NCBI GenBank assembly: GCA_040905425.1
Contig: JBBDRO010000007.1
Coordinates: forward strand, 1-62,048
DNA: 62,048 bases
Source of the DNA: Gemmatimonadota bacterium
GTDB lineage: Bacteria > Gemmatimonadota > Gemmatimonadetes > Longimicrobiales > RSA9
Direction: 5' to 3'
Shown: piece by piece, positions 1-62,048 of the stretch
How positions within the stretch are numbered: position 1 is the stretch's first letter
Layout: every line of letters starts with the position of its first letter
Position numbers and translations under genes: made by a program
The notes under the pieces: model-generated
Database searches by the model: none
What the model was told of the DNA's origin: nothing
Seen by the model: only the letters and a program-made list of their open reading frames with translations

Positions 1-217
1 ATTCGTCCCCGGGGGGTAGCGCGCTTCCCCACTCTCTGAATACAATAGGAAGCGACGCCGCGGATGGGGTGCGTGCCTATCGCTCACCCGTTCGCGGCGT
101 TGCCGTCCCCGCCGGTGGCACCTCCAGGCCCCCGTGGCGGCGGTGCCGTGGCCGCCCGCCCCCGCCCTGGAAGGCTCCTCCGGCAGACCGTGACGTCCGT
201 GCTACCCGACCGCAGGA

Positions 218-1174
218 GTGGCCGTGAAGCTCACCACCGCCATCGCGCTCTCGTCGTGCGCCACCCTAAGCGGCGTCCTGGCCCTCGGTCTGGCCGGGTG
301 GCCCGCCTCCGGCACCGGCGAGCCGGACGTTCGGAACGGGGCCGCCGCGGCCGCGCACGCGCCACTCGCCACCGGTCCCGCGGCCGCGGATGCCGCCCGG
401 GCCCTCAGCCCCGCAGCGAGCGCGGGGCCGACCGCGCCACCGCTCCGCTTCATTGCCGTCGATCCACTCGCCGCGGACGACCAGGCCGGCACCGTGCGCC
501 GCCCCACCAACAGTTTTGTCTTCACGCGCGCCATCTACTCGGGGCGGGGTCGCGGTGGCTGGGGGGGTCGGGGCCGCGGCAGCTGGGCCACGGATTACCC
601 GAAGGCGGACAACCAGTTCAACGTGGTGCTCCAGCGGCTGGTGGACATCGACGCCTACGGGGATGCCAACGCCATCACGCTGGACGATCCGGACGTGCGG
701 CGCTTCCCCATGCTCTACGCGCTGGAGGTGGGCGGCATGGCCATGACCGCCGCCGAGGTGGCGGGGTTGCGGAGCTACCTGCTGCAGGGTGGCTTTCTGA
801 TGATCGACGACTTCTGGGGCACGAGTGAATGGCGCAACTTCGAGCGGGAGATCCGGCGCGTGCTCCCCGAGTACCAGATCCAGGAGATCCCGCTGGATCA
901 CCCGATCTTCAGCGCCTTCTACCAGATCGACACCATCATCCAGGTGCCGGCGGTGGGCAACTGGCGCGGCGGACGGACCTGGGAGGGTGACGGGGTCACG
1001 CCGCACGTGCGCGGCATCTTCGATGATGACGGCCGTCTGCTCGTGGCCATCAACTGGAATACCGACCTGGGGGACGCCTGGGAGTGGGCCGAGCAGCCCG
1101 ACTACCCGCTCGAGTTCTCCACCTACGCCTTTCAGGTGGGCGTCAACTACATTGTCTACGCCATGAGCCACTAG
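218..1174 (+). CDS. DUF4159 domain protein, signal peptide
   Basis: N-terminal hydrophobic leader, Ala/Pro linker, then F.F.R..Y...W.TDYP.AD, LRSYLLQGGFLMIDDFWG, HPIF..FY, NTDLGDAWE, GVNYIVYAMSH as recalled for DUF4159. Confidence 0.8.
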   Translation: MAVKLTTAIALSSCATLSGVLALGLAGWPASGTGEPDVRNGAAAAAHAPLATGPAAADAARALSPAASAGPTAPPLRFIAVDPLAADDQAGTVRRPTNSFVFTRAIYSGRGRGGWGGRGRGSWATDYPKADNQFNVVLQRLVDIDAYGDANAITLDDPDVRRFPMLYALEVGGMAMTAAEVAGLRSYLLQGGFLMIDDFWGTSEWRNFEREIRRVLPEYQIQEIPLDHPIFSAFYQIDTIIQVPAVGNWRGGRTWEGDGVTPHVRGIFDDDGRLLVAINWNTDLGDAWEWAEQPDYPLEFSTYAFQVGVNYIVYAMSH

Positions 1175-1188
1175 GAAGAGAGCCGTCG

Positions 1189-3486
1189 TTGGAGCGCATC
1201 TTCAGTTTCTTCTTCAAATACCGGCCGATCGTCTTCCAGGAAGGCACCCTCGGTTTCGGGGCGCCGGTCCCCGGTTGGGTACTGCTGGTGGCGGGCGGGC
1301 TGGTGCTCGGCGCCACCGCCTATACGTATGCCCGCGCCCGGGCCAACACCCGCCCGGTGGACCGCGTGGTGCTGGCCGGCCTCCGTACGGGCGTCGTGGC
1401 GCTCCTGCTCTTTGCCCTGGCGCGGCCGTTCCTGGCGGTGCCGACCGTGGTGGAGCAGCAGAACTTCGTGGGCGTGCTCATCGACGACTCGCGCAGCATG
1501 CGCGTGGCGGACGAGGGGGAGGGCCTGACGCGCGCCGACCTGGTGCGCCACGCCTTTGGCACGGGTGAGGAGGCGGGGGAGATCGCGGCGGCGCTGGCCG
1601 AGCGCTTCCAGGTCCGCTACTTCGGCTTCTCCGCGGAGACCGGCCGCGTGGAGTCACTCGACGAGCTGGGCTGGGAGGGCACCCATACGCGGGTGGGCGG
1701 CGCCCTGGAGCACGCCCGCGACGATCTCTCCACGGTGCCGCTCTCCGGGCTGGTGCTGGTGAGCGACGGCGCGGACAACTCCGGTGAGGCGCTCTCCGCG
1801 GCGCTGCTCTCCCTCAAGGCGCAGCGCCTGCCCGTCTACACGGTGGGGGTGGGCCACGAGAAGTTCGAGCAGGACATCGAACTGCGGCGGGTGGGCACGC
1901 CGCGGCGCGTCCTGGAGGGCGCCGCCGTGGTGGCCGACCTGGTGGTGGCGCACTCCGGCTACGGCGGGGAGACGGTGGAGGTGCTGGTGGAGGACGGCGG
2001 CGTGATCGTGGGCCGCGAGGAGGTGGAGCTGCCCGCCGCCGAGGAGCCCACCGTGGTGCGCGTGCACTTCACGGCCGCGGCCGCCGGCGCGCGGCGCTTC
2101 GTCTTCCGCGTGCCGCTCCAGGACGGCGAGCTGGTGACGCGCAACAACGAGCAGGCCGCCGTCATCCACGTGGAGGAGAACCGCAAGAAGATCCTCTACT
2201 TCGAGGGCGAGCCGCGCTGGGAGGTGGGCTTCATGCGGCGCGCGGTGGCAGACGACCCGAACCTGCAGCTCGTGGTGCTGCAGCGCACGGCGCCCGACAA
2301 GTACCTGCGCATGAACGTGGACAGCGCCACCGACCTGCTGGGCGGCTTCCCCACCACCCGCGAGGAGCTCTTCCGCTACCGGGGGCTCGTCCTGGGCAGC
2401 GTGGAGGCCAGCCACTTCACCCACGATCAGCTCCGCATGATCGCCGACTTCGTGGGCCTGCGCGGCGGCGGCTTCCTCATGCTGGGCGGGCGGCGGGCCT
2501 TTGCCGAGGGCGGCTGGGCGGGCACCCCGGTGGCGGACGTGCTGCCGGTGGAGCTGGACGGCGCCACCCAGGGGGACACGAGCTTCTACTCGCCGGTCAA
2601 GGTGGGACTCACGCGCGCCGGCTCCGCCCACCCCATCCTGCGCCTGGCCGACACCGACGAGGCCTCGGCGGAGCACTGGGGCGAGCTGCCCGAGTTGAAC
2701 ACCTTCAACCGGGTGGGGCGCATCAAGCCGGGCGCCACGGCGCTGCTCACGGGCCGCGGGGACGGTCTGCGCGGCGAGCAGGTGGTGCTGGCCCATCAGC
2801 GTTTCGGCCGCGGGGTGTCCATGGCGCTGCCGGTGGAGAACCTCTGGCTCTGGCAGATGCACGCGGACATTCCGCTGGAGGACCTCACCCACGAGACCTT
2901 CTGGCGCCAGCTGCTGCGTTGGCTGGTGACGGACGTGCCGGGGCAGGTCACCGTGGCGCTGGCCTCCGACCGCGTGGCGCCCGGCGAGCCGCTCGAGCTG
3001 CGCGCCACCGTGGACGACGAGACCTACCTGCGCGTCAACGACGGCACCGTGAACGCGCACGTGATCTCTTCCATCGGCGAGGCGTCGGTCGTGCCCCTGC
3101 GCTGGACGGTGCGCGCGGATGGCGAGTACCGCGGCACCTTCACCGCCATGGAGCCCGGCATCCACGAGATCCGCGTGGAGGCCACCCGGCCCGGCAGCAG
3201 CCACGTGATGACGGACGTGGCGTGGGTCTCCGTGGAGGAGAGCCAGGCCGAGTACTTCGAGGCGCAGATGCGCCCGGCCGCGCTGCGGCGCATCGCGGAG
3301 GAGACGGGCGGCCGCTTCTACACGCCGGCCAACCTGGCCAACCTCCCCGAGGACATCTCCTACACCGGGCAGGGCATCACCGTGATCGAGGAGCGGGACC
3401 TGTGGAACATGCCCATCCTCTTCCTGCTGCTGATCGGCCTGGTGGGCGCGGAGTGGGCCTTCCGCCGCATGCGGGGGCTGGCATGA
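1189..3486 (+). CDS. Membrane-anchored vWA + glutamine-amidotransferase-like domain protein
   Basis: Start moved to TTG 1189 after the upstream stop. Two N-terminal TMs, MIDAS DDSRS, LVSDG, GGGFLMLGG GATase1-like segment, C-terminal TM (EWAFRR). Confidence 0.75.
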   Translation: MERIFSFFFKYRPIVFQEGTLGFGAPVPGWVLLVAGGLVLGATAYTYARARANTRPVDRVVLAGLRTGVVALLLFALARPFLAVPTVVEQQNFVGVLIDDSRSMRVADEGEGLTRADLVRHAFGTGEEAGEIAAALAERFQVRYFGFSAETGRVESLDELGWEGTHTRVGGALEHARDDLSTVPLSGLVLVSDGADNSGEALSAALLSLKAQRLPVYTVGVGHEKFEQDIELRRVGTPRRVLEGAAVVADLVVAHSGYGGETVEVLVEDGGVIVGREEVELPAAEEPTVVRVHFTAAAAGARRFVFRVPLQDGELVTRNNEQAAVIHVEENRKKILYFEGEPRWEVGFMRRAVADDPNLQLVVLQRTAPDKYLRMNVDSATDLLGGFPTTREELFRYRGLVLGSVEASHFTHDQLRMIADFVGLRGGGFLMLGGRRAFAEGGWAGTPVADVLPVELDGATQGDTSFYSPVKVGLTRAGSAHPILRLADTDEASAEHWGELPELNTFNRVGRIKPGATALLTGRGDGLRGEQVVLAHQRFGRGVSMALPVENLWLWQMHADIPLEDLTHETFWRQLLRWLVTDVPGQVTVALASDRVAPGEPLELRATVDDETYLRVNDGTVNAHVISSIGEASVVPLRWTVRADGEYRGTFTAMEPGIHEIRVEATRPGSSHVMTDVAWVSVEESQAEYFEAQMRPAALRRIAEETGGRFYTPANLANLPEDISYTGQGITVIEERDLWNMPILFLLLIGLVGAEWAFRRMRGLA

Positions 3487-4472
3487 GGCGCGTCTTTCTA
3501 GCGACGATGCTCGTCATGTTCCTGGCGCCGGCGCACGCGGCCGGCCAGAGCCACCTCCTCGTGGTGAGCGGCCTGGGCGGCGAGGCGCGCTACACGGAGT
3601 GGTTCACCGAGTGGGGCGCCACCCTGGTGGACGCGGCGGAGGAGAGCTACGGCATGCCCGCCGCCAACGTGACCTTCCTGGCCGAGCGGACGGAGCTGGA
3701 CCCCGAGCGCATCGACGGGCGTTCCACGAAGGCCGAGATCGAGGCGGCCTTCCGCGCGCTGGCCGCGCGCTCCCGGCCGGGGGAAACGGTCGTGGTGGTC
3801 CTCATGGGCCATGGCGCCGTGGGCGGCGCGGGGCCCCGGGTCAACCTGCCGGGGCCGGACCTCACCGCGACGGAGTGGGCCGCCCAGCTTGACCGCCTGG
3901 ACGGCCGGCGCGTGGCCTTCGTGAACACCGCCAGCTCCAGCGGCGCCTTTCTGGAGGCCGTGGCGGCCCCCGAGCGGGTGGTGGTCACCGCCACGAAGAG
4001 CGGCATGGAGCGCAACGAAGCGGTCTTCGGCCGCCACTTCGCCGCCGCCTTCGCCGGGGACGGCGCGGACACGGACAAGGACGGGCGCGTCTCCCTGCTG
4101 GAAGCCTTTGTCTACGCGCGGGCCGAGACCGCCCGCGAGTACGAGGATGACAACAAGCTCCTCACGGAGCACGCCGTCCTGGATGACGATGGGGACGGCA
4201 AGGGCGCGGAGGCGTTCACGCCGGACGGCGAGGGCAGGCTGGCCAGCATCCTCTTCCTGGGCGATCCCGCCGCGGCACGGGCCGGCGCCGATGCGCCTCC
4301 CGAGCTGCGCGCGGCACTGGAGCGGAAGCGCGTGCTCGAGGGACAGCTGGCGGAGCTGCGCGCCCGGCGCGCGAGCATGGACCCCGCCGCCTACCAGGCG
4401 GCGCTCGAGGACGTCCTGGTGGGCATTGCGGAGGTGGACGAGGAGATCCGCCGGCTGGGCGGCGGCGGATGA
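3483..4472 (+). CDS. Secreted caspase/clan CD-fold protein, Cys replaced, with EF-hand-like loop
   Basis: ATGA overlap at 3483, signal peptide MRRVFLATML..AHAAG, hydrophobic strand + GHG, NTASSSG at the expected Cys site, DTDKDGRVSLLE loop, coiled-coil tail. Confidence 0.6.
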   Translation: MRRVFLATMLVMFLAPAHAAGQSHLLVVSGLGGEARYTEWFTEWGATLVDAAEESYGMPAANVTFLAERTELDPERIDGRSTKAEIEAAFRALAARSRPGETVVVVLMGHGAVGGAGPRVNLPGPDLTATEWAAQLDRLDGRRVAFVNTASSSGAFLEAVAAPERVVVTATKSGMERNEAVFGRHFAAAFAGDGADTDKDGRVSLLEAFVYARAETAREYEDDNKLLTEHAVLDDDGDGKGAEAFTPDGEGRLASILFLGDPAAARAGADAPPELRAALERKRVLEGQLAELRARRASMDPAAYQAALEDVLVGIAEVDEEIRRLGGGG

Positions 4473-7090
4473 GGCTGGCCGCGCTCCTCTCGGTGGTGGC
4501 GCTGGGCGCCCTCATGGCGCAGCCGGCGTGCGCGCGCCAGACACCGCAGGGGGACGGCTTCGCGCTGCTCCGGAGCGGCGCGTACGACGAGGCCATCGAC
4601 GCCTTCCGGGCCGAACTGCGCCGGGAGGAGGACGTGCGCGTCCGCAAGGGGCTGGTCACCGCACTGGCCGAGGTGGGCCGCTACGAGGACGCCGCGGAAG
4701 CGGCGCGGGCGGGCAATGACGTAGCGCTTGCCAATACCCTGGGTGAGGTGCTGCTGGCCGTGGGCGAGCGCGCCGCCGCGGAGGCCGCCTTCCGCGCCGC
4801 GCTGGAGGGCGCGGCCGCCGACTCCCTGGACGCGCGGGCCAACCTGGGCATGCTACTGCTGGCGCGGGGCCGGCGGGACGCCGCCCACGCTGAATTCCAG
4901 CGCTTCTTCGGCTACTACAACCAGAACGTGGCCACGAGCGCGGAGGAGCTGGCGGCCACCGCGCGCGCCGTGCGGGAGCTGGGCGCCACCAACGCGCAGC
5001 TCTTCCACGACGCGCTGCGCGCGCTCGACGAAGCGCTGGCCGCCGAGCCGGAGTACCTGGAGGCGCGGCTGCTCATCGGCGAGCTGTTCGCGGAGAAGTA
5101 CCAGTTCGGTGAGGCCAAGGCGGCCTTCCAGCAGATCCTGGCCGTGAATCCGCGCCAGCCGCGAGCCCTGACCGGGCTGGCCCGCGCCAGCCTCTATGAC
5201 GCCGGGGACGAGGCCATCGAGTACCTGCGGGCGGCGCTCGAGGTGAATCCCAACCTGGTGCCTGCCCGCGCGCTGCTGGCCCGCCTCTACCTGACGGGTG
5301 AGTCCTTCGCGCCCGCCGAGCGCGAGGCGGAGCGCGCGCTCGCCGTGGATGGCACGAACCTGCAGGCGCTCGGCGTGCTGGCGGCCACGCGCTTCCTGGG
5401 CCGGGACATGGAGGGCTATCGGGAGCTGCGCGCCCGGGCGCTGGAGGCCAATCCGGCGGGCAGCCGCTTCTTCACCACCGTGGGCGAACTGGCGGTGCAG
5501 CACCGGCGCTACCGGGAGTCGGTGGAGCTGGCGGCGGAGGCTACCACGGTCGACTCGCTGGACTGGAACGCCTGGGGGCTGCTGGGGCTGAACGAGCTGC
5601 GCCTGGGCCGCGTGGACGACGCGCGCACGCACCTCGAGCGGGCGTTCGCGGGAGACCCCTTCCACGTCTGGATCAAGAACTCGCTGGACCTGATGGACAC
5701 CTACAGCGGCTACGCCACGGTGGCCACCGAGAACTTCGAGCTCTTCCTGGAGGAGCCGGAGGCCGAGCTGCTGGCCGTCTACCTGGGGCCGCTGGCGGAG
5801 GAGGCCTACGCGGGGCTGGCGGCGCGCTACGGCTACCGGCCGGAGACGCCCGTGCGGGTGGAGGTCTACCCCAGCCACGCCGACTTCTCGGTGCGCACGG
5901 TGGGCCTGGCGGGGCTGGGCGCGCTCGGCGTGGCCTTCGGCAACGTGCTGGCCATGGACTCCCCCAAGGCGCGGGAGGCGGGCACCTTCAACTGGGGCTC
6001 CACCTTCTGGCACGAGCTGGCCCACTCGGTCACGCTGGGGGTCACGGACCACGCCGTGCCGCGCTGGCTGACCGAGGGGATCAGTGTGGCCGAGGAGCGC
6101 CGCGCCCGCCCCGGCTGGGGGGATGACCCCGGACTGTCCTTCCTGGTTGCCTTCAACGCGGACCGGCTGTTGCCGGTGGCCGAACTGAACCGCGGCTTCA
6201 CGCGGCCCGCGTATCCGGAGCAGATCCAGCACGCCTACCTGCAGTCCTCGCTGGTGGTGGAGCTGATCGAGCGGGAGTGGGGCTTCGCCGCCGTGCGGCG
6301 CATGCTGGACGGCTACCGGCAGGGGCGGAGCACCGCGGCCATCTTCGGGGACGTGCTGGACGAGGACCCCGAGGATTTCGACACGCGTTTCGAGGACTTC
6401 CTGCGCGCGCGCTACGGGCGCGTGCTGGCGGGGCTGCCCGCGGGGGATGCCGCCGCCGAGATGCTGGCCACGCGCACCTTCGTGGCCGGCGCCGAGCCGG
6501 GCGCCGACGACTTCATGAGCCAGCTGAAGCGCGGGGAGCAGCTCCTGGCGGAGGACCGGCCGGAGGCGGCGCGCCCCTACCTGGAGCGCGCCCGGGACAT
6601 CTTCCCGGGCCATGCTCCCACGGGTGGCGGGCCCTACCTCCTGCTGGCCGGCCTGGCCGAGGCGCGCGGGGAGCTGGCGGACGCGGCCCGTGAGCTGGCC
6701 GCCCACGTGGCCGTCAACGAGAGTGACTACGCGGCCCATCTGGAGGTGGCCCGCCTGTACGAGGAAAGCGGAGACAGCGCGGCCGCCGCCGGCGTGCTCG
6801 AGGCGGCCATGTACATCTGGCCCTACGATCTGGAGCAGCACCAGCGCCTGGCCCTGCTCCACCGGGCGGCGGGTGACCCGGGCGGCGAGGTCCAGGAGCG
6901 GCGCGCTATCGTGGCGCTCCGGCCCGTGGACATGGCGCAGGCGCGCTACGAGCTGGCCGCCGCCCTGCACCGGGCGGGGGACGCCGAGGGCGCCCGCACG
7001 GAGGTCATCCGCGCGCTGGAGATCGCGCCCAGCTTTCCGGACGCGCAGCGGCTGCTGCTGGAGCTGCGCCGGGGCGGGGGGGCACCGTGA
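4469..7090 (+). CDS. Secreted TPR-repeat protein with gluzincin (MA/M1-like) zinc peptidase domain
   Basis: Signal peptide, many TPR-like helical repeats, HELAH followed by PRWLTEG third ligand. Confidence 0.8.
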   Translation: MRLAALLSVVALGALMAQPACARQTPQGDGFALLRSGAYDEAIDAFRAELRREEDVRVRKGLVTALAEVGRYEDAAEAARAGNDVALANTLGEVLLAVGERAAAEAAFRAALEGAAADSLDARANLGMLLLARGRRDAAHAEFQRFFGYYNQNVATSAEELAATARAVRELGATNAQLFHDALRALDEALAAEPEYLEARLLIGELFAEKYQFGEAKAAFQQILAVNPRQPRALTGLARASLYDAGDEAIEYLRAALEVNPNLVPARALLARLYLTGESFAPAEREAERALAVDGTNLQALGVLAATRFLGRDMEGYRELRARALEANPAGSRFFTTVGELAVQHRRYRESVELAAEATTVDSLDWNAWGLLGLNELRLGRVDDARTHLERAFAGDPFHVWIKNSLDLMDTYSGYATVATENFELFLEEPEAELLAVYLGPLAEEAYAGLAARYGYRPETPVRVEVYPSHADFSVRTVGLAGLGALGVAFGNVLAMDSPKAREAGTFNWGSTFWHELAHSVTLGVTDHAVPRWLTEGISVAEERRARPGWGDDPGLSFLVAFNADRLLPVAELNRGFTRPAYPEQIQHAYLQSSLVVELIEREWGFAAVRRMLDGYRQGRSTAAIFGDVLDEDPEDFDTRFEDFLRARYGRVLAGLPAGDAAAEMLATRTFVAGAEPGADDFMSQLKRGEQLLAEDRPEAARPYLERARDIFPGHAPTGGGPYLLLAGLAEARGELADAARELAAHVAVNESDYAAHLEVARLYEESGDSAAAAGVLEAAMYIWPYDLEQHQRLALLHRAAGDPGGEVQERRAIVALRPVDMAQARYELAAALHRAGDAEGARTEVIRALEIAPSFPDAQRLLLELRRGGGAP

Positions 7091-8097
7091 GGGCGCCGCG
7101 CGGGCGCACGCTCACGCTGGCCCTCGGGCTCACGGGCGCCATCGGCCTGGCGGGCGCCGGGGTGGCGCTCATGCCGGCGGACAACGCCAGAGCGCCGGCC
7201 GCCGGCTCCACCTACGTGACGGCGCCGGCAGGGGCCGAAGACAACGCGCATGTGACGGCGCCGCGAGGCGCCGAAGTTGGTCCCCCGCGCGCAGCGGCAG
7301 CGCCCGACGCGCCGCTCCCGACCGGCGCGGTGGCGGTGCGCGAAGCGCTGGCGCGCACGGGGATGGGGACGGGGGACGTCGCTTACATGACGCCGCCCCA
7401 GCGGGTGATCTGCGGCAAGAACCGCAACGAGGAGTACACGGGGCGCTTCACCTTCGTGCGCATCTTCTGGGAGGAGCGCATGGGGCGGAGCCGCTTTCAG
7501 CGCGAGCCCAACTGGCACCACGACTGCCCGTACTCGGAGTCCAACCTGACCAGCGTGCTCGGCGCCATGACCACGCTCACGCCGCACATCGGTGGGAGCG
7601 TGTACGAGTTTGGCGACGAGGACCTGTACCGCTACCCGCTGGCCTACGTCTCGGAAGTGGGCTTCTGGGAGCCGAGCGAGCGGGAGATCGAGCACCTGCG
7701 GGCGTATATGCTCAAGGGCGGGCTCGTGATCTTCGACGATTTCGACGGCAACGCCGAGATCGCCAATCTGGCGCGCATCCTGAACCGCGCGGTGCCGGAG
7801 GCCCGGCTGCGCGAGCTGAGCGTTGCGGATCGGGTCTTCAACAGCTTCTTCGAGGTGGACCCCGACTCGCTCCGTCTGGGGCCGAGCGGCGGGGGCGGCT
7901 CCGGCCGCAACATGCCCGTCTACCTCGGCCTCTTCGAGGATGACGATCCGGACAAGCGGCTCATGGTGCTGGCCTTTGCCAACAATGACGTGGGCGAGTA
8001 CATGGACTACAACCCGCGGGGCTTCTCCGTGGTGAACATGAACAACGACGCGTACAAGCTGGGCGTCAATATGATCATCTACGCACTGACGCACTGA
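7087..8097 (+). CDS. DUF4159 domain protein (second paralogue)
   Basis: GTGA overlap. FTFVRI, WHHDCP, LRAYMLKGGLVIFDDF, NNDVGEY, GVNMIIYALTH parallel the motifs of 218..1174. Confidence 0.8.
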   Translation: MRAPRGRTLTLALGLTGAIGLAGAGVALMPADNARAPAAGSTYVTAPAGAEDNAHVTAPRGAEVGPPRAAAAPDAPLPTGAVAVREALARTGMGTGDVAYMTPPQRVICGKNRNEEYTGRFTFVRIFWEERMGRSRFQREPNWHHDCPYSESNLTSVLGAMTTLTPHIGGSVYEFGDEDLYRYPLAYVSEVGFWEPSEREIEHLRAYMLKGGLVIFDDFDGNAEIANLARILNRAVPEARLRELSVADRVFNSFFEVDPDSLRLGPSGGGGSGRNMPVYLGLFEDDDPDKRLMVLAFANNDVGEYMDYNPRGFSVVNMNNDAYKLGVNMIIYALTH

Positions 8098-8126
8098 ATT
8101 CACGGACGGACCGACCAGGGGGAATT

Positions 8127-9164
<1,038 letters not shown>

Positions 9165-9165
9165 C

Positions 9166-10086
9166 GTGCGCCTGGCACCCGCCCGCGGGCAGAAGTCCGG
9201 CGCGTCCTTCGTGGACCCCGCCGTGCTGGCGCGCATCGACAATCTCGAGCTGCTGGCGCGCACCGTGGTGGACGGCTTCATCAACGGGCTGCACCGCTCG
9301 CCGTACCTGGGGCTCTCCGTCGACTTCGCGGAGCACCGTCCCTACATGCCCGGCGACGACATCCGGCGCATCGACTGGCGCCTGTGGGGCCGCACGGACC
9401 GCTACTACGTGAAGGAGTTCGAGGCGGACACGAACACCAACTTCGTGTGCCTGCTGGACACCTCTGCCTCCATGGGGTATGGCAGCCACGCGGTGAGCAA
9501 GCTGGAGTACGGGAAATTTCTGGCCGCGTCGCTCACTTATTTCTCACACGGGCAGCGGGACCGGGTGGGCATGGTGACCTTTGACGACGCCATCCGGGAC
9601 TACGTGCCACCCTCGGCCAAGCATCTGGACGTCATCCTGCACACGGTGGATCGGGCCCGTGCCGGCAACAAGGGTGCGCTGGAGGCCCCGCTGGTCAAGA
9701 CGGCGGAGGCGCTCGGCCGGCGCGGCATCGTGGTGCTCATCTCGGACCTCTACGAGCCGCCCGAGGCGGTCATCCACGCGGTACGGCACCTGCGTTCGAA
9801 GGGGAACGATGTGATCGTCTTTCATGTACTGGATCCATGGGAGCTGGACTTCCCCTTTGAGGACGCGGGCAACTTCCAGGACGTGGAGACCGGGCAGATC
9901 GTGCCCGTGGTGCCGGCCACGCAGCGGGAGCGCTACCGCGAGCTGGTGCGCGCCCACTCCGCCGAGCTGGCGGAGCGCTTCACCAAGGAGCGGGTGGACT
10001 ACGCCTTGCTGGACACCTCCAAGCCCCTGGACGTGGCGCTCTTCCAGTACCTGTCCACGCGTGAACGCCTGAGCCGGGTCCGCTGA
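9166..10086 (+). CDS. DUF58 / vWA-like protein
   Basis: G.H.S...G.S.DFAEHRPY.PGDDIRRIDW, YVKEFE, MIDAS DTSAS, ISD. Directly follows moxR. Confidence 0.92.
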   Translation: MRLAPARGQKSGASFVDPAVLARIDNLELLARTVVDGFINGLHRSPYLGLSVDFAEHRPYMPGDDIRRIDWRLWGRTDRYYVKEFEADTNTNFVCLLDTSASMGYGSHAVSKLEYGKFLAASLTYFSHGQRDRVGMVTFDDAIRDYVPPSAKHLDVILHTVDRARAGNKGALEAPLVKTAEALGRRGIVVLISDLYEPPEAVIHAVRHLRSKGNDVIVFHVLDPWELDFPFEDAGNFQDVETGQIVPVVPATQRERYRELVRAHSAELAERFTKERVDYALLDTSKPLDVALFQYLSTRERLSRVR

Positions 10087-12242
10087 TGCCCATTGCATTC
10101 CTGGCACCGCTCTTTCTTGCCGGCCTGATTGCCGTGGCCGTGCCCGTGTGGGTGCACCTCACGCACAAGCAGCGCAGGGAGGTGACGGAGTTCCCCTCCC
10201 TCATGTTCATCGAGCAGGTCCCGTTCAAAGCGGTCAAGCGACGTCGGCTGCGCCACCTCCTCCTCTTTGCCATGCGCGCGCTGGCCATCATCCTTCTCGT
10301 GGCCGCCTTTGCCCGGCCGCTCTTCGACCGGCCGGACGCCGTGGCCGCGGGGCTCGGGACGGCGCGGGAGGTTGTGATCCTGGTGGACCGCTCCTGGAGC
10401 ATGGGCTACGGGGACACCTGGGAGCGGGCGCTGGAGGCGGCGGCGGCCGAGGTGGAGGGGCTGGGGCCGGACGACGTGGCGTCGCTCGTGTTCTTCGACC
10501 ATGGCGCGGCCGCGGCCATGCAGCCCACGGGGGACCGGGCGCGCCTCCGGGCGGCGCTGGACACCGTGACGCCGGGGAGCGGCACCACGCGCTTTGCCCC
10601 CGCGCTGCGGCTGGCGCGGAGCATCCTGGACGCCTCCGAGCTGCCCCGGCGGGAGGCCGTCCTGATCAGTGATCTGCAGCGCTCCGGCTGGGGCGGGGAA
10701 GCGGTGCTGCGCCTGCCCGCCGGCGCGGCGCTGCGCACGGTGAGTGTGGCCCCTGAGGACCCTTCGAACGTTTCCGTTACGAGCGTGGAGCTGCACACCG
10801 AGCGTTTCGCCGGCCGGGAGCGGGCCACGGTGACGGCGCGCCTGACCAATCGCGGGACCAAGCCCGCGGAGGGATTGCCGGTGACGCTGGAGCTGGCGGG
10901 CCGGACGCTGCAGACCGAGAGCGTGGAGCTGGCGGCCAACGATGCCACCACGCTCACCTTCGAGGCGTTCACCGTGCCGGAGACGGCGGGGCGGGGCATC
11001 GTTCGTGCGGGCTCGGATGCCCTGGCTTACGATGACGCCTTCCACTTCATGGTGGCCCCCGATCGCGCGCTGCCCGTGCTGGTGGTGGAGCCGCCCGGCG
11101 CCCCCGCCTCGATCAGTCTGTATCTGGCGCGGGCGCTGGAGATCGGGCAGGCGCCCGGCTTCCAGGTGGATGTGCGGCGGGGCGGGACGATCGGTGCCGC
11201 GGATCTGGCCGGCCGGGCCGTGGTGGTGCTGAACGACGCGCCCTTCCCCGGCGGGGAGGCCGGCCGCCGCCTGCGCGCCTTCGTGGAGGCCGGCGGCGGG
11301 CTCGTGCTGGTGCTGGGCGAGCGGAGCGGCGCCAGTGACTGGAGCGGCGAGGGCGCGGCGCTTCTGCCGGGCACGGCGGGCCGCCCCGCCGATCGCACGT
11401 CGGGGCGCGGCGGCACGGTGGGCTACCTGGATTACGCGCACCCCGCGCTGGAGGTTTTCGCCGCGCCGCGGAGCGGGGACTTCTCGGCCGCGCGCTTCTA
11501 CCGCTATCGCCCGCTCACGGTGCCGCCGCCGGCCGAGCCGGGCGCGGCCCCCGAGGTGCGGGTGCTGGCCCGCCTGGATGACGGCGCCGCCGTGCTCACG
11601 GAGCGGCTGCTGGGACGCGGGCGGGTGCTGGCGCTGGGCTCCACGGTGGACGGCGAGTGGAACGACCTGCCGCTGCAGCCGGTTTTCCTGCCCTTTGCCC
11701 ATCGGGTGATCCTGCATGCGGCCGGCTACGCCGAGGCGCGGCCGTGGTTCACCACCGGGCAGGTGCTGGACCTGGCGGCGCAGGCGCCCACAGTGGCGGA
11801 GGACGAGGCGGCGGAGGGCAGCGAGGCGGCGGAGGGCGGGCAGGCGGCGATCACCGCGGAGCGTGAGGCCGCGCTCTTCGCGCTGGCTCCCTCCGGGGAG
11901 CGCGTGGAGCTCGGCGCCGATCCGCTGCTCACGTTGACGGAGGCGGGCTTCTACGAGGTCCGCTCCACCGCGGACGAGCAGGCCGCCGGCTACATGGTGG
12001 CCGCCAATCCGGATCCGTCGGAGGCGGAACTCACGCCGCTGGACCCCGCGGAGCTGGTGGCCGCGGTGGAGCCGGTCGATGGCGAGCGGGCTGATCTCGC
12101 GCTGGCCGGCACGCTGTCGCTCGCGGAGCGGGAACGACGGCAGTCGCTGTGGTGGTACCTCCTGGTGGGGGCGTTCGCGCTGCTGGCGGCGGAGACGGTG
12201 CTCTCCAATCGGCTGTCACGCGCGGGGCATCGGGTGACGTGA
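10086..12242 (+). CDS. BatA N-terminal + vWA + Ig/CARDB-like + GATase-like membrane protein
   Basis: BatA-type start (FLAPLFLAGLIAVAVPVWVHL..FPSLMF..LLLFAMR..FARP), MIDAS DRSWS, ISDLQ, C-terminal TM (LWWYLL). Confidence 0.85.
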   Translation: MPIAFLAPLFLAGLIAVAVPVWVHLTHKQRREVTEFPSLMFIEQVPFKAVKRRRLRHLLLFAMRALAIILLVAAFARPLFDRPDAVAAGLGTAREVVILVDRSWSMGYGDTWERALEAAAAEVEGLGPDDVASLVFFDHGAAAAMQPTGDRARLRAALDTVTPGSGTTRFAPALRLARSILDASELPRREAVLISDLQRSGWGGEAVLRLPAGAALRTVSVAPEDPSNVSVTSVELHTERFAGRERATVTARLTNRGTKPAEGLPVTLELAGRTLQTESVELAANDATTLTFEAFTVPETAGRGIVRAGSDALAYDDAFHFMVAPDRALPVLVVEPPGAPASISLYLARALEIGQAPGFQVDVRRGGTIGAADLAGRAVVVLNDAPFPGGEAGRRLRAFVEAGGGLVLVLGERSGASDWSGEGAALLPGTAGRPADRTSGRGGTVGYLDYAHPALEVFAAPRSGDFSAARFYRYRPLTVPPPAEPGAAPEVRVLARLDDGAAVLTERLLGRGRVLALGSTVDGEWNDLPLQPVFLPFAHRVILHAAGYAEARPWFTTGQVLDLAAQAPTVAEDEAAEGSEAAEGGQAAITAEREAALFALAPSGERVELGADPLLTLTEAGFYEVRSTADEQAAGYMVAANPDPSEAELTPLDPAELVAAVEPVDGERADLALAGTLSLAERERRQSLWWYLLVGAFALLAAETVLSNRLSRAGHRVT

Positions 12243-12331
12243 GGACATGAGCCGGCCCGGGGGCCGGCCAGGCAGGGTGAGGGGCATCCGTAACGGCGCG
12301 CATGGCGCGTCAGCCACACAAGAGGAATCCC

Positions 12332-15997
<3,666 letters not shown>

Positions 15998-16016
15998 ACA
16001 CGCCCGGGAGGTAGCC

Positions 16017-16613
16017 ATGGTGTTCGCGTCCCTGTGGTCGAGGCGGCTCGACCAGACGATCGCCGCGTACGAGCGGAAGGCGGAGACCGCCAGCGCGCCC
16101 GCCGCGCGCGCCAGCTTCTTCAACCTGGCCGCGGAAACGGCCCGTGACGCCGGCCGGGAGCCGCTGGCGCTGGAGCTGGAGGGGCGCGCCATCGACGCCT
16201 GGGTGCGCGCCGACCGCATCGACGCCGCCGCGGCGCTGTGCCGCAAGATCGTGCGCCGTTCCCCCACGGTGGTGCGCACCTGGTGCACGCTGGCGTGGCT
16301 GGACATCGGTCGCGGCCACTTCAGTGACGTGCGCATGCACGTGGACCACTACGTGGACGCGGCCGATCGGGCCGGCCGTGACCGGCTGGCGCTGGTGCAG
16401 GTGCGGCGCATGAGCGCGCTCAGCCACAATGACGACCTGCGCCTCCACCTGGGGGAGCGTCTGCTCTGGCTGGGTGATGACAGCTCGGCGGACCATGTGT
16501 TCGGGCTGGTCTTCGAGGAGCGCAACGGGCTGCGCCGGCCGACAACCGACGATCCCACGCTGCGTATGCTGGAGGCCCGCCGGGCCGTGTTGCAGCCCGC
16601 GCGCGCGGCCTGA
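16017..16613 (+). CDS. Hypothetical helical (TPR-like) protein
   Basis: GGAGG RBS before ATG 16017; GC3-biased codons; helical repeats. Confidence 0.6.
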   Translation: MVFASLWSRRLDQTIAAYERKAETASAPAARASFFNLAAETARDAGREPLALELEGRAIDAWVRADRIDAAAALCRKIVRRSPTVVRTWCTLAWLDIGRGHFSDVRMHVDHYVDAADRAGRDRLALVQVRRMSALSHNDDLRLHLGERLLWLGDDSSADHVFGLVFEERNGLRRPTTDDPTLRMLEARRAVLQPARAA

Positions 16614-16653
16614 GCCGGCGGCCCGGCTCCCCACCCGGCCACGCGGCCTGATC

Positions 16654-17130
16654 TTGGGAACGCTCGACCCCGCTGCGCCGCTCTTCTGGTGGCGCGTGGC
16701 CGTGGCCGTGGCCTGCGGCGGTGCCATCGGCATGGAGCGGCAACTGCGCGGCAAGCCGGCCGGCATCCGCACCAGCATCCTCATCTGCCTGGGCACGTAT
16801 GTATTCGTCACCCTCGGCGCCAGCTTTCAGGGCGCCCTTGCTGATCCCACCCGCGTGCTCGGCCAGGTGGTCACCGGCATCGGCTTTCTCGGCGCGGGCG
16901 TAATAATGACGCAGGGGCGGCTCGTGGTGGGCGTGACCTCGGCCGCCGTGGTCTGGCTGCTGGCGGCCATCGGTGCCACCGTGGCGCTCGGCTACGAACC
17001 GGCCGCCGTGGCCATCACGGCCGTCACGCTGGTGGTGTTGCTGGGCGTCCAGTGGCTGGAGCACACCTTCGTGGCGCTGCGCCGCGGGGTGCACGAATGG
17101 CGCACGGCGCGCGGCAGCAACGACGGCTGA
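16654..17130 (+). CDS. MgtC/SapB family membrane protein
   Basis: GGAIGMERQLRGKPAGIRT, DPTRVLGQVVTGIGFLGAG, GVTSAAVVW. Start codon uncertain. Confidence 0.9.
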   Translation: MGTLDPAAPLFWWRVAVAVACGGAIGMERQLRGKPAGIRTSILICLGTYVFVTLGASFQGALADPTRVLGQVVTGIGFLGAGVIMTQGRLVVGVTSAAVVWLLAAIGATVALGYEPAAVAITAVTLVVLLGVQWLEHTFVALRRGVHEWRTARGSNDG

Positions 17131-17137
17131 GTTGAGT

Positions 17138-18031
17138 ATGCCCCACCTGTTCGGCGCGCACACCATCCACAACGGCGGCATCGACATGGCCGTGCGGCGC
17201 GCTGCGGCCGCCGGCCAGGACGCTCTGCAGGTCTTCACCGCCATTCCCAAGTTCTACGGGGACAGGAGCGGCGTGCGGCCCGAGCGTGCCGAGCGCTTCC
17301 GCGCCGCCGTGGCCGAGAGCGGCATCCGCTCGGAGCACATCGTGGCGCACGCCGCCTACGTGCTGAGCGTGGCCACCGCGGACCAGGACAAATGGCACCG
17401 GGCCACGGCGGGGCTCACCAAGGAACTGGAGCGGTGCGTTACGCTGGGCATCGGCAACGTGTGCTTCCACCCGGGCTCCGCCACCGACGACGATCCGCAC
17501 GCGGGTGCCGCGCGGGTGGCCGCCGCCATGGTGGCGGCGCTGGGTCAGGTGGAGGGGCCGGTGCGGCTGCTCGTGGAGAACACGGCCGGGGCCGGACGGA
17601 CGGTGGGCCGCACGGCGGCGGAAGTGGGGGAGATCCTGGCGCAGCTGCCCGCCGCGCAGCGCGCGCGGGCTGGCTACGGGCTGGACACCTGCCACCTCTA
17701 CGCGTCGGGCTATGCCATCCACGAGTCGCCCGAGCGCCTGAGCGCAATCCTGGACGAGTTCCAGGACGCCACGGGTGAGCCGCCCGCCTTCCTCCATCTG
17801 AACGACAGCCAGGGGGAGCTTGGATCCAACCGGGACCGCCACGCGCTCATCGGGGAGGGGGAGATCGGCCAGGAGCCGTTCGGCTGGCTGCTGGCCGACG
17901 CCCGGAGCCGCGGCGTGCCGCTCATCCTGGAAACACCCCAGCAGAACCCCGACATCGAGGGTGAGGACCCTACCCCCGATCCCTGGGACGTGCGCATGCT
18001 CGAGCTGCTGCGCGGCCTGGCGCGCGGGTGA
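17138..18031 (+). CDS. nfo: Endonuclease IV
   Basis: GAH, QVF, HAAY, FHPG, ENTAG, DTCH, HLNDS, DRH, LETP zinc-ligand motifs. Confidence 0.92.
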   Translation: MPHLFGAHTIHNGGIDMAVRRAAAAGQDALQVFTAIPKFYGDRSGVRPERAERFRAAVAESGIRSEHIVAHAAYVLSVATADQDKWHRATAGLTKELERCVTLGIGNVCFHPGSATDDDPHAGAARVAAAMVAALGQVEGPVRLLVENTAGAGRTVGRTAAEVGEILAQLPAAQRARAGYGLDTCHLYASGYAIHESPERLSAILDEFQDATGEPPAFLHLNDSQGELGSNRDRHALIGEGEIGQEPFGWLLADARSRGVPLILETPQQNPDIEGEDPTPDPWDVRMLELLRGLARG

Positions 18032-18762
18032 CCCGGGGCCAGGGCGCATCCGGCGTGCAGATCGAGGTGCTGGTCACCGAGGACTGCCCGCACCGCACGG
18101 CTACCCTGGCCCGCGTACGCAACGTGGCCGGGCGGCTGGTGCCCGCGGCGGAGGTGGCGGAGACGATCGTCGCTTCTGATGAGGATGCGCGGCGGCTCCG
18201 CTTCCCGGGTTCCCCCACCGTGCGGGTGGAGGGTCGGGACCTGGAAGGCGGCGTGGCCCGTCCGGCCGCGCTGGCATGCCGCACCTATGAGGGCGTCGGC
18301 ACGCCACCGGAGTGGCTGGTGGAGGCGGGGCTGCTGCGCGCCCTGGAACCCCGCTTCATCCTCTTCCTGTGCGTGGCCAACGCGGCGCGCAGCCAGATGG
18401 CCGAGGGGCTCGCTCGCGCGCTGGCGCCGGAGGGCGTGCGCGTGGGCTCGGCCGGCTCCGCGCCCGCACGCCGGAGCGAGCGGGCCACCCGCGCGTTGGC
18501 GGAGCTGGGCATCGACATCTCCGACCAGTTTTCCAAAGGCATGGACGCCTTCGACGACGCGCCGGTGGACACCGTCATCACGCTGTGCGCCGAGGAGGTG
18601 TGCCCCGCCTGGCTCGGCCAGGCCCACCGGGTGCACTGGGGACTGCTCGACCCCGGCGCGGCAGAGGGCACCGAGGCGGAGCAGCTGGCCGTCTTCCGTA
18701 CGGTGCGGGACGAGCTCCGCCGGCGCCTCGAGGCGCTGTTCGGGCGGACGCTCGGATCGTAG
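18028..18762 (+). CDS. Fusion: thioredoxin-like domain + LMW-PTP-type arsenate reductase ArsC
   Basis: N-half DCPH..GSPTVRVEGRD..LACRTY; C-half LFLCVANAARSQMAEG, LCAEEVCP, HWGLLDP, FRTVRDEL. Confidence 0.8.
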   Translation: MTRGQGASGVQIEVLVTEDCPHRTATLARVRNVAGRLVPAAEVAETIVASDEDARRLRFPGSPTVRVEGRDLEGGVARPAALACRTYEGVGTPPEWLVEAGLLRALEPRFILFLCVANAARSQMAEGLARALAPEGVRVGSAGSAPARRSERATRALAELGIDISDQFSKGMDAFDDAPVDTVITLCAEEVCPAWLGQAHRVHWGLLDPGAAEGTEAEQLAVFRTVRDELRRRLEALFGRTLGS

Positions 18763-18832
18763 CGAAGCAGCTGCCGCCCCGTGCCGCGGGGCCCCCTATC
18801 ACCGACCCCGACGCCCGCATTGGAGGCTCTCG

Positions 18833-20230
18833 ATGCCGCTCCCGCTCCCGCTCCGCACAGCCACCTGCGCGCTGGTCGCGCTGGCCGCGTTACTCGTGGC
18901 GGCACCCCGCGCCGCCGCGCAGGCGGTCTCGCTCGTGCCGCCGGACGCCCCCGCCCGCTACCACGCGCTGCCGCCGCTCCGCCAGCAGGCGGACGAGCAG
19001 CTCGCCTGGACGCGAGCCCGCCTGGAGCGGGTGCTCCCGCGTTTGATGGCCGACTACGACGTCCCCATGTGGATCCTCTCCATGCGGGAGTACGCCGAGG
19101 ACCCGGTGTTCTTCTCCATGGCCGCCCCCACCACCTTCGCCGCCCGGCGGCGCTCCATCTACGTGTTCACGCGTCAGCCGGATGGGACCATTGAGCGGTT
19201 GGCGCTGGGCGGCGGCACCCAGGGCGGCCTCTTCCAGGCGTTTCGGTCCACCCGCCCGGCGCCCACGCAGGAGACGGCGGAGCTGTGGGGGGACGAGCAG
19301 TGGCGGCTGCTACGGGAGCTGGTGGAAGCACGCGATCCGGCGAGCATCGTGCTGAACATCCACGAGCATCACGCCTTCTCGGACGGGCTGCACGCCGGCG
19401 AGCGGGAGGCGCTCGAGCGCGCGCTCGGCCCCACCTACGCGGCGCGCGTGAAGCGGGACCCCCGGCTGGCGCAGGACTACATAGCCGTGCGGGTGCCGGA
19501 GATGCTGCCGCGCTACCGGCGCATCCAGGAGACGGTGCACGCCATCCTCTCGGAGGCGTTCTCGAACGCCGTGATCACTCCGGGGACCACCACCGTGGAC
19601 GACGTCCGTTGGTGGCTCCGGGAGCGCATCCAGGGGCTGGGCATGACCACGTGGTTCCATCCGTCGGTGGACGTGCAGCGGGCGGTGGCGCTGCCCCCGG
19701 GCGGCGCGACGGTGATCGAGCCCGGCGACGTGCTGTGGGTGGATTTCGGCGTGGTGGCCATGGGTCTGCACACGGACACGCAGCACATGGGCTACGTGCT
19801 GCGGGCGGGGGAGGCCGCGCCACCCGCGGGTATCCGGGCCTGCCTGGCCGTGTCCAACCGGCTGCAGGACATCGTGGTGGCGGAGATGGAGCCCGGACGG
19901 AGCGGCAACGCCATCCTGGAGGCGGCGCTGGCGCGCATGCGGGCGGAGGGCATCGACGGCACCGTGTACGGCCACCCCATCGGCGACCACGGCCACGGCG
20001 CGGGCCCGCTCATCGGCCGCTGGGACGGGCAGGAGGGCGTCCCGCACCGCGGTGACGTCCTGCTCCTGCCGGACACCTGGCACTCGGTGGAACTGCAGGC
20101 CACCGTCCCGGTGCCGGAATGGGGCGGCAAGCGGCTGAGCTGCCGGCAGGAGGAGGAGGTCCTGGTGGGGCCGGACGGGAAGCGCACCTGGGCGTTCCGC
20201 CGCCAGGAGGGCTTCCACCTGGTCTGGTGA
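18833..20230 (+). CDS. Secreted M24 family (Xaa-Pro) aminopeptidase
   Basis: GGAGG RBS, signal peptide, DFG..HTDTQ, GHPIG.HGHG, SVEL, QEE metal ligands. Confidence 0.85.
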   Translation: MPLPLPLRTATCALVALAALLVAAPRAAAQAVSLVPPDAPARYHALPPLRQQADEQLAWTRARLERVLPRLMADYDVPMWILSMREYAEDPVFFSMAAPTTFAARRRSIYVFTRQPDGTIERLALGGGTQGGLFQAFRSTRPAPTQETAELWGDEQWRLLRELVEARDPASIVLNIHEHHAFSDGLHAGEREALERALGPTYAARVKRDPRLAQDYIAVRVPEMLPRYRRIQETVHAILSEAFSNAVITPGTTTVDDVRWWLRERIQGLGMTTWFHPSVDVQRAVALPPGGATVIEPGDVLWVDFGVVAMGLHTDTQHMGYVLRAGEAAPPAGIRACLAVSNRLQDIVVAEMEPGRSGNAILEAALARMRAEGIDGTVYGHPIGDHGHGAGPLIGRWDGQEGVPHRGDVLLLPDTWHSVELQATVPVPEWGGKRLSCRQEEEVLVGPDGKRTWAFRRQEGFHLVW

Positions 20231-20239
20231 GGACGCGCG

Positions 20240-21733
20240 CTACCGCGGCGCCCGCGGTATCCGCTCCGCCAGGTTGGCCGCCTGCCACGCGAACACCGCC
20301 AGCACGATGGCCGACTGGCGCAGATCGACCTCGGTCACGCGCTCCGCGAAGTCCATGTTCGTGTGGTGTGTGCGCACGTCGTAGTCCACATAGTCCTTGA
20401 GGGTGGAGAAGCCCGGCAGCCCGATGCGCGTGAAGGCCAGGTGATCGGTGCTGCCGAGCGGCTCGATCATGTTGCGCTTCACGCCCAGATCCCTGAGCGG
20501 CGCGAGCCAGGCGTCGAAGAGCGCCTTGGCCGCCTGGTTCTCCTCCATGTAGAAGCCGTACGTGGCGCCGGCCCCCGGATCATCGTTCAGATACACGGAG
20601 AAGGCCTCCCGGGCCGCGGCGTTGGCCTCCCCCGCCAGGTGCTCCTCCACCCAGGCCCGGGCGCCGAGCAGCCCCTGCTCCTCGCCCCCCCAGAGCGCGA
20701 TGCGGATGGTCCGGCGCGGCCGGGCGTCCAGCGCCAGGAGGATGCGCATGGCCTCCAGCGCCGCCGTCACACCGTCGGCGTTGTCGGTGGCGCCCGGTGA
20801 GGAGTGCCACGAGTCCAGATGGCCGCCGAGCATCACCACCTCGTGCCCCACGTCGGGGTCGGTGCCCGGGATCTCGGCCAGCACGTTGTAACTGTGGGTG
20901 TCCTCCTCGTGGTAGCGGACGGCCACGCGCACCCGCACGGTGGGCGCCTGGCCGGCCTCCGTCAGCCGCGCCAGCATGTTGTAGTGCTCGGCCGCCAGGA
21001 TGATCTCCGGCACGTCGTCATCGGCCGTGTTACGGCTGCCCAGCACGAAGACGGTGCCGTGCTGTCCCTGGTTGGGGCGCAGCAGCGCCCCGGCGCCCGC
21101 CTCCCGCAGGATCGGCAGCACTTCACGCAGGGGCGCGGCCGCGTCGGTGCGGAGGAAGCGCGGGGCGCCCAGGCGCACCGGACCATCGGCGTCCGCCGGC
21201 TGTTCGCGGTCCTCGGTGATGAAGTCGGGTTGCGGGCGCTCCGCCAGCACGATGGCGCCACCCAGGCCGCCGGCATCCGCCAGCGCCCGGATCTCCTCCA
21301 CCGACCGCTCGCCCAGATAGAGCACCTCCCCCTCCAGCGTGCCCCGGGTGGACGGTGTCCACGCCTCCGGATAGCCGATGAGGGGGAAGTAGCGCGGCGC
21401 CGTCATCTCCAGCGTGAGCCCCTCCAGCGTCCAGCCCCGGCCGAACTCGAACGGTTCCAGACGCGCGTCGGCGGCGCCCCAGGCGGTCAGCCGGTCCCGC
21501 GCCCAGCGGGCCGCCGCCACGTGGGCGGGTGAGGCGGTCAGGCGCGGGCCGATGACGTCCGTGAGGTGGTGGTAGAGCTCGGCCGCCCGGGAGCGCTCCA
21601 GGCCTTCGGCGCGGATGGCGGCCACCATGGCGGCGTCGGGCTGCGCCTGGCCGGAGAGAGCGGGCGGAGCGGCCAGGAGCAGGAGGGCCACCGCGGGTGC
21701 GGGCAGCCAGAGGCGCAGGGCGGTGCTGAGCAT
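20240..21733 (-). CDS. Secreted M28 metallopeptidase (carboxypeptidase Q-like)
   Basis: IGPRLTAS, GGHLDSW, GATDNADG, GEEQGLLG, TDH, HHTNMD; signal peptide from ATG 21733. Confidence 0.9.
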   Translation of the reverse strand: MLSTALRLWLPAPAVALLLLAAPPALSGQAQPDAAMVAAIRAEGLERSRAAELYHHLTDVIGPRLTASPAHVAAARWARDRLTAWGAADARLEPFEFGRGWTLEGLTLEMTAPRYFPLIGYPEAWTPSTRGTLEGEVLYLGERSVEEIRALADAGGLGGAIVLAERPQPDFITEDREQPADADGPVRLGAPRFLRTDAAAPLREVLPILREAGAGALLRPNQGQHGTVFVLGSRNTADDDVPEIILAAEHYNMLARLTEAGQAPTVRVRVAVRYHEEDTHSYNVLAEIPGTDPDVGHEVVMLGGHLDSWHSSPGATDNADGVTAALEAMRILLALDARPRRTIRIALWGGEEQGLLGARAWVEEHLAGEANAAAREAFSVYLNDDPGAGATYGFYMEENQAAKALFDAWLAPLRDLGVKRNMIEPLGSTDHLAFTRIGLPGFSTLKDYVDYDVRTHHTNMDFAERVTEVDLRQSAIVLAVFAWQAANLAERIPRAPR

Positions 21734-21828
21734 GGGAGGACTCTCGCGGCTGAAAGGGACGGAGGCTACGGGAAAATACGCGGGCCAGCGGGCCGGCGCA
21801 CATCGGTGCGAGCCGCCCGCCACAGGCC

Positions 21829-24186
21829 TCACAGACGCCAGAGGTAGGTGACCTTCAGGAAGAAGCCGTCACTCTGGCGCGCCAGCTCCCCGAAGCGGAA
21901 GGAGGGCGCGTCCCCCAGCGACGTGCCGTAGCCGGCGAACACCACCGTGCCGGGCGTGGGCTGGTAGGAGAGCAGCCAGTCGGCGCGGAAGCTGGACGTG
22001 TCGTGCCCGGAGGCCCGCTCCAGCGTCCCGTCGGCGCGCCGCAGCCAGATGGGCAGTTCGGTGCGGGTGTCATCGCGCAGATCATCCTGCCAGCTCGTGG
22101 CGTACTGTCCCACGAAGCGCACGAAGAGGGGGCGCGAGAGTTGGTACTCCGCCTTCACGCGCGGAATGTGCTGCACCCCCACCAGCGAGCCGTCGCTGGA
22201 GCGGTTGTAGCGCTGCTGCACGTAGCGCAGGTTCAGGCGCAGGCGATCGTCCGGCCGGTAGTTGACGCTGAGCGTGGAATTCACGATCCAGGCCGGCGAC
22301 CACTCGAAGAAGTTCTCGTCCCGCCCCACCACCACGAAGGCAAAGCCGTTCCAGCGGGGAAACTGGGGCGTGCTCAGGCGCACCAGCAGGTCGTAGTTGG
22401 GGATACGCTCCCGTCCCGAGTAGGGCACCGTGTCCGTGACGCCGCCGCGCTCCACCAGCAGCACGTAGTCATCGTAGAGCTCCGCCGGATAGAGGAAGGA
22501 CTCCACCATCAGGTCGGCGCCGCCGCTCCAGCCGCCCCGGAGGGCGAAGTTGCTGGTGAGGTGGACCTTCTGATCGTCCGGCATGAGTCCCGCCGCGTAG
22601 CGCTCGTAGGTCCAGTCACCGCTGATGCGCAGCCCGCCCGTGAAGCGCTCCACGAAGGCATCCTGGGCGCCGTACCAGGTGTACTCGGGGGAGAGCTGCG
22701 CCTGCGCGATCCCCGATCGCCCGATGAAGCCCGCCGCGGCAACAAAATCCGGGTGGATGGCGGACAGCTCTGCGCGGACGCCGAAGCGCCGCCCGTTGCG
22801 CCTGACCTGGGCGCTGTAGAGTTGCGCCCCGTCCTGGCGCAGTCCGGGAGCGTGGGTAAAGCTCCCGGCGTACTGGCCGGTGACTTCCCAGATGTCGCGC
22901 AGCACGAACCTGCCGTCCACGGCGGCCACGCGGTTCCAGTAGTCTCCATCCATCCGGTCCGTGTAGGCCAGGCCCACGGTGTTGCTGGCGCCGAAATCCC
23001 GCCGCGCGCGGAGGATGTTGAAGATCGGGTGCTCGTCCGTGTGGGACAGCAGCGGATCGTCCACGGCGGCCAGGTAGCCCACGTCGAAGCCGGCTACCCT
23101 GCCGGTGAGCTTCGCGGCGCCGGCGGGCTGCCCGATGCGGCGTGTATAGATGAGGCTGTTGGGCGCGTTGAAGTACTCGTTGCCCTCCAGGAAGAAGGGG
23201 CGTTGCTCGGAGAAGAAGAGCGTGCGCCGCGGGTCACTGTTCACCTGCCCCGCGTCCGCTTCGATCTGTGAGAAGTCCGGATTCACCGTGCCGTTCAGCG
23301 TGAGGTCCGCGGTGACGCCCCAGCGCACGTTGCCGCCGACTTCCGGCTGCGCGCTGCCATAGCGCCAATCGCCGGTGGTGCCGTCGGCACGTTCCCGGGG
23401 CGCCCCCGCCAGGCTCGTGGTGAGGACGGGCTGGACGTCCATGACCAGGCCGCGGTGCAGGTCGTGGAGGCCGCGCAGCGTCCCGCTCTGCGCGAGCAGG
23501 GAAGCGCGCGCGCGCTCCGCGGGTGTCCAGCTCTGCTCGTAGCCGGAGTGCTGGACGTTGCGGATGACGTTCAGCCCCCAGTCCTGACGCTCACCGGTCT
23601 GGTAGCGCAGTGACTTGAAGGGGATGCGCACCTCCACCTCGTAGCCGTAGTCCGTGATCCGCCCGGCGGACGCCCAGACGAAATCCGGGCTGAGGTCCAC
23701 CTCCCGATTGCCACCATGCCTCCGTCCGCCGCTCCCCTCACCCTCACTCCGGATGCCGTCGGACTGCACGCCCAGCGCGTTCACGGAGAACAGGAACGCG
23801 CGCCGCCGGTCGTCGAAGGTGTCCAGCAGGAGCGTGACGAAGTCGTCCCCGCCGATCTCGTCCCGGTCCGCCAGCGTGGCGTTCACCGCCGCGTGCGGCT
23901 CCCAGGCACGGATGCCGAAGTGGATGGCGTCGGCCGAGTACCACACGAGCACCTCGGTGGAGTCCGCCGCGGGCAGGCCGTCCACGGGCTGGTACTGGGA
24001 GAATCCAGTGAGCAGCGCCGCGCGCGACCACACGGGCTCATCCAGCTGGCCGTTCACATCGATGTCGGCCGCGGCCCGGGGCAGCTCCACGGACGTGGCT
24101 CCCTCGCGGCCATGATAAATGGGTCCGCCGGGGCCTGCCTGTAGGAGCGCCGTCAGAGCCGCCGTGGCGGCAAGGGTCAGACTCAT
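21829..24186 (-). CDS. CBM9-like/DUF5916 outer-membrane protein
   Basis: DVNGQLDEPVW, LDTFDD, EVRIPFKSLRY, NPDFSQIEAD, EQRPFFLEG, beta-barrel-type end FFLKVTYLWRL. Confidence 0.8.
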   Translation of the reverse strand: MSLTLAATAALTALLQAGPGGPIYHGREGATSVELPRAAADIDVNGQLDEPVWSRAALLTGFSQYQPVDGLPAADSTEVLVWYSADAIHFGIRAWEPHAAVNATLADRDEIGGDDFVTLLLDTFDDRRRAFLFSVNALGVQSDGIRSEGEGSGGRRHGGNREVDLSPDFVWASAGRITDYGYEVEVRIPFKSLRYQTGERQDWGLNVIRNVQHSGYEQSWTPAERARASLLAQSGTLRGLHDLHRGLVMDVQPVLTTSLAGAPRERADGTTGDWRYGSAQPEVGGNVRWGVTADLTLNGTVNPDFSQIEADAGQVNSDPRRTLFFSEQRPFFLEGNEYFNAPNSLIYTRRIGQPAGAAKLTGRVAGFDVGYLAAVDDPLLSHTDEHPIFNILRARRDFGASNTVGLAYTDRMDGDYWNRVAAVDGRFVLRDIWEVTGQYAGSFTHAPGLRQDGAQLYSAQVRRNGRRFGVRAELSAIHPDFVAAAGFIGRSGIAQAQLSPEYTWYGAQDAFVERFTGGLRISGDWTYERYAAGLMPDDQKVHLTSNFALRGGWSGGADLMVESFLYPAELYDDYVLLVERGGVTDTVPYSGRERIPNYDLLVRLSTPQFPRWNGFAFVVVGRDENFFEWSPAWIVNSTLSVNYRPDDRLRLNLRYVQQRYNRSSDGSLVGVQHIPRVKAEYQLSRPLFVRFVGQYATSWQDDLRDDTRTELPIWLRRADGTLERASGHDTSSFRADWLLSYQPTPGTVVFAGYGTSLGDAPSFRFGELARQSDGFFLKVTYLWRL

Positions 24187-24305
24187 GTGTCTTTCGCTCG
24201 GATGAGGTGCGGTCCCGCCCCGCCGGCGGGCGGCCGGAACATCGCCCCCCGGCGCACGCCCTTCAAGGGTTGCCGCGGGCCGGGGCCGCCCGCAGCATAC
24301 CTGCC

Positions 24306-26087
24306 ATGGCAACACCAGGCAGTGTGCGCATCGACTTTCGCGCGGCCGGGCCGGCGTGGTCGCAACTGCATTTCGCGGCGCCGGTACGGGTGCTGGAGGC
24401 TCGTGCGCTCACGGAGGTGCGTCCCGTGCTCCGCGCCGCGGCGGCGGCCGCCGCGGAGGGCGCCTGGGTGGCGGGCTTCGTGGCGTACGAGGCGGCGCCC
24501 GCCTTCGAGCCGGTGATGGGCGCCCATCCGAGCGGACCGCTGCCGCTGGCGTGGTTCGCCGTCTACGGGGCGCCGGAGCCGGAGCCACAGGGGCGTGGCC
24601 GGGTGGTGGGACCCGCGCGTCTGGGGCTGGACTGGAGGCCTGGCGTGGATGCCGCACGTCATGCCACGGACGTGGCCCGCGTCCGGGCAGCCATCGCCGC
24701 CGGAGAGGTCTATCAGGTCAACTACACCTTCCCGCTCACGGCGCGGTTCGACACGGACGTGGACACGCTCTGGAACCGGCTCGCCGCGGCACAGGTCGAC
24801 GGCTATTTCGCGCTGCTGGACACGGGACCGCACGCCATCCTGTCCGCCTCGCCCGAGCTCTTCTTCCGCACCTCGGGCCGCCGCATCACCACCCGCCCCA
24901 TGAAGGGCACCCGCCCGCGCGGCCGGTGGCCGGCCGAGGACCGGGAAGCCGCCGCGGCGCTGGCCGACTCGGCCAAGGACCGCGCGGAGAACCTCATGAT
25001 CGTGGACCTCCTGCGTAACGACCTGGGCCGCGTGGCGCGCACCGGCACCGTGTGCGTGCCCGCCCTCTTCCAGGTGGAGCGCTATCCCACGGTCTGGCAG
25101 ATGACCTCCACCATCGAGGCGGAGCTGCGCGCGGACGTGGGCCTGGAGGAGGTCTTCGCGGCCCTCTTCCCCTGCGGTTCGGTGACCGGCGCACCCAAGA
25201 TCGCCGCCACCCGCTTCATCGCCGACCTGGAGGACACGCCCCGTGGCGCGTACTGCGGCGCTGTGGGACTGCTCCGGCCCGGCGGGGACGCGGTCTTCAA
25301 CGTGGCCATCCGCACGGCGGTGGTGGACCGGCCGGCCGCCACCGTCACGTACGGGGTGGGCGGCGGCATCACGTCGGACTCGGATGCCGCGGCCGAGCAC
25401 GGCGAGGCATTGGCCAAGGCCGCCGTCCTCAGCCGTCCGCCACGCGCCTTCGAGCTGCTCGAAACGCTCCGCCTGGAGCACGGCGCCTACGGCCGCCTGG
25501 AGCGGCACCTGGCGCGCATGGCCGAGGGGGCGGAGCACTTCGGCTTCCCGTTCCGAAGCGACGATGCCCGCGCCAACCTCGAAGCGCACGCGGCGCTCCA
25601 TGGCAACGCAGCGCGCCGGGTCCGGCTGCTGTCCGCCCCCGATGGCCGCCTGCGCGTGGAGAGCGCGGCGCTCGCCGAGCCCTGGCGCGGCTCCCCCGCT
25701 GGAGCGGAGGAGCTGCGCCCCACACCCCTCGCGGCTTCCCGGGTGGACAGGCTGGACCCCCTCCTCCAGCACAAGACCACCTGGCGCCGAATCTACGACG
25801 AGGCCCTGGCGGAGCACCCGGACGCCTTCGACGTCCTGCTCCTGAACCGCGAGGATGAGGTCACCGAATTCACGCGTGGCAACCTGGTGGTCCGCCTCGA
25901 CGGTGTTTACCTGACGCCGCCACGGGACTGCGGGCTCCTGCCCGGTTGTTACCGGGCCGAACTGGTGGAGACGGGCATGGTGGAGGAGAGCGTCCTGCGC
26001 GCGGCGGAGCTGGCGCGCGCCGACGGGGTCTGGCTGGTGAACAGCGTGCGGGGATGGGTGCCGGTGGCGCCCGTCAATCGCCCGTGA
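24306..26087 (+). CDS. pabB: Aminodeoxychorismate synthase component I fused to class IV aminotransferase/ADC lyase-like domain
   Basis: GEVYQVNYT, SPELFF, PMKGT, KDRAENLMIVDLLRND, FPCGSVTGAPK, NVAIRT; C-terminal LLETL, HKTT, EFTRGN, GLLPG, NSVRG. Confidence 0.92.
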   Translation: MATPGSVRIDFRAAGPAWSQLHFAAPVRVLEARALTEVRPVLRAAAAAAAEGAWVAGFVAYEAAPAFEPVMGAHPSGPLPLAWFAVYGAPEPEPQGRGRVVGPARLGLDWRPGVDAARHATDVARVRAAIAAGEVYQVNYTFPLTARFDTDVDTLWNRLAAAQVDGYFALLDTGPHAILSASPELFFRTSGRRITTRPMKGTRPRGRWPAEDREAAAALADSAKDRAENLMIVDLLRNDLGRVARTGTVCVPALFQVERYPTVWQMTSTIEAELRADVGLEEVFAALFPCGSVTGAPKIAATRFIADLEDTPRGAYCGAVGLLRPGGDAVFNVAIRTAVVDRPAATVTYGVGGGITSDSDAAAEHGEALAKAAVLSRPPRAFELLETLRLEHGAYGRLERHLARMAEGAEHFGFPFRSDDARANLEAHAALHGNAARRVRLLSAPDGRLRVESAALAEPWRGSPAGAEELRPTPLAASRVDRLDPLLQHKTTWRRIYDEALAEHPDAFDVLLLNREDEVTEFTRGNLVVRLDGVYLTPPRDCGLLPGCYRAELVETGMVEESVLRAAELARADGVWLVNSVRGWVPVAPVNRP

Positions 26088-27276
26088 TGAGATCGTAGAG
26101 GCGCACCAGCTCCCGCCCCATGTCATCCCGCTCCCGCACGAGCACGTAATCCGCGCCGGCCTCCAGCGGCTCCTGGGCGAGCGGCATGGTCAGCCGCGCG
26201 ATCCACCGGCCGTCGGCGTGCAGGACGGCCCACTCCCGCTCCGTCCGCTCCGGCCCGCCGTAGCGCTCCACCCAGAGGCTGCCGTCGCGGCCGGCCAGGA
26301 GCAGCCGGTGGTAGGGCATGTGGTCGGGGAAGGGCGCGGCGTCGAGCTGGCGGCGGACAATGTCCCGGGCTGATTCGGCCATGCGCAGGACGCGCGCCTC
26401 GCGGTAGGCGGCGGCCTCTGCTGCGCCCACCGAAAGCGGCTTCCAGGGCAGCGGCACCAGCCGCTCCAGCCGCCCGCCGCCACCATGCACCCGGATGGCA
26501 GGCTCGGTGCCCGTGCTCACGAAGAGCCGGCCGCCGCCGCCGGTGATCCGGAGGACCGCCCCGTAAGGTCGGAAGTCACCCCCGCGCTGGAACCAGAACA
26601 TCTCACTGCCCAGGATGGAGTCCACCACGCCGGCGCGCTCGCCATCCGCGCGGTAGAGGGGCAGCACCGTGCGTGGCTGATACACGCCGTCATCGGCAGG
26701 GATCGGCCCGCCGTAGGTGACAGGCTCCACCGCCAGGCTGCCATCACCCACGCCGTGGATGTACATCGGCGTGAATACGGGCATGCCCCCGCCTGCCATG
26801 GGTAGGTCTCGCGTGTCCAGCGCGGTGGTCCCCACCAGCTCCCCGCGCCCGGCGTATGAGGTGAGCCGGTCCGTGGTGGGATCCCACACGTGCAGCGTGT
26901 CCCCCTGCCCGCGGGTGGAGGAGCGGGCGTTGCGGATCTCGCCGGGTCCCGCGCCATCGGGGCCCGCGCTGCCGATCGAGTTGCCCAGGTTGTCGAAGTA
27001 GCGCACATGGGGGTCCAGGCGCCAGTCCACCACCGCCAGGTCCCCGTTGGTGAGACGGGCGGCCAGGTTCACGGCCCGAAAGGCGTGCATGGGATCGTCA
27101 TCCCGGTCCCCGAGCGTGAGGCGGGGCTCCGGCGCCATGCGCCACGCAGCCACCGCCGTGGTGTCCTGCGCGGAGGCGGGGGAAACATTCCGTGGATCCT
27201 GCGGATCGCCGGCGTCGCTGGACTCGCCACAGCCCACGAGCAGCGTCAGCGCGAGGACGGCTCCGGTGCGTAGCAT
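26074..27276 (-). CDS. Lipoprotein, probable beta-propeller
   Basis: Lipobox LVGC, GAGPGE motif, GGAG RBS. Confidence 0.65.
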   Translation of the reverse strand: MLRTGAVLALTLLVGCGESSDAGDPQDPRNVSPASAQDTTAVAAWRMAPEPRLTLGDRDDDPMHAFRAVNLAARLTNGDLAVVDWRLDPHVRYFDNLGNSIGSAGPDGAGPGEIRNARSSTRGQGDTLHVWDPTTDRLTSYAGRGELVGTTALDTRDLPMAGGGMPVFTPMYIHGVGDGSLAVEPVTYGGPIPADDGVYQPRTVLPLYRADGERAGVVDSILGSEMFWFQRGGDFRPYGAVLRITGGGGRLFVSTGTEPAIRVHGGGGRLERLVPLPWKPLSVGAAEAAAYREARVLRMAESARDIVRRQLDAAPFPDHMPYHRLLLAGRDGSLWVERYGGPERTEREWAVLHADGRWIARLTMPLAQEPLEAGADYVLVRERDDMGRELVRLYDLITGD

Positions 27277-27309
27277 GGTCTCCTCCTGTACTCGTGGAGC
27301 GGCGGCCGA

Positions 27310-27780
27310 TCACTCCGCCAGCATTTCCCCGGTGTCGAGGAAGTGGTTCAGCCTCCGCTCCCAGAGCGCCATGGCTTCGGTGTAGGCATCCAGCGTGAAC
27401 GCGCGCACGGCCGCATCCCCCTCGGGTGTGTCGAGGGACGTGTAGCCGTAGGTGACGTCCGCGAAGGTGCCTCCGTCGCCGTCCGGCCGCAGGATGATGG
27501 AGATCTGCCCCACGGTAACGCCCGGCGTCACCTTGACGAAGTCGATGCGCGCGGGCGGTTCGTAGCGCGTGACCGTCCAGATGGCGTCCGGCGGCCCCGC
27601 CGTGATGAAGACGCAGCCTCCCTCCGCACGGCCCGAGTTGCTGAGCACCAACTGGGGATTCCAGCCGGGGATCCACTCGGCCTCGCGCACGGGGCAGAGC
27701 AGGGGAAAGACGCTGCGCGGCGGCGCGTGCAGGCGCTGCAGATAGCTGTGCCGCACGCGCTGCGGGGGGGTGACCTTCAC
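27310..27780 (-). CDS. SRPBCC/START-like family protein
   Basis: VFPLLCPVREAEWIPGW, C-terminal helix WERRLNHFL; overlaps upstream gene end region as a likely operon. Confidence 0.65.
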   Translation of the reverse strand: MKVTPPQRVRHSYLQRLHAPPRSVFPLLCPVREAEWIPGWNPQLVLSNSGRAEGGCVFITAGPPDAIWTVTRYEPPARIDFVKVTPGVTVGQISIILRPDGDGGTFADVTYGYTSLDTPEGDAAVRAFTLDAYTEAMALWERRLNHFLDTGEMLAE

Positions 27781-27783
27781 GGC

Positions 27784-28974
27784 TCAGGTGCCCAGCACGC
27801 CCAGCATCCACGCGCACGCCAGCGCCGCGTAGATGCCCAGGATGTAGCCCGCCACGGCCATGAGCAGCCCCACGGGGGCCAGCGCCGGATTATAGGCGCC
27901 GGCCACCACGGGCGCCGAGGCGGCGCCGCCCACGTTGGCCATGCTGCCGGTGGCCACGAAGAAGAGCGGCGCACGGAAGATGCGCGCGGCCACGTACAGG
28001 ATGAGGATGTGCACGCTGATCCAGATGACGCCCGCCAGCAGGAACGCCGGCGCGGCCAGCACGGCGGCCATGTCGGCGCCCGAGCCGATGGCCGTGAGCA
28101 CCAGATAGAGTGCCAGGTAGCCCACGCGGGAGGCGCCGTGGTCCTCGATGCGGCGCACCGGCGTGAAGGACAGCAGCAGGCCGCCCGTCACCACGATGAG
28201 GATCCCCCACGTGGAAGCGGAGATGACCGTGGGGTCTCCCACGGCCGGACCGAGCCGGCCCAGGATGACGGCGCTCACCGTGACCGCGAAGCCCAGGCCC
28301 ACGATGATGGCGGCGGCGCGCAGGTCGAGCGGTTGCTGGGTGCGGCCCTCTTCCTCGGTGTGGCGCATGACGCCGTCCATGGCGTCACTGCGCGCGCCCA
28401 CGTGCGCGTCGAAGCGCTTCTGGAAGGCCGTGAAGAAGAGCAGCACGCCCATCCAGCCGTACCCCACCACCGTGTCCACCACGATGATGGGGCCCATCAT
28501 GGCGTCGGGCGTACCCACGCTGAGCTGGATGGCGGTCATGTTGGCCGTCCCGCCGATCCAGCTTCCCGACAACGCGGCCAGCCCCATCCATGCGCCCTCC
28601 GGCAGCCAGTGGCCCACCGCCAGGAAGGCAATGGGTCCGCCGAGGACAATGCCCAGCGTGCCCGCCAGCATCATGATGATGGCCAGCTTGCCCAGGCGCA
28701 GGATGGCCGGCAGATCGATCGTGACCATCAGGAGGAAGAGGGCCAGCGGCAGCAGGTAGGCCTTCATCCAGTCATAGGTGGGTGAGGCCATCGGCGTGAT
28801 GCCGAAGGTGGTGGCGAGCGTGGGGATGAAGTATGCGTAGATGACGGGCGGCGTGACGTCGAACACGCGTTTCAGGGCGGGCAGCCCGCTCGCCCAGAAG
28901 ATGAAGGCCAGGACCCCCGCCAGGAAGGCGAAGATCACCATGGGATCCTGGAGGAGCGGTTCACCGGGCATCAT
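27784..28974 (-). CDS. DUF819 family multi-pass membrane protein
   Basis: SWIGGTANM and SMANVGGAASAPVVA internal-repeat motifs, about 11-12 TMs. Confidence 0.85.
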   Translation of the reverse strand: MMPGEPLLQDPMVIFAFLAGVLAFIFWASGLPALKRVFDVTPPVIYAYFIPTLATTFGITPMASPTYDWMKAYLLPLALFLLMVTIDLPAILRLGKLAIIMMLAGTLGIVLGGPIAFLAVGHWLPEGAWMGLAALSGSWIGGTANMTAIQLSVGTPDAMMGPIIVVDTVVGYGWMGVLLFFTAFQKRFDAHVGARSDAMDGVMRHTEEEGRTQQPLDLRAAAIIVGLGFAVTVSAVILGRLGPAVGDPTVISASTWGILIVVTGGLLLSFTPVRRIEDHGASRVGYLALYLVLTAIGSGADMAAVLAAPAFLLAGVIWISVHILILYVAARIFRAPLFFVATGSMANVGGAASAPVVAGAYNPALAPVGLLMAVAGYILGIYAALACAWMLGVLGT

Positions 28975-29156
28975 TACCGTGGCGCCTGGGTGAGCGGAAT
29001 GCCGCACGGGCGGGGCGGCCTGAAGGTGCGCCCCCGAGCGTGCGGGGTCAAGAACGGCGCCGCCGTCGGCCCGTAGCTTGCGGTTACGTTCAGCGGGCGT
29101 GCGCGTGCGCGCGAACGCCCCAGCCAGGCCGGAAGCATCCCTCGATCTCCAGGACC

Positions 29157-31067
29157 ATGAACGAATCTGTGCAGCGGCCCGGGGCCGCTTCCTCCACGCC
29201 CGCGGACGAATCCACCGAGGCCCTGCGTGCCAGTGAGCGCATGCTGGCGGAGGCCCAGCGTGTGGCGCACATCGGCAGCTGGAGCTGGGACATCGAGAGC
29301 AACGTGATCACCTGGTCCGATGAGATGTATCGGGTGTACGGCCTTGAGCCTGACGCCATTTCGGTGGACATGAAGGAGTTTATCGGTCGCGTCCATCCCG
29401 AAGACCGGGAACGGGTGCAGAAGGCCGTCGGCCAGGCGCTCGACGCGGGCGCGGATTTCGAATTCCAGCACCGGCTGGTGCGGCCGGACGGGGAGGTCCG
29501 CTACTGTCTGGGCCGGGGCACCTCGGTGCGCGGCCGGGATGGCAGCATCGTGCGCATGGTGGGCACCGGGCAGGACATCACCCGGGAACTGGAGAGCGCC
29601 GAGCGGGAGCGTACGCTCCAGGAGGAGCAGGCGCGCCGCGCGGCGGCCGAGAAGGCGGCGCGGCGCCTGGCGGTTCTTGCCGAGGCCAGTGAGACGCTGG
29701 CTTCCTCCCTGGACTACGAAACCACCCTCTCGAACGTGGCACGGCTGGCGGTGCCGCGGCTGGCGGACTGGTGTGCCGTGGACCTCGTGGAGGCGGGGGG
29801 CGATTTGAAGCGGCTGGCCGTGGCGCATCAGGATCCGGCCAAGGTGGAACTGGTGCGTACGCTGGAACAGCGCTGGCCGGCGGCGCGCAGCGCGGAGCAT
29901 GGCGCCTGGAAGGCTGTGCGCACGGGCCAGGCGGATTTCGTGCCCGACATCCCGGACGAACTGCTGGTGGCCGCGGCCGTGGACGAGGCGCACCTGGCGG
30001 CGCTGCGGCAGCTCGGCCTGCGCTCCCTGATCGCCGCGCCGCTGCGGGCCCGCGGCCGCACGCTCGGGGCGCTCACGATGGTGCACGCCGAGTCGGAGCG
30101 CAGCTTCACGGAGGATGACCGCCGGCTGGTCCTGGACCTGGCGCACCGGGCGGCCATGGCCATCGACAACGCCCGGCTCGTGCGGGACAGCGAGGAGGCA
30201 CGCGGCCACATGGAGGAGCAGGCGGCGGAGCTGGAGTCGCAGACCGCCGAGATGCAGGAACTGATGGAGGAGCTGGAAGTCACCGCCGAGCAGCTCCAGG
30301 CGCGCAACGAGGAGCTGGAGGCCATCACGGCCGAGTCCGAGCGTGCGCGGGCCGCGGCCGAAGAGGCCAACGAGGCCAAGTCCCAGTTCCTGGCCGCCAT
30401 GAGCCATGAGCTGCGTACGCCGCTCAACGCCATCGCCGGCTACAGTGAGCTGCTTCAGATCGGCATCCACGGCCCCCTCAATGACAAGCAACTCGAGACG
30501 CTGCAGCGCATCCAGCGCAATCAGATGCGCCTGCTGGGGCTCATCAACGACGTGCTGAATTTTGCCAAGCTCGAGGCCCACCAGGTGCGCTTCGATGAAG
30601 CCGACATTCCGGTGGATGGCATGCTGGGGAGCCTGGAGCAGATCATCCTGCCACAGGTGGCGGCCAAGGGGATAAGCTACGAATATGTGGCCGCCGAACC
30701 CGGCCTGGTGGTACGGGCCGATCGGGAGAAGCTGGAGCAGGTGGTGCTGAACCTTCTCTCCAACGCCGTCAAATTCACCCAGGAGGGCGGGTCCATCACG
30801 CTCTCGGCAGCCGCCACGGACGACCAGGTCCTGATCCGCGTTGCCGATACCGGCCGCGGCATCCCGGCCGATCGCCTGGAGCACATCTTCGAGCCGTTCA
30901 TCCAGGTGGATGCCCACCTGACGCGCGTGGCGGAGGGCGTGGGCCTGGGGCTCTCCATCAGCCGTGACCTGATGCGCAAGATGGGCGGTGACATCACGGT
31001 TGAGAGCACACTGGGCGCCGGGTCCGTGTTCACGGCCCACGTGCCACGGGTGCCGGCGGCCGGCTGA
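29157..31067 (+). CDS. Cytoplasmic PAS-GAF histidine kinase
   Basis: PAS (HIGSWSWD, VHPEDRE), GAF (LADWCAVD), H-box MSHELRTPL, N-box NLLSNAVKFT, DTGRGI, GLGLSI. Confidence 0.93.
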   Translation: MNESVQRPGAASSTPADESTEALRASERMLAEAQRVAHIGSWSWDIESNVITWSDEMYRVYGLEPDAISVDMKEFIGRVHPEDRERVQKAVGQALDAGADFEFQHRLVRPDGEVRYCLGRGTSVRGRDGSIVRMVGTGQDITRELESAERERTLQEEQARRAAAEKAARRLAVLAEASETLASSLDYETTLSNVARLAVPRLADWCAVDLVEAGGDLKRLAVAHQDPAKVELVRTLEQRWPAARSAEHGAWKAVRTGQADFVPDIPDELLVAAAVDEAHLAALRQLGLRSLIAAPLRARGRTLGALTMVHAESERSFTEDDRRLVLDLAHRAAMAIDNARLVRDSEEARGHMEEQAAELESQTAEMQELMEELEVTAEQLQARNEELEAITAESERARAAAEEANEAKSQFLAAMSHELRTPLNAIAGYSELLQIGIHGPLNDKQLETLQRIQRNQMRLLGLINDVLNFAKLEAHQVRFDEADIPVDGMLGSLEQIILPQVAAKGISYEYVAAEPGLVVRADREKLEQVVLNLLSNAVKFTQEGGSITLSAAATDDQVLIRVADTGRGIPADRLEHIFEPFIQVDAHLTRVAEGVGLGLSISRDLMRKMGGDITVESTLGAGSVFTAHVPRVPAAG

Positions 31068-31098
31068 CATCCATCCATCAGAAATCCAAGGGGGCGTG

Positions 31099-32058
31099 AT
31101 GGCGCGCGAGATCACCCTGGCCGCGATCCAGGCCGAAAGCGGCCCCGACGTGGACGCTACCATGGAGCGGAGCCGTGGGCTCGTGCGGCGCGCCGCCGCC
31201 GCCGGTGCCGATCTGGTAGCGCTGCCGGAGACGTGGATCCCCGGCTATCCCGCGTGGCTCGACGTGTGCCGCGACGCCAGCCTGTGGGACCATCCGCCGG
31301 TGAAAGCGGTCTTCCGCCGGCTGGCGGAAGCGAGCGCGACCGTGCCCGGTCCCGTGACCGATGCGTTCGGGGCGCTGGCCCGCGAGCTGGGCATTGTCCT
31401 GGTGGTGGGCGTGAGCGAGCGGGTAGCCGCAGGTCCCGGGCGGGGCACCCTCTACAACGCCCTGCTCACCTTCGATGCCGACGGCCGGCTGGCCAACCAT
31501 CACCGCAAGCTGGTGCCCACCTACACGGAGCGCCTGGTGTGGGGCAACGGTGACGGCGCGGGCGTACGCGCCGTGGACACGGCGGCGGGCCGTGTGGGCG
31601 GGCTGGTGTGCTGGGAGCACTGGATGCCGCTGCCACGCCAGGCGCTGCACGAGTCGGGCGAGGACATCCACGTGGCCTCCTGGCCGACCGTGAAGGAGAT
31701 GAACCACGTGGCGTGCCGCCAGTACGCTTTCGAGGGGCGCTGCTTCGTGGTGGCCGTCGGCGGCCTGCTGCGCGCCGCGGACCTGCCCCCGGAGCTGGAG
31801 GCCGACAGGCGGCTGGTGACCGATCCGGACGCCTGGGTGGTGCGTGGCGGCAGCGCCATCTACGGTCCCGACGGCGCCGTGCTGGCGGGCCCCGTATACG
31901 ACGCGGAAGCGATCCTCACCGTCACGGTGGACCCGGGGCGGCTCCACGAGGAGGCCATGACCATGGACGTGGCGGGGCACTATGCCCGACCGGACGTCTT
32001 TCGCCTGGAGCGCGCGGCCCGATCCGACCGGGTGGTGGAGCGCCCGCCGCCCGCGTAG
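31099..32058 (+). CDS. Nitrilase (carbon-nitrogen hydrolase)
   Basis: Glu-Lys-Cys triad: LPETWIPGYP, HRKLVPT, CWEH; tail GHYARPDVF. Confidence 0.92.
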   Translation: MAREITLAAIQAESGPDVDATMERSRGLVRRAAAAGADLVALPETWIPGYPAWLDVCRDASLWDHPPVKAVFRRLAEASATVPGPVTDAFGALARELGIVLVVGVSERVAAGPGRGTLYNALLTFDADGRLANHHRKLVPTYTERLVWGNGDGAGVRAVDTAAGRVGGLVCWEHWMPLPRQALHESGEDIHVASWPTVKEMNHVACRQYAFEGRCFVVAVGGLLRAADLPPELEADRRLVTDPDAWVVRGGSAIYGPDGAVLAGPVYDAEAILTVTVDPGRLHEEAMTMDVAGHYARPDVFRLERAARSDRVVERPPPA

Positions 32059-32093
32059 CTTCGGGCATACCTGTTCCCGGCACCCGACACCGG

Positions 32094-34094
32094 ATGAAGC
32101 CCATGTTGTGGACCTGTTCCCGCGCCGCCCTCGGTCTTGGCGCCGCCGTGCTGGTCGCGGGCTGCGGCGCCCGCGCCGCCGAGCTGCTGCCCAGCGACGC
32201 CGCCAGCGTGCTGGCCAACCACACCATCGACGCGCCCGATCCGTCCCGGACCGGGCCCTTCGAAGTGGGCTACCTGACCTACGGCAGCGGTGAGGATCGC
32301 AATCGCGAGGCCTTCCGTGATTCTGTCGTCATCCGGACGGAGAGCGTGGACGCGTCCAAGTTCGTGTCCCTGGGATCGTCGGCGCGCGAGCGGAACCGGT
32401 TCTGGGGCTTTCCGCCGAGCCGGGTGCCCCTGAACGCCCGCGTGTGGTACCCGGAGGGTGAGGGCCCCTTCCCGCTGGTCCTCGTTGTCCACGGCAATCA
32501 CAACATGCGGGACTACTCCGACCCCGGCTACGACTACCTGGGTGAGTTGCTGGCCAGCCGCGGCTTCATCCTGGCCTCGGTGGACATGAACTTCATCAAT
32601 GGCGGCATCCGCGGTGAGAATGACGCGCGCGGCTGGCTGCTGCTCAAGCACCTGGAGGCGTGGCGGGCCTTCAACGAGGATGAGGGAACGCCTTTCCACG
32701 GGCGCGTGGACATGAGCCGCATCGCGCTCATGGGGCACTCCCGGGGCGGCGAAGCGGTGGCGCACGCCGCCGCCTTCAACCGGCTCGAGCGTTACCCCGA
32801 TGACGGCAACGTCACCTTCGATTTCGACTTCGACATCCGCAGCGTGGTGGCCATTGCGCCGGTGGACGGGCAGTACGCGCCGGCCGATCGCCTCCAGCCG
32901 GTGGAGAACGTCAACTACATGGTCTTCCACGGCTCGCACGACGGGGATGTATCAGGCTTCATGGGGATCCGGCAGTATCAGCGCGTACGGTTCACCGATG
33001 GGCAGCCGTGGCTCAAGGCCCTGGTTTACGTCTATCGTGCCAATCATGGTCAGTGGAACACCGTGTGGGGCAGCCACGACCGTGGCCCGCGGAGCGGCCG
33101 GTCGCTGGATCTGGACGCCCTCATGCCGGCCGAGGAGCAGCGCCAGTTCGCCCGTGTCTACATCACGGCCTTTCTCGAGGCCACCCTGAAGGGCAAGCGG
33201 GACTACCTGCCCCTCTTCCGCGATCACCGCGTGGCGGGTGACTGGCTGCCACCCACCATGTACGTGACGCGGGTGCGCGACCATACCTTCCGGCCGCTGG
33301 CCACCTTCGAGGAGGACGTGGACCTCACCGGTAGTGAGGTGGCGGGCCTCCGCCTCCAAGGGGACAGCCTTTCGACCTGGCGCGAGGGACGCCTGCAGCT
33401 GCGCACGGCCAACTCGCCCACGGAGGGATCCTCCCAGTACAATCACGCCGTATGGCTGGGGTGGAACAACCGGATCGCCGGTGAGGACACCACGGACACG
33501 GGCCCGCCCGCCAGTTACACGCTGACGCTGCCGGACGGACTGGCCGCGGACTGGCGCCTGGATGACGCCAGCGTGCTGCAGTTCGAACTGATGCCCACCG
33601 GTACGGTGCCGCGCCCGCGCGCGGCGCCGAAGACGGACGCGGACTCCACGGCCGCCGACGAGCCGGCCGCCGCTCCCCCGGCCCGGGCGGAGCGGAACGA
33701 GGAGGCGGACAAGCCCCCCGTGGACCTGTCCATCGAGGTGGAGGATGCGCGCGGCGTGCGCGCCAGCGTTCCCCTTTCGCGTTACGGGCCGCTCCGGCGC
33801 CCGCTGCCGATCGCCATCCTGCGCCGCGCGGACCTGGAGCGGGAGCGGTACGGCAGCCTCCACGAGCTGGTCTTCCAGACGTTCACCATCCCGCTCGCGG
33901 ACCTGGTGGCCGTGGAGCCGCGGCTGGATCTTGGCCGACTCGCCGCGGTGCGCTTTCGGTTCGATTGCGCGTTCGCGGGAGAGGTCATCGTGGATGACAT
34001 CGGCTTTGCCCGCCCCGACCCGGCGTTCCTGCGCGCACCTGTGCCGGTGGCGGATGCGCAGGGCGCGGGCGGAACGGAGCGCGGGCGGCGATGA
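32094..34094 (+). CDS. Alpha/beta hydrolase lipoprotein
   Basis: Lipobox VAGC, PLVLVVHGNH, nucleophile GHSRGG, DGDV, ANH. Confidence 0.8.
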   Translation: MKPMLWTCSRAALGLGAAVLVAGCGARAAELLPSDAASVLANHTIDAPDPSRTGPFEVGYLTYGSGEDRNREAFRDSVVIRTESVDASKFVSLGSSARERNRFWGFPPSRVPLNARVWYPEGEGPFPLVLVVHGNHNMRDYSDPGYDYLGELLASRGFILASVDMNFINGGIRGENDARGWLLLKHLEAWRAFNEDEGTPFHGRVDMSRIALMGHSRGGEAVAHAAAFNRLERYPDDGNVTFDFDFDIRSVVAIAPVDGQYAPADRLQPVENVNYMVFHGSHDGDVSGFMGIRQYQRVRFTDGQPWLKALVYVYRANHGQWNTVWGSHDRGPRSGRSLDLDALMPAEEQRQFARVYITAFLEATLKGKRDYLPLFRDHRVAGDWLPPTMYVTRVRDHTFRPLATFEEDVDLTGSEVAGLRLQGDSLSTWREGRLQLRTANSPTEGSSQYNHAVWLGWNNRIAGEDTTDTGPPASYTLTLPDGLAADWRLDDASVLQFELMPTGTVPRPRAAPKTDADSTAADEPAAAPPARAERNEEADKPPVDLSIEVEDARGVRASVPLSRYGPLRRPLPIAILRRADLERERYGSLHELVFQTFTIPLADLVAVEPRLDLGRLAAVRFRFDCAFAGEVIVDDIGFARPDPAFLRAPVPVADAQGAGGTERGRR

Positions 34095-34177
34095 GCGGGC
34101 GGGTTGAGAGCCATTATCAGGGACCTCCCGACGCCGCCATGGGCCCCTCCCCCACAGACGACCGGCCGGCGGTCTCC

Positions 34178-34183
34178 TAAATT
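34178..34183 (+). promoter_or_regulatory. Possible -10 box of a leaderless transcript
   Basis: TAAATT 6 nt before ATG 34190, no SD sequence. Confidence 0.4.
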
Positions 34184-34189
34184 GCACCC

Positions 34190-34852
34190 ATGAGCAATCT
34201 CGCCGCCGCTCCCGCTCCCGTTCCCGACCCGGCCGCGCCGGGGGAGCAGGGGACCGCGCCCTGCCTGGTGTGGGAGGTGACCCGAGCCTGCACCCTGGCG
34301 TGTAGCTTCTGCCGCAGCGCCGTCCAGGTGGGCCGCCACTTTCGTGAACTCTCCACGCTCGAAGGGTTCCGCATGCTGAACGAGGCCCGCGGCCTCGGCC
34401 CGGTGCGCGTCCTGCTAGCCGGCGGCGATCCGCTGGAGCGCGAGGATCTGCCTGATCTCGTGGAGCACGCGGCCCGGCAGGGCCTGCGCCCCTGGATCAC
34501 GCTCTGTCCCACCGCCGCAGCCGCTCCCGCCGCGCTGGCGCGGCTGGCCGAGGTGGGGCTGGAGGGTGTCCTGGTGCGTGCGGTGGGCGCCGATGCGGGG
34601 GCGCATGATCAGGCGGCTGGCCTCACAGGCGCGTGGGTTCGCCTGGAGCAGGCCGTGGCGGCGGCCCGGGCGCTCGGCCTGGCGGTGGAGCGCACGGCGG
34701 ACGGACACGTCTCCGACGCATCCGCGCTCCGCGTCGAGTCAACGGGCGTGATCCGGCTGGGTGGCACCGCCGCGGGGGACGTCCGGCGCGATGACGTGGT
34801 CGAGCTCTGGCTCACCCGCCCGGCCACCGGCGGGACCTCCTCGTCTTCGTGA
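34190..34852 (+). CDS. Short radical SAM protein (NirJ/Ahb-like N-terminus), no SPASM cysteines
   Basis: WEVTRACTLACSFC (CxxxCxxC), GGDPL; only 220 aa. Confidence 0.7.
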   Translation: MSNLAAAPAPVPDPAAPGEQGTAPCLVWEVTRACTLACSFCRSAVQVGRHFRELSTLEGFRMLNEARGLGPVRVLLAGGDPLEREDLPDLVEHAARQGLRPWITLCPTAAAAPAALARLAEVGLEGVLVRAVGADAGAHDQAAGLTGAWVRLEQAVAAARALGLAVERTADGHVSDASALRVESTGVIRLGGTAAGDVRRDDVVELWLTRPATGGTSSSS

Positions 34853-35325
34853 ATCCGGCCGGGACCGGCGGGCCGGCCGGTTGGGTCGCCCTTCCCCCGG
34901 GGGCCGCCCGCCTGGATCCCGCGGGCGTGGCCGCCGTCATCGAGCGCAACGTCTGGGGTGTCCTCACCACTGTGGAGCCGGCCGGCCCCTACGCCGTCCC
35001 CGTCATTTACGGGTGGGACGGCGCGCGTTTCCACGTGGTCAGCCTGCAGGGCCGCAAAGCGGCCAATCTGGACGCCAACGGCGCCACCTGGTTCACCCTC
35101 GTGGAGGAGGACGGCCGGGGGGGACGCCGGGTGGTCATGGGCGCTACCACCGCCGCCTGGACCCGCGGACTGGCTGCGCGCCTGCGCTCCGTGGAAGTGT
35201 TGCGCCGCCAGATGAAGGGGCGCCGGGCCGCCTCGGCGGCCGACGCCGCGCGCATTGCCGCCGCCCGCTTCCTCACGCTCACGCCACGTTCACTCGAGGG
35301 CTGGATCCTGCCACCCCCCTCGTGA
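34849..35325 (+). CDS. Pyridoxamine 5'-phosphate oxidase-like split-barrel protein
   Basis: WGVLTT..PYAVPVIY..GRKAANL; GTGA overlap with the radical SAM gene. Confidence 0.7.
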   Translation: MNPAGTGGPAGWVALPPGAARLDPAGVAAVIERNVWGVLTTVEPAGPYAVPVIYGWDGARFHVVSLQGRKAANLDANGATWFTLVEEDGRGGRRVVMGATTAAWTRGLAARLRSVEVLRRQMKGRRAASAADAARIAAARFLTLTPRSLEGWILPPPS

Positions 35326-35333
35326 GCCGCGCC

Positions 35334-35355
35334 CCCCGCCGGATTCGCGGCGGGG
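35334..35355. terminator. Hairpin between convergent genes
   Basis: CCCCGCCG-gattcg-CGGCGGGG 8-bp stem, no U tract. Confidence 0.4.
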
Positions 35356-35364
35356 AGCGGGGCC

Positions 35365-36270
35365 TCAGCGCAGGCTGATTCCCAGGCGGTGGACGTGCGC
35401 GCCGTCGAAGCGCTGCCAGGCGTAATCCACCGTGAAGCTGTCCAGCGTCACGCCCGCCCCCAGCGTAAGCGGTTCGGCGGCCGGCTCCTCCTGGCCCCGC
35501 CAGCCGGCGCGCGCCGTGAAGGTGCGCCCCTGGATGGGCCAGTAGGAGACCTCCAGTCCGCCCCCACCCACCACTTCCCCGTCGAAGTACGCGGTGGCCG
35601 CCGCGCTGGCCAGCACGTCCAGCGGGCCCACGTTGGCGGTCCGGCTGGAAACCGCCAGGGTGGCCCGCGAGGGCAGGTCCACATCCTCCTCCCCCAACGT
35701 CATGGCGGGGCCCACGTGGTGGGCGGAGAGGCCGAGCCGCACGGGTCCAACGGGCAGCCCCGTGGAGACGTCCAGGGCCGGCCGGACCTGGCGCTCGCCC
35801 TCCGCCCGCCGCTCGATGGCGCTGGCCGCCAGGCCCACGCGTACGCCGAAAAGGCGGCGCGCGGCTCCCACGGTGAGCACCCGCTCCGCCACGGTGCGGG
35901 TGCCCGACCGGTTCAGCCGCTCCGCACCGGTGGCCGCGGCCCCCGGCTCGGTGCCGTAGTCCACTGTGCGCATGCCGATGGCCAGCGGCACTCCGAGCAG
36001 CGAGCCGCCGGCGGCCAGCGTGTGGACGGCCGCGGAGCCGTACCACTGGACCGCGGCGCCCAGCCCTCCGAACGATCCCGCCATGGCGGGGTTGTAGAAC
36101 AGAGCCTCCGGTTCACTCGCGCCGAGCACGTAGGCACTGCCCAGCGCGGCGGCCCGCACGCTCGCGGGCACCTGGGGCAGTAACACGGCGCGTTCGGGCT
36201 GCTGCGCGGCGGCACCCGCCGGCAGCACGGCCAGCAGGAGAAGGGCGGATGTGCGGCCTGAGAATGCCAT
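35365..36270 (-). CDS. PorV/FadL-like outer-membrane beta-barrel
   Basis: Signal peptide, SVRAAALGSAY..ALFYNPA N-terminal signature, amphipathic strands ending HRLGISLR. Confidence 0.7.
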   Translation of the reverse strand: MAFSGRTSALLLLAVLPAGAAAQQPERAVLLPQVPASVRAAALGSAYVLGASEPEALFYNPAMAGSFGGLGAAVQWYGSAAVHTLAAGGSLLGVPLAIGMRTVDYGTEPGAAATGAERLNRSGTRTVAERVLTVGAARRLFGVRVGLAASAIERRAEGERQVRPALDVSTGLPVGPVRLGLSAHHVGPAMTLGEEDVDLPSRATLAVSSRTANVGPLDVLASAAATAYFDGEVVGGGGLEVSYWPIQGRTFTARAGWRGQEEPAAEPLTLGAGVTLDSFTVDYAWQRFDGAHVHRLGISLR

Positions 36271-36496
36271 GCGGAGCGCCCGGTCAGGGTGAACGATGCG
36301 CCCCAAGCTAAGGGGCGCCGGAGGGGGCACAAGCCCCGCGGCCACTATGCTCCCGGTGCCCAACGTTCCCGGTGTGCCGGGCGTCGATGCCGTGGGCGGG
36401 ACCTTACTGCCCGTTCGCGGTGTAGCGTCTTATTCGGCAGGCACCCGTCCATACTCCAAACGACCGGCGTACAGCCGCAGCCATCGGAGGCGTCCA

Positions 36497-37363
36497 GTGT
36501 CCTATCGCCATGCATTAGCCCTTTCCGCGCTACTGAGCACGGCGCTGTCGGGGAGCGCGGCGGCCCAGACCATCCGTGGTCACCTCCTGGAGGAGGGTAC
36601 GGATCGCCCCATCGCCGATGGCGAAGTGGTTCTGGTGAGCGCGAAGGGTGTGGACGTGACCAGCGCCCTCACGGACAGTACCGGCTTCTTCTTCATCCGC
36701 ATCGCCGAGCCGGGGGAGTACATGCTGCGCGGAGAGCGCATCGGGTATCGCGCGGCCCTCAGCCCCGTGGTGTGGATCCCCGAAGGTGACATCGTGGACG
36801 TGGAGCTCCGGCTGGCGGTCAACGCCGTACTGCACGCCCCCCTGACCGTCACCGCCAAGCGGCGGCCGTGGTACGAAGGCGCCAAGTCACCCGTCCTCTG
36901 GCAGTACTACGAGCGCAAGGAGTACTACGGTACGCTGGGGCTCGGCCGCTTCGCCGAGGGTGAGGCCCTCGAGCGGGCCGGCGCCGCCGGCGACGTTGCG
37001 CTGGCGCTGGCCTCGCTGACCGGGGTCCACGCCATGCCGCACCCCACCCGCCCCGGCAGGACGGCCCTCTATACCCGGCCGGGCACGTCCAACTGTGCGC
37101 CCATCATCTATCTGAACGGTACCCGGATTTCGGACCCCAACCGCAGCAACCTGGCCATCGGCCAGACGGGGTCGGGGGAGAACGTACAGGACGTGGTCGT
37201 GGGTACCGCTGGACGTGAGCCGATCGTCATCGAGGACTTCGTTACGGTGGACATGCTCGAGGCCGTCGAGATCTACCGCGGCGCCTCGGAGGTGCCGGCC
37301 GAGTTCGGCGGCCCCGACGCCAACTGCGGCGTCATCGTGTTGTGGACGCGCCGTTCGCGCTGA
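36497..37363 (+). CDS. Secreted carboxypeptidase-regulatory-like domain + TonB plug-like domain, no barrel
   Basis: GGAGG RBS/GTG, AQTIRG, TDSTGFF, ERIGY; C-terminal CAPIIYLNG..LEAVEIYRG..CGVIVLWTR. Confidence 0.75.
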   Translation: MSYRHALALSALLSTALSGSAAAQTIRGHLLEEGTDRPIADGEVVLVSAKGVDVTSALTDSTGFFFIRIAEPGEYMLRGERIGYRAALSPVVWIPEGDIVDVELRLAVNAVLHAPLTVTAKRRPWYEGAKSPVLWQYYERKEYYGTLGLGRFAEGEALERAGAAGDVALALASLTGVHAMPHPTRPGRTALYTRPGTSNCAPIIYLNGTRISDPNRSNLAIGQTGSGENVQDVVVGTAGREPIVIEDFVTVDMLEAVEIYRGASEVPAEFGGPDANCGVIVLWTRRSR

Positions 37364-37398
37364 GGCAAGCAGCGACCGGTAGAAGATGTGCACACTGC

Positions 37399-37434
37399 AC
37401 GAAGGGGGGGCCCCGCGGGGGGCCGCCCCTTCGT
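37399..37434. terminator. Hairpin between convergent genes
   Basis: ACGAAGGGG.GGCCCC / GGGGCC.CCCCTTCGT inverted repeat. Confidence 0.6.
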
Positions 37435-37453
37435 CATGCGTGGCAGCGTGTGG

Positions 37454-40264
37454 TCAGCCGCCGGTCTGCTCGGGCAGCAAAGTGAAGCGCGCGTATTGCT
37501 CCGCGTTCAGATACCGGCGGGCGGCGGCGCGCACGTCCTCCGCGGTGACCTCCTCCACCAGCTCCAGATAGGTGAGCGGTGCCGTCAGCGGCTCGTCCCG
37601 CCGCGCCGCCGTGAGGATCGAGCTGACCCAGTAGCCGTTCTGCTCCAGGGCGGTCTCGTGGGAGCGGCGCTGCATCTCCTTCACGTTGGCCAGCGTCTCC
37701 GCCTCCGGGCCCTCCGTGGCCAGCCGCTCCATCTCCCCGAAGGCCGTGGCCAGCAACTCCTCCACCCGCTCCGGGTCCGAGCCGAAGCTGATGCTCACCT
37801 GGTAGTGCGGGTAGGGTTCGGCCGTGCCGCTCGCGCCCACGCCTACCCCATAGGTCCCACCTTCCTCCTCCCGCATGGCGTCCCGCAGCATGATGTCCAG
37901 CACGCCGCGCAGCGTGGTCAGGATGTGGCGGTTCTCCCGTGAACTCTCGAAGGGGCCGTGGAAGATGAGGCGCGTCTGGGCCCTGGGCTCCACCCCGCGG
38001 CGTACCGTGCGCTCCACCACGCCCTCCGGCGGGCGGATGCCCAGGTCGCGGCCCTCCTCCACGCGCTGGATGGCGGGCAGCGTGGCCAGCCACCGCTCCA
38101 CGAGTGGCCGCACGGCGTCCACTTCGAAGGCGCCCGAGAAGGCGAAGGTGAAGTCGCTGGCGTCAGCCAGGCGGTCCAGCACGAAGGCGTACGCCACGTC
38201 CATCTCCACCGCGTCGAGGTCCGCGACGGTCACGGGCCGCGCCCGCGGATGGTGCCGCGCCATGGTCACCCCGATGGTGTCCGCGAACACCTGCTCTGGG
38301 CTCAGTCCGCGGTTTTCCAGCCCCGGACGGATCTGTGACTTGACGGACTGGAACATGACGCTGTCCGCGCGCTGCCCGGTGAACTGCAGGTGGATGAGCT
38401 GGAAGAGCGTTTCCAGGTCCCGGGGGCTGGCCCTGCCGCCCATGCCTTCCGTGAGGTCACTGAAGCTCGGCTGCGCGGACGCGGCCTTGCCCGTGAGTGC
38501 CTTGCCCAGCTCCACCACCGACATGTCTCCGAGACCGCTCACGCTGGCCAGCACCGGGCCGAAGGTGGCGGAGACGAGGAGGCTGTCGGGGACGAGCGAG
38601 TAGCCGCCCGGGGACGTGGCCTGGAACACCACCTCGTCATCCTTGAAGTCGGTGGGCTTCAGGAAGACGCGGACGCCGTTGGAGAGGCGCCATTCCGTGG
38701 TGCCGATGGCGGCGTGCTCGAGCTCTTCCACGATGGCGCCCAGCGCGGGCACGTCCTCCACGAGCGCGTCATCGGTTGCGGTGTCCACGTAGGGCGCCAC
38801 TTCCGCCGTAGACGCGCGCTCGAAGACCGCCAGCAGCTCCGCCTCGGAGGGCAGGGGGACGTCCTCCTTGGCCGGCGCCTGGAGCGCGATCACGCGGTTG
38901 CCATCACCCACGCGGTCGGCGGCCAGGGCGTTGATCTCCACCAGCGTGATGCCGGGCAGCAAGCGCTGCACGAGGGCGTATTCGGTGGCGATTCCCGGGA
39001 TGGGCTCATCCTCCAGGAAGGCCCGCACGTACTCGCTGGCGTAATTGCCGGACGCCTGCTTCTCACGCTCGTCATACGCCTGCTGATAGCTGCGCAGCAG
39101 GGAGGTCTTCTCGCGCTCGAGTTCGGTGGCCGTGAAGCCGTGCCGCTCGGCGCGCTCGAGCTCCACCAGGACCGCTTCGAGGCCGCTCAGCACCCGCCCG
39201 TCGGCCACGGCGGCGCCCACCTGGAACGCGTCCGCGCCGCGCACCATGCCGCCGCGGCCGGCGCCGGCGCCCAGGTAGGCCGGATCGGCTACCTGCGTGC
39301 CCTCGAAGAGGCGCTGGTTCAGCATGCCGGCCCACAGGCCTTCCAGGAAGGTGGCGCGGTAGTCGGCCACGGTACTTTCGGGCTGTGGCGGCATCAAGCG
39401 GTAGACCTGGACGGCGGTGGTCGTGGCCTCCGCGTCGGAGGCGATCACGGTGCGCGTGCCGTCGTGGTCCGGGATGCCGAAGCGCGGCCGCTCCAGCGGC
39501 GTGGCGGGGCGGGGCAGGCCCCCGAAGCGCTCACGGATGTAGCCCTCCACCTGGTCCGCGTCGAAGTCCCCCACGGCAATGACGGCCATCAGGTCGGGCC
39601 GGTACCACGTTTCGTAGAAGCGACGCAGCGCCGCCGGTTCGAAGCCCTCGAGCGACGCCACGGTGCCGATCGGCAGCCGCTCGGCGTAGCGGGAGTCCCC
39701 GAAGATCACGGGTAGGATCTTGTCCCGCATACGGGCGGCGGCGCCCCGTCCCAGGCGCCACTCCTCCAGCACCACGCCGCGTTCCTTCTCGATCTCCTCG
39801 TCCTCGAAGGTCACGGCGGAGGCCCACTCGCCCAGGATGTCGATGCCCGTCCGGAGCGCGCTCCCCGTGTCGGTGGGTACCGTCAGCATGTAGACGGTTT
39901 CGTCGAAGGAGGTGTAGGCGTTCAGGTCGGCCCCGAAGCGCATGCCGATGGATTCCAGGTAGCCCACCAGCTCCTGCTTTTCGTAGCGCGCCGTACCGTT
40001 GAACGCCATGTGCTCGGCAAAGTGTGCCAGCCCCAGTTGGTCCTCCTCCTCGAGCACCGAGCCGGCGTTCACGGCCAGGCGCAGCTCCGCCCGGTTCTCG
40101 GGGCGCGCGTTGGACCGGATGTAGTAGCGCAGCCCGTTGTCCAGGGTGCCCACACGCACGGCACTGTCGGTGGGCAGGGGGGCGCTCATGGGCAGGTCCT
40201 GCGCGCGCACGGCGGACGTGCTCACGAGGAGCGCAAGCATGGCCATCATGAATCGGCTCGGCAT
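37454..40264 (-). CDS. Secreted M16 zinc protease (PqqL-like)
   Basis: LDNGLRYYI, inverted zinc motif HFAEH, NAYTSFDET, ERGVVLEE, second half LSNGVRV. Confidence 0.93.
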   Translation of the reverse strand: MPSRFMMAMLALLVSTSAVRAQDLPMSAPLPTDSAVRVGTLDNGLRYYIRSNARPENRAELRLAVNAGSVLEEEDQLGLAHFAEHMAFNGTARYEKQELVGYLESIGMRFGADLNAYTSFDETVYMLTVPTDTGSALRTGIDILGEWASAVTFEDEEIEKERGVVLEEWRLGRGAAARMRDKILPVIFGDSRYAERLPIGTVASLEGFEPAALRRFYETWYRPDLMAVIAVGDFDADQVEGYIRERFGGLPRPATPLERPRFGIPDHDGTRTVIASDAEATTTAVQVYRLMPPQPESTVADYRATFLEGLWAGMLNQRLFEGTQVADPAYLGAGAGRGGMVRGADAFQVGAAVADGRVLSGLEAVLVELERAERHGFTATELEREKTSLLRSYQQAYDEREKQASGNYASEYVRAFLEDEPIPGIATEYALVQRLLPGITLVEINALAADRVGDGNRVIALQAPAKEDVPLPSEAELLAVFERASTAEVAPYVDTATDDALVEDVPALGAIVEELEHAAIGTTEWRLSNGVRVFLKPTDFKDDEVVFQATSPGGYSLVPDSLLVSATFGPVLASVSGLGDMSVVELGKALTGKAASAQPSFSDLTEGMGGRASPRDLETLFQLIHLQFTGQRADSVMFQSVKSQIRPGLENRGLSPEQVFADTIGVTMARHHPRARPVTVADLDAVEMDVAYAFVLDRLADASDFTFAFSGAFEVDAVRPLVERWLATLPAIQRVEEGRDLGIRPPEGVVERTVRRGVEPRAQTRLIFHGPFESSRENRHILTTLRGVLDIMLRDAMREEEGGTYGVGVGASGTAEPYPHYQVSISFGSDPERVEELLATAFGEMERLATEGPEAETLANVKEMQRRSHETALEQNGYWVSSILTAARRDEPLTAPLTYLELVEEVTAEDVRAAARRYLNAEQYARFTLLPEQTGG

Positions 40265-40452
40265 GGCTTCTCCGGAGATGCGTGGGGTGTGCACGGGAGG
40301 TGAACCGCGCTCCTGGAAAAATGTACGAGCGTGGCCGTTGGGACAACGGTCGCGGCTACGACATCCTTGTGGCGGGCCGGTCCCAGGGCCTACTCTGGAG
40401 ACGGTCATCCCACCCGCAGGCCATTCCGTCACCCTCGGCACCGGAGGAGTCC

Positions 40453-40749
40453 ATGCTCCCGTGGCTCGCAGCCGTCTGCGTCTTCACCACCCTCTCCGCC
40501 CTCTACCTGGGAGGCTTCCCCCTGCGCATCGAGGGCGGTGGCGCGCGCCAGCTCCTGGGATGGGTGCTGAGCGGGGTGCTCTTCCTGGCGGCGTGGCGCC
40601 TGATCCTGGTCGGCACATCGGCCGTGGCCGGGGAAGCGGGCGCCGTGGTGCTGGCGCTCCTGCTCAGCACCCTCCTGATGCCCGTCCTGACCTGGGCGGC
40701 GTTCCGGCCGCTGGGCGTGCGCATCAGCCGGGTGAAGGCGGGCCATTGA
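40453..40749 (+). CDS. Small 3-TM membrane protein
   Basis: GGAGGAG RBS before ATG 40453, 98 aa hydrophobic, overlaps ferredoxin start. Confidence 0.75.
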   Translation: MLPWLAAVCVFTTLSALYLGGFPLRIEGGGARQLLGWVLSGVLFLAAWRLILVGTSAVAGEAGAVVLALLLSTLLMPVLTWAAFRPLGVRISRVKAGH

Positions 40750-40991
40750 GCGCCGTGGAGGCGCGGGTCATCGGCGGGCTGGAACTGCGCATCGACCGCC
40801 TGCTGTGCGTGGGCTTCGAGGACTGCGTCACGGCGGCGCCCACCCTCTTCCGCATGGGGTCGGACGGCATAGCCACGTTCGTGGACGAGCCGGCGGACGT
40901 GGACGAGGCGGGGCTCGTGGCGGCGTGCCGCTCTTGCCCCGTGGACGCGCTCGAGCTGCGTGACGCCGCCGGCCACCTGCTGGCGCCATGA
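40746..40991 (+). CDS. Single-cluster ferredoxin, probably [3Fe-4S]
   Basis: TTGA overlap; IDRLLCVGFEDC (CxxFxxC) and ACRSCPVDAL. Confidence 0.85.
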   Translation: MSAVEARVIGGLELRIDRLLCVGFEDCVTAAPTLFRMGSDGIATFVDEPADVDEAGLVAACRSCPVDALELRDAAGHLLAP

Positions 40992-41890
40992 GCACGTCGG
41001 AGGGTCCGCGCCGCCTGCGTGGCTACCACGACGTGGCGCACGACACCGGCTCGGGGGTCCTGGAGCAGGTCGTGGCGCAGCGGGAGCGTCTGCGGCGCCG
41101 GCTGGCGGACGTGGGCTGCCTGGTGGCGGTGGCGAGCGGCAAGGGCGGCGTGGGCAAGAGCGCCGTGAGCGCCAATCTGGCCGCCCTGCTGGCGGACATG
41201 GGCCACGCCACGGGCGCCGTGGACGCGGACCTGAACGGCCCGTCGCTCGGGCGCATGCTGGGCGCCGCGGGGGTCACGCTGCGCGTGGACGGGGACGGTG
41301 TGCACCCGGCCGTGGGCAACGCCGGTGCGCGGGTGGTGTCCATGGACTTCCTGCAGGAGGGTGACGCCCCCCTGCGCTGGCGCGGCCCCGGGGGGGACGA
41401 CTTCATGTGGCGCGGCGTGGCCGAGACCGGCACGCTCAGGGAATTCCTGGCCGACGTGGCGTGGGGGACGCTGGATCAACTGCTGGTGGACGTGCCGCCC
41501 GGCACCGATCGCATCCAGCGGCTCCTGGAGCTGGTGCCGCGCCCCCATCTGACCCTGCTGGTGACCACCCCGTCCGAGGCGGCCCGGCAGGTGGTGGCGC
41601 GCTCGGCGCGGCTGCTCCGGGAGGCGGGGGTGCCCCGGGTGGGACTGGTGGTCAACATGGCCTCCTTCCACCCCGCGGGAGAGGCGCCCCGCCCGCTCTT
41701 CGCGGCGGACGCCGCCACGCGGCTGGCGGCGGACACGGGGCTCGAGGTCTGGGCCGAGATCCCCTTCGACCCCGAACTGGCCGCGCTCACGGATGCCGGT
41801 GTGGCGTACGCGCTGGCCCGGCCGGAGGCGCCGGCGGCGCGAGCGCTCCACGCGCTGGCGGTGCGGGTGGCCGCCCTGGAGGACGCATGA
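40988..41890 (+). CDS. Mrp/NBP35/ApbC family P-loop ATPase lacking CxxC
   Basis: SGKGGVGKS, DADLNGPS, WG.LD.LLVDVPPGT, VTTPS, VNM, IPFDP. Confidence 0.88.
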   Translation: MSTSEGPRRLRGYHDVAHDTGSGVLEQVVAQRERLRRRLADVGCLVAVASGKGGVGKSAVSANLAALLADMGHATGAVDADLNGPSLGRMLGAAGVTLRVDGDGVHPAVGNAGARVVSMDFLQEGDAPLRWRGPGGDDFMWRGVAETGTLREFLADVAWGTLDQLLVDVPPGTDRIQRLLELVPRPHLTLLVTTPSEAARQVVARSARLLREAGVPRVGLVVNMASFHPAGEAPRPLFAADAATRLAADTGLEVWAEIPFDPELAALTDAGVAYALARPEAPAARALHALAVRVAALEDA

Positions 41891-42378
41891 AGTTCCTCTG
41901 CCTGCCGTGCGACGAGGTGATGACCTTTGCCGAGCGCCAGCTCCCGGGGGACGGCACCCTGTCGGCGGTCTTCGCGTGTCCCGGCTGCGGGCGCGAGATG
42001 GCCATGCTCGCCAACCCGATGGAGACCCAGCTGGTGAGCAGCATGGGCGTGCAGATCGGTGGCCGGGGGGTGCCCGAGCAGCCGCTCGAGGGCACGCGCC
42101 GCGGCATGGCGGGGGGGCGTCCCGACGCCTTCGAGGAAGTGGCCGAGCCGTCCGCCGCGGCGCCCGAAGTGTCCGCCATGGCGAGCCCACCGGGCGCGGC
42201 CGGCGCCGCGCCGAGCTGGAGTCCCGAGGCCGTGGAGCGGCTGCAGCGCGTGCCGTCCTTCGTGCGCGGCATGGTCAAGCGCATCTACGCGGACTACTGC
42301 CGCGAGCGCGCCATCCCCACCATCACCCCCGAGGTCATGGACCGGGCGCGCACCGATCTGGGGCTGGAGGGGATGTGA
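41887..42378 (+). CDS. Zn-ribbon + PCP_red domain protein
   Basis: CLPC..CPGC N-terminus; C-terminal WSPEAVERLQRVPSFVRGMVKR..ITPEVMDRAR. Confidence 0.8.
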   Translation: MKFLCLPCDEVMTFAERQLPGDGTLSAVFACPGCGREMAMLANPMETQLVSSMGVQIGGRGVPEQPLEGTRRGMAGGRPDAFEEVAEPSAAAPEVSAMASPPGAAGAAPSWSPEAVERLQRVPSFVRGMVKRIYADYCRERAIPTITPEVMDRARTDLGLEGM

Positions 42379-43358
42379 GCGGGGCGTGGACGGAGGCGCG
42401 GCAACAAACTGCGCCGCGGACCGGCCCGCGCGACCGCGCCGCGCCCGGCGCAACCACTCCCGACGCTCTGGTCCGCGCGCGCGCCCTCTCCTTCCGCTAC
42501 CGGCCCGACCGCCCGGCGCTCGGGCCCGTGGAGCTGGCCGTGGCGTCCGGTGACATCGTGGCGCTGGCGGGCCCGAACGGCTCCGGCAAGAGCACCCTGC
42601 TGCGCCTCCTGGCCGGTGACCTGCGGCCCACCTCGGGGATCGCGGTGCGCGCGGCGGCGGCCACCGTAGGATACGCGGCCGACGAGGCAGTTCACCTGGA
42701 CGCCCTCGATACGCGGGAGAACGCGGCGTTCTTTGCCCAAGTGGCCGGCGGCGTCGTGGCGGTGGCGGCGGTGGACCGGCTCCTGGACGTCTTCGGGCTG
42801 GGCGCGGAGGCGGCCACGCCGGCGGCCGAGCTCTCCTTCGGTGGGCGGCGCAAGCTGATGCTCGTGGAGGCCCTGGCCCACGGCCCCGACCTGCTGCTTC
42901 TGGATGAGCCCACGGTGGGGCTGGACGCCGCCGCGGTGGCGGCGCTGGAGGTGGAGCTGCGCGCGGCGGCCGGGGCGGGCGGCGCGGTGGTCATGGCCAC
43001 CAACGACCTGTACGCGGCCGAGGCCCTGGCCACGCGGGTGGTCTTTCTCCACGAGGGACGCGTGGTGGCGGACGCGTCGCCGGATGCGTTGCTCGGCCGC
43101 GCGCGGCGCGCCACCCGCATCGAGGTCACGGCGCCGCCGCCGCGCCCGTCCGCCGTGGCCTTTCCTCCCGGGGTGGCGGCGCTGGAGACGCCGGACGGCT
43201 GGACGCTGGAAGCCACGGCGGGCAGCGCGGCGCTACCCGAGGTGTGCGCTGCGCTGGCCGCCGCGGGCGTGCGGGTCGAGACGCTGCGGGTGCGGCCGCC
43301 GGACCTGGCGGACGCCTTCGCGGCCGTGACGGGCACGGCCTGGCGGGAGAGCGCGTGA
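42375..43358 (+). CDS. ABC transporter ATP-binding subunit
   Basis: GPNGSGKST, LSFGGRRK, LLLLDEPT; start uncertain. Confidence 0.85.
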   Translation: MSGAWTEARQQTAPRTGPRDRAAPGATTPDALVRARALSFRYRPDRPALGPVELAVASGDIVALAGPNGSGKSTLLRLLAGDLRPTSGIAVRAAAATVGYAADEAVHLDALDTRENAAFFAQVAGGVVAVAAVDRLLDVFGLGAEAATPAAELSFGGRRKLMLVEALAHGPDLLLLDEPTVGLDAAAVAALEVELRAAAGAGGAVVMATNDLYAAEALATRVVFLHEGRVVADASPDALLGRARRATRIEVTAPPPRPSAVAFPPGVAALETPDGWTLEATAGSAALPEVCAALAAAGVRVETLRVRPPDLADAFAAVTGTAWRESA

Positions 43359-44110
43359 GTGGTCGCACGGCCGGGCTGGCCTTTGTTCTGGAATGGCGCA
43401 CCGCGCTCCGCCGCCGCCGGCTCCTCGTGCTGAACGTGGCCGTCCCCCTGCTACTCGTGCTGCCCATGGCCACGGCCGGCGCGCCGGCCCATCACGCCGC
43501 GGCCGTCTACGCCGTCCTCTTCGTGCTCTTCGGCACCTTCGGCGCGGCCATCCCCCTGCTGCGCGACGCTGAGCGCGGCGTGGTGCGCCGGCTTCTGGTG
43601 GGCGGGCTGCCCGCCGCCCGCCTGCTGCTGGAGCGTGCGGCCGCCGCCGCCCTCGTGGATACGGCCCAACTGACGCCTGCCGCCGTCCTGGTGCTGGCCG
43701 CGGCCGGCGCCCTCCCCTCCGCGCCGCTGCTCCTGGCGGTGCTGCTGGCCACGTTGCTGCTGGCTAACCTCCTGGGTGTGCTGGTGGCTGCGGTGGCCCG
43801 CTCCGTGGCGGAGGGGGCCCTCTTCGCCGCGGTCACCACGCTACTCCTGCTGCACGCCTCGGGCGTCTTCCGCACGCCCCGCCCTGGCAGCCTGGGGGCC
43901 ATCCTGGAGGCCGCGGGGCCGTTCCGGGCGCTGCACGAGACGCTGCTCGAGGCCGTGGCGGGAGGGGCCGTCGGAGGAGCGGGAATGGCCGTGGGAGGGG
44001 CCGCCGGGGTCGGCGCGCTCGCCCTGGGCCTGGTGGCCGTGGCGGCGCTCACAGGGCTCGCGAGTCCCCGGCTCGCCGCCGCGCTGGCCAGGGCGGACGG
44101 GCGTGGCTGA
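43355..44110 (+). CDS. ABC-2 type permease
   Basis: About 6 TMs, RDAERGVVRRLL motif, GTGA overlap with the ATPase gene. Confidence 0.75.
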   Translation: MSGRTAGLAFVLEWRTALRRRRLLVLNVAVPLLLVLPMATAGAPAHHAAAVYAVLFVLFGTFGAAIPLLRDAERGVVRRLLVGGLPAARLLLERAAAAALVDTAQLTPAAVLVLAAAGALPSAPLLLAVLLATLLLANLLGVLVAAVARSVAEGALFAAVTTLLLLHASGVFRTPRPGSLGAILEAAGPFRALHETLLEAVAGGAVGGAGMAVGGAAGVGALALGLVAVAALTGLASPRLAAALARADGRG

Positions 44111-44215
44111 ACGCCGCTGCCGGGTCGCTCACGCGGGGTTCGTGCGGGCGTCGCGCGAACGCCACGCGGGCGCCACGCGGGCGCGCGTTCGGAGCGGCGT
44201 CTCCGGGCACAACGC

Positions 44216-44245
44216 TTGACACGGTCATGAATCGCTTCCTATCGT
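44216..44245 (+). promoter_or_regulatory. Sigma70-like promoter
   Basis: TTGACA (44216-21), 18-bp spacer, TATCGT (44240-45). Confidence 0.55.
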
Positions 44246-44572
44246 GGGTCCACTCCCTCACAGGCGAAGCCGCTCCGCGGACGGAGCACCGCGTCATCGT
44301 CTCGAGGGCCAACCAACAGATACTGATCCCGTCACGATCCCCTTGCATTTCGGGGGGGACCGCGCAGCGGGTAAGCGCTTGGAGGCCACGGCCTCCGTTG
44401 TGGTAGTGAAGTCTCAGCAGGACTGAGTTTCGACCAACGCGCGTCCAACGCGAGTCTGACTTTCAGGATCCGACCGTCAGGGCCGGTGCCGCAGGGAACC
44501 TGCGTGCCTGCACCCCGAACGTGAAGATCCGGGGAGCCGACCGCCGGGGCGCGGCCGCTTACCCCGAGGGTT

Positions 44573-46780
44573 ATGTATCGCGAGCTTTACGTTCCCGTCG
44601 ACAATTCGAGCCTGTCCCACGCCGCCGTGGAGCGCGCCATCGAGCTGGCCAGCAGCTCGGGCGGCACCATCACGGCCAGCCACGTGTACGCGGCCCGGCT
44701 GCACGACGTGCGCTTCCGGCAGCTCGAAACCGGCCTCCCCGCACGCTTCCAGACACCCGACGAGATCAAGCGCCAGCGCAAGATCCACGACAAGCTGATC
44801 GAGAAGGGGCTGCAGCTCATTTCGGACTCCTTCCTGGACACCACGTCGCGCCGCTGCGTGGAGGCCGGCGTGTCGGTACGGCGCCAGCTCCTGGAGGGCA
44901 TCAACTACGAGGAGATTGCCCGCGAGGTGAACGGCGGGGAGGGCCGGCTGCCCAGCCTCATCGGCTTCGACCCCAACATCGCCGACAAGTACGATGGCGG
45001 GGACCGGGTGCGCGGCGACGTGCAGATCGGGGAGAACGGCCGCCTCATCGCCGAGGACGAGGAGCAGGAGGAGCGGCTGGCGGGCAGCAGCGGGCGCAGC
45101 TACGACCTGCTCTGCATCGGCGCCCACGGCATCGGCCGCCAGCCCTATTCCCAGCTCGGCGGCGTGGCCTCGCGGGTGCTGCGGAGCGTGGCCCGGGACG
45201 TCCTGCTCGTGCGCGAGGAGGAGCGCCCGCTCAAGGGCGGTGACTGGATCGTCTGCATCGACGGCTCCGCGTACTCCTACAAGGCGCTCCGCATAGCCCT
45301 CGAGATGGCCGCCGAGTACGGCGCCACGCTGCACGTCTGCTCCGCCTTCGACGTGGAGTACCACCACGTGGTCTTCGGCAACATCAAGGACGTGCTCTCC
45401 GTGCAGGCCTCCAAGGTGTTCAAGTTCGAGGAGCAGGAGGAGCTGCACAACAACATCATCGACAAGGGGCTGCTCAAGCTCTGCCAGGCCAACCTGAAGC
45501 GCGCCGAGGTGATGGCCTCCGAGCACCCCGACGTGGAGGTGAAGACGCAGATCCTGGTGGGCAAACCCTTCCAGTGCATCATGCAGTGGATCGAGGAACT
45601 GGAGCCCTCGCTGCTCGTGCTGGCGCGCCACGGCAGCCACCGCATCGAGGGCACCGAGATGGGCTCGCAGGCGGAGAACCTGTGCCGCCTGGCACCGTGC
45701 AGCGTGCTCCTGGTGGGCACCAGGGACGTGCGTCCCGAGGAGATCCCCTGGATCGAGGAGGACGGGTTCGCCGGGTTGGAATGGGCGCCGGAAGCCGAGG
45801 TGCGTATCCTCCGGGTGCCGCCCTTCGCACTGGGCATCGCGCGCCGCGCCGTGGAGGAGTTCGTCCTGGACAACTACGGGCCGGGGGCCAGCGGGACCTA
45901 CACCGAACCCGGTCGTGAGCACGGCTTCAAAGCGACGTCCCCTGAGCCCGCGTCCGGCGCCGCCAACGGGGCCGGTGCCGCGTCCTCCGCCGGCAACGGC
46001 AACGGGGCCGCCGCGGCCCACACGGACGGCGCGGCCGCCCAGGCTGGCGCCGCGCACGACACGGGCAACGGCAACGGCGCCGTTGCCCCGGTGCCGCTGC
46101 CCACGGTGACCAACGAGCGCCTGGACGAGGCCATTGCCAAGCTGCTCCCCACGCACATGCAGCTCATCATGGGCATCGGCACCGCCGAGGAGCTGGCGCT
46201 GGCCGAGAGCAAGGCCGAGCAGGCCATGGCGCGCACCGTGGTGGAGGGCAGCGACGCCGATGCCGAGCCGGCCACCCCCACCGTCACCACGAAGTGCCCC
46301 TACACCGGCCACGTGCAGACGCGCGAACGTACCGCCGCGGACCCGGTGGTGTGGACGGCGGAGGCGTTCGCCCGGCTGCGCGCCGTGCCGCTCATTGCCC
46401 GGCCGCTGGCCCGCAACACGGTGGAGCGCTTCGGCCGGGAGCACGGCTTCTGGCGCGTCACCACCGCCGTCATGGATGAGAACAAGCAGGCCATGATGGA
46501 GGCCGACGAGTTCGACATGGACACCATGGTGGTCATGTTCCGCGAGCTGCAGACCAAGCAGCTGCGCGCCGAGGCGGAGGGCGTGGACGGCCTGACCCCC
46601 GAGATGCGCCGCTTCATCGAGGAGGCCAAGGCCTCCGGCGTCACCCGCTGCCCCATCCGCGACGTGGTGGAGCAGGCGGACGCCTGCCCGGTGGACCTGA
46701 AGACCGTGTCCCCCGCCGACGCCAGGGCCGCCATGGAGCGCTTCATGGCCGATGAGCAGGAGGCGGGCGCCGGTGACTGA
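44573..46780 (+). CDS. Tandem universal stress protein with two PCP_red domains and three Cys-Pro motifs
   Basis: USP1 YVPVDNS..YDLLCIGAHG..GGVASRVLR; USP2 VCIDGS..MGSQAENLCR; PCP_red at W404 and W594. Confidence 0.85.
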   Translation: MYRELYVPVDNSSLSHAAVERAIELASSSGGTITASHVYAARLHDVRFRQLETGLPARFQTPDEIKRQRKIHDKLIEKGLQLISDSFLDTTSRRCVEAGVSVRRQLLEGINYEEIAREVNGGEGRLPSLIGFDPNIADKYDGGDRVRGDVQIGENGRLIAEDEEQEERLAGSSGRSYDLLCIGAHGIGRQPYSQLGGVASRVLRSVARDVLLVREEERPLKGGDWIVCIDGSAYSYKALRIALEMAAEYGATLHVCSAFDVEYHHVVFGNIKDVLSVQASKVFKFEEQEELHNNIIDKGLLKLCQANLKRAEVMASEHPDVEVKTQILVGKPFQCIMQWIEELEPSLLVLARHGSHRIEGTEMGSQAENLCRLAPCSVLLVGTRDVRPEEIPWIEEDGFAGLEWAPEAEVRILRVPPFALGIARRAVEEFVLDNYGPGASGTYTEPGREHGFKATSPEPASGAANGAGAASSAGNGNGAAAAHTDGAAAQAGAAHDTGNGNGAVAPVPLPTVTNERLDEAIAKLLPTHMQLIMGIGTAEELALAESKAEQAMARTVVEGSDADAEPATPTVTTKCPYTGHVQTRERTAADPVVWTAEAFARLRAVPLIARPLARNTVERFGREHGFWRVTTAVMDENKQAMMEADEFDMDTMVVMFRELQTKQLRAEAEGVDGLTPEMRRFIEEAKASGVTRCPIRDVVEQADACPVDLKTVSPADARAAMERFMADEQEAGAGD

Positions 46781-48110
46781 GGCCGTGACGCCAGAGCATC
46801 TGCCCCATGTGGTGGCGTGGAACCTCACGCGCCGCTGCAACCTGGCCTGCGCCCACTGCTACATCTCCGCAGGCTCGTGGCAGGGCACCGGCACGGACCT
46901 CACCACGGCCGAGGTGCGGCGCATCATGGACGAGATCCTGGCCATGGCCGGCGCGCCGCTCTTCATCCTCTCCGGGGGCGAGCCGCTGCTGCGCGCCGAT
47001 CTGGAAGCCATTGCCGAGCACGCCACCGCCGGCGGCGCCACCGTGGTGGTGGGTACCAACGGGACGCTGCTCAGCGCCGAGCGCATCGGCTCTCTCCGTT
47101 CGGCGGGCGTGCAGGGCGTGGCCGTGAGCGTGGATTCGCTCAACGAGCGCTACCACGACCGCTTCCGCCATGGCGACGGTGCGCTGGCCGACACGCTGGC
47201 GGCGGTGGATCGGCTGGCCGAGGGGGAACTGGATCTGGTGGTGCAGACCACCATCACGCGCGGCAACCGGGCCGAGCTGCCCGCGCTGGCCGCGTGGGCC
47301 GCCGAGCGGGGCGCCGTCTCCCTGAACATCTACTTCCTGGTAGCCACCGGGCGCGCGGCCGGCATGGACGGCCTGGCGCCGGCGGAGAACGAAGCGGTGC
47401 TGGAGGAGATCCTGGCGCTGGAGCGCGCCTACCGCGGCCGCATGATGGTGCGCGCCAAGTGCCAGCCGCAGCTCATGCGCCTGGCCTACGCCGCGCGTGA
47501 GACCGCCGAGGACGCCGTCTCGCCGCTGCTCAACTACGCCACCCGCTGCCCCTGCGGCGTGCACTACTGCCGGGTCACGCCCGAGGGGAAGCTCACGCCC
47601 TGCCCCTACACGCCGGTGGAGGCGGGCGACCTGCGGAGCCAGTCCTTTGCCGACGTCTGGAAGCGCTCGCCGGTGCTGGCGGCGTTGCGCGCCGGTGAGC
47701 TGGGCGGCCGCTGCGGGCGCTGTGAGTACCGGGAGGTGTGCGGCGGCTGCCGCGCCCGCGGGTTCGCGGTGGGGGGCGATCTGCTGGCCGAGGACCCGGC
47801 GTGCGTATACGAGCCGGCCGGCGGCCCGCCGGTGACGCCGGCGCGGACGCTGACCTACGGCGCCGCGCCGGCGGCGCCCACGCTGCCCTGGACCGACGAC
47901 GCCCGCGCCCGCATGGCGCGCGTGCCGGGCTTCGTACGCGCCGTGGTGAGTCAGCGCGTGGAGGGCTATGCGCGCGAGCGCGGCTATGCGTCGGTGACCC
48001 CGGATGTCCTGGATGAGGTGAGGCGCGAGATGCCCGTGGATTTCTCGAAGAAGCTGCCGTTCTTCCTGCGGCGCGCGGCCGCCGGGACCGGCCCGGGGGA
48101 GGACGCGTGA
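46773..48110 (+). CDS. Radical SAM/SPASM protein, AhbD/NirJ-like, with C-terminal PCP_red domain
   Basis: AGGAGG RBS/GTG; WNLTRRCNLACAHCY, SGGEPL, CPCG..PCPY, CGRC..CGGCRARG..EDPAC; tail WTDDARARMARVPGFVR. Confidence 0.88.
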   Translation: MTEAVTPEHLPHVVAWNLTRRCNLACAHCYISAGSWQGTGTDLTTAEVRRIMDEILAMAGAPLFILSGGEPLLRADLEAIAEHATAGGATVVVGTNGTLLSAERIGSLRSAGVQGVAVSVDSLNERYHDRFRHGDGALADTLAAVDRLAEGELDLVVQTTITRGNRAELPALAAWAAERGAVSLNIYFLVATGRAAGMDGLAPAENEAVLEEILALERAYRGRMMVRAKCQPQLMRLAYAARETAEDAVSPLLNYATRCPCGVHYCRVTPEGKLTPCPYTPVEAGDLRSQSFADVWKRSPVLAALRAGELGGRCGRCEYREVCGGCRARGFAVGGDLLAEDPACVYEPAGGPPVTPARTLTYGAAPAAPTLPWTDDARARMARVPGFVRAVVSQRVEGYARERGYASVTPDVLDEVRREMPVDFSKKLPFFLRRAAAGTGPGEDA

Positions 48111-49939
48111 CGATGATGCGCGGCAGGCGGCGGTGGCTCGCCGGGGAGCCGGCGCGGCCACGGAGGATGCGTTGGGCGGCGTGGCTGGCGGCAGCCCTCG
48201 TCGCTTGCATGGTGGAGCCGGCGGCGGCCCAGGAAGCCGCCCGTCAGTACGGCCATTTCCCGGGCATCGGCAGCCGTGCCGCGGTGTGGATCGCGGCGCA
48301 GCTCCACCTCATGTTCGCGGCCTTCGTGCTGGGCGTGCCCATGTTCGCCGTGGTGGTGGAGGCCATTGGCATTGCCAAGCAGGACAGCCGCTTCGACAAC
48401 CTGGCCAAGGAGTTCACCCGCCTGCTGGTGATTGCCTACAGCGCCACGGCCATCTGGGGCGCGGTGCTGGTCTTCCTGCTGACCACCCTCTATCCGGCCT
48501 TCTGGGGCCACCTGTCGGAGATCTTCGAAGTCTCCATGTGGATCTACGTGGGCCTCTTCTTCATCGAGTCCTTCACCCTCTACCTCTACTACTACGGCTG
48601 GGCGCGCTGGAAGAAGGGGCGCGCCAAGCTGGTGCATCTGGGGCTGGGCATCCTGCTCAACGTGTGGGGCACCACGGTGATGTTTATCGCGGACTCGTGG
48701 TTGAGCTACATGATGAGCCCGCCGGCCAATGTCACTCCGGACACCGCGCCGGGCATGGTGCAGCTGTGGAGCGCCATTGCCAACGCCACGTGGATGCCCA
48801 TCAACATCCACCGCCTCATAGCCAACGTGGTCTTCGGCGGCGCGGTGGTGGGCGGCTATGCCGCGTACCGCTTCCTGAACGCCAAGAGCAATGCCGAGCG
48901 CGCCCACTACGACTGGATGGGCTACATCGGCAACTTCATTGCCATCAGCGCGCTGCTCATCCTGCCCTTCGCGGGCTACTGGCTGGGGCGGGAGATCTAC
49001 GCCTACAACCAGTCCATGGGCATCACCATGATGGGTGGCTTCATGAGCTGGCTGTGGATCATCCAGGCCTTCCTCATCGGGGTGCTCTTCCTGGCTGCCA
49101 ACTACTACTTGTGGCTGGGGCTCGGCCGCATCCCGGGCGGTGAGCGCTTCGTGCCCTACACCAAGTGGATGCTGCTCGTGCTGGTGGTGGGCGTGGTGGT
49201 GTGGGCCACGCCGCACACCATGATCGCCGATCGGGACGAGCTGGTGGCCATGGGCGGCACGCACCACCCGTTCCTGGGGGTGCTGGGCGTCATGAGCGCC
49301 AAGAATACGGCGGTCAACCTGATGATCCTGACCACCTTCCTCTCCTTCCTTATGTACCGGCGGGCCAACAAGCGCCCGGTCGTGGCGTGGGCGCGCACCG
49401 GCACGGTGGCGCAGGCCACGGCGCTCCTGCTGGCGTCCGTGGTGGTGATCTTCTACGGCGTCTACGGCTACTTCGTCCCCGCCAACGTGCGCATCGGCTT
49501 CAGCGTGTACCAGGTGGCCGCCGTGCTGCTGGCCATCGTGGCGGTGGTGGTGCTGGACATGCTGCTCTCGCGGGGCGCCGAATCGCGCGGGGAGATCCGC
49601 TGGGGGGAGATGCCGGAGCGCGCCCAGTACGCCCTCCTGGTGCTGGTGGTGACCTTCACCTGGCTCATGGGGCTCATGGGCTTCGCGCGCAGCGGCATCC
49701 GCCAGCACTGGCACATCTGGGAGGTCATGCGGGACACCAGCGAGTGGGCGGCTACCCCCGCGCTGGGCTACGCCGGCACCGTGATCAGCGCGTGCGTCCT
49801 GCTCTTCCTGGGCATGATCGGTTTCATCTTCTGGCTGGGCAGTCTCATCGAGGAGCCGGCCTACGCCGAGGATCCCGCGCCTGGCCGCGAGGAGCCCCCA
49901 CCGCCCACGCTCGAGGCTGCGCTGGGAGGCACGCCATGA
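48107..49939 (+). CDS. Cytochrome bd subunit I (CydA)-like protein, atypical, no CydB
   Basis: QLHLMFAAFVLG (first heme His), FFIESFTLYLYYYGW, NIHRLIAN (second heme His), SGIRQHW at the GRQPW position; more than 12 TMs; no long Q-loop. Confidence 0.8.
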   Translation: MTMMRGRRRWLAGEPARPRRMRWAAWLAAALVACMVEPAAAQEAARQYGHFPGIGSRAAVWIAAQLHLMFAAFVLGVPMFAVVVEAIGIAKQDSRFDNLAKEFTRLLVIAYSATAIWGAVLVFLLTTLYPAFWGHLSEIFEVSMWIYVGLFFIESFTLYLYYYGWARWKKGRAKLVHLGLGILLNVWGTTVMFIADSWLSYMMSPPANVTPDTAPGMVQLWSAIANATWMPINIHRLIANVVFGGAVVGGYAAYRFLNAKSNAERAHYDWMGYIGNFIAISALLILPFAGYWLGREIYAYNQSMGITMMGGFMSWLWIIQAFLIGVLFLAANYYLWLGLGRIPGGERFVPYTKWMLLVLVVGVVVWATPHTMIADRDELVAMGGTHHPFLGVLGVMSAKNTAVNLMILTTFLSFLMYRRANKRPVVAWARTGTVAQATALLLASVVVIFYGVYGYFVPANVRIGFSVYQVAAVLLAIVAVVVLDMLLSRGAESRGEIRWGEMPERAQYALLVLVVTFTWLMGLMGFARSGIRQHWHIWEVMRDTSEWAATPALGYAGTVISACVLLFLGMIGFIFWLGSLIEEPAYAEDPAPGREEPPPPTLEAALGGTP

Positions 49940-50727
49940 CCAACCTCAAGATCTTCGCGGTGGTGGTGGGCACCATCCTGCTCTACGCGGCGCTGGCCAA
50001 CGCCATCCCACAGGTGCAGTCCGCCGTCCCGCAGGAGCTGGTCCTGGCGGGCGACGTGACGCCCGAGCAGCTCGTGGCCGCCGGCGAAGACCTGTTCAAC
50101 GGCGCCGGCGGCTGTACCGCCTGTCACGGCCTGGGCGCGCGTGCGCCCAACCTGATCGGCGACGAGGCGGGCACGGGCCCCATCGGCGTGCGCTGCGCCG
50201 AGCGTGTGCCGGCCACGGATTGCCGGAGCTACCTGTGGGAGTCCATGACGGATCCCAGCGCTTACGTGGTGGAGGGCTACGACCCCATCATGCCCGACGC
50301 GCGCCGCACCCTCTCCGAGCCGCAGATCTGGACGCTCGTGGCCTTCCTGCAGAACCAGGGCGGCACGGTGTCGGTGACCGCGGAGGACGTGGCGGTGGAG
50401 GAGGAGGCCGCGGCCGGCGGCGCGGCGGGCGGGGGCGGCGCTCCGGCCCTGGCCGGCGGCAGCACGGATCCGGAGGAGCTGCTCCAGGCGGCCACCTGCC
50501 TGGTGTGCCACCAGCTCGGTGATCAGGGCGCCGCCATCGGACCGCCCTTCGACGGCATGGGCGCCCGCCTGGACGCGGACGCCATCCGGCGCGGCATCCT
50601 CCTGCCCAACGCGGACACCGCGGCCGGCTTCGCCGCCATGGCGGGGACCATGCCCGCCACCTTCGGCGAGCAGCTGAACGCCACGCAGCTCGAGTCCATC
50701 GTGCAGTACCTGGCGGGGCTGCGGTGA
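49936..50727 (+). CDS. Membrane-anchored diheme cytochrome c
   Basis: CTACH..IMP and CLVCH..TMP; N-terminal TM; GGAGG RBS, ATGA overlap. Confidence 0.9.
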   Translation: MTNLKIFAVVVGTILLYAALANAIPQVQSAVPQELVLAGDVTPEQLVAAGEDLFNGAGGCTACHGLGARAPNLIGDEAGTGPIGVRCAERVPATDCRSYLWESMTDPSAYVVEGYDPIMPDARRTLSEPQIWTLVAFLQNQGGTVSVTAEDVAVEEEAAAGGAAGGGGAPALAGGSTDPEELLQAATCLVCHQLGDQGAAIGPPFDGMGARLDADAIRRGILLPNADTAAGFAAMAGTMPATFGEQLNATQLESIVQYLAGLR

Positions 50728-50773
50728 GACCGCACGGCGCGTACCGCTCACCCGCCGCACGGAGGCGCGGATC

Positions 50774-51571
50774 ATGAGCCGTCTCAGGCATCCCTTCTGG
50801 CAGACGGTCCTGCTGCTCGTGGCCGCCTACGTCCTCATCCGCTTCGGCATTGCCTACCTGCCGCAGGTGGTGGGCATGCGCAGCGCCCCGGTGCCGAGCA
50901 GCGTGGTGCTGCAGTACATGGCCACGGTGCTGGTGGGGTTGATCCTCTACGTGAGCGCGGACGCACAGCGCTGGCGGCGCTTTCGTGAGCCCATCCACGC
51001 GGCGCTCGTGGAGCCGGACAAGCGCATGGTGCGCATGGCGCTCCTGGTGGCGGTACCGCTGCTGGTGGGCTTCCTCACCTACGACAGCGTGCGTCCCACC
51101 GTGGCGGCGCCCGCGTCGCTGCGCTCCATCCACCCGGCGCCGCCGACCCAGATCACCGTCCGGGGGCGCACCGTGGCGCTGGCCGGCCTGGAGAACCCGC
51201 TGCGCTCCACGGGCTCGATGGAGGAGCACTACGAGGAGGGCAAGCGCGTCTACTACCAGAACTGCCTGCCCTGCCACGGGGACTATCTGGACGGGCAGGG
51301 CCACTATGCGCCCGCCTTCAACCCCGCGCCGCTCTCCTTCCAGGACAACGGCACCATCGCGCAGCTCTCCGAGAGCTTCGTGTTCTGGCGGGTGGTGAAG
51401 GGCGGGCCCGGCCTGCCGGCCGAGGGCGGTCCTGCCAATTCCGCCATGCCGGCCTGGGAGGACATCCTCACCGAGGAGGAGATCTGGGCCGTGATCCTCT
51501 TCCTCTACGAGCAGACGCCGTGGGACCCGCGCGTCATGGAGGTCCACGGGGCCGCCGAGGGGGAGCATTGA
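50774..51571 (+). CDS. 3-TM monoheme cytochrome c
   Basis: Three N-terminal TMs, CLPCHG, SAMPAW distal Met. Confidence 0.9.
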   Translation: MSRLRHPFWQTVLLLVAAYVLIRFGIAYLPQVVGMRSAPVPSSVVLQYMATVLVGLILYVSADAQRWRRFREPIHAALVEPDKRMVRMALLVAVPLLVGFLTYDSVRPTVAAPASLRSIHPAPPTQITVRGRTVALAGLENPLRSTGSMEEHYEEGKRVYYQNCLPCHGDYLDGQGHYAPAFNPAPLSFQDNGTIAQLSESFVFWRVVKGGPGLPAEGGPANSAMPAWEDILTEEEIWAVILFLYEQTPWDPRVMEVHGAAEGEH

Positions 51572-53163
51572 GCGGGCGCGGCGGACGGAGCGGGCGCGCC
51601 TCGAGGGTGCGCATGGGCCGCGTGGCCGGCATGGCTACCGTCGCTTGCTTGCTGGGCGTGGGGCCGCTGGTGGCGCAGCAGGAGGGCCATCCCGGTAAAC
51701 CGGTCTACGACAGATGGTGCGCGGGCTGCCACGGCGTGGACGGTCAGGGCCAGGGGCCGGCCGCCGCCTACATGCTGCCGCGGCCGCGCGATTTCACGCA
51801 GGCACTCTACCAGATCCGCACCACGGCGAGCGGCTCCATCCCCACGGACGCTGACATCCGTAAGATCATCGACGAAGGGATGCCGGGCACCGCCATGCCG
51901 GGCTGGGAGGAGGCGCTGAGCAGCGCGGAGCGGGATGCGCTGGTGGATTACCTGAAGACCTTCTCCCGCTACTTCGAGACGGACGAGCCGCGGGTGCTCG
52001 AATTCGGCGGCGCGCCCGGGGTGAGTGACGAACTGCTGGAGGCGGGCAGAGAGGCCTACCAGACGCTGGAGTGCTTCAAGTGCCACGGCCAGGCCGGCCG
52101 CGGTGACGGCGCGTCGGCCCCCACGCAGGCGGACGCCGACGACTTCCCGGTGCGGCCCGCGGACCTCACGCAGCCCTGGCTCTTCAGCGGCGGTGCTTCG
52201 GTGGAGGAGATCTACCGGCGCTTCCTCACCGGTCTGGACGGCACCCCCATGCCGTCCTACGCCGATGTGCTGGAAGCGGGTGTGGTGACAGAGGAACAGC
52301 TCTGGGGGCTGGCCCACTACGTTCGTGCGCTGGGCGGTGACGCGCCCCGCGTACGTGAGGTCGTGGCGGCCGCCCGGGTCGAGGACGTCCTGCCCACCGC
52401 CGCCGATGACGCGGCCTGGGAGGACGCGGAGCGCTTCTGGATCCCGCTGGCCGGGCAGATCATCGAGGAGCCGCGCTGGTTCGCGCCGGCCGTAACGGGG
52501 GTCTGGGTGCAGGCGCTGCACGATGGCCGGGAGCTGGCGCTGCGCGTGAGCTGGAACGATCGCTCGGAGAGCCCCGATCCCGAGTGGGCCGGCTGGCGCG
52601 ATCAGGTGAACGCCATCATGGCGCCCGGCGCGGGCGAGCAGGCCGGGGGCGAAGCGTCCGACGGCATGGCCGTCTGGTTCCCGCCGCCGGACGCGCGGGA
52701 CCGCCCCTACTTCCTCATGGGCAGCGAGCGCGCGCCGGTGCGCGTGTGGCACTGGGACAGCCGGAGCGGCGCGGTGGAGCGCCTCGGCCGCGGCCTCGGC
52801 AACCTCGAATCTTTGCCGGCTGACGAGGGCGCGCTACAGGGCCAGGCCGAATTCGATCAGGGTCGCTGGAGCGTGCTGCTGCGTCGTCCGTTGCTCGACG
52901 GTGACAGCGCGGCCGCCACCCTGATTCCCGCGGGCCAGCCGGTCCCCATGGCGTTCATGGTCTGGGATGGGGACAACGCCGAGGCCGGCACGCGCGGGGC
53001 GGTCAGCAGCTGGTACTACGTCCAACTCACGGAGCCCACGCCACCCACCGTGTACGCCCTGCCGGTGCTGGCCGTGCTCCTCACCGCCGCGCTGGGCCTG
53101 CTCGTGGTACGCCGGGCGCAGCGGCGCGTACGCACCCCGGCCGCGGCTCCGGCCGCGGCCTGA
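51568..53163 (+). CDS. Diheme cytochrome c fused to ethylbenzene-dehydrogenase-gamma-like (DOMON heme) domain, C-terminal TM
   Basis: CAGCHG..PRDFT..GTAMP; CFKCHG..GTPMP; LRVSWND, DGMAVWFP, PYFLMG, FMVWDG. Start uncertain (51568, 51613 or 51631). Confidence 0.82.
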   Translation: MSGRGGRSGRASRVRMGRVAGMATVACLLGVGPLVAQQEGHPGKPVYDRWCAGCHGVDGQGQGPAAAYMLPRPRDFTQALYQIRTTASGSIPTDADIRKIIDEGMPGTAMPGWEEALSSAERDALVDYLKTFSRYFETDEPRVLEFGGAPGVSDELLEAGREAYQTLECFKCHGQAGRGDGASAPTQADADDFPVRPADLTQPWLFSGGASVEEIYRRFLTGLDGTPMPSYADVLEAGVVTEEQLWGLAHYVRALGGDAPRVREVVAAARVEDVLPTAADDAAWEDAERFWIPLAGQIIEEPRWFAPAVTGVWVQALHDGRELALRVSWNDRSESPDPEWAGWRDQVNAIMAPGAGEQAGGEASDGMAVWFPPPDARDRPYFLMGSERAPVRVWHWDSRSGAVERLGRGLGNLESLPADEGALQGQAEFDQGRWSVLLRRPLLDGDSAAATLIPAGQPVPMAFMVWDGDNAEAGTRGAVSSWYYVQLTEPTPPTVYALPVLAVLLTAALGLLVVRRAQRRVRTPAAAPAAA

Positions 53164-53201
53164 TGGCTCACCATCTGAACCGAAACTCGAGTGGAGGCAG
53201 C

Positions 53202-54092
53202 ATGTTGAATCTGACGCGCAATACCCGCACCCTGGCCGTCCTCTTCACCTGCACGGCGCTGGCCGCCTGCGGCGGTGGGGACGAAGCCGCCGACGCCGGC
53301 GCGGATGACACCGGCGCCGACGCCCAGCCCCAGGTGGTGGCGGACGCCGGCAGCATCACCGGCAGCATCGACTTCACCGGTACGCCGCCCACGCCCGAGC
53401 CCATCGACATGAGCGCCGAGCCGGATTGCGCCGCCAAGCATGACGGCACGCCCACGCAGCGTGCCGTGGTGGTCAACAACGGCAAGCTGGCCAACGTCTT
53501 CGTGCGCATCAGCCAGGGTGTCCAGGGCGGCGGGGGCGCGCCCTCCGGGAGCGCCGCGGTGGATCAGGACGGCTGCGTCTACGACCCGCACGTGGTGGGT
53601 GTGCAGACCGGCCAGGAGGTGGAGTTCCAGAACAGCGACGGCCTGCTGCACAACATCAAGGCCAGCCCGGCCAACAACCGGCCGTTCAACATCAGCCAGC
53701 CCACCACCATGACCTCGCGGCAGACCTTCAATTCGCCCGAGGTCATGATCCCGGTGGTCTGTGACGTCCACGGCTGGATGAACATGTACATCGGCGTGGT
53801 GGACCATCCCTACTTCGACACGAGCGGCCAGGACGGCTCCTTCACGATCGCCAACGTGGCGCCTGGCACCTACACGGTGGAGACCTGGCACGAGGTCTAT
53901 GGCGTGCAGAGCCAGCAGGTGACGGTGGAGCCCAACGGCACCGCCGAGCTTACCTTTGCCTATGACGCCGGCATGGCTGCCACGGCCGTGGTACCGCTCG
54001 GTGATCCGATCGATCCGCACGGCGTACACGCGTCCCCCGGCGCGGGGGTTTCCCATCCGGCAGCGCACGCCACCGCGGCCGGCTCACGCTGA
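53202..54092 (+). CDS. Cupredoxin-like lipoprotein with carboxypeptidase-regulatory-like domain
   Basis: GGAGG RBS, lipobox LAAC, NSDGLLHNI and CDVHGWM (H,C,H,M type-1 Cu set), GTYTVETWHE. Confidence 0.8.
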   Translation: MLNLTRNTRTLAVLFTCTALAACGGGDEAADAGADDTGADAQPQVVADAGSITGSIDFTGTPPTPEPIDMSAEPDCAAKHDGTPTQRAVVVNNGKLANVFVRISQGVQGGGGAPSGSAAVDQDGCVYDPHVVGVQTGQEVEFQNSDGLLHNIKASPANNRPFNISQPTTMTSRQTFNSPEVMIPVVCDVHGWMNMYIGVVDHPYFDTSGQDGSFTIANVAPGTYTVETWHEVYGVQSQQVTVEPNGTAELTFAYDAGMAATAVVPLGDPIDPHGVHASPGAGVSHPAAHATAAGSR

Positions 54093-54131
54093 GCGTGCCC
54101 GCTCCCCGTTCCCGGTCACCGGAGAGAACAC

Positions 54132-54860
54132 ATGGCTGAATTCTGGCAGCTCTCCCCGAACGCCTCCACGTACGGCGCGGACATCGACAGGATGTTCTAC
54201 GCGATCGTGATCCTCACCGGCGTGGTGTTCGTAGTCGTGGAAGTCCTGCTGCTCTGGTTCCTGATCCGGTACCGGGGGCGGGAGGGCAGGCGGGCTGTGC
54301 ATACGCATGGCAACATGCGCATGGAGATCCTGTGGACCGCCGCCACCGCCATCATCGTGGTGGTCATCGGCGTGGGCAGCCGCGGTCTCTGGCTGGAGAT
54401 CAAGTCACCAGACCGCTTTCCCGAGCCCGGCATCTCACTGGACGTTACCGCCAAGCAGTTCGAGTGGAACGTCACTTATCCGGGCGCCGACGGCGTGCTG
54501 GGCAGCCCGGATGACTTCACGGCCCGCAACCGGTTCAACGTGCCGGTAGGCACGCCGGTGCACGTGACGCTGCGGGCGGAGGACGTGATCCACTCCTTCT
54601 TCCTGCCGGAGCTGCGCTTCAAGCAGGACGTGGTGCCGGGCATGGAGATTCCCGCCTGGTTCGAGGTGACCACGGCCGGGGAGTACGTGGTGGGCTGCGC
54701 GGAACTCTGCGGCCTGGGCCACTACCGGATGATGGGCACCATGACCGCGCTGGACGCGGCGGACTGGGAGGCCTGGTACACGGCGGAGAGTGTAGCGGCC
54801 GCGCAGGCGGCCGGGACGCTGAACGTGGCATCGGTCGACAATGAAGGGAGCGTGCGATGA
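54132..54860 (+). CDS. coxB: Cytochrome c oxidase subunit II
   Basis: Two TMs, EILWT, QFEW, CuA DVIHSF and CAELCGLGHYRM. Confidence 0.96.
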   Translation: MAEFWQLSPNASTYGADIDRMFYAIVILTGVVFVVVEVLLLWFLIRYRGREGRRAVHTHGNMRMEILWTAATAIIVVVIGVGSRGLWLEIKSPDRFPEPGISLDVTAKQFEWNVTYPGADGVLGSPDDFTARNRFNVPVGTPVHVTLRAEDVIHSFFLPELRFKQDVVPGMEIPAWFEVTTAGEYVVGCAELCGLGHYRMMGTMTALDAADWEAWYTAESVAAAQAAGTLNVASVDNEGSVR

Positions 54861-56644
54861 GCGTCGATGCCCAGGCGCAGGAGGCCCACGCGGGGGCGGG
54901 GGCGGGGCACCACGAGGAGATCCCCTGGCTGCGGCGCTATGTGTTCTCCTCGGATCACAAGGTCATCGGGATCCAGTTCCTCTTCATGAGCCTGTTCTTT
55001 CTGGTCGTGGGTGGACTGCTGGCCATGGCCATGCGCTGGCAGATCGCGTGGCCCTCCAGCCAGGAGATGCCGCTGCCGGGTGGGGGCATGCTGCCGGACG
55101 TCATGGTGACGGACGGCATCATGCTGCCCGAGTTCTACAACGCGCTGGTCACCATGCACGGCACCATCATGGTCTTCTTTGCCATCATGCCGCTGCTCGT
55201 GGCCGTGTGGGCCAACTACCTCATCCCGCTGCAGATCGGGGCCGAGGACATGGCGTTCCCGCGCCTCAACATGGCCTCCTTCTGGCTGGCCGCGCCGGCG
55301 GGCATCCTGATGCTGGCCAGCTTCTGGGTGGTGGGCGGTGCCGCCAACGCGGGGTGGACGGCCTACGCGCCGCTCAGCGTCAGTGAGGTCTACAGCGGGG
55401 TCAAGCTAGGGCAGCAGCTCTGGTGCCTGAGCCTCATCATCCTGGGCTTCTCCTCGCTCATGGGGGCGGTGAACTACATCACCACGGTGATCAACATGCG
55501 GGCGCCGGGCCTCACCTGGTTCCGCCTGCCGCTTTCGGTGTGGGGCCTCACCGTCACGTCGGTGCTGGTCCTGCTGGCCGTGCCCGTGCTGGCCGGTGGC
55601 CTCATCATGATGTTCTTCGATATCACCATCGGCACCAGCTTCTTCCAGCCGGAGGGCGGGGGCCAGCCACTGCTCTGGCAGCACCTGTTCTGGTTCTTCG
55701 GCCATCCCGAGGTCTACATCCTGATCCTGCCGGCCATGGGATTCGTCTCGGACGTCATCGCCAACGGCGCCCGCAAACCAGTCTTCGGCTACCACGCCAT
55801 GGTCTGGGCCATCGTGGCCATCGGCTTCATCGGCTGGGTGGTGTGGGGCCACCACATGTTCATGAGCGGGATGACGCCCGTGCTGGGCGGCTTCTTCATG
55901 GTAAGCACGCTCATCATCGCGGTGCCTTCCGCCATCAAGACCTTCAACTGGCTGGGCACCCTGTGGGGCGGCAACATCCGCTTTCACACGCCCATGTTGT
56001 GGGCACTGGGCTTCGTCTCCCTCTTCGTCATCGGCGGGTTGTCGGGGATCTTCCTGGCCGCGGCGCCGGTGGATATTCCTCTGCACGACACCTATTTCGT
56101 GGTGGCGCACATTCACTACGTGCTGGTGGGCGGCAGCCTCTTCGGCATCTTCAGCGCCATCACCTTCTGGTTCCCGAAGATGTTCGGGCGCATGATGAAC
56201 GAGGGGCTGGGCAAGCTGCACTTCGCGCTCACATTCATCTTCTTCAACGCCACCTTCTTCCCCATGCACATGCTGGGGAGCGGCGGCATGATGCGGCGCC
56301 TCTACGACCCCACCCAGTATCCCCATCTGCAGCCGCAACAGGACACCAACGTCTTCATCACGGTGTGCGCGCTGCTGCTCTTTGCCAGCCAGTTGATCCT
56401 GGTGGTGAACTTTTTCTGGAGCCTCTTCCGCGGGAAGCGGGCGCCGGAGAATCCGTGGCAGGCCAACTCCCTGGAGTGGAGCGCCCCCTCGCCGCCGCCG
56501 CATGGCAACTGGGGAGGTCGTCTGCCGGCGGTGCATCGCGGTCCGTACGAGTACAGCCACCCGGAGCGGGAGAGCGACTACTGGTTGCAGACCGATCCGA
56601 CGGGCGCCGCCCCGGCGCCCGCTCCCACCACCAGCGGAGGGTGA
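54857..56644 (+). CDS. coxA: Cytochrome c oxidase subunit I, family A1
   Basis: TMHG, DMAFPRLN (D-channel), WFFGHPEVY, WGHHM, PSAIK (K-channel), AHIHY, MMRR. Confidence 0.97.
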   Translation: MSVDAQAQEAHAGAGAGHHEEIPWLRRYVFSSDHKVIGIQFLFMSLFFLVVGGLLAMAMRWQIAWPSSQEMPLPGGGMLPDVMVTDGIMLPEFYNALVTMHGTIMVFFAIMPLLVAVWANYLIPLQIGAEDMAFPRLNMASFWLAAPAGILMLASFWVVGGAANAGWTAYAPLSVSEVYSGVKLGQQLWCLSLIILGFSSLMGAVNYITTVINMRAPGLTWFRLPLSVWGLTVTSVLVLLAVPVLAGGLIMMFFDITIGTSFFQPEGGGQPLLWQHLFWFFGHPEVYILILPAMGFVSDVIANGARKPVFGYHAMVWAIVAIGFIGWVVWGHHMFMSGMTPVLGGFFMVSTLIIAVPSAIKTFNWLGTLWGGNIRFHTPMLWALGFVSLFVIGGLSGIFLAAAPVDIPLHDTYFVVAHIHYVLVGGSLFGIFSAITFWFPKMFGRMMNEGLGKLHFALTFIFFNATFFPMHMLGSGGMMRRLYDPTQYPHLQPQQDTNVFITVCALLLFASQLILVVNFFWSLFRGKRAPENPWQANSLEWSAPSPPPHGNWGGRLPAVHRGPYEYSHPERESDYWLQTDPTGAAPAPAPTTSGG

Positions 56645-56648
56645 GGCC

Positions 56649-57308
56649 ATGAGCAACACCACTGCGGCGGCGCTGGAGCGTCCGACCACGGGCCCCGGAT
56701 CGGGCTTCGGCGTCTACAACATGAAGCTGGGCATGTGGGTCTTCCTCCTCTCGGAGGTGATGTTCTTCACCGCCCTGATCGGCGCCTACATCATTCTGCG
56801 CTTCACCAATCCCGGGCATTTCGCCGAGCCGGGCGTGGTGCTGAACGTGCCGCTCACGGCGGCCAACACGTTCATCCTCATCTGCAGCTCCGTCACCATG
56901 GTGAAGGCGTTCGCCGAGATCGAGGCGGGCAACCAGCGTGGTCTGCGTATGTACCTGGCCGCTACCGCCCTGCTGGGGATCCTCTTCCTGGGCGTGCAGG
57001 CGTACGAGTACTCCAAGCTGGTGCACGAGGGCTTCGTTCCGGCGGCGGAATTCTATGCGGCGCTGGGCCGGGACGGAGCGGGGGCGGTGGAGGGCGGCCC
57101 GCTCTACGGCGCCACCTTCTACACCATGACCGGCTTCCACGGGGCGCATGTGACCATCGGTGTGCTCTGCCTCCTGTTCACCACGGTCATGGCGTTCCGG
57201 GGCCGCTACACGGCCGCCAACCACGGCGGTGTGGAGATCATGGGGCTGTACTGGCACTTCGTGGACCTGGTCTGGATCATCCTGTTCACCATCGTCTACC
57301 TCATCTAG
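56649..57308 (+). CDS. coxC: Cytochrome c oxidase subunit III
   Basis: GMWVFLLSEVMFF, NTFILICSS, TGFHGAHV, YWHFVDLVW. Confidence 0.95.
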   Translation: MSNTTAAALERPTTGPGSGFGVYNMKLGMWVFLLSEVMFFTALIGAYIILRFTNPGHFAEPGVVLNVPLTAANTFILICSSVTMVKAFAEIEAGNQRGLRMYLAATALLGILFLGVQAYEYSKLVHEGFVPAAEFYAALGRDGAGAVEGGPLYGATFYTMTGFHGAHVTIGVLCLLFTTVMAFRGRYTAANHGGVEIMGLYWHFVDLVWIILFTIVYLI

Positions 57309-57316
57309 GGGCAGCC

Positions 57317-57610
57317 ATGGAGTCCGTGAATCTGACGGCCGACGCCGGGCACAAGGGGCCCAGCTACTTCCTGGTGTTCATCATCCTGGGCGTGCTCACG
57401 TTGGTGGAGGTGGCCGTGGCCTTCATCGCGGCTCTCCCGGACACGCTCCTCATCCTGATCCTGCTCGGGTTGGCGGTGTGGAAGGCGCTGCTGGTAGCGC
57501 TCTACTACATGCACCTGCGCTTCGAGCCCGCCAAGCTCTGGTGGATGGTGATGGCACCGCTCCCGCTGGGCCTCATCCTCGTGGGCATCGTGCTCATCGA
57601 AGGATGGTGA
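57317..57610 (+). CDS. coxD: Cytochrome c oxidase subunit IV (CtaF/CyoD-type)
   Basis: LTLVEV, KALLVALYYMHLRFE; 3 TMs. Confidence 0.88.
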   Translation: MESVNLTADAGHKGPSYFLVFIILGVLTLVEVAVAFIAALPDTLLILILLGLAVWKALLVALYYMHLRFEPAKLWWMVMAPLPLGLILVGIVLIEGW

Positions 57611-57613
57611 CCC

Positions 57614-57754
57614 GTGCACGACATGATGTGGGGAATGTTCTGGGGCGGCATGCTCATGGCGCTGCCACCCACCGCGGTGGGCATCGGCATAGCGGTGTTC
57701 CTGTGGCGCCAGCAGTTTCCCGCACGGCGCTCAGGCGGGACCGGCGAAGGCTGA
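57614..57754 (+). CDS. Putative 46-aa single-TM peptide (not in the ORF track)
   Basis: GTG 3 nt after the coxD stop: MHDMMWGMFWGGMLMALPPTAVGIGIAVFLWRQQFPARRSGGTGEG; hydrophobic core, basic tail. Confidence 0.6.
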   Translation: MHDMMWGMFWGGMLMALPPTAVGIGIAVFLWRQQFPARRSGGTGEG

Positions 57755-57777
57755 GCGGGCATCGCTGATCGGGACCA

Positions 57778-57963
57778 TCCAGGCACCTGGTGTTGTGTAG
57801 CCGAATTCTCGTGTAGCACCGAGGGCGTGGATGCGCCCGCCCAGGTAGGCGCGAGGAGGAGAGCATAGCCGTAGCTATGCCGACGACGAGCAACGACGCT
57901 GGGTGGGATGCAGGCGCGGTCGAATGCAACGGGAATTCGGCTACACAACACGAGGAGGCCGGA
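57778..57963 (+). ncRNA. Candidate structured RNA / long rod-like inverted repeat
   Basis: Nested concentric stems 57790-812/57929-951, 57836-844/57899-907 and 57863-869/57874-880; G-U and G-A mismatches favour the + strand. Confidence 0.6.
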
Positions 57964-57964
57964 C

Positions 57965-58933
57965 ATGCGTATCGAAAACAAGCTCACCCGCGGCGTGGTT
58001 GCCGGGCTGGCGGGGGGCGCGGCGCTGGCGCTGTGGTTCCTGATCGTGGACGCCATGCGCGGCCAGCCGTTCGCCACGCCCACCTTCGTTGCCCACACCC
58101 TGGCGGGGCTGGAGGGCATGGGCACCGGCTTCGGTACGCTGGCTGTCTACACCATCCTGCACTTCGCGGCGTTCGCGGCCGTGGGCGTGGCCGTGGTCTG
58201 GCTCGTGGAGGCGGCCACCATGCCCGCGTCGTTCATGCTGGGGCTGGTGCTGGGCTTTCTGCTCTTCGACTTCGTCTTCTACGCCGGCCTGGTCATGTCT
58301 GGCACCAACGTGGCCGCCGCGCTGGGCTGGCCGGAGGTGCTGGTGGGCAATCTCATTGCGGGGCTCACGGTGGTGCGCGTGATCCGGAGCACGGGTTCCG
58401 AGGAGGTGCCCCGGCTGCGGGACATCATGCGCGATCACGACACCATTCGCGAGGGGCTGGTCGGTGGTGTGCTCGCGGCCGTGGCGGTCATGGTGTGGTT
58501 TCTGATCCTGGACGTGGTTCGCGGCCAGCTCTTCTTCACGCCCGCCGCCCTCGGCTCGGCGCTCTTCCACGGTGCCCGCGGCACCGCGGAGGTGGTGCTC
58601 ACGGTGCCTGTGGTGCTCGGCTACACCGGCGTGCATCTGGTGGCCTTTCTGGCGGTGGGCCTGGTGGCCTCCGCCATGGTGGAGGGGGCGCGCAGGGAGC
58701 CGCCCCTGCTGCTTGCCATGGTGCTTTTCTTCGTCACGCTGGAGGTCATGTTCATCGGCTTGATGGCCATCATGGCCATCTGGCTCCTGGAATCGCTGAG
58801 CTGGTGGACCGTGGTGGCGGCCAATCTCATTGCCGCCGCCGTGCTGGGCGGCTATCTGCTCTGGGAGCACCCGGAGATTCGTGAAAGCCTGAACCACGAC
58901 CTGGAGGAGGAGCACCACCAGGAGATGGTATGA
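57965..58933 (+). CDS. Internally duplicated 8-TM membrane protein
   Basis: GAGGAGG RBS; two halves each with WFL..D..RGQ.F.TP and YT..H..AF.AVG. Confidence 0.8.
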   Translation: MRIENKLTRGVVAGLAGGAALALWFLIVDAMRGQPFATPTFVAHTLAGLEGMGTGFGTLAVYTILHFAAFAAVGVAVVWLVEAATMPASFMLGLVLGFLLFDFVFYAGLVMSGTNVAAALGWPEVLVGNLIAGLTVVRVIRSTGSEEVPRLRDIMRDHDTIREGLVGGVLAAVAVMVWFLILDVVRGQLFFTPAALGSALFHGARGTAEVVLTVPVVLGYTGVHLVAFLAVGLVASAMVEGARREPPLLLAMVLFFVTLEVMFIGLMAIMAIWLLESLSWWTVVAANLIAAAVLGGYLLWEHPEIRESLNHDLEEEHHQEMV

Positions 58934-59157
58934 GCCCTTCCCTGGTGGCGTTCCACAGGGTGCTCATCATGGCCGGCATCCTCTTCTGCCTGGGCTACGG
59001 AGGGTGGGAAGCGTACGCCTGGCTGCGCGGCGGCGGCGGAGGCAGCCTGGTGCTGGCCACGGTCTTCGGCCTGCTGGCGGCCGGGCTGGCGGTCTACCTC
59101 TGGAATCTGGACCGCGTGCTGCACCCCCGCGGGCGGGGTGGAGATGGCGGCACCTGA
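58930..59157 (+). CDS. Small 2-TM protein
   Basis: ATGA overlap, 75 aa, FHRVLI then two hydrophobic helices. Confidence 0.7.
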   Translation: MSPSLVAFHRVLIMAGILFCLGYGGWEAYAWLRGGGGGSLVLATVFGLLAAGLAVYLWNLDRVLHPRGRGGDGGT

Positions 59158-59830
59158 AGGCCTGCTCGGGGCGCTGCTCGGGCGCTTCGGGCGGGGCCCG
59201 GTGGCTGTGGTCGGCGGTAGCGTTCTTCTGGCCGTGTTCCTGGTGGGGCTCACGCTGCACGATCCGCCCAGCGTTGCCACCTACCCGGTGAGCCCGGCGC
59301 GCCCCGCGGCAGCGGACAGTACCCTCGTGGGCCCGGTGGTGCATACGGTGGACGCCACCGCCGAAGGCACGTGGGTGCGCTTTGACTTCTCGCGCGGCGC
59401 GGTGGTGCCGCCCGACGACCCGCTGGGCTGGGACATAGCCTTCCGACGCTTTGCCATCCTGGTCAACGGTGGCCCCGGCTATCCGGGCGCCGGGGGAGCC
59501 GTCGATCTGGGTGAGGTGCCCTTCGACGCGGTGGACCAGGCGCCCGCCGCAGGTTACCAGGGCAGCGTCACCCACCCCGATTCCGCCAACCCCGCACTGG
59601 ACCGCTGGTACGAGTATGGCTGGTCCACCCACCTGCTGACGCCCCGGCCGCGCGTCTACGCGGTGCGCACGGCGGACGGCCGCTACGCCAAGGTGCAGGT
59701 CCTTGGCTACTACTGCCCCGGCCCCCGCCCCGGTTGCCTCACCTTCCGCTACGTGTACCAGGGCAGCGGCGGACGCCACTTCACGCGCCCATCCACGGTT
59801 GCGTCCCCGCCGGACAGCACAGTCCACTGA
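59144..59830 (+). CDS. hmuY: HmuY family heme-binding protein, TM-anchored
   Basis: WVRFDF, WDIAFRR..ILVNGG, WYEY...HLL, VYAVRTADGRYAKVQVLGYY, LTFRY. Confidence 0.82.
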   Translation: MAAPEGLLGALLGRFGRGPVAVVGGSVLLAVFLVGLTLHDPPSVATYPVSPARPAAADSTLVGPVVHTVDATAEGTWVRFDFSRGAVVPPDDPLGWDIAFRRFAILVNGGPGYPGAGGAVDLGEVPFDAVDQAPAAGYQGSVTHPDSANPALDRWYEYGWSTHLLTPRPRVYAVRTADGRYAKVQVLGYYCPGPRPGCLTFRYVYQGSGGRHFTRPSTVASPPDSTVH

Positions 59831-59929
59831 ACCGGCTGCGCGGCGGGTGACCCCGTGCGCTGAGGCCGGGTACGTCGGCGGCGGTCCCGGGGACCGGAGC
59901 CGGGCCCGCTCCTTGCCCCGCCGGTGGGC

Positions 59930-60826
59930 ATGAATCCTCGATCCGCCCTCGGCGCCGCCGCCGCCACCCTTGCTGTCGTGGGCGTCTACGCCACCCTCGT
60001 GGAGCCCCGCTGGCTGCGCGTGGAGCGCCGGACCCTGCACGTGCGCAGCCTGCCGCCGGCTCTCGAGGGGCTGCGCATCGGGCTGCTTACCGACCTGCAC
60101 GCGGGCCCTACCACGCCGCAGGGCGTGATCCGGCGCGCCGTGGACGCCCTGCTGGAAGAGGCCCCCGACTTGGTGGCCGTGACGGGCGACCTGGTGGATC
60201 GGGATGCGGAGCTCCTGCCGCGCATGGCGGACCTCCTGGCCGAGCTGCGGCCGCCGCTGGGTCTCTACACCGTGCCGGGCAATCATGACCACGTGGTGGG
60301 GATCGCGGCGTGGCGGAGCGCGCTGGGCCGCCACCGCCAGCTGCGTGACATCACCAACGCCAGCGTGCTCCTGCATCGGGCGGGCGCGCGGCTCTGCGTG
60401 GCGGGCCTGGACGACGATCGGGAGGGGCATCCGGCGCTGCACCTACCGCCCGCCGGCGCGCGCGACTTCACCATCCTGCTAGCCCACTCCCCCGATCAGG
60501 CGGAGCGGCTGCGCCGCGCTGAGGATCGGGTGGACCTGGTGCTGAGCGGGCACACGCACGGCGGGCAGGTGCGCCTGCCCGGGCTCAAGGCGCCGATCAA
60601 TTCGGCGTCACGTGACGATCTCTACGAGGCGGGGGTGCGGCGCCGGCCCTGGACCCAGGTCTACACGTCGCGGGGGGTGGGCAACGCGGGGCTGCCGCTC
60701 CGCTTCTTCACGCGGCCCGAAGTGAGCGTGCTCACGCTGACGGCGGCGCCCCGGCGGCGGCTACACCACGCGCGGGTCAGTGGAGGCGGTAGATGGCTGC
60801 GGCCCCGGCTCAGCGCAGGCGCGTGA
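59930..60826 (+). CDS. Metallophosphoesterase (YkuE-like)
   Basis: TDLH, TGDLVD, GNHD, LAHSP, SGHTHGGQ, SRGVG. Confidence 0.92.
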   Translation: MNPRSALGAAAATLAVVGVYATLVEPRWLRVERRTLHVRSLPPALEGLRIGLLTDLHAGPTTPQGVIRRAVDALLEEAPDLVAVTGDLVDRDAELLPRMADLLAELRPPLGLYTVPGNHDHVVGIAAWRSALGRHRQLRDITNASVLLHRAGARLCVAGLDDDREGHPALHLPPAGARDFTILLAHSPDQAERLRRAEDRVDLVLSGHTHGGQVRLPGLKAPINSASRDDLYEAGVRRRPWTQVYTSRGVGNAGLPLRFFTRPEVSVLTLTAAPRRRLHHARVSGGGRWLRPRLSAGA

Positions 60827-62048
60827 TCGACACCACACCGTCCGGCAACGCGGGCACGGAGAGTTCATAGCGGTCGTCCGCCGTGGCGTTCCGGCCATCG
60901 ATCAGCAGCCCCCAGGCGCCACCGCGCTCCACGGCCGTGGCCTTTGCCATGGAAACACCGGGCGTGACCCGCGGCCACGCCACCACCGGGTCGGACGCTT
61001 CGGCGCTGCCCGCCGGGCGGCTGGCGCGCAGCTGATACTGATGGTACTGCGTCCAGGCTGGTAGATCTGAGAAATCCTCGAGGTCGTCGGCGTAGAGCGC
61101 CACCCGGGCGCGGGTGATGAGCTCACCCAGCGAGGCCGCCACGCCGGCGCTCCCCACCGCCGCGTCCGCGCTGGCCGACACACCGCCCTGCACCAGGAAA
61201 TGGACCAGGGCGGCATGCCAGTCTCCACCCCTCCAGGCCACCTGATCCGCCAGGTAGTCGAAGACGTAGGAGGAGGCCCCGTAGCCACCGGTGAAGGCGG
61301 CGCCCGCCAGCAGGAAGGTGGGCACGTCGTCCCGCACGTAGCTGTTGCCGTAGGAGGGATTGCGGGGCAGCACCACGTTGTCCACGCGTGACGGCTGCTG
61401 CGTGCCGAGCAGGCGTGCGGCCACCGACCAGCGCTCGCTGTGGCGCGCGAAGCCCTCCACCAGCCAGCGATTGCCGCGCACGTTGGTGCGCCCGGCGTCC
61501 TCCATGAGACCCCAGTGGCGCATGTGTGCGATCTCGTGGGTGATCAGGTGGTCGGCCACCCGGTGCGGATGCTGATTCAGCCCACGCGTGCGTCCGTCCG
61601 TGCCCACCCAGAAATCCCAGATGAAATAGTCCCCGCCGGAATACGTGTAACCCCAGATGTTGTTGCTGTACATCAGCGAATGGACCGCGATGACCCGGGG
61701 CGGGGTGCCGCCCTCGATGGAGGCGTTGTAGCCCCCGCTGAAGAGCCGGTCACCCTGGCGGCCGCCGAAGGCCGCGTACTCGGCGGCGAGCGCCGCCATG
61801 TCTGCTTCCGTCAGCGGCGTGTTCAGCTGACCACCCTCGCGAGTGAGCGTGCCCAGTCGGAGGTCCTCCGCGATGACCAGTTCATCCGAGACGTAGCGCA
61901 CCCCGGCGTGCTGCCAGCCGCGCGCGATGTCCAGCCGGGCGATGCCCTCCATGTGGACGCGCACCGTGTCCCCCACGGCAATGTCGGAGCGCACGGCCGC
62001 CAGGCCCGTGTCCGTGCCGCCGCGCACCAGCTCGGCGCGGGCGGCGCC
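60810..62048 (-). CDS. Zinc metallopeptidase-like protein, 5' end beyond the window
   Basis: Frame is open to the window edge; THEIAH followed by WLVEG (gluzincin spacing). Confidence 0.65.
   Translation of the reverse strand, partial: GAARAELVRGGTDTGLAAVRSDIAVGDTVRVHMEGIARLDIARGWQHAGVRYVSDELVIAEDLRLGTLTREGGQLNTPLTEADMAALAAEYAAFGGRQGDRLFSGGYNASIEGGTPPRVIAVHSLMYSNNIWGYTYSGGDYFIWDFWVGTDGRTRGLNQHPHRVADHLITHEIAHMRHWGLMEDAGRTNVRGNRWLVEGFARHSERWSVAARLLGTQQPSRVDNVVLPRNPSYGNSYVRDDVPTFLLAGAAFTGGYGASSYVFDYLADQVAWRGGDWHAALVHFLVQGGVSASADAAVGSAGVAASLGELITRARVALYADDLEDFSDLPAWTQYHQYQLRASRPAGSAEASDPVVAWPRVTPGVSMAKATAVERGGAWGLLIDGRNATADDRYELSVPALPDGVVSITRLR

Follow-up and report, generated by a model that had tools for sequence, protein, structure and literature searches.

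A PCP_red-tagged gene module among respiratory genes of Gemmatimonadota and other phyla, with a possible role in haem synthesis and hand-over

HemW, a radical-SAM-like protein, and CydDC, an ABC system required for cytochrome bd, are among the closest described systems to the locus considered here. AhbD, an oxygen-independent coprohaem decarboxylase, has been reported outside the Ahb pathway, in coproporphyrin-pathway organisms without the other Ahb enzymes (Chem Rev 2026, PMC13564367). In the DPOR subunit BchB, a C-terminal helix is described as lying over the cavity for the tetrapyrrole protochlorophyllide (Pchlide; PMC4071322), and the C-terminal domain of BchB/ChlB belongs to the PCP_red family (PF08369). 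The window, i.e., the whole 62,048-nt stretch of DNA from a Longimicrobiales-like Gemmatimonadota bacterium that was analysed (GCA_040905425.1, contig JBBDRO010000007.1), carries this domain in three neighbouring proteins, and a literature search found no published account of a PCP_red-tagged module. The gene set is best explained as the Gemmatimonadota form of a cytoplasmic module that is widespread, so far undescribed, and not specific to one complex. That the module synthesizes haem and hands it over to membrane respiratory complexes in general is favoured here tentatively, at a little under an even chance.

Gene content of the window

Pfam-A detected PCP_red (cut-off 32.5 bits) in the Zn-ribbon protein at aa 111-155 (E 3.7e-13, 49.7 bits), in the USP protein as two stretches, the better at aa 594-638 (E 9e-13), and in the radical SAM (rSAM) protein at aa 380-424 (E 3.5e-16). 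A second PCP_red HMM, built from 51 orthologue copies and searched against all six-frame ORFs of 50 aa or more from the whole 62 kb window, returned four matches only, namely the copies listed in Table 1, the first USP copy being matched over 45776-45862. The two scans agree with an earlier note on this DNA, which had placed the motif at four sites in the same three proteins; the long range that it gave for the first USP copy (45782-46135) arises because this copy is interrupted by an insert of low complexity that is predicted to be disordered (aa 442-501, pLDDT <50), helices 1-2 being predicted at aa 404-435 and the third helix at aa 514-524. A profile of the Zn-PCP_red family also finds the C-terminal ends of BchB/ChlB chains of known structure (2xdq_B 456-510, E 2.6e-8; further 8vqi_B, 2ynm_D, and 3aek_B) and the stand-alone NMR domains 2l09 and 2kru. 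Several other statements of the note were borne out: no bch/chl family came up in the Pfam scan of 52 window ORFs, the ferredoxin, Mrp ATPase, and ABC pair are each confirmed by Pfam as neighbours, and the set is coupled to the bd-like gene, the rSAM stop and the CydA-like start sharing 4 nt (48107-48110). Overlaps of 4 nt also join the ferredoxin to the Mrp gene, Mrp to Zn-PCP_red, Zn-PCP_red to the ABC ATPase, the ATPase to its permease, and the CydA-like gene to the dihaem cytochrome c gene.

The small membrane protein at the head of the set has no family match in Pfam or NCBIfam and, because tblastn found no match in the best 80 related loci (see below), is probably lineage-specific. The ferredoxin (C-x6-C...C-x2-C-P) likewise had no tblastn counterpart in these 80 loci. 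The promoter-like site lies in the 462-nt gap ahead of the USP gene (one found, against 0.1 expected from shuffles). Downstream, the CydA-like protein has ∼13 hydrophobic spans and no CxxCH and is assigned to the 14-helix OR-N type of earlier descriptions (PMC3578206; 10.1101/2021.01.16.426971). The lipoprotein, with relatives in 27 of the best 80 loci, is possibly a cupredoxin-like carrier. COX2-COX1-COX3 genes (54132-57308), which the note did not mention, lie in the same window, as does an HmuY-like gene, relatives of which adjoin the module in two further loci (L047 and L052).

Table 1. Features of the module and its downstream neighbours, in window coordinates.
Feature	Position (nt)	Strand	Evidence or detail
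Small membrane protein, 98 aa	40453..40749	+	GC3 frame plot supports frame
Single-cluster ferredoxin	40755..40991	+	PF13459 (Fer4_15) 5.7e-9; PF13370 (Fer4_13) 2e-8
Mrp/NBP35/NUBPL-type P-loop ATPase	40988..41890	+	PF10609 6.7e-56
Zn-ribbon, linker, PCP_red (Zn-PCP_red)	41887..42378	+	Zn-ribbon C5, C8, C31, C34; PCP_red 42214-42363
ABC ATPase, ABC-2/DrrA type	42375..43358	+	PF00005 8.4e-22
ABC-2 permease	43355..44110	+	PF01061 1.3e-10
Promoter-like site, TTGACA, 18 nt, TATCGT	44216..44245	+	Consensus match only
Tandem USP with two PCP_red copies	44573..46780	+	Two Usp domains with conserved helical-hairpin inserts; PCP_red copy 1 (split by disordered insert) 45776-46135, copy 2 46349-46495
Radical SAM, SPASM, C-terminal PCP_red	46752..48110	+	CxxxCxxC at C29/C33/C36; PCP_red 47883-48035
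CydA-like ("bd-like") membrane protein	48107..49939	+	PF01654 4.2e-18
Dihaem cytochrome c	49936-50727	+	Two CxxCH
Monohaem cytochrome c	50774-51571	+	One CxxCH
Dihaem c fused to EB_dh/NxrC-like haem b domain, C-terminal anchor	51613-53163	+	Two CxxCH
Lipoprotein, CarboxypepD_reg-like beta-sandwich, C-x2-H-x2-M stretch	53163..54092	+	Pfam
COX2	54132-54860	+	PF00116
COX1	54857-56644	+	PF00115 7.4e-151
COX3	56649-57308	+	PF00510
HmuY-like protein, haem-binding lipoprotein family	59138..59830	+	PF14064 1.2e-15

Conservation and respiratory neighbourhood

Related loci were taken, with 10 kb flanks, as the best 80 of at least 600 matches to a USP-PCP_red query led by a Poribacteria protein; they cover ∼14 taxon groups, 32 being Poribacteria or Poribacteria-like and none Gemmatimonadota, and the counts from these best 80 represent neither independent loci nor a random sample. 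Domain content, gene order, neighbourhood, motif conservation, and cross-phylum conservation could be established directly. The recurring core has the order USP-PCP_red, Mrp, Zn-PCP_red, often accompanied by rSAM-PCP_red and the ABC-2 pair. Mrp is present in 62 of the 80 loci, Zn-PCP_red in 53, rSAM in 41, and relatives of the ABC ATPase in 25, and Zn-PCP_red directly follows Mrp in 51 of the 52 loci with both genes. Respiratory genes, one or more per locus, occur within 10 kb in 71/80 loci, including haem-copper oxidase (COX1/3; 54), CtaB (41), cytochrome c-EB_dh (26), CydA-like (21), ACIII ActB (5), and bc-type cytochrome b (4) genes. Pfam places CtaA, CtaB, SCO1, and DUF420 genes within the same co-directional arrays as the module.

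The earlier note had proposed a dedicated pathway, read here as one making or inserting a special haem for the bd-like (CydA-like) complex only. Its expectation that these genes form a conserved set and co-occur with CydA-like genes elsewhere has been upheld, since the core recurs among the 80 loci and CydA-like genes are found in 21 of these from nine taxon groups (Rhodothermales, Calditrichia, Latescibacterota, Methylomirabilota, Acidobacteriota, Chloroflexota, Dormibacterota, Binatia, and an actinomycete). A further 11 loci may also have one, as the fetched DNA breaks off at the corresponding place. The overlap of the rSAM and CydA-like genes in the window, and Chloroflexota-type loci in which the USP gene forms one contiguous run with the ABC-2 pair and two CydA-like genes, also fit such a pathway. 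Against the dedication itself, however, stand 48 of the 80 loci, which carry a haem-copper oxidase gene with no CydA-like gene in view, the Poribacteria, where a COX2-COX1-CtaA-CtaB-COX3-COX4-SCO1 array surrounds the module, a locus in which the module comes after Rieske and cytochrome b genes (L032), and three loci with near-full flanks and no respiratory gene (L039, L047, and L048). Restriction to the bd-like complex is accordingly regarded as improbable.

Two counts from the best 80 loci weigh against the haem reading favoured here. The rSAM gene is present in only 41, being absent within 10 kb from at least 18 Poribacteria loci that carry the rest of the module, and a Chlor_dismutase/ChdC-like gene was seen in one (L024), with nearly no other haem-biosynthesis genes.

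Candidate functions of the module proteins

The rSAM protein scores 275-279 bits with the AhbD/NirJ2 profiles of NCBIfam, vs 135 with MftC and 111 with PqqE. All 27 rSAM-PCP_red proteins scanned have NirJ2 and AhbD at the top, followed by TIGR04053, NirJ, NirJ1, and AhbC, peptide maturase families scoring far lower, and the CxxxCxxC and eight SPASM cysteines are invariant among them. On these scores the protein is closest to the AhbD/NirJ2-like, haem-modifying clade, although it stays below the curated cut-offs of both families. It is not an AhbD equivalogue by the NCBI rule because its 279 bits fall under the curated cut-off of 500, which none of the 27 orthologues was seen to reach. It could alternatively be supposed that the substrate of the enzyme is not a tetrapyrrole but a protein or peptide, such as an oxidase subunit or small neighbour in which a cross-link is made or a side chain changed, with PCP_red as a recognition or docking domain common to the maturase and its helpers. 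The nearest solved folds, PqqE, SkfB, SuiB, CteB, and anSME, are indeed RiPP or protein maturases, and an automatic Atlas cluster labels rSAM-SPASM-PCP_red proteins "MftC family"; the fold search could not have favoured AhbD or NirJ, however, because neither appeared among the solved structures searched, and the profile ranking of all 27 orthologues points the other way. Furthermore, a non-systematic look noticed no conserved short precursor-like ORF beside the rSAM gene, and a maturase role is considered very unlikely.

Contacts within the set, counted in favour of both the haem and the maturase reading, are suggested by folding two Mrp copies with Zn-PCP_red, which scored 0.56 (runs 0.56, 0.54, and 0.70; best control 0.02) with at least 87% contact agreement between runs and a partner pLDDT of at least 69. 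Of 157 solved complexes, 116 come up to the mark used, as do 2 of 215 mismatched pairs; scores of 0.60 or lower were given by only 18 of the 157 and by both passing mismatches, and the predicted contact is taken as a weak in-silico pass. A shared docking tag, as the note proposed for PCP_red, is not supported in that form: the pass concerns the Mrp dimer with Zn-PCP_red, and it came with no interface that would show PCP_red to be the docking part.

Mrp has the deviant Walker A sequence GKGGVGKS and scores of 176 bits with MrpORP (cut-off 450) and 118 bits with ApbC (cut-off 348). The CxxC cluster-bridging motif, the lack of which the note had named as a trait for phylogenetic profiling, is indeed missing from the window protein and from 51 of its 120 closest homologues; it is kept, however, in 53 of the 62 orthologues from the best 80 loci, and the CxxC-less form is a lineage variant, not a system-wide feature. 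The ABC ATPase scores 125 bits with DrrA and 100.9 bits with CcmA (cut-off 131.6).

Cys-Pro motifs are a hallmark of haem-regulatory motifs. Counted when no more than 45 aa upstream of PCP_red, a Cys-Pro motif precedes the domain in 47/50 Zn-PCP_red proteins and 0/41 rSAM proteins, and at least one Cys-Pro/PCP_red unit occurs in 60/81 USP proteins. The window USP protein has a K-C-P-Y-T motif (Cys575, nt 46295-46297) and two further Cys-Pro motifs in its C-terminal tail (Cys693 and Cys705), all three being found in 120/120 Gemmatimonadota-type USPs, and its relatives contain three to five PCP_red copies each. The window Zn-PCP_red protein is without the K-C-P-F-T motif of its orthologues; since this protein and Mrp lack the Cys-Pro and CxxC motifs, respectively, neither motif can be essential everywhere. 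A rubredoxin-like Zn domain is also present in 8/30 distant USP-PCP_red proteins, which unite the Zn-ribbon and USP types in one chain.

No other member of the set is as constant as the USP gene, which in Chloroflexota, Dormibacterota, Binatia, and an actinomycete accompanies the ABC-2 pair and CydA-like genes without Mrp or rSAM. This constancy, the conserved Cys-Pro motifs, and a tandem fold resembling the ATP-binding regulators Rv2623, TTHA0350, and UspE (TM-scores by target 0.70-0.83) are consistent with a regulatory role, in which USP-PCP_red would sense haem, redox state, or energy through its USP and Cys-Pro/PCP_red units and tune the assembly or activity of the neighbouring oxidase at low oxygen, the other PCP_red proteins being its partners and nothing being carried. 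A precedent, as regards the placement of USPs, may be seen in Nitrospira marina, where USPs adjoining electron-transport operons go up under low oxygen and were interpreted as regulators (PMC8115632). A purely regulatory role would, however, leave unexplained why a dedicated AhbD-like enzyme, an Mrp ATPase, and a Zn-PCP_red protein keep the same order from phylum to phylum; USP proteins with three to five PCP_red copies each suit holding capacity more than sensing, and both USP nucleotide motifs of the window differ by one residue from G-2x-G-9x-G-S/T. It is judged rather unlikely.

In the favoured reading, haem synthesis and hand-over, we infer haem binding, the enzyme chemistry, the direction of transfer, and the client complexes. 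A role in tetrapyrrole handling, as the earlier note had allowed, is plausible given the haem-modifying families at the head of the rSAM ranking and the position of the BchB helix. The AhbD/NirJ2-like enzyme would act on an iron tetrapyrrole in a late step that needs no oxygen, most likely coprohaem to haem b, with further haem modification also possible, and its C-terminal PCP_red would cover the macrocycle like a lid, in the way that the homologous C-terminus of BchB covers protochlorophyllide. Zn-PCP_red and the multi-copy USP-PCP_red proteins may receive the product through their PCP_red units, the Cys-Pro motif usually found ahead of these perhaps supplying a thiolate ligand of the haem-regulatory-motif kind, and may then keep the haem or hand it on to apo-oxidases. 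Gating or powering of this transfer could fall to the nucleotide-binding tandem USP core together with the Mrp-type ATPase, Mrp proteins with CxxC might also provide the [4Fe-4S] clusters of the enzyme, and the ABC-2 pair may carry a tetrapyrrole or thiol across the membrane.

Comparison with described systems

The PCP_red of the module belongs to the same sequence family as the BchB/ChlB C-terminal domain, 2l09, and 2kru, but the module has neither the nitrogenase-like BchN/BchB core of DPOR nor bch/chl genes, and its PCP_red is appended to USP, Zn-ribbon, and rSAM proteins, a single protein carrying as many as five copies, and often has a Cys-Pro motif ahead. With AhbD/NirJ2 (TIGR04545/TIGR04055), the top-scoring curated families for it and all 27 orthologues, the rSAM protein shares CxxxCxxC and the SPASM cysteines for two auxiliary clusters, whereas it differs in its sub-cut-off score, its extra C-terminal PCP_red, an activity that is predicted from sequence, and a location amid oxidase rather than haem-synthesis genes. 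Mrp shares PF10609 and the deviant Walker A with the Mrp/NBP35/ApbC/NUBPL Fe-S carriers, as most orthologues also share CxxC; the window protein and part of its closest homologues depart from these carriers in lacking it, the scores lie below the MrpORP and ApbC cut-offs, and the module Mrp is paired with a Zn-PCP_red gene.

The unit downstream of the module agrees with the "bd-like oxidase"/OR-N clusters of Nitrospina, Nitrospira, and Kuenenia in its CydA-like protein, of the 14-helix kind that lacks a quinol loop, and in its mono- and dihaem cytochromes c, NxrC-like haem b, and cupredoxin-like components (PMC3578206; 10.1101/2021.01.16.426971). The available portions of these descriptions (Lucker 2013; Murali 2021 preprint) name no PCP_red, USP, Mrp, or radical SAM gene, and a term search of the accessible preprint text returned no "radical SAM," "haem biosynthesis," "NirJ," or "ahbD"; furthermore, the partner of the window unit is an A-type haem-copper oxidase, not NXR. 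Compared with HemW, CydDC, and Surf1, the module has no sequence relationship beyond generic ABC ATPase similarity, and its PCP_red and USP parts are without counterpart in these or the CtaM system, whereas the job proposed for it, bringing haem into membrane respiratory enzymes, is the same as that of all four, and a DUF420 (CtaM-like) gene lies inside the same arrays as the module.

Gene map and PCP_red domains of the module

Every gene of the window from 40453 to 57308 lies on the + strand (table below), reading frames in this DNA (72% G+C) having been set by third-position G+C. Judged by the names of its closest homologues, the window comes from a member of Gemmatimonadota near Longimicrobiales. 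The genes listed in the earlier note as a cofactor-maturation module stand, as does their bd-like neighbour, but that list omitted the complete A-type haem-copper oxidase operon that directly follows the bd-like/cytochrome c unit. The coupling of the radical SAM gene to the bd-like gene was correctly seen and consists of a 4-nt overlap, overlaps of this length being frequent between neighbouring genes. A gap of 462 nt with one promoter-like site separates the ABC-2 permease gene from the universal stress protein (USP) gene. An Rfam scan of the window returned no RNA family, and no relatives of CtaA, CtaB, SCO1, DUF420 or ChdC were found when looked for there. Towards the C-terminus of the lipoprotein encoded ahead of COX2 there is a C-x2-H-x2-M stretch, whose spacing would correspond to that of the copper ligands of cupredoxins.

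Features of the window and of the loci (L numbers) around relatives of the USP-PCP_red gene
Sequence	Feature	Coordinates	Strand	Description
Window	Bat/MoxR-type cluster	218-15997	+	two DUF4159, TPR/peptidase MA, MoxR AAA_3 ATPase, DUF58, BatA-VWA, DUF4175
Window	PabB-PabC-like gene	24324-26087		chorismate-binding and class IV aminotransferase fused in one protein
Window	radical SAM ORF	34190-34852		short (220 aa), upstream of module
Window	M16 peptidase gene	37454-40294	-	insulinase-type, 946 aa, divergent from module, just upstream
Window	g1		+	small membrane protein
Window	g2		+	single-cluster ferredoxin
Window	g3	40988-41890	+	Mrp/NUBPL-type ATPase
Window	g4	41887-42378	+	Zn-ribbon-PCP_red
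Window	g5/g6		+	ABC ATPase/ABC-2 permease
Window	g7	44573-46780	+	tandem USP, two PCP_red copies
Window	USP core of g7	44573-45800		long helical-hairpin inserts in both Usp domains
Window	g8	46752-48110	+	radical SAM/SPASM-PCP_red
Window	g9	48107-49939	+	CydA-like protein
Window	g10-g12		+	three cytochrome c genes; g12 fused to EB_dh/NxrC-like haem b domain
Window	g13	53163-54092	+	lipoprotein with CarboxypepD_reg-like beta-sandwich
Window	COX2, COX1, COX3	54132-57308	+	A-type haem-copper oxidase
Window	ORF after COX3	57908-58933		341 aa, without family match
Window	HmuY-like gene	59138-59830		haem-binding lipoprotein family
L024	CopD-like gene	14992-15549		small membrane protein
L032	CopD-like gene	13779-14285		small membrane protein
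L035	CopD-like gene	4291-4746		small membrane protein
L043	four-PCP_red gene	14650-15894		four copies in a row
L055	four-PCP_red gene	13130-14773		four copies in a row
L064	four-PCP_red gene	13030-14901		four copies in a row
L047	HmuY-like gene	14101-14778		
L052	HmuY-like gene			

The small motif from which the module was recognized is indeed PCP_red. Pfam PF08369, with a gathering score of 32.5 bits, matches the Zn-ribbon protein (49.7 bits), the USP protein (48.5 bits, in two stretches) and the radical SAM protein (59.4 bits) with E-values of 4e-13 to 4e-16, and an HMM built from 51 orthologous copies and run against all six-frame ORFs of the window gave exactly four matches, coinciding with the four copies noticed before. 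The first copy in the USP protein is split by a disordered insert. Among PDB sequences, a profile of the Zn-PCP_red family matched residues 456-510 of 2xdq_B (E 2.6e-8) as well as 8vqi_B, 2ynm_D and 3aek_B, all four matches being C-termini of solved BchB/ChlB chains (subunit B of dark protochlorophyllide reductase), and also two stand-alone NMR domains. The available part of one report describes the C-terminal helix of BchB as covering its tetrapyrrole cavity (PMC4071322). A further protein, composed of four PCP_red copies, lies between the radical SAM and Mrp genes in Rokubacteria/Methylomirabilota loci, and in Poribacteria loci a protein of ∼140 aa with a weak C-terminal PCP_red match follows the radical SAM gene.

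A feature unseen in the earlier note is the motif K-C-P-F-T, located ∼20 residues ahead of PCP_red in Zn-PCP_red proteins. Of 50 Zn-PCP_red proteins, 47 have Cys-Pro at most 45 residues ahead of PCP_red, although that of the window does not; among 81 USP proteins, 60 have it before one or more of their PCP_red copies, and none of 41 radical SAM proteins has it there. All 120 Gemmatimonadota-type USPs carry K-C-P-Y-T before the second PCP_red and two further Cys-Pro motifs in the C-terminal tail. In haem-regulatory motifs, Cys-Pro is followed by a hydrophobic residue and the thiolate binds haem; the dipeptide is conserved in the Zn-PCP_red and USP-PCP_red families.

The USP, radical SAM and Mrp proteins

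The USP-PCP_red protein contains two Usp domains (PF00582, 1e-34), and the predicted fold of its core is that of a tandem USP like Rv2623, TTHA0350 and UspE, the top Foldseek matches being 3cis, 3ab8, 4r2j and 5cb0 (TM-scores by target 0.70-0.83). One search found more than 2,390 relatives, the best 120 of which (the closest from Gemmatimonadota) are 71-82% identical; against representatives clustered at 50% identity there were 3,293 matches at E ≤1e-3 and 236 at E ≤1e-30. Two Usp domains with one to six PCP_red copies were present in 28 of 30 distant full-length relatives, whose sources include Methylomirabilales, Rokubacteria, NC10, Nitrospinaceae and Poribacteria, and 8 of the 30 also contain a rubredoxin-like Zn domain, equivalent to a fusion of the Zn-PCP_red and USP-PCP_red proteins. 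A Myxococcus USP known from the literature proved to be an unrelated single-domain protein.

The ATP-binding motif G-2x-G-9x-G-S/T is intact in the family consensus and deviates at one position per domain in the translation of the window's gene. The helical inserts, modelled at pLDDT >90, hold residues that are invariant in 97 USP sequences (H37, H44, D45, R47, F48, E52, Q68, R69, H72; D260, H264, F268, Q288, H292), and we know of no USP function that accounts for them. We consider it rather unlikely that the module works as a sensor of haem or energy centred on this protein.

The best curated families for the radical SAM protein are AhbD (TIGR04545, 279.1 bits) and NirJ2 (275 bits), both below the cut-off of 500 bits and hence, in the case of AhbD, short of equivalogue assignment; these are followed by TIGR04053, NirJ, AhbC and NirJ1, with MftC (135 bits) and PqqE (111 bits) only much further down. 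This ranking was repeated in all 27 orthologues scanned, the best AhbD E-value among them being 2.3e-98. Both Radical_SAM and SPASM of Pfam match, and the CxxxCxxC cysteines (C29, C33, C36) and those of the SPASM domain (C237, C266, C284, C321, C324, C330, C333, C351) are invariant in 27 sequences, so that the protein would share with AhbD the ligands for two auxiliary [4Fe-4S] clusters. AhbD itself turns two propionates of coprohaem into vinyl groups by decarboxylation. According to the accessible portion of a 2026 review (PMC13564367), it is present in organisms of the coproporphyrin pathway that have no other Ahb enzymes. The predicted structure is confident, PCP_red helices included (pLDDT 83, pTM 0.84). 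Its closest solved folds are SPASM maturases, there being no AhbD structure among the PDB sequence-search matches; a role of the module as a protein maturase is nevertheless considered improbable.

The Mrp protein (PF10609, 189.9 bits) has the P-loop fold of the NUBPL/ParA type shared with the Fe-S carriers Mrp/NBP35/ApbC, and its deviant Walker A sequence S-G-K-G-G-V-G-K-S is invariant in 31 Mrp sequences. Unlike these carriers, in which a C-terminal CxxC bridges a transient [4Fe-4S] cluster, it lacks CxxC and has one cysteine in all. The absence noticed in the earlier note is thus correct, but not its use as a mark of the system, since 53 of 62 Mrp orthologues in the fetched loci keep CxxC. 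As the motif is also missing from 51 of the 120 closest homologues (69 have it), a sequencing artefact was rejected; the loss is real and recurrent, yet no hallmark of the module.

Mrp and Zn-PCP_red are present together in 52 loci, and in 51 of these Zn-PCP_red directly follows Mrp. Co-folding of two Mrp chains with Zn-PCP_red gave weak support to a predicted contact between an Mrp dimer and Zn-PCP_red: the score was 0.56, with no interface given, and the best control 0.02. In the calibration, 116 of 157 solved complexes passed the mark, as did 2 of 215 mismatched pairs, and scores of 0.60 or below comprised only 18 of those 157 complexes and both passing mismatches. At least 87% of contacts agreed between runs and the partner pLDDT was at least 69.

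Gene neighbourhoods across phyla

Loci were collected with an alignment led by a Poribacteria member, chosen so that the top ranks would go to a small clade without crowding out other phyla. Of at least 600 matching stretches, the best 80 were kept with 10 kb flanks. This score-ranked, non-independent sample contains 32 Poribacteria or Poribacteria-like loci and none from Gemmatimonadota, the others including members of Rhodothermales, Methylomirabilota/Rokubacteria, Entotheonella/Tectomicrobia, Latescibacterota, Calditrichia, Binatia, Acidobacteriota, Chloroflexota, Dormibacterota, Planctomycetota and an actinomycete. The notion of a Gemmatimonadota peculiarity was rejected, the module being present across other phyla.

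Genes within 10 kb of the USP gene were counted by tblastn with the window proteins and a few locus proteins. Mrp was found in 62 of the 80 loci, Zn-PCP_red in 53, radical SAM-PCP_red in 41 and the ABC ATPase in 25; the respiratory neighbours were COX1/COX3 (54), CtaB (41), cytochrome c-EB_dh (26), the 14-helix CydA-like protein (16), shorter CydA-like pairs (5), ActB of alternative complex III (ACIII) (5) and cytochrome b (4), and 27 loci have, next to COX2 or the USP gene, a lipoprotein like that ahead of COX2 in the window. One or more respiratory genes occur in 71 loci; of the 9 without, six are truncated and three (L039, L047, L048) have near-full flanks. Cytochrome c-EB_dh is without a CydA-like gene in 11 loci, and as it starts at most 1.2 kb from the edge of the fetched DNA in all 11, a CydA-like gene may be located immediately beyond it.

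Gene contexts were read from Pfam annotation of 13 loci. The Poribacteria order is ABC-ABC-COX2-COX1-CtaA-CtaB-COX3-COX3-COX4-SCO1-USP-...-Mrp-ZnPCP-...-rSAM, then DUF420, with a ChdC-like gene after DUF420 in L024; in L032, genes for Rieske, cytochrome b and multihaem c proteins precede the module. Chloroflexota and Dormibacterota have USP, an ABC-2 pair, CydA-like, cytochrome b and CydA-like, and Methylomirabilis USP-rSAM-Mrp-ZnPCP-CydA-like-cytochromes c adjoining ACIII-like genes. A small CopD-like membrane protein, with no detectable counterpart in the window, is frequent between Zn-PCP_red and radical SAM genes, and an HmuY-like gene lies near the module in two Entotheonella/Tectomicrobia loci, as it does in the window.

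From these neighbours it follows that the module accompanies terminal-oxidase superclusters in general. The commoner haem-copper oxidase neighbour (COX1/COX3 in 54 loci versus CydA-like genes in 16 and 5) speaks against the earlier proposal of a pathway dedicated to the bd-like complex, and we assign that proposal a small probability.

Possible haem supply and the bd-like unit

The BchB helix over its cavity, the haem-clade radical SAM enzyme and the Cys-Pro motifs, together with the neighbouring CtaA, CtaB, SCO1, DUF420, HmuY-like and ChdC-like genes, suggest that the module handles haem on behalf of membrane respiratory enzymes. That the module both synthesizes haem and hands it over to such enzymes goes beyond domain content, conservation and neighbourhood, and is given somewhat less than an even chance. 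More specifically, and more tentatively, it could form a hitherto undescribed cytoplasmic haem relay in which PCP_red, usually Cys-Pro-primed, is the repeating unit: the AhbD-like enzyme would load haem on the multi-copy USP-PCP_red carrier, and the Mrp-type ATPase with its Zn-PCP_red adaptor would drive delivery into apo-subunits, be they from aa3-type, bd-like or bc-type complexes.

To our knowledge, the transfer of haem from the last biosynthetic enzyme to membrane oxidases is poorly understood in most bacteria. If true, the relay would for many non-model phyla be the missing general route that takes haem b to respiratory enzymes of the membrane, and the compact gene set, highly conserved and spread over ∼14 taxon groups beside genes for terminal oxidases, haem A synthesis and copper chaperones, makes the question directly testable. 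The set also offers a first functional lead for PCP_red, a Pfam domain known only from the chlorophyll enzyme, for thousands of proteins labelled merely ‘universal stress protein’, and for the AhbD-like enzyme in aerobic phyla. Literature searches found no description of the module, its special members are named by no curated NCBIfam model, and the parts of the bd-like/OR-N literature available to us mention no PCP_red, USP, Mrp or radical SAM gene (PMC3578206; 10.1101/2021.01.16.426971).

The linkage of the bd-like unit to an A-type oxidase, seen in the window, is repeated in loci from Rhodothermales, Latescibacterota and Methylomirabilota; the enigmatic unit of nitrite oxidisers is thereby connected with this oxidase in Gemmatimonadota, Rhodothermales and Latescibacterota. 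The CydA-like protein matches PF01654 at 65.6 bits, has ∼13 hydrophobic spans by hydropathy and contains no CxxCH; it thus fits the OR-N family, in which, according to the accessible text, CydA homologues have many additional helices (14 of them in OR-N1/N2) and are devoid of a haem c motif (Murali 2021). In Nitrospina, Nitrospira and Kuenenia, a cluster encoding a 14-helix protein without the quinol loop, mono- and dihaem cytochromes c, an NxrC-like protein, cupredoxins and a zinc-finger protein may serve as an alternative complex III, and as far as the available part of that description extends, the bd-like unit of the window is of the same kind (PMC3578206).

Follow-up and report, generated by a model that had tools for sequence, protein, structure and literature searches.

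A cytochrome bd-like module encoded with an aa3-type oxidase in Gemmatimonadota, a possible substitute for complex III

The window analysed here is a stretch of 62,048 nucleotides from a Gemmatimonadota bacterium. A sequence-only reading of this DNA had described a CydA-like gene, three cytochrome c genes, a cupredoxin lipoprotein and coxBACD as one uninterrupted run, and all nine genes were found between 48107 and 57610 on the forward strand, in the place and orientation described there. Together with their neighbours they are:

40964-41890, +, Mrp/NUBPL-type P-loop NTPase of the Fe-S carrier type (PF10609, E 8e-56)
41887-42366, +, small PCP_red-domain protein, 160 aa (PF08369, E 4e-13)
44573-46780, +, USP domains fused to PCP_red domains, 735 aa (PF00582, E 1e-34; PF08369, E 9e-13)
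46752-48110, +, radical SAM/SPASM enzyme with C-terminal PCP_red domain (PF04055, PF13186, PF08369)
48107 (or 48167)-49939, +, CydA-like gene (PF01654, E 4e-18, 65.6 bits, cut-off 26.2)
49936-50727, +, dihaem cytochrome c (c2), 1 TM helix, 2 CxxCH (PF13442 and PF00034)
50774-51571, +, monohaem cytochrome c (c1), 3 TM helices, 1 CxxCH
51613-53163, +, dihaem cytochrome c with EB_dh domain and C-terminal TM helix (PF09459, E 3e-16)
53163-54092, +, cupredoxin lipoprotein, lipobox-like L-A-A-C, type-1 copper domain and CarboxypepD_reg-like beta-sandwich
54132-54860, +, coxB (TIGR02866, 153.6 bits, cut-off 147.7)
54857-56644, +, coxA (PF00115, 503 bits)
56649-57308, +, coxC (PF00510)
57317-57610, +, coxD (PF03626)
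57908-58933, +, polytopic membrane protein without family assignment, frequently encoded after coxD

The genes are closely spaced, with intergenic distances from the CydA-like gene to coxD of -4, 46, 41, -1, 39, -4, 4 and 8 bases, and the stop of the radical SAM gene overlaps the start of the CydA-like gene by 4 bases. While the nine-gene run is real, the co-directional unit does not start at 48107 as had been proposed, but upstream at 44573 with the USP/PCP_red and radical SAM genes, and probably even further upstream at 40964 with the Mrp-like gene, a probable accessory gene, and the small PCP_red protein. Pfam CydB matched none of the window ORFs scanned, in line with the earlier remark that cydB is missing, and the domain scan of the ORFs found neither NrfD-type ActC/ActF nor an ActB Fe-S subunit in the window.

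The AlphaFold2 model of the CydA-like protein (pLDDT 84, pTM 0.85) shows an N-terminal signal helix and 13 TM helices with the C-terminus inside, and all top ten Foldseek matches of the model are CydA chains (E 1.5e-9 to 3.5e-6). Alignment with hhalign covers only TM1-5 of E. coli CydA, relative to which four TM helices are inserted. The longest periplasmic loop has about 29 residues, and neither alignment nor model reveals a recognisable quinol site, the Q-loop with E. coli Lys252 and Glu257 being absent. In the numbering of the 590-residue form (add 20 for the 610-residue form), E. coli His19 and His186 correspond to His47 and His215, Glu107 to Glu134 and His126 to His157, while the Glu99 position is occupied by Tyr127. 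Glu445 of the E. coli motif E-V-G-R-Q-P-W, a haem b595 ligand, falls on Ser509 of A-R-S-G-I-R-Q-H-W, and 75 of 79 alignment rows carry serine there. Invariant across 81 rows are H47, E65, Y127, E134, H157, H215, H367, M376, K379 and H516, as well as Glu244 and Asp249. The retained haem histidines, the lost Q-loop, the additional helices and the SGIRQHW motif without the glutamate of E-x-GRQPW had all been noticed from the sequence, and each is borne out by these comparisons. In a phylogenetic tree the protein is set apart from canonical quinol-oxidising CydA, grouping with which had been named beforehand as speaking against the proposal; the branch leading to E. coli CydA measures 8.46 changes per column. 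Beyond the protein's own clade, its closest named relatives are bd-like proteins of Nitrospirota, whose clade is separate (SH-aLRT 100); identity to P0141, which is of the Nitrospirota type, is 39% (E 3e-123). Judged by its sequence, the protein is a bd-like, haem-b membrane subunit of the OR-N1/N2 type.

The cytochrome c genes contain five CxxCH motifs in total. Cytochrome c1 carries an invariant R-x-x-H-P-x-x-P stretch after TM3; a search for a solved homologue of its TM part returned none. The dihaem protein with the EB_dh domain is of the 'alternative NxrC' type, its N-terminal part matching PDB 6h5l_B (E 5e-52) and its C-terminal part EbdC (2ivf_C, E 9e-10) and NxrC (7b04_C, E 1e-6). Its description as EbdC-like holds for the presence of the domain but not for the haem ligands of EbdC, which are not conserved: the lysine is missing, and the methionine occurs in only 31 of 60 homologues. 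The assignment of the lipoprotein as a cupredoxin is well founded, as Foldseek pairs its AlphaFold2 model (pLDDT 83) with plastocyanin, pseudoazurin and amicyanin (E 1e-6 to 1e-5, TM about 0.7) and the copper ligand set His150/Cys187/His190/Met193 shows conservation of 95% or more across 46 sequences. CoxB contains a CuA site with a C-x3-C-x3-H-x2-M stretch and no fused cytochrome c domain, and would thus need an outside electron donor. CoxA is an A-type haem-copper oxidase subunit I with a G-H-P-E-V motif (658 bits against TIGR02891, just below the cut-off of 670.75), which we take to be of type A1 from the extended F-G-H-P-E-V motif and a classification rule.

The best NCBIfam matches of the radical SAM enzyme are AhbD (TIGR04545, 279 bits, cut-off 500) and NirJ2 (TIGR04055, 275 bits), which on sequence grounds places it in the AhbD/NirJ clade of tetrapyrrole side-chain enzymes. 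It shares the CxxxCxxC motif and SPASM domain with these enzymes, which act in the synthesis of haem b and haem d1, but scores below the equivalog cut-offs, carries an additional PCP_red domain at its C-terminus, and has a fixed place beside a respiratory module. Three PCP_red-domain proteins are encoded in this neighbourhood upstream of the CydA-like gene.

In order to assess which of these associations are conserved, we compared 80 loci, counting for each gene only loci long enough for the test. The four-gene core keeps its order in all testable loci (45/45 in Gemmatimonadota, 13/13 in other phyla), which had not been described before: the CydA-like gene is followed by c2 in 51/51 and 17/17 loci, c1 is present in 49/49 and 15/15, and the EB_dh gene in 45/45 and 13/13. 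In Gemmatimonadota, the radical SAM gene lies upstream in 59/59 loci, the USP/PCP_red gene upstream in 44/44 (elsewhere, 6 of the 8 loci that could be fully tested contain it) and the cupredoxin lipoprotein downstream in 41/42. The 160-aa PCP_red protein has tblastn matches in 64 of the 80 loci, a part of which fall on the PCP_red domains that other proteins carry. Mrp-like homologues lie near the module in 50/80 loci, preceding it in Gemmatimonadota and NC10 and following it in Rhodothermales and Acidobacteriota. Equally new is the distribution of the cox link, a lack of conservation of which had also been named beforehand as speaking against the proposal; it proves constant in Gemmatimonadota (coxA downstream of the core in 40/40 loci) but lineage-specific, with only 2/11 in other phyla, where coxA lies within 10 kb in 5/9 loci. 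Cox genes follow the module in both Rokubacteria loci, and in Myxococcota (L062) the cupredoxin lipoprotein adjoins it without cox. The constant unit is the four-gene core with the radical SAM/PCP_red set rather than the link to cox.

Natural fusions, also reported here for the first time, join the CydA-like protein to c2 (P0121, P0125, P0137), c1 to the EB_dh protein (L061, L077) and an ActD domain to c2 (L025). P0390, which has 1428 aa and 16 member sequences, combines a CydA-like portion (56% identity) and an entire cbb3 oxidase (CcoN-CcoO-cytochrome c) in one chain, and the junction is compatible with a 13-helix topology whose C-terminus is inside. A further new arrangement is found in Acidobacteriota (L075, L076, L078), where ActA, ActB (E 1.5e-287 to 6f0k_B) and an ActE-like cytochrome c precede the CydA-like gene, and no ActC, ActD or ActF occurs within these loci. 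In Rhodothermales (L068-L070) the module adjoins ActC, ActD, ActE-like and ActF-like genes and coxBAC, and in NC10 (L061) a PQQ dehydrogenase and small cytochromes c.

Modules of this type are known only from genome analyses of nitrite oxidisers, anammox bacteria and Manganitrophus. In Manganitrophus the module is termed TO_1, and the type is also known as the OR-N family. In Nitrospina, Nitrospira and Kuenenia the bd-like protein is predicted to span the membrane with 14 TM helices, lacks the Q-loop and retains the haem ligands, and its gene clusters with mono- and dihaem cytochromes c, an alternative NxrC and cupredoxin-like proteins (PMC3578206; PMC6606698). The 'candidate new respiratory supercomplex' of the sequence-only reading thus had the anatomy right, but 'new' was too strong. 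These clusters (bd-like_3/alt_NxrC_2 in Nitrospira) and TO_1 share all four components and the N-terminal bd alignment with our module, which differs in its link to coxBACD in place of NXR and in its presumably heterotrophic host; the radical SAM/USP/PCP_red/Mrp set goes unmentioned in the cited cluster descriptions. OR-N proteins of subfamilies N1 and N2 likewise lack a quinol site, have 14 predicted helices, keep His19 and share their operons with alternative electron carriers; for OR-N2, a second CydA-like gene is often missing.

We consider it very probable that 48107-53163 encodes one membrane complex, the Gemmatimonadota counterpart of TO_1, as indicated by the conserved core order and the CydA-like::c2 and c1::EB_dh fusions, and are similarly confident that it is co-operonic with the copper lipoprotein, the aa3-type A1 oxidase and the tetrapyrrole-type radical SAM/PCP_red set. 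As to function, the complex might act either as a complex III substitute or as a second oxidase, two hypotheses that the earlier reading had left side by side and that both go back to 2013 in the literature. Gene context and fusions favour the former, the invariant residues of the CydA-like protein the latter.

Our preferred reading, held tentatively and at somewhat less than even odds, is a quinol:cytochrome c/cupredoxin oxidoreductase that takes the place of complex III and feeds the aa3 oxidase. Menaquinol would be oxidised at a putative site on the CydA-like subunit, beside a periplasm-side low-spin haem b held by His215 and Met376 or Lys379, and electrons would travel along the five c haems and via the copper lipoprotein to the CuA site in CoxB, from where they would reach O2 at haem a3-CuB, possibly within a physical supercomplex. 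The link to haem-copper oxidases is suggested by the cupredoxin and coxA neighbours in Gemmatimonadota, the Rokubacteria cox genes and P0390. For bc and ACIII, it is common that one operon encodes both the donor complex and the oxidase. Like ACIII (ActABCDEF), often encoded beside caa3 or aa3 oxidase genes, the module is encoded upstream of cox genes and combines a wire of several c haems with a polytopic membrane subunit, although this subunit is a haem-b protein of bd fold; the ActA-ActB-ActE-like genes and the ActD::c2 fusion, in which Act subunits recombine with the module, point to kinship with ACIII parts. An ACIII-like role was stated explicitly for the homologous protein of the NXR clusters (PMC3578206). 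A survey of 326 Gemmatimonadota genomes gives coxA in 266, petB in 75, qcrB in 15, ACIII in less than 10%, and cydA in 173 as against cydB in 95, and its authors suggest that novel complex III modules may exist (PMC9426454); the petB and ACIII figures derive from KEGG calls on incomplete MAGs. Counting by hand the 25 coxA-positive genomes among those listed there, petB occurs in 0/5 with cydA but no cydB and in 7/20 others, a difference that is not significant. Against this reading stand the missing quinol site; His47, Glu134, His157 and Tyr127, which quinol oxidation on the periplasmic side would not need; the scarcity of downstream coxA outside Gemmatimonadota; and the origin of P0390 from one contig. 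In the Rhodothermales loci, ACIII genes beside the module imply that no ACIII is replaced there.

The main rival, which we regard as rather unlikely, is an O2 or NO reductase fed by cytochrome c or cupredoxin that shares its wire with the aa3 oxidase. Electrons would run from the c haems via the His215 haem b to a di-haem site at His47, where O2, NO or peroxide is reduced with cytoplasmic protons, and the chain would end in a high-affinity or protective branch next to a proton-pumping one. His47, Glu134, His157, Tyr127, Glu65, Glu244 and Asp249 occupy canonical haem d ligand and proton-channel positions, and non-catalytic 'b-type' paralogues of the superfamily lose the channel glutamates; set against this, the b595 ligand and Glu99 are replaced. 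All characterised superfamily members reduce O2, and the OR-N authors read the family as oxygen reductases (Murali, Gennis and Hemp, 2021), yet homologues are conserved in strictly anaerobic anammox bacteria (PMC3578206; PMC6606698). Expression of TO_1 in Manganitrophus lies at the 98th percentile versus the 24th for cbb3, and most Nitrospinota keep OR-N while few have other oxidases. The dedicated radical SAM and PCP_red proteins could make a special catalytic haem, and the Rhodothermales and NC10 neighbourhoods would also suit a reductase. However, two terminal oxidases per operon or, in P0390, per polypeptide would be redundant, the Acidobacteriota hybrids would be left without a quinol entry point, and the majority of Gemmatimonadota with cox genes would, on the survey figures, lack any known step from quinol to cytochrome c (PMC9426454).

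An electron hub or membrane anchor without chemistry of its own appears improbable. It would dock redox enzymes of the periplasm, namely NXR in nitrite oxidisers, ActAB in Acidobacteriota and PQQ dehydrogenases in NC10, pass electrons to whichever oxidase is present, and perhaps run in reverse to quinone at the expense of proton-motive force. Neighbours do differ by phylum around a constant core, type II DMSO reductases have docking and haem subunits of the EB_dh type, and NXR-anchor and reverse-electron-transport proposals have been published (PMC6606698); but no periplasmic dehydrogenase adjoins the module in the window, the EB_dh haem ligands are not conserved, and an anchor would have no use for buried Glu, His and Tyr residues that never vary. 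A canonical quinol-oxidising cytochrome bd with cydB elsewhere in the genome, as the PF01654 match and the public annotation of homologues as 'cytochrome ubiquinol oxidase subunit I' might suggest, is close to refuted: the protein shares the CydA fold and ligand equivalents with CydABX enzymes (E. coli bd-I, PDB 6rko, 6rx4), but the partial alignment, lost Q-loop, inserted helices, long branch and c-type partners set it apart, no cydB adjoins the gene among the examined neighbours in 80 loci, and cydA calls exceed cydB calls in the Gemmatimonadota survey, 173 versus 95 (PMC9426454).

The membrane protein encoded at 57908-58933 has no Pfam or NCBIfam match; in the atlas it neighbours clusters without a name from Binatota, Gemmatimonadota and Methylomirabilota, and a homologue lies downstream on the same strand in 12 loci.

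What bd-like proteins without a Q-loop do has been a standing problem since the first Nitrospira genome, and nitrite and manganese oxidisers express such proteins at high levels. In the window (G+C content about 71%) a gene of this kind and the three cytochrome genes that follow it (c2, c1 and c2EB, together the module) lie in the following row:

40964-41890, + strand: Mrp/NUBPL-type NTPase
41887-42366, + strand: PCP_red protein, 160 residues
about 42400-44110, + strand: ABC ATPase and ABC-2 permease
44573-46780, + strand: USP/PCP_red protein
46752-48110, + strand: radical SAM/SPASM/PCP_red enzyme
48107-49939, + strand: CydA-like gene (PF01654)
49936-50727, + strand: dihaem cytochrome c, one TM helix (c2)
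50774-51571, + strand: monohaem cytochrome c, three TM helices (c1)
51613-53163, + strand: dihaem cytochrome c with EB_dh domain and TM helix (c2EB)
53163-54092, + strand: lipoprotein with a cupredoxin fold (predicted model and Foldseek)
54132-57610, + strand: coxB, coxA, coxC, coxD

From the USP/PCP_red gene to coxD, the gaps between the genes range from -29 to +46 bases. Scanning for promoters and terminators was uninformative, with a single promoter-like site (44216-44245, against 0.9 expected) and terminator-like sites that all lie inside genes. Among the window ORFs scanned there is neither a bc, an ACIII nor a CydB gene, and none is a molybdopterin or NxrAB-type gene that would speak for a linkage to NXR. 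Queries of the ActB, ActC, ActD and ActF-like type (tblastn) likewise found no match in the window, which, unlike ACIII, has neither the ActB Fe-S subunit nor the NrfD-type ActC/ActF. Homologues of the ABC-2 permease between the PCP_red and USP genes stand at the same place in 9 of the best 80 of 595 related loci.

The CydA-like protein matches PF01654 with an E-value of 4e-18 (65.6 bits, cut-off 26.2), and its best matches, with identities of 77-97%, come from Gemmatimonadota and Longimicrobiales MAGs. When a profile of 33 relatives was aligned to E. coli CydA with hhalign, the match (probability 95.9) was confined to TM1-5 and ended at E. coli residue 212; in the numbering of the 590-residue form it equates His19 with His47, Glu99 with Tyr127, Glu107 with Glu134, His126 with His157 and His186 with His215. 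His47, equivalent to the superfamily-wide His19 ligand in TM1, is kept in 79 of 79 rows. For haem b558, His215 aligns with His186 while the alignment stops short of Met393; the invariant Met376 and Lys379, where an outside-to-inside helix of the model begins, are candidate ligands. Nearer the C-terminus, R-Q-H-W can be recognised as the counterpart of the G-R-Q-P-W loop; Ser509 stands at the position of E. coli Glu445, the haem b595 ligand, and serine is found there in 75 of 79 rows. Across the 81 rows formed by the window and the best 80 of 595 loci, His47, Glu65, Tyr127, Glu134, His157, His215, Glu244 and Asp249 are invariant, as are Glu358, His367, Met376, Lys379, Arg508, Arg512 and His516. 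In the AlphaFold2 model (pLDDT 84.2, pTM 0.85), a signal-like helix at the N-terminus is followed by 13 TM helices, four of which occupy the place of the Q-loop (E. coli Lys252, Glu257). Foldseek returned CydA chains for all of its top 10 PDB hits (E 1.5e-9 to 3.5e-6, target TM 0.52-0.64), and no closer solved structure was found in the PDB. The sequence-only reading of a CydB-less bd-like protein with both haem histidines and extra TM helices, and with neither a Q-loop nor a Glu in the G-R-Q-P-W loop, is thus borne out, the next gene being a dihaem cytochrome c rather than cydB in 51/51 Gemmatimonadota and 17/17 other loci among the best 80 of 595. The protein shares the CydA fold and the His19 equivalent with canonical bd (qOR), but has no Q-loop, no Glu445 and no adjacent cydB.

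Proteins of the same kind have been described in NXR clusters of Nitrospina, Nitrospira and Kuenenia, where the sections consulted list an alternative NxrC, mono- and dihaem cytochromes c and cupredoxin-like proteins as neighbours (PMC3578206); the Nitrospira cluster is placed within the 40 most transcribed genes in the relevant part of PMC6606698. TO_1 of Manganitrophus is outlined in passages of the Manganitrophaceae preprint as a bd-like protein, two cytochromes c and a periplasmic cytochrome b. The composition in the window, with a bd-like protein, a monohaem c, a dihaem c and a TM-anchored dihaem EB_dh protein in one cluster, fits these descriptions, whereas the NXR genes of the NXR clusters were not found in the window ORFs. 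OR-N is defined in the Murali preprint, in excerpts that give 14 helices for N1 and N2. The signal-like helix plus 13 TM helices of our model reconciles this number with a cytoplasmic C-terminus, and the window protein resembles N1/N2 also in the missing quinol site and in a carrier operon with three cytochrome c genes and a cupredoxin. By these described features it is a putative OR-N protein of the N1/N2 type. P0141, from a Nitrospirota family, shows full-length homology at 39% identity, but the Nitrospirota clade (SH-aLRT 100) stands apart from the groups with the window protein in a rapid maximum-likelihood tree built from 42 rows. We found no paper naming the module in Gemmatimonadota, although the operon figure and distribution tables of Murali et al. 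may already include the phylum, and the matches listed included no cryo-EM literature on 'bd-like' proteins. Two Gemmatimonadota surveys (one of them PMC9426454), as far as their consulted passages go, read the CydA-like protein as cytochrome bd. The composition of the module is on record from Nitrospina, Nitrospira, Kuenenia and Manganitrophus, and 'candidate new' in the sequence-only reading goes too far.

Together c2, c1 and c2EB carry five CxxCH motifs. The dihaem part of c2EB matches PDB 6h5l chain B (E 5e-52; entry name 'conserved hypothetical cytochrome protein'), which we take to be a Kuenenia dihaem cytochrome. Its EB_dh part matches EbdC (E 9e-10) and NxrC (E 1e-6), so that the EbdC likeness named in the sequence-only reading stands at the level of sequence; the axial ligands of these gamma subunits are not conserved as a pair, however. 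The methionine ligand of haem b in EbdC corresponds to M369 in the window and is retained in just 31/60 homologues, and the lysine position holds Arg/Gly, with no Lys in the window. A haem b in the EB_dh domain is therefore doubtful, and we rejected the domain as a sure haem-b carrier. Just past TM3, c1 has an invariant R-x-x-H-P-x-x-P stretch (residues 117-124), for which there is no solved homologue and which could donate a haem ligand to the CydA-like subunit. The lipoprotein sequence finds plastocyanins in the PDB only weakly (E 0.2), while its model (pLDDT 83) matches plastocyanin, amicyanin and pseudoazurin with a Foldseek probability of 1.00; with its His/Cys/His/Met set at least 95% conserved in 46 sequences, it is a predicted type-1 copper cupredoxin, as had been proposed. 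The CoxA/B/C/D set is complete and of an A-type haem-copper cytochrome c oxidase, again in agreement with the earlier proposal: CoxB has the CuA motif and no cytochrome c domain, and CoxA has the helix VI motif G-H-P-E-V, which we take to mark the A1 type.

Relatives of the CydA-like protein at E 1e-3 or better make up 7537 of 8000 scored 90%-identity clusters; among 50%-identity representatives there are 1161, of which 222 reach E 1e-30 or lower. Scanning a single genome for each species with an 8-sequence alignment gave 595 related places. Taken with the window, these places indicate that the module is no speciality of nitrite oxidisers but a common respiratory unit in widespread soil and marine phyla; as it is tied to ordinary haem-copper oxidases in these lineages, they offer a cleaner test setting than slow-growing chemolithotrophs. 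Locus counts rest on the best 80 of 595, a sample that leans to close relatives (62 Gemmatimonadota; the other 18 from NC10, Rokubacteria, Rhodothermales, Acidobacteriota/Thermoanaerobaculia, Myxococcota and Chloroflexota, and one unclassified).

Conservation of features among the best 80 of 595 loci (denominators are loci long enough to test)
c2 next to the CydA-like gene, downstream: Gemmatimonadota 51/51; other phyla 17/17
c1: Gemmatimonadota 49/49; other phyla 15/15
c2EB: Gemmatimonadota 45/45; other phyla 13/13
Cupredoxin downstream: Gemmatimonadota 41/42; other phyla 2/12
coxA downstream: Gemmatimonadota 40/40; other phyla 2/11
coxA within 10 kb: Gemmatimonadota 28/28; other phyla 5/9
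Radical SAM gene upstream: Gemmatimonadota 59/59; other phyla 1/14
Radical SAM gene anywhere in locus: Gemmatimonadota 27/27; other phyla 6/8

An Mrp-like gene occurs in 50/80 of these loci. The supposed linkage to coxBACD is therefore conserved within Gemmatimonadota, but not in the other phyla.

Several loci and homologous proteins join parts of the module to each other or to other respiratory complexes. In the homologues P0121, P0125 and P0137 the CydA-like part continues into a TM helix and cytochrome c domains, and the tail of P0121 aligns with the entire window c2 (32% identity, E 7e-41); in an NC10 locus (L061) and in L077, c1 and c2EB form a single ORF. P0390 (1428 residues; 16 member sequences, one contig) is a bd-like protein fused to an entire cbb3 oxidase: its CydA-like part shares 56% identity with the window protein, and CcoN, CcoO and a cytochrome c domain follow in the same chain. 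In a Longimicrobiales MAG (L025:11752-13278), c2 carries an in-frame fusion to an ActD domain (PF11821, E 4e-41). In three Acidobacteriota/Thermoanaerobaculia loci (L075:5466-11638, L076:514-6644, L078:5264-11644) the CydA-like module directly follows ActA, ActB (E 1.5e-287 to 6f0k_B) and a cytochrome c resembling ActE, with no ActC, ActD or ActF within 10 kb. In Rhodothermales (L068-L070), ActC, ActD, ActE-like and ActF-like genes and coxBAC lie immediately upstream of the module. The Myxococcota locus (L062) has the cupredoxin and no cox, and in the NC10 locus a PQQ dehydrogenase and small cytochromes c lie close to the module. L062 also carries a further CydA-like gene, a divergent one paired with a dihaem c/EB_dh gene of its own (4284-8750, - strand), which recalls the bd-like_3/bd-like_4 duplicates of Nitrospira. 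Upstream in L075, a ferrochelatase and an amine-oxidase-type (HemY-like) gene stand beside the module. In P0391, predicted to be 1171 residues long, a CydA-like part occurs together with an MMPL transporter domain, possibly through a gene-calling artefact.

Three PCP_red proteins, the Mrp/NUBPL-type NTPase and the AhbD/NirJ-like enzyme (40964-42366 and 44573-48110) travel with the module across phyla. PCP_red is the tetrapyrrole-covering domain of BchB. The radical SAM enzyme scores 279 and 275 bits against the AhbD and NirJ equivalogs, whose cut-offs of 500 it does not reach, and is a member of the wider AhbD/NirJ clade only. This set could tailor a haem for the module, but a general role in the organism as its O2-independent coprohaem decarboxylase is just as likely; whichever function the module has, the conservation of the set points to an undescribed haem-handling step.

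For the module itself we favour, at somewhat less than an even chance, a complex III-like role as quinol:cytochrome c oxidoreductase feeding the oxidase. Arguments for it are the location in a cox operon, the fusion to cbb3, the hybrids with Act subunits and the need of CoxB for a donor, together with the low numbers of petB and ACIII calls that the consulted portion of PMC9426454 reports for Gemmatimonadota. Over the range in which the genome lists of its supplement run complete, petB is found in 7/25 coxA-positive genomes, cydA without cydB in 5/25 (petB in 0/5 of these) and neither petB nor cydA in 8/25, numbers too small for a decision, the cydA calls being KEGG K00425, which may or may not capture the CydA-like family. 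If the module oxidises quinol, the gap left by the rare bc/ACIII genes in Gemmatimonadota is filled, and genome-based models of respiration change. Rather less probable is an O2 or NO reductase. In its favour are the invariance of His47, Glu134 and His157 together with Tyr127, the way in which all characterised relatives behave, the radical SAM set and, in Rhodothermales, the coexistence of ACIII genes with the module; on this reading many annotations as 'cytochrome bd quinol oxidase' would be wrong in both donor and partner. A hub or anchor we consider improbable. A canonical quinol-oxidising bd with a distant cydB is hardly credible, given the alignment limited to TM1-5, the tree, the model without Q-loop and the locus counts.

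Carried to its full extent, the complex III-like reading would make the module a third kind of quinol:cytochrome c oxidoreductase beside bc and ACIII, built on a bd scaffold and in direct contact with a haem-copper oxidase, which is aa3 in the window and cbb3 in the P0390 fusion. Most Gemmatimonadota, and many members of Rokubacteria, NC10, Acidobacteriota and Rhodothermales, would have in it their 'missing complex III', and it would depend on a dedicated AhbD/NirJ-like radical SAM enzyme with PCP_red tetrapyrrole-binding partners to supply or tailor one of its haems. We put this reading forward tentatively, as less likely than not.

Downstream of the row, a polytopic membrane protein without family (57908-58933) has downstream same-strand homologues in 12 of the best 80 of 595 loci, and its Atlas neighbours are unnamed clusters of Binatota, Gemmatimonadota and Methylomirabilota. 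It is followed by an HmuY-like protein of haem-binding type (59138-59830), with homologues near the module in 18/80 loci of the same sample, mostly upstream and on the opposite strand. Elsewhere in the window, a MoxR AAA ATPase, DUF58, BatA/VWA and DUF4175 row of the Bat aerotolerance-operon type (7989-15997) has a DUF4159 gene on each flank, and a chorismate-binding domain is fused to an aminotransferase class IV domain (PabB-PabC type) at 24012-26087.
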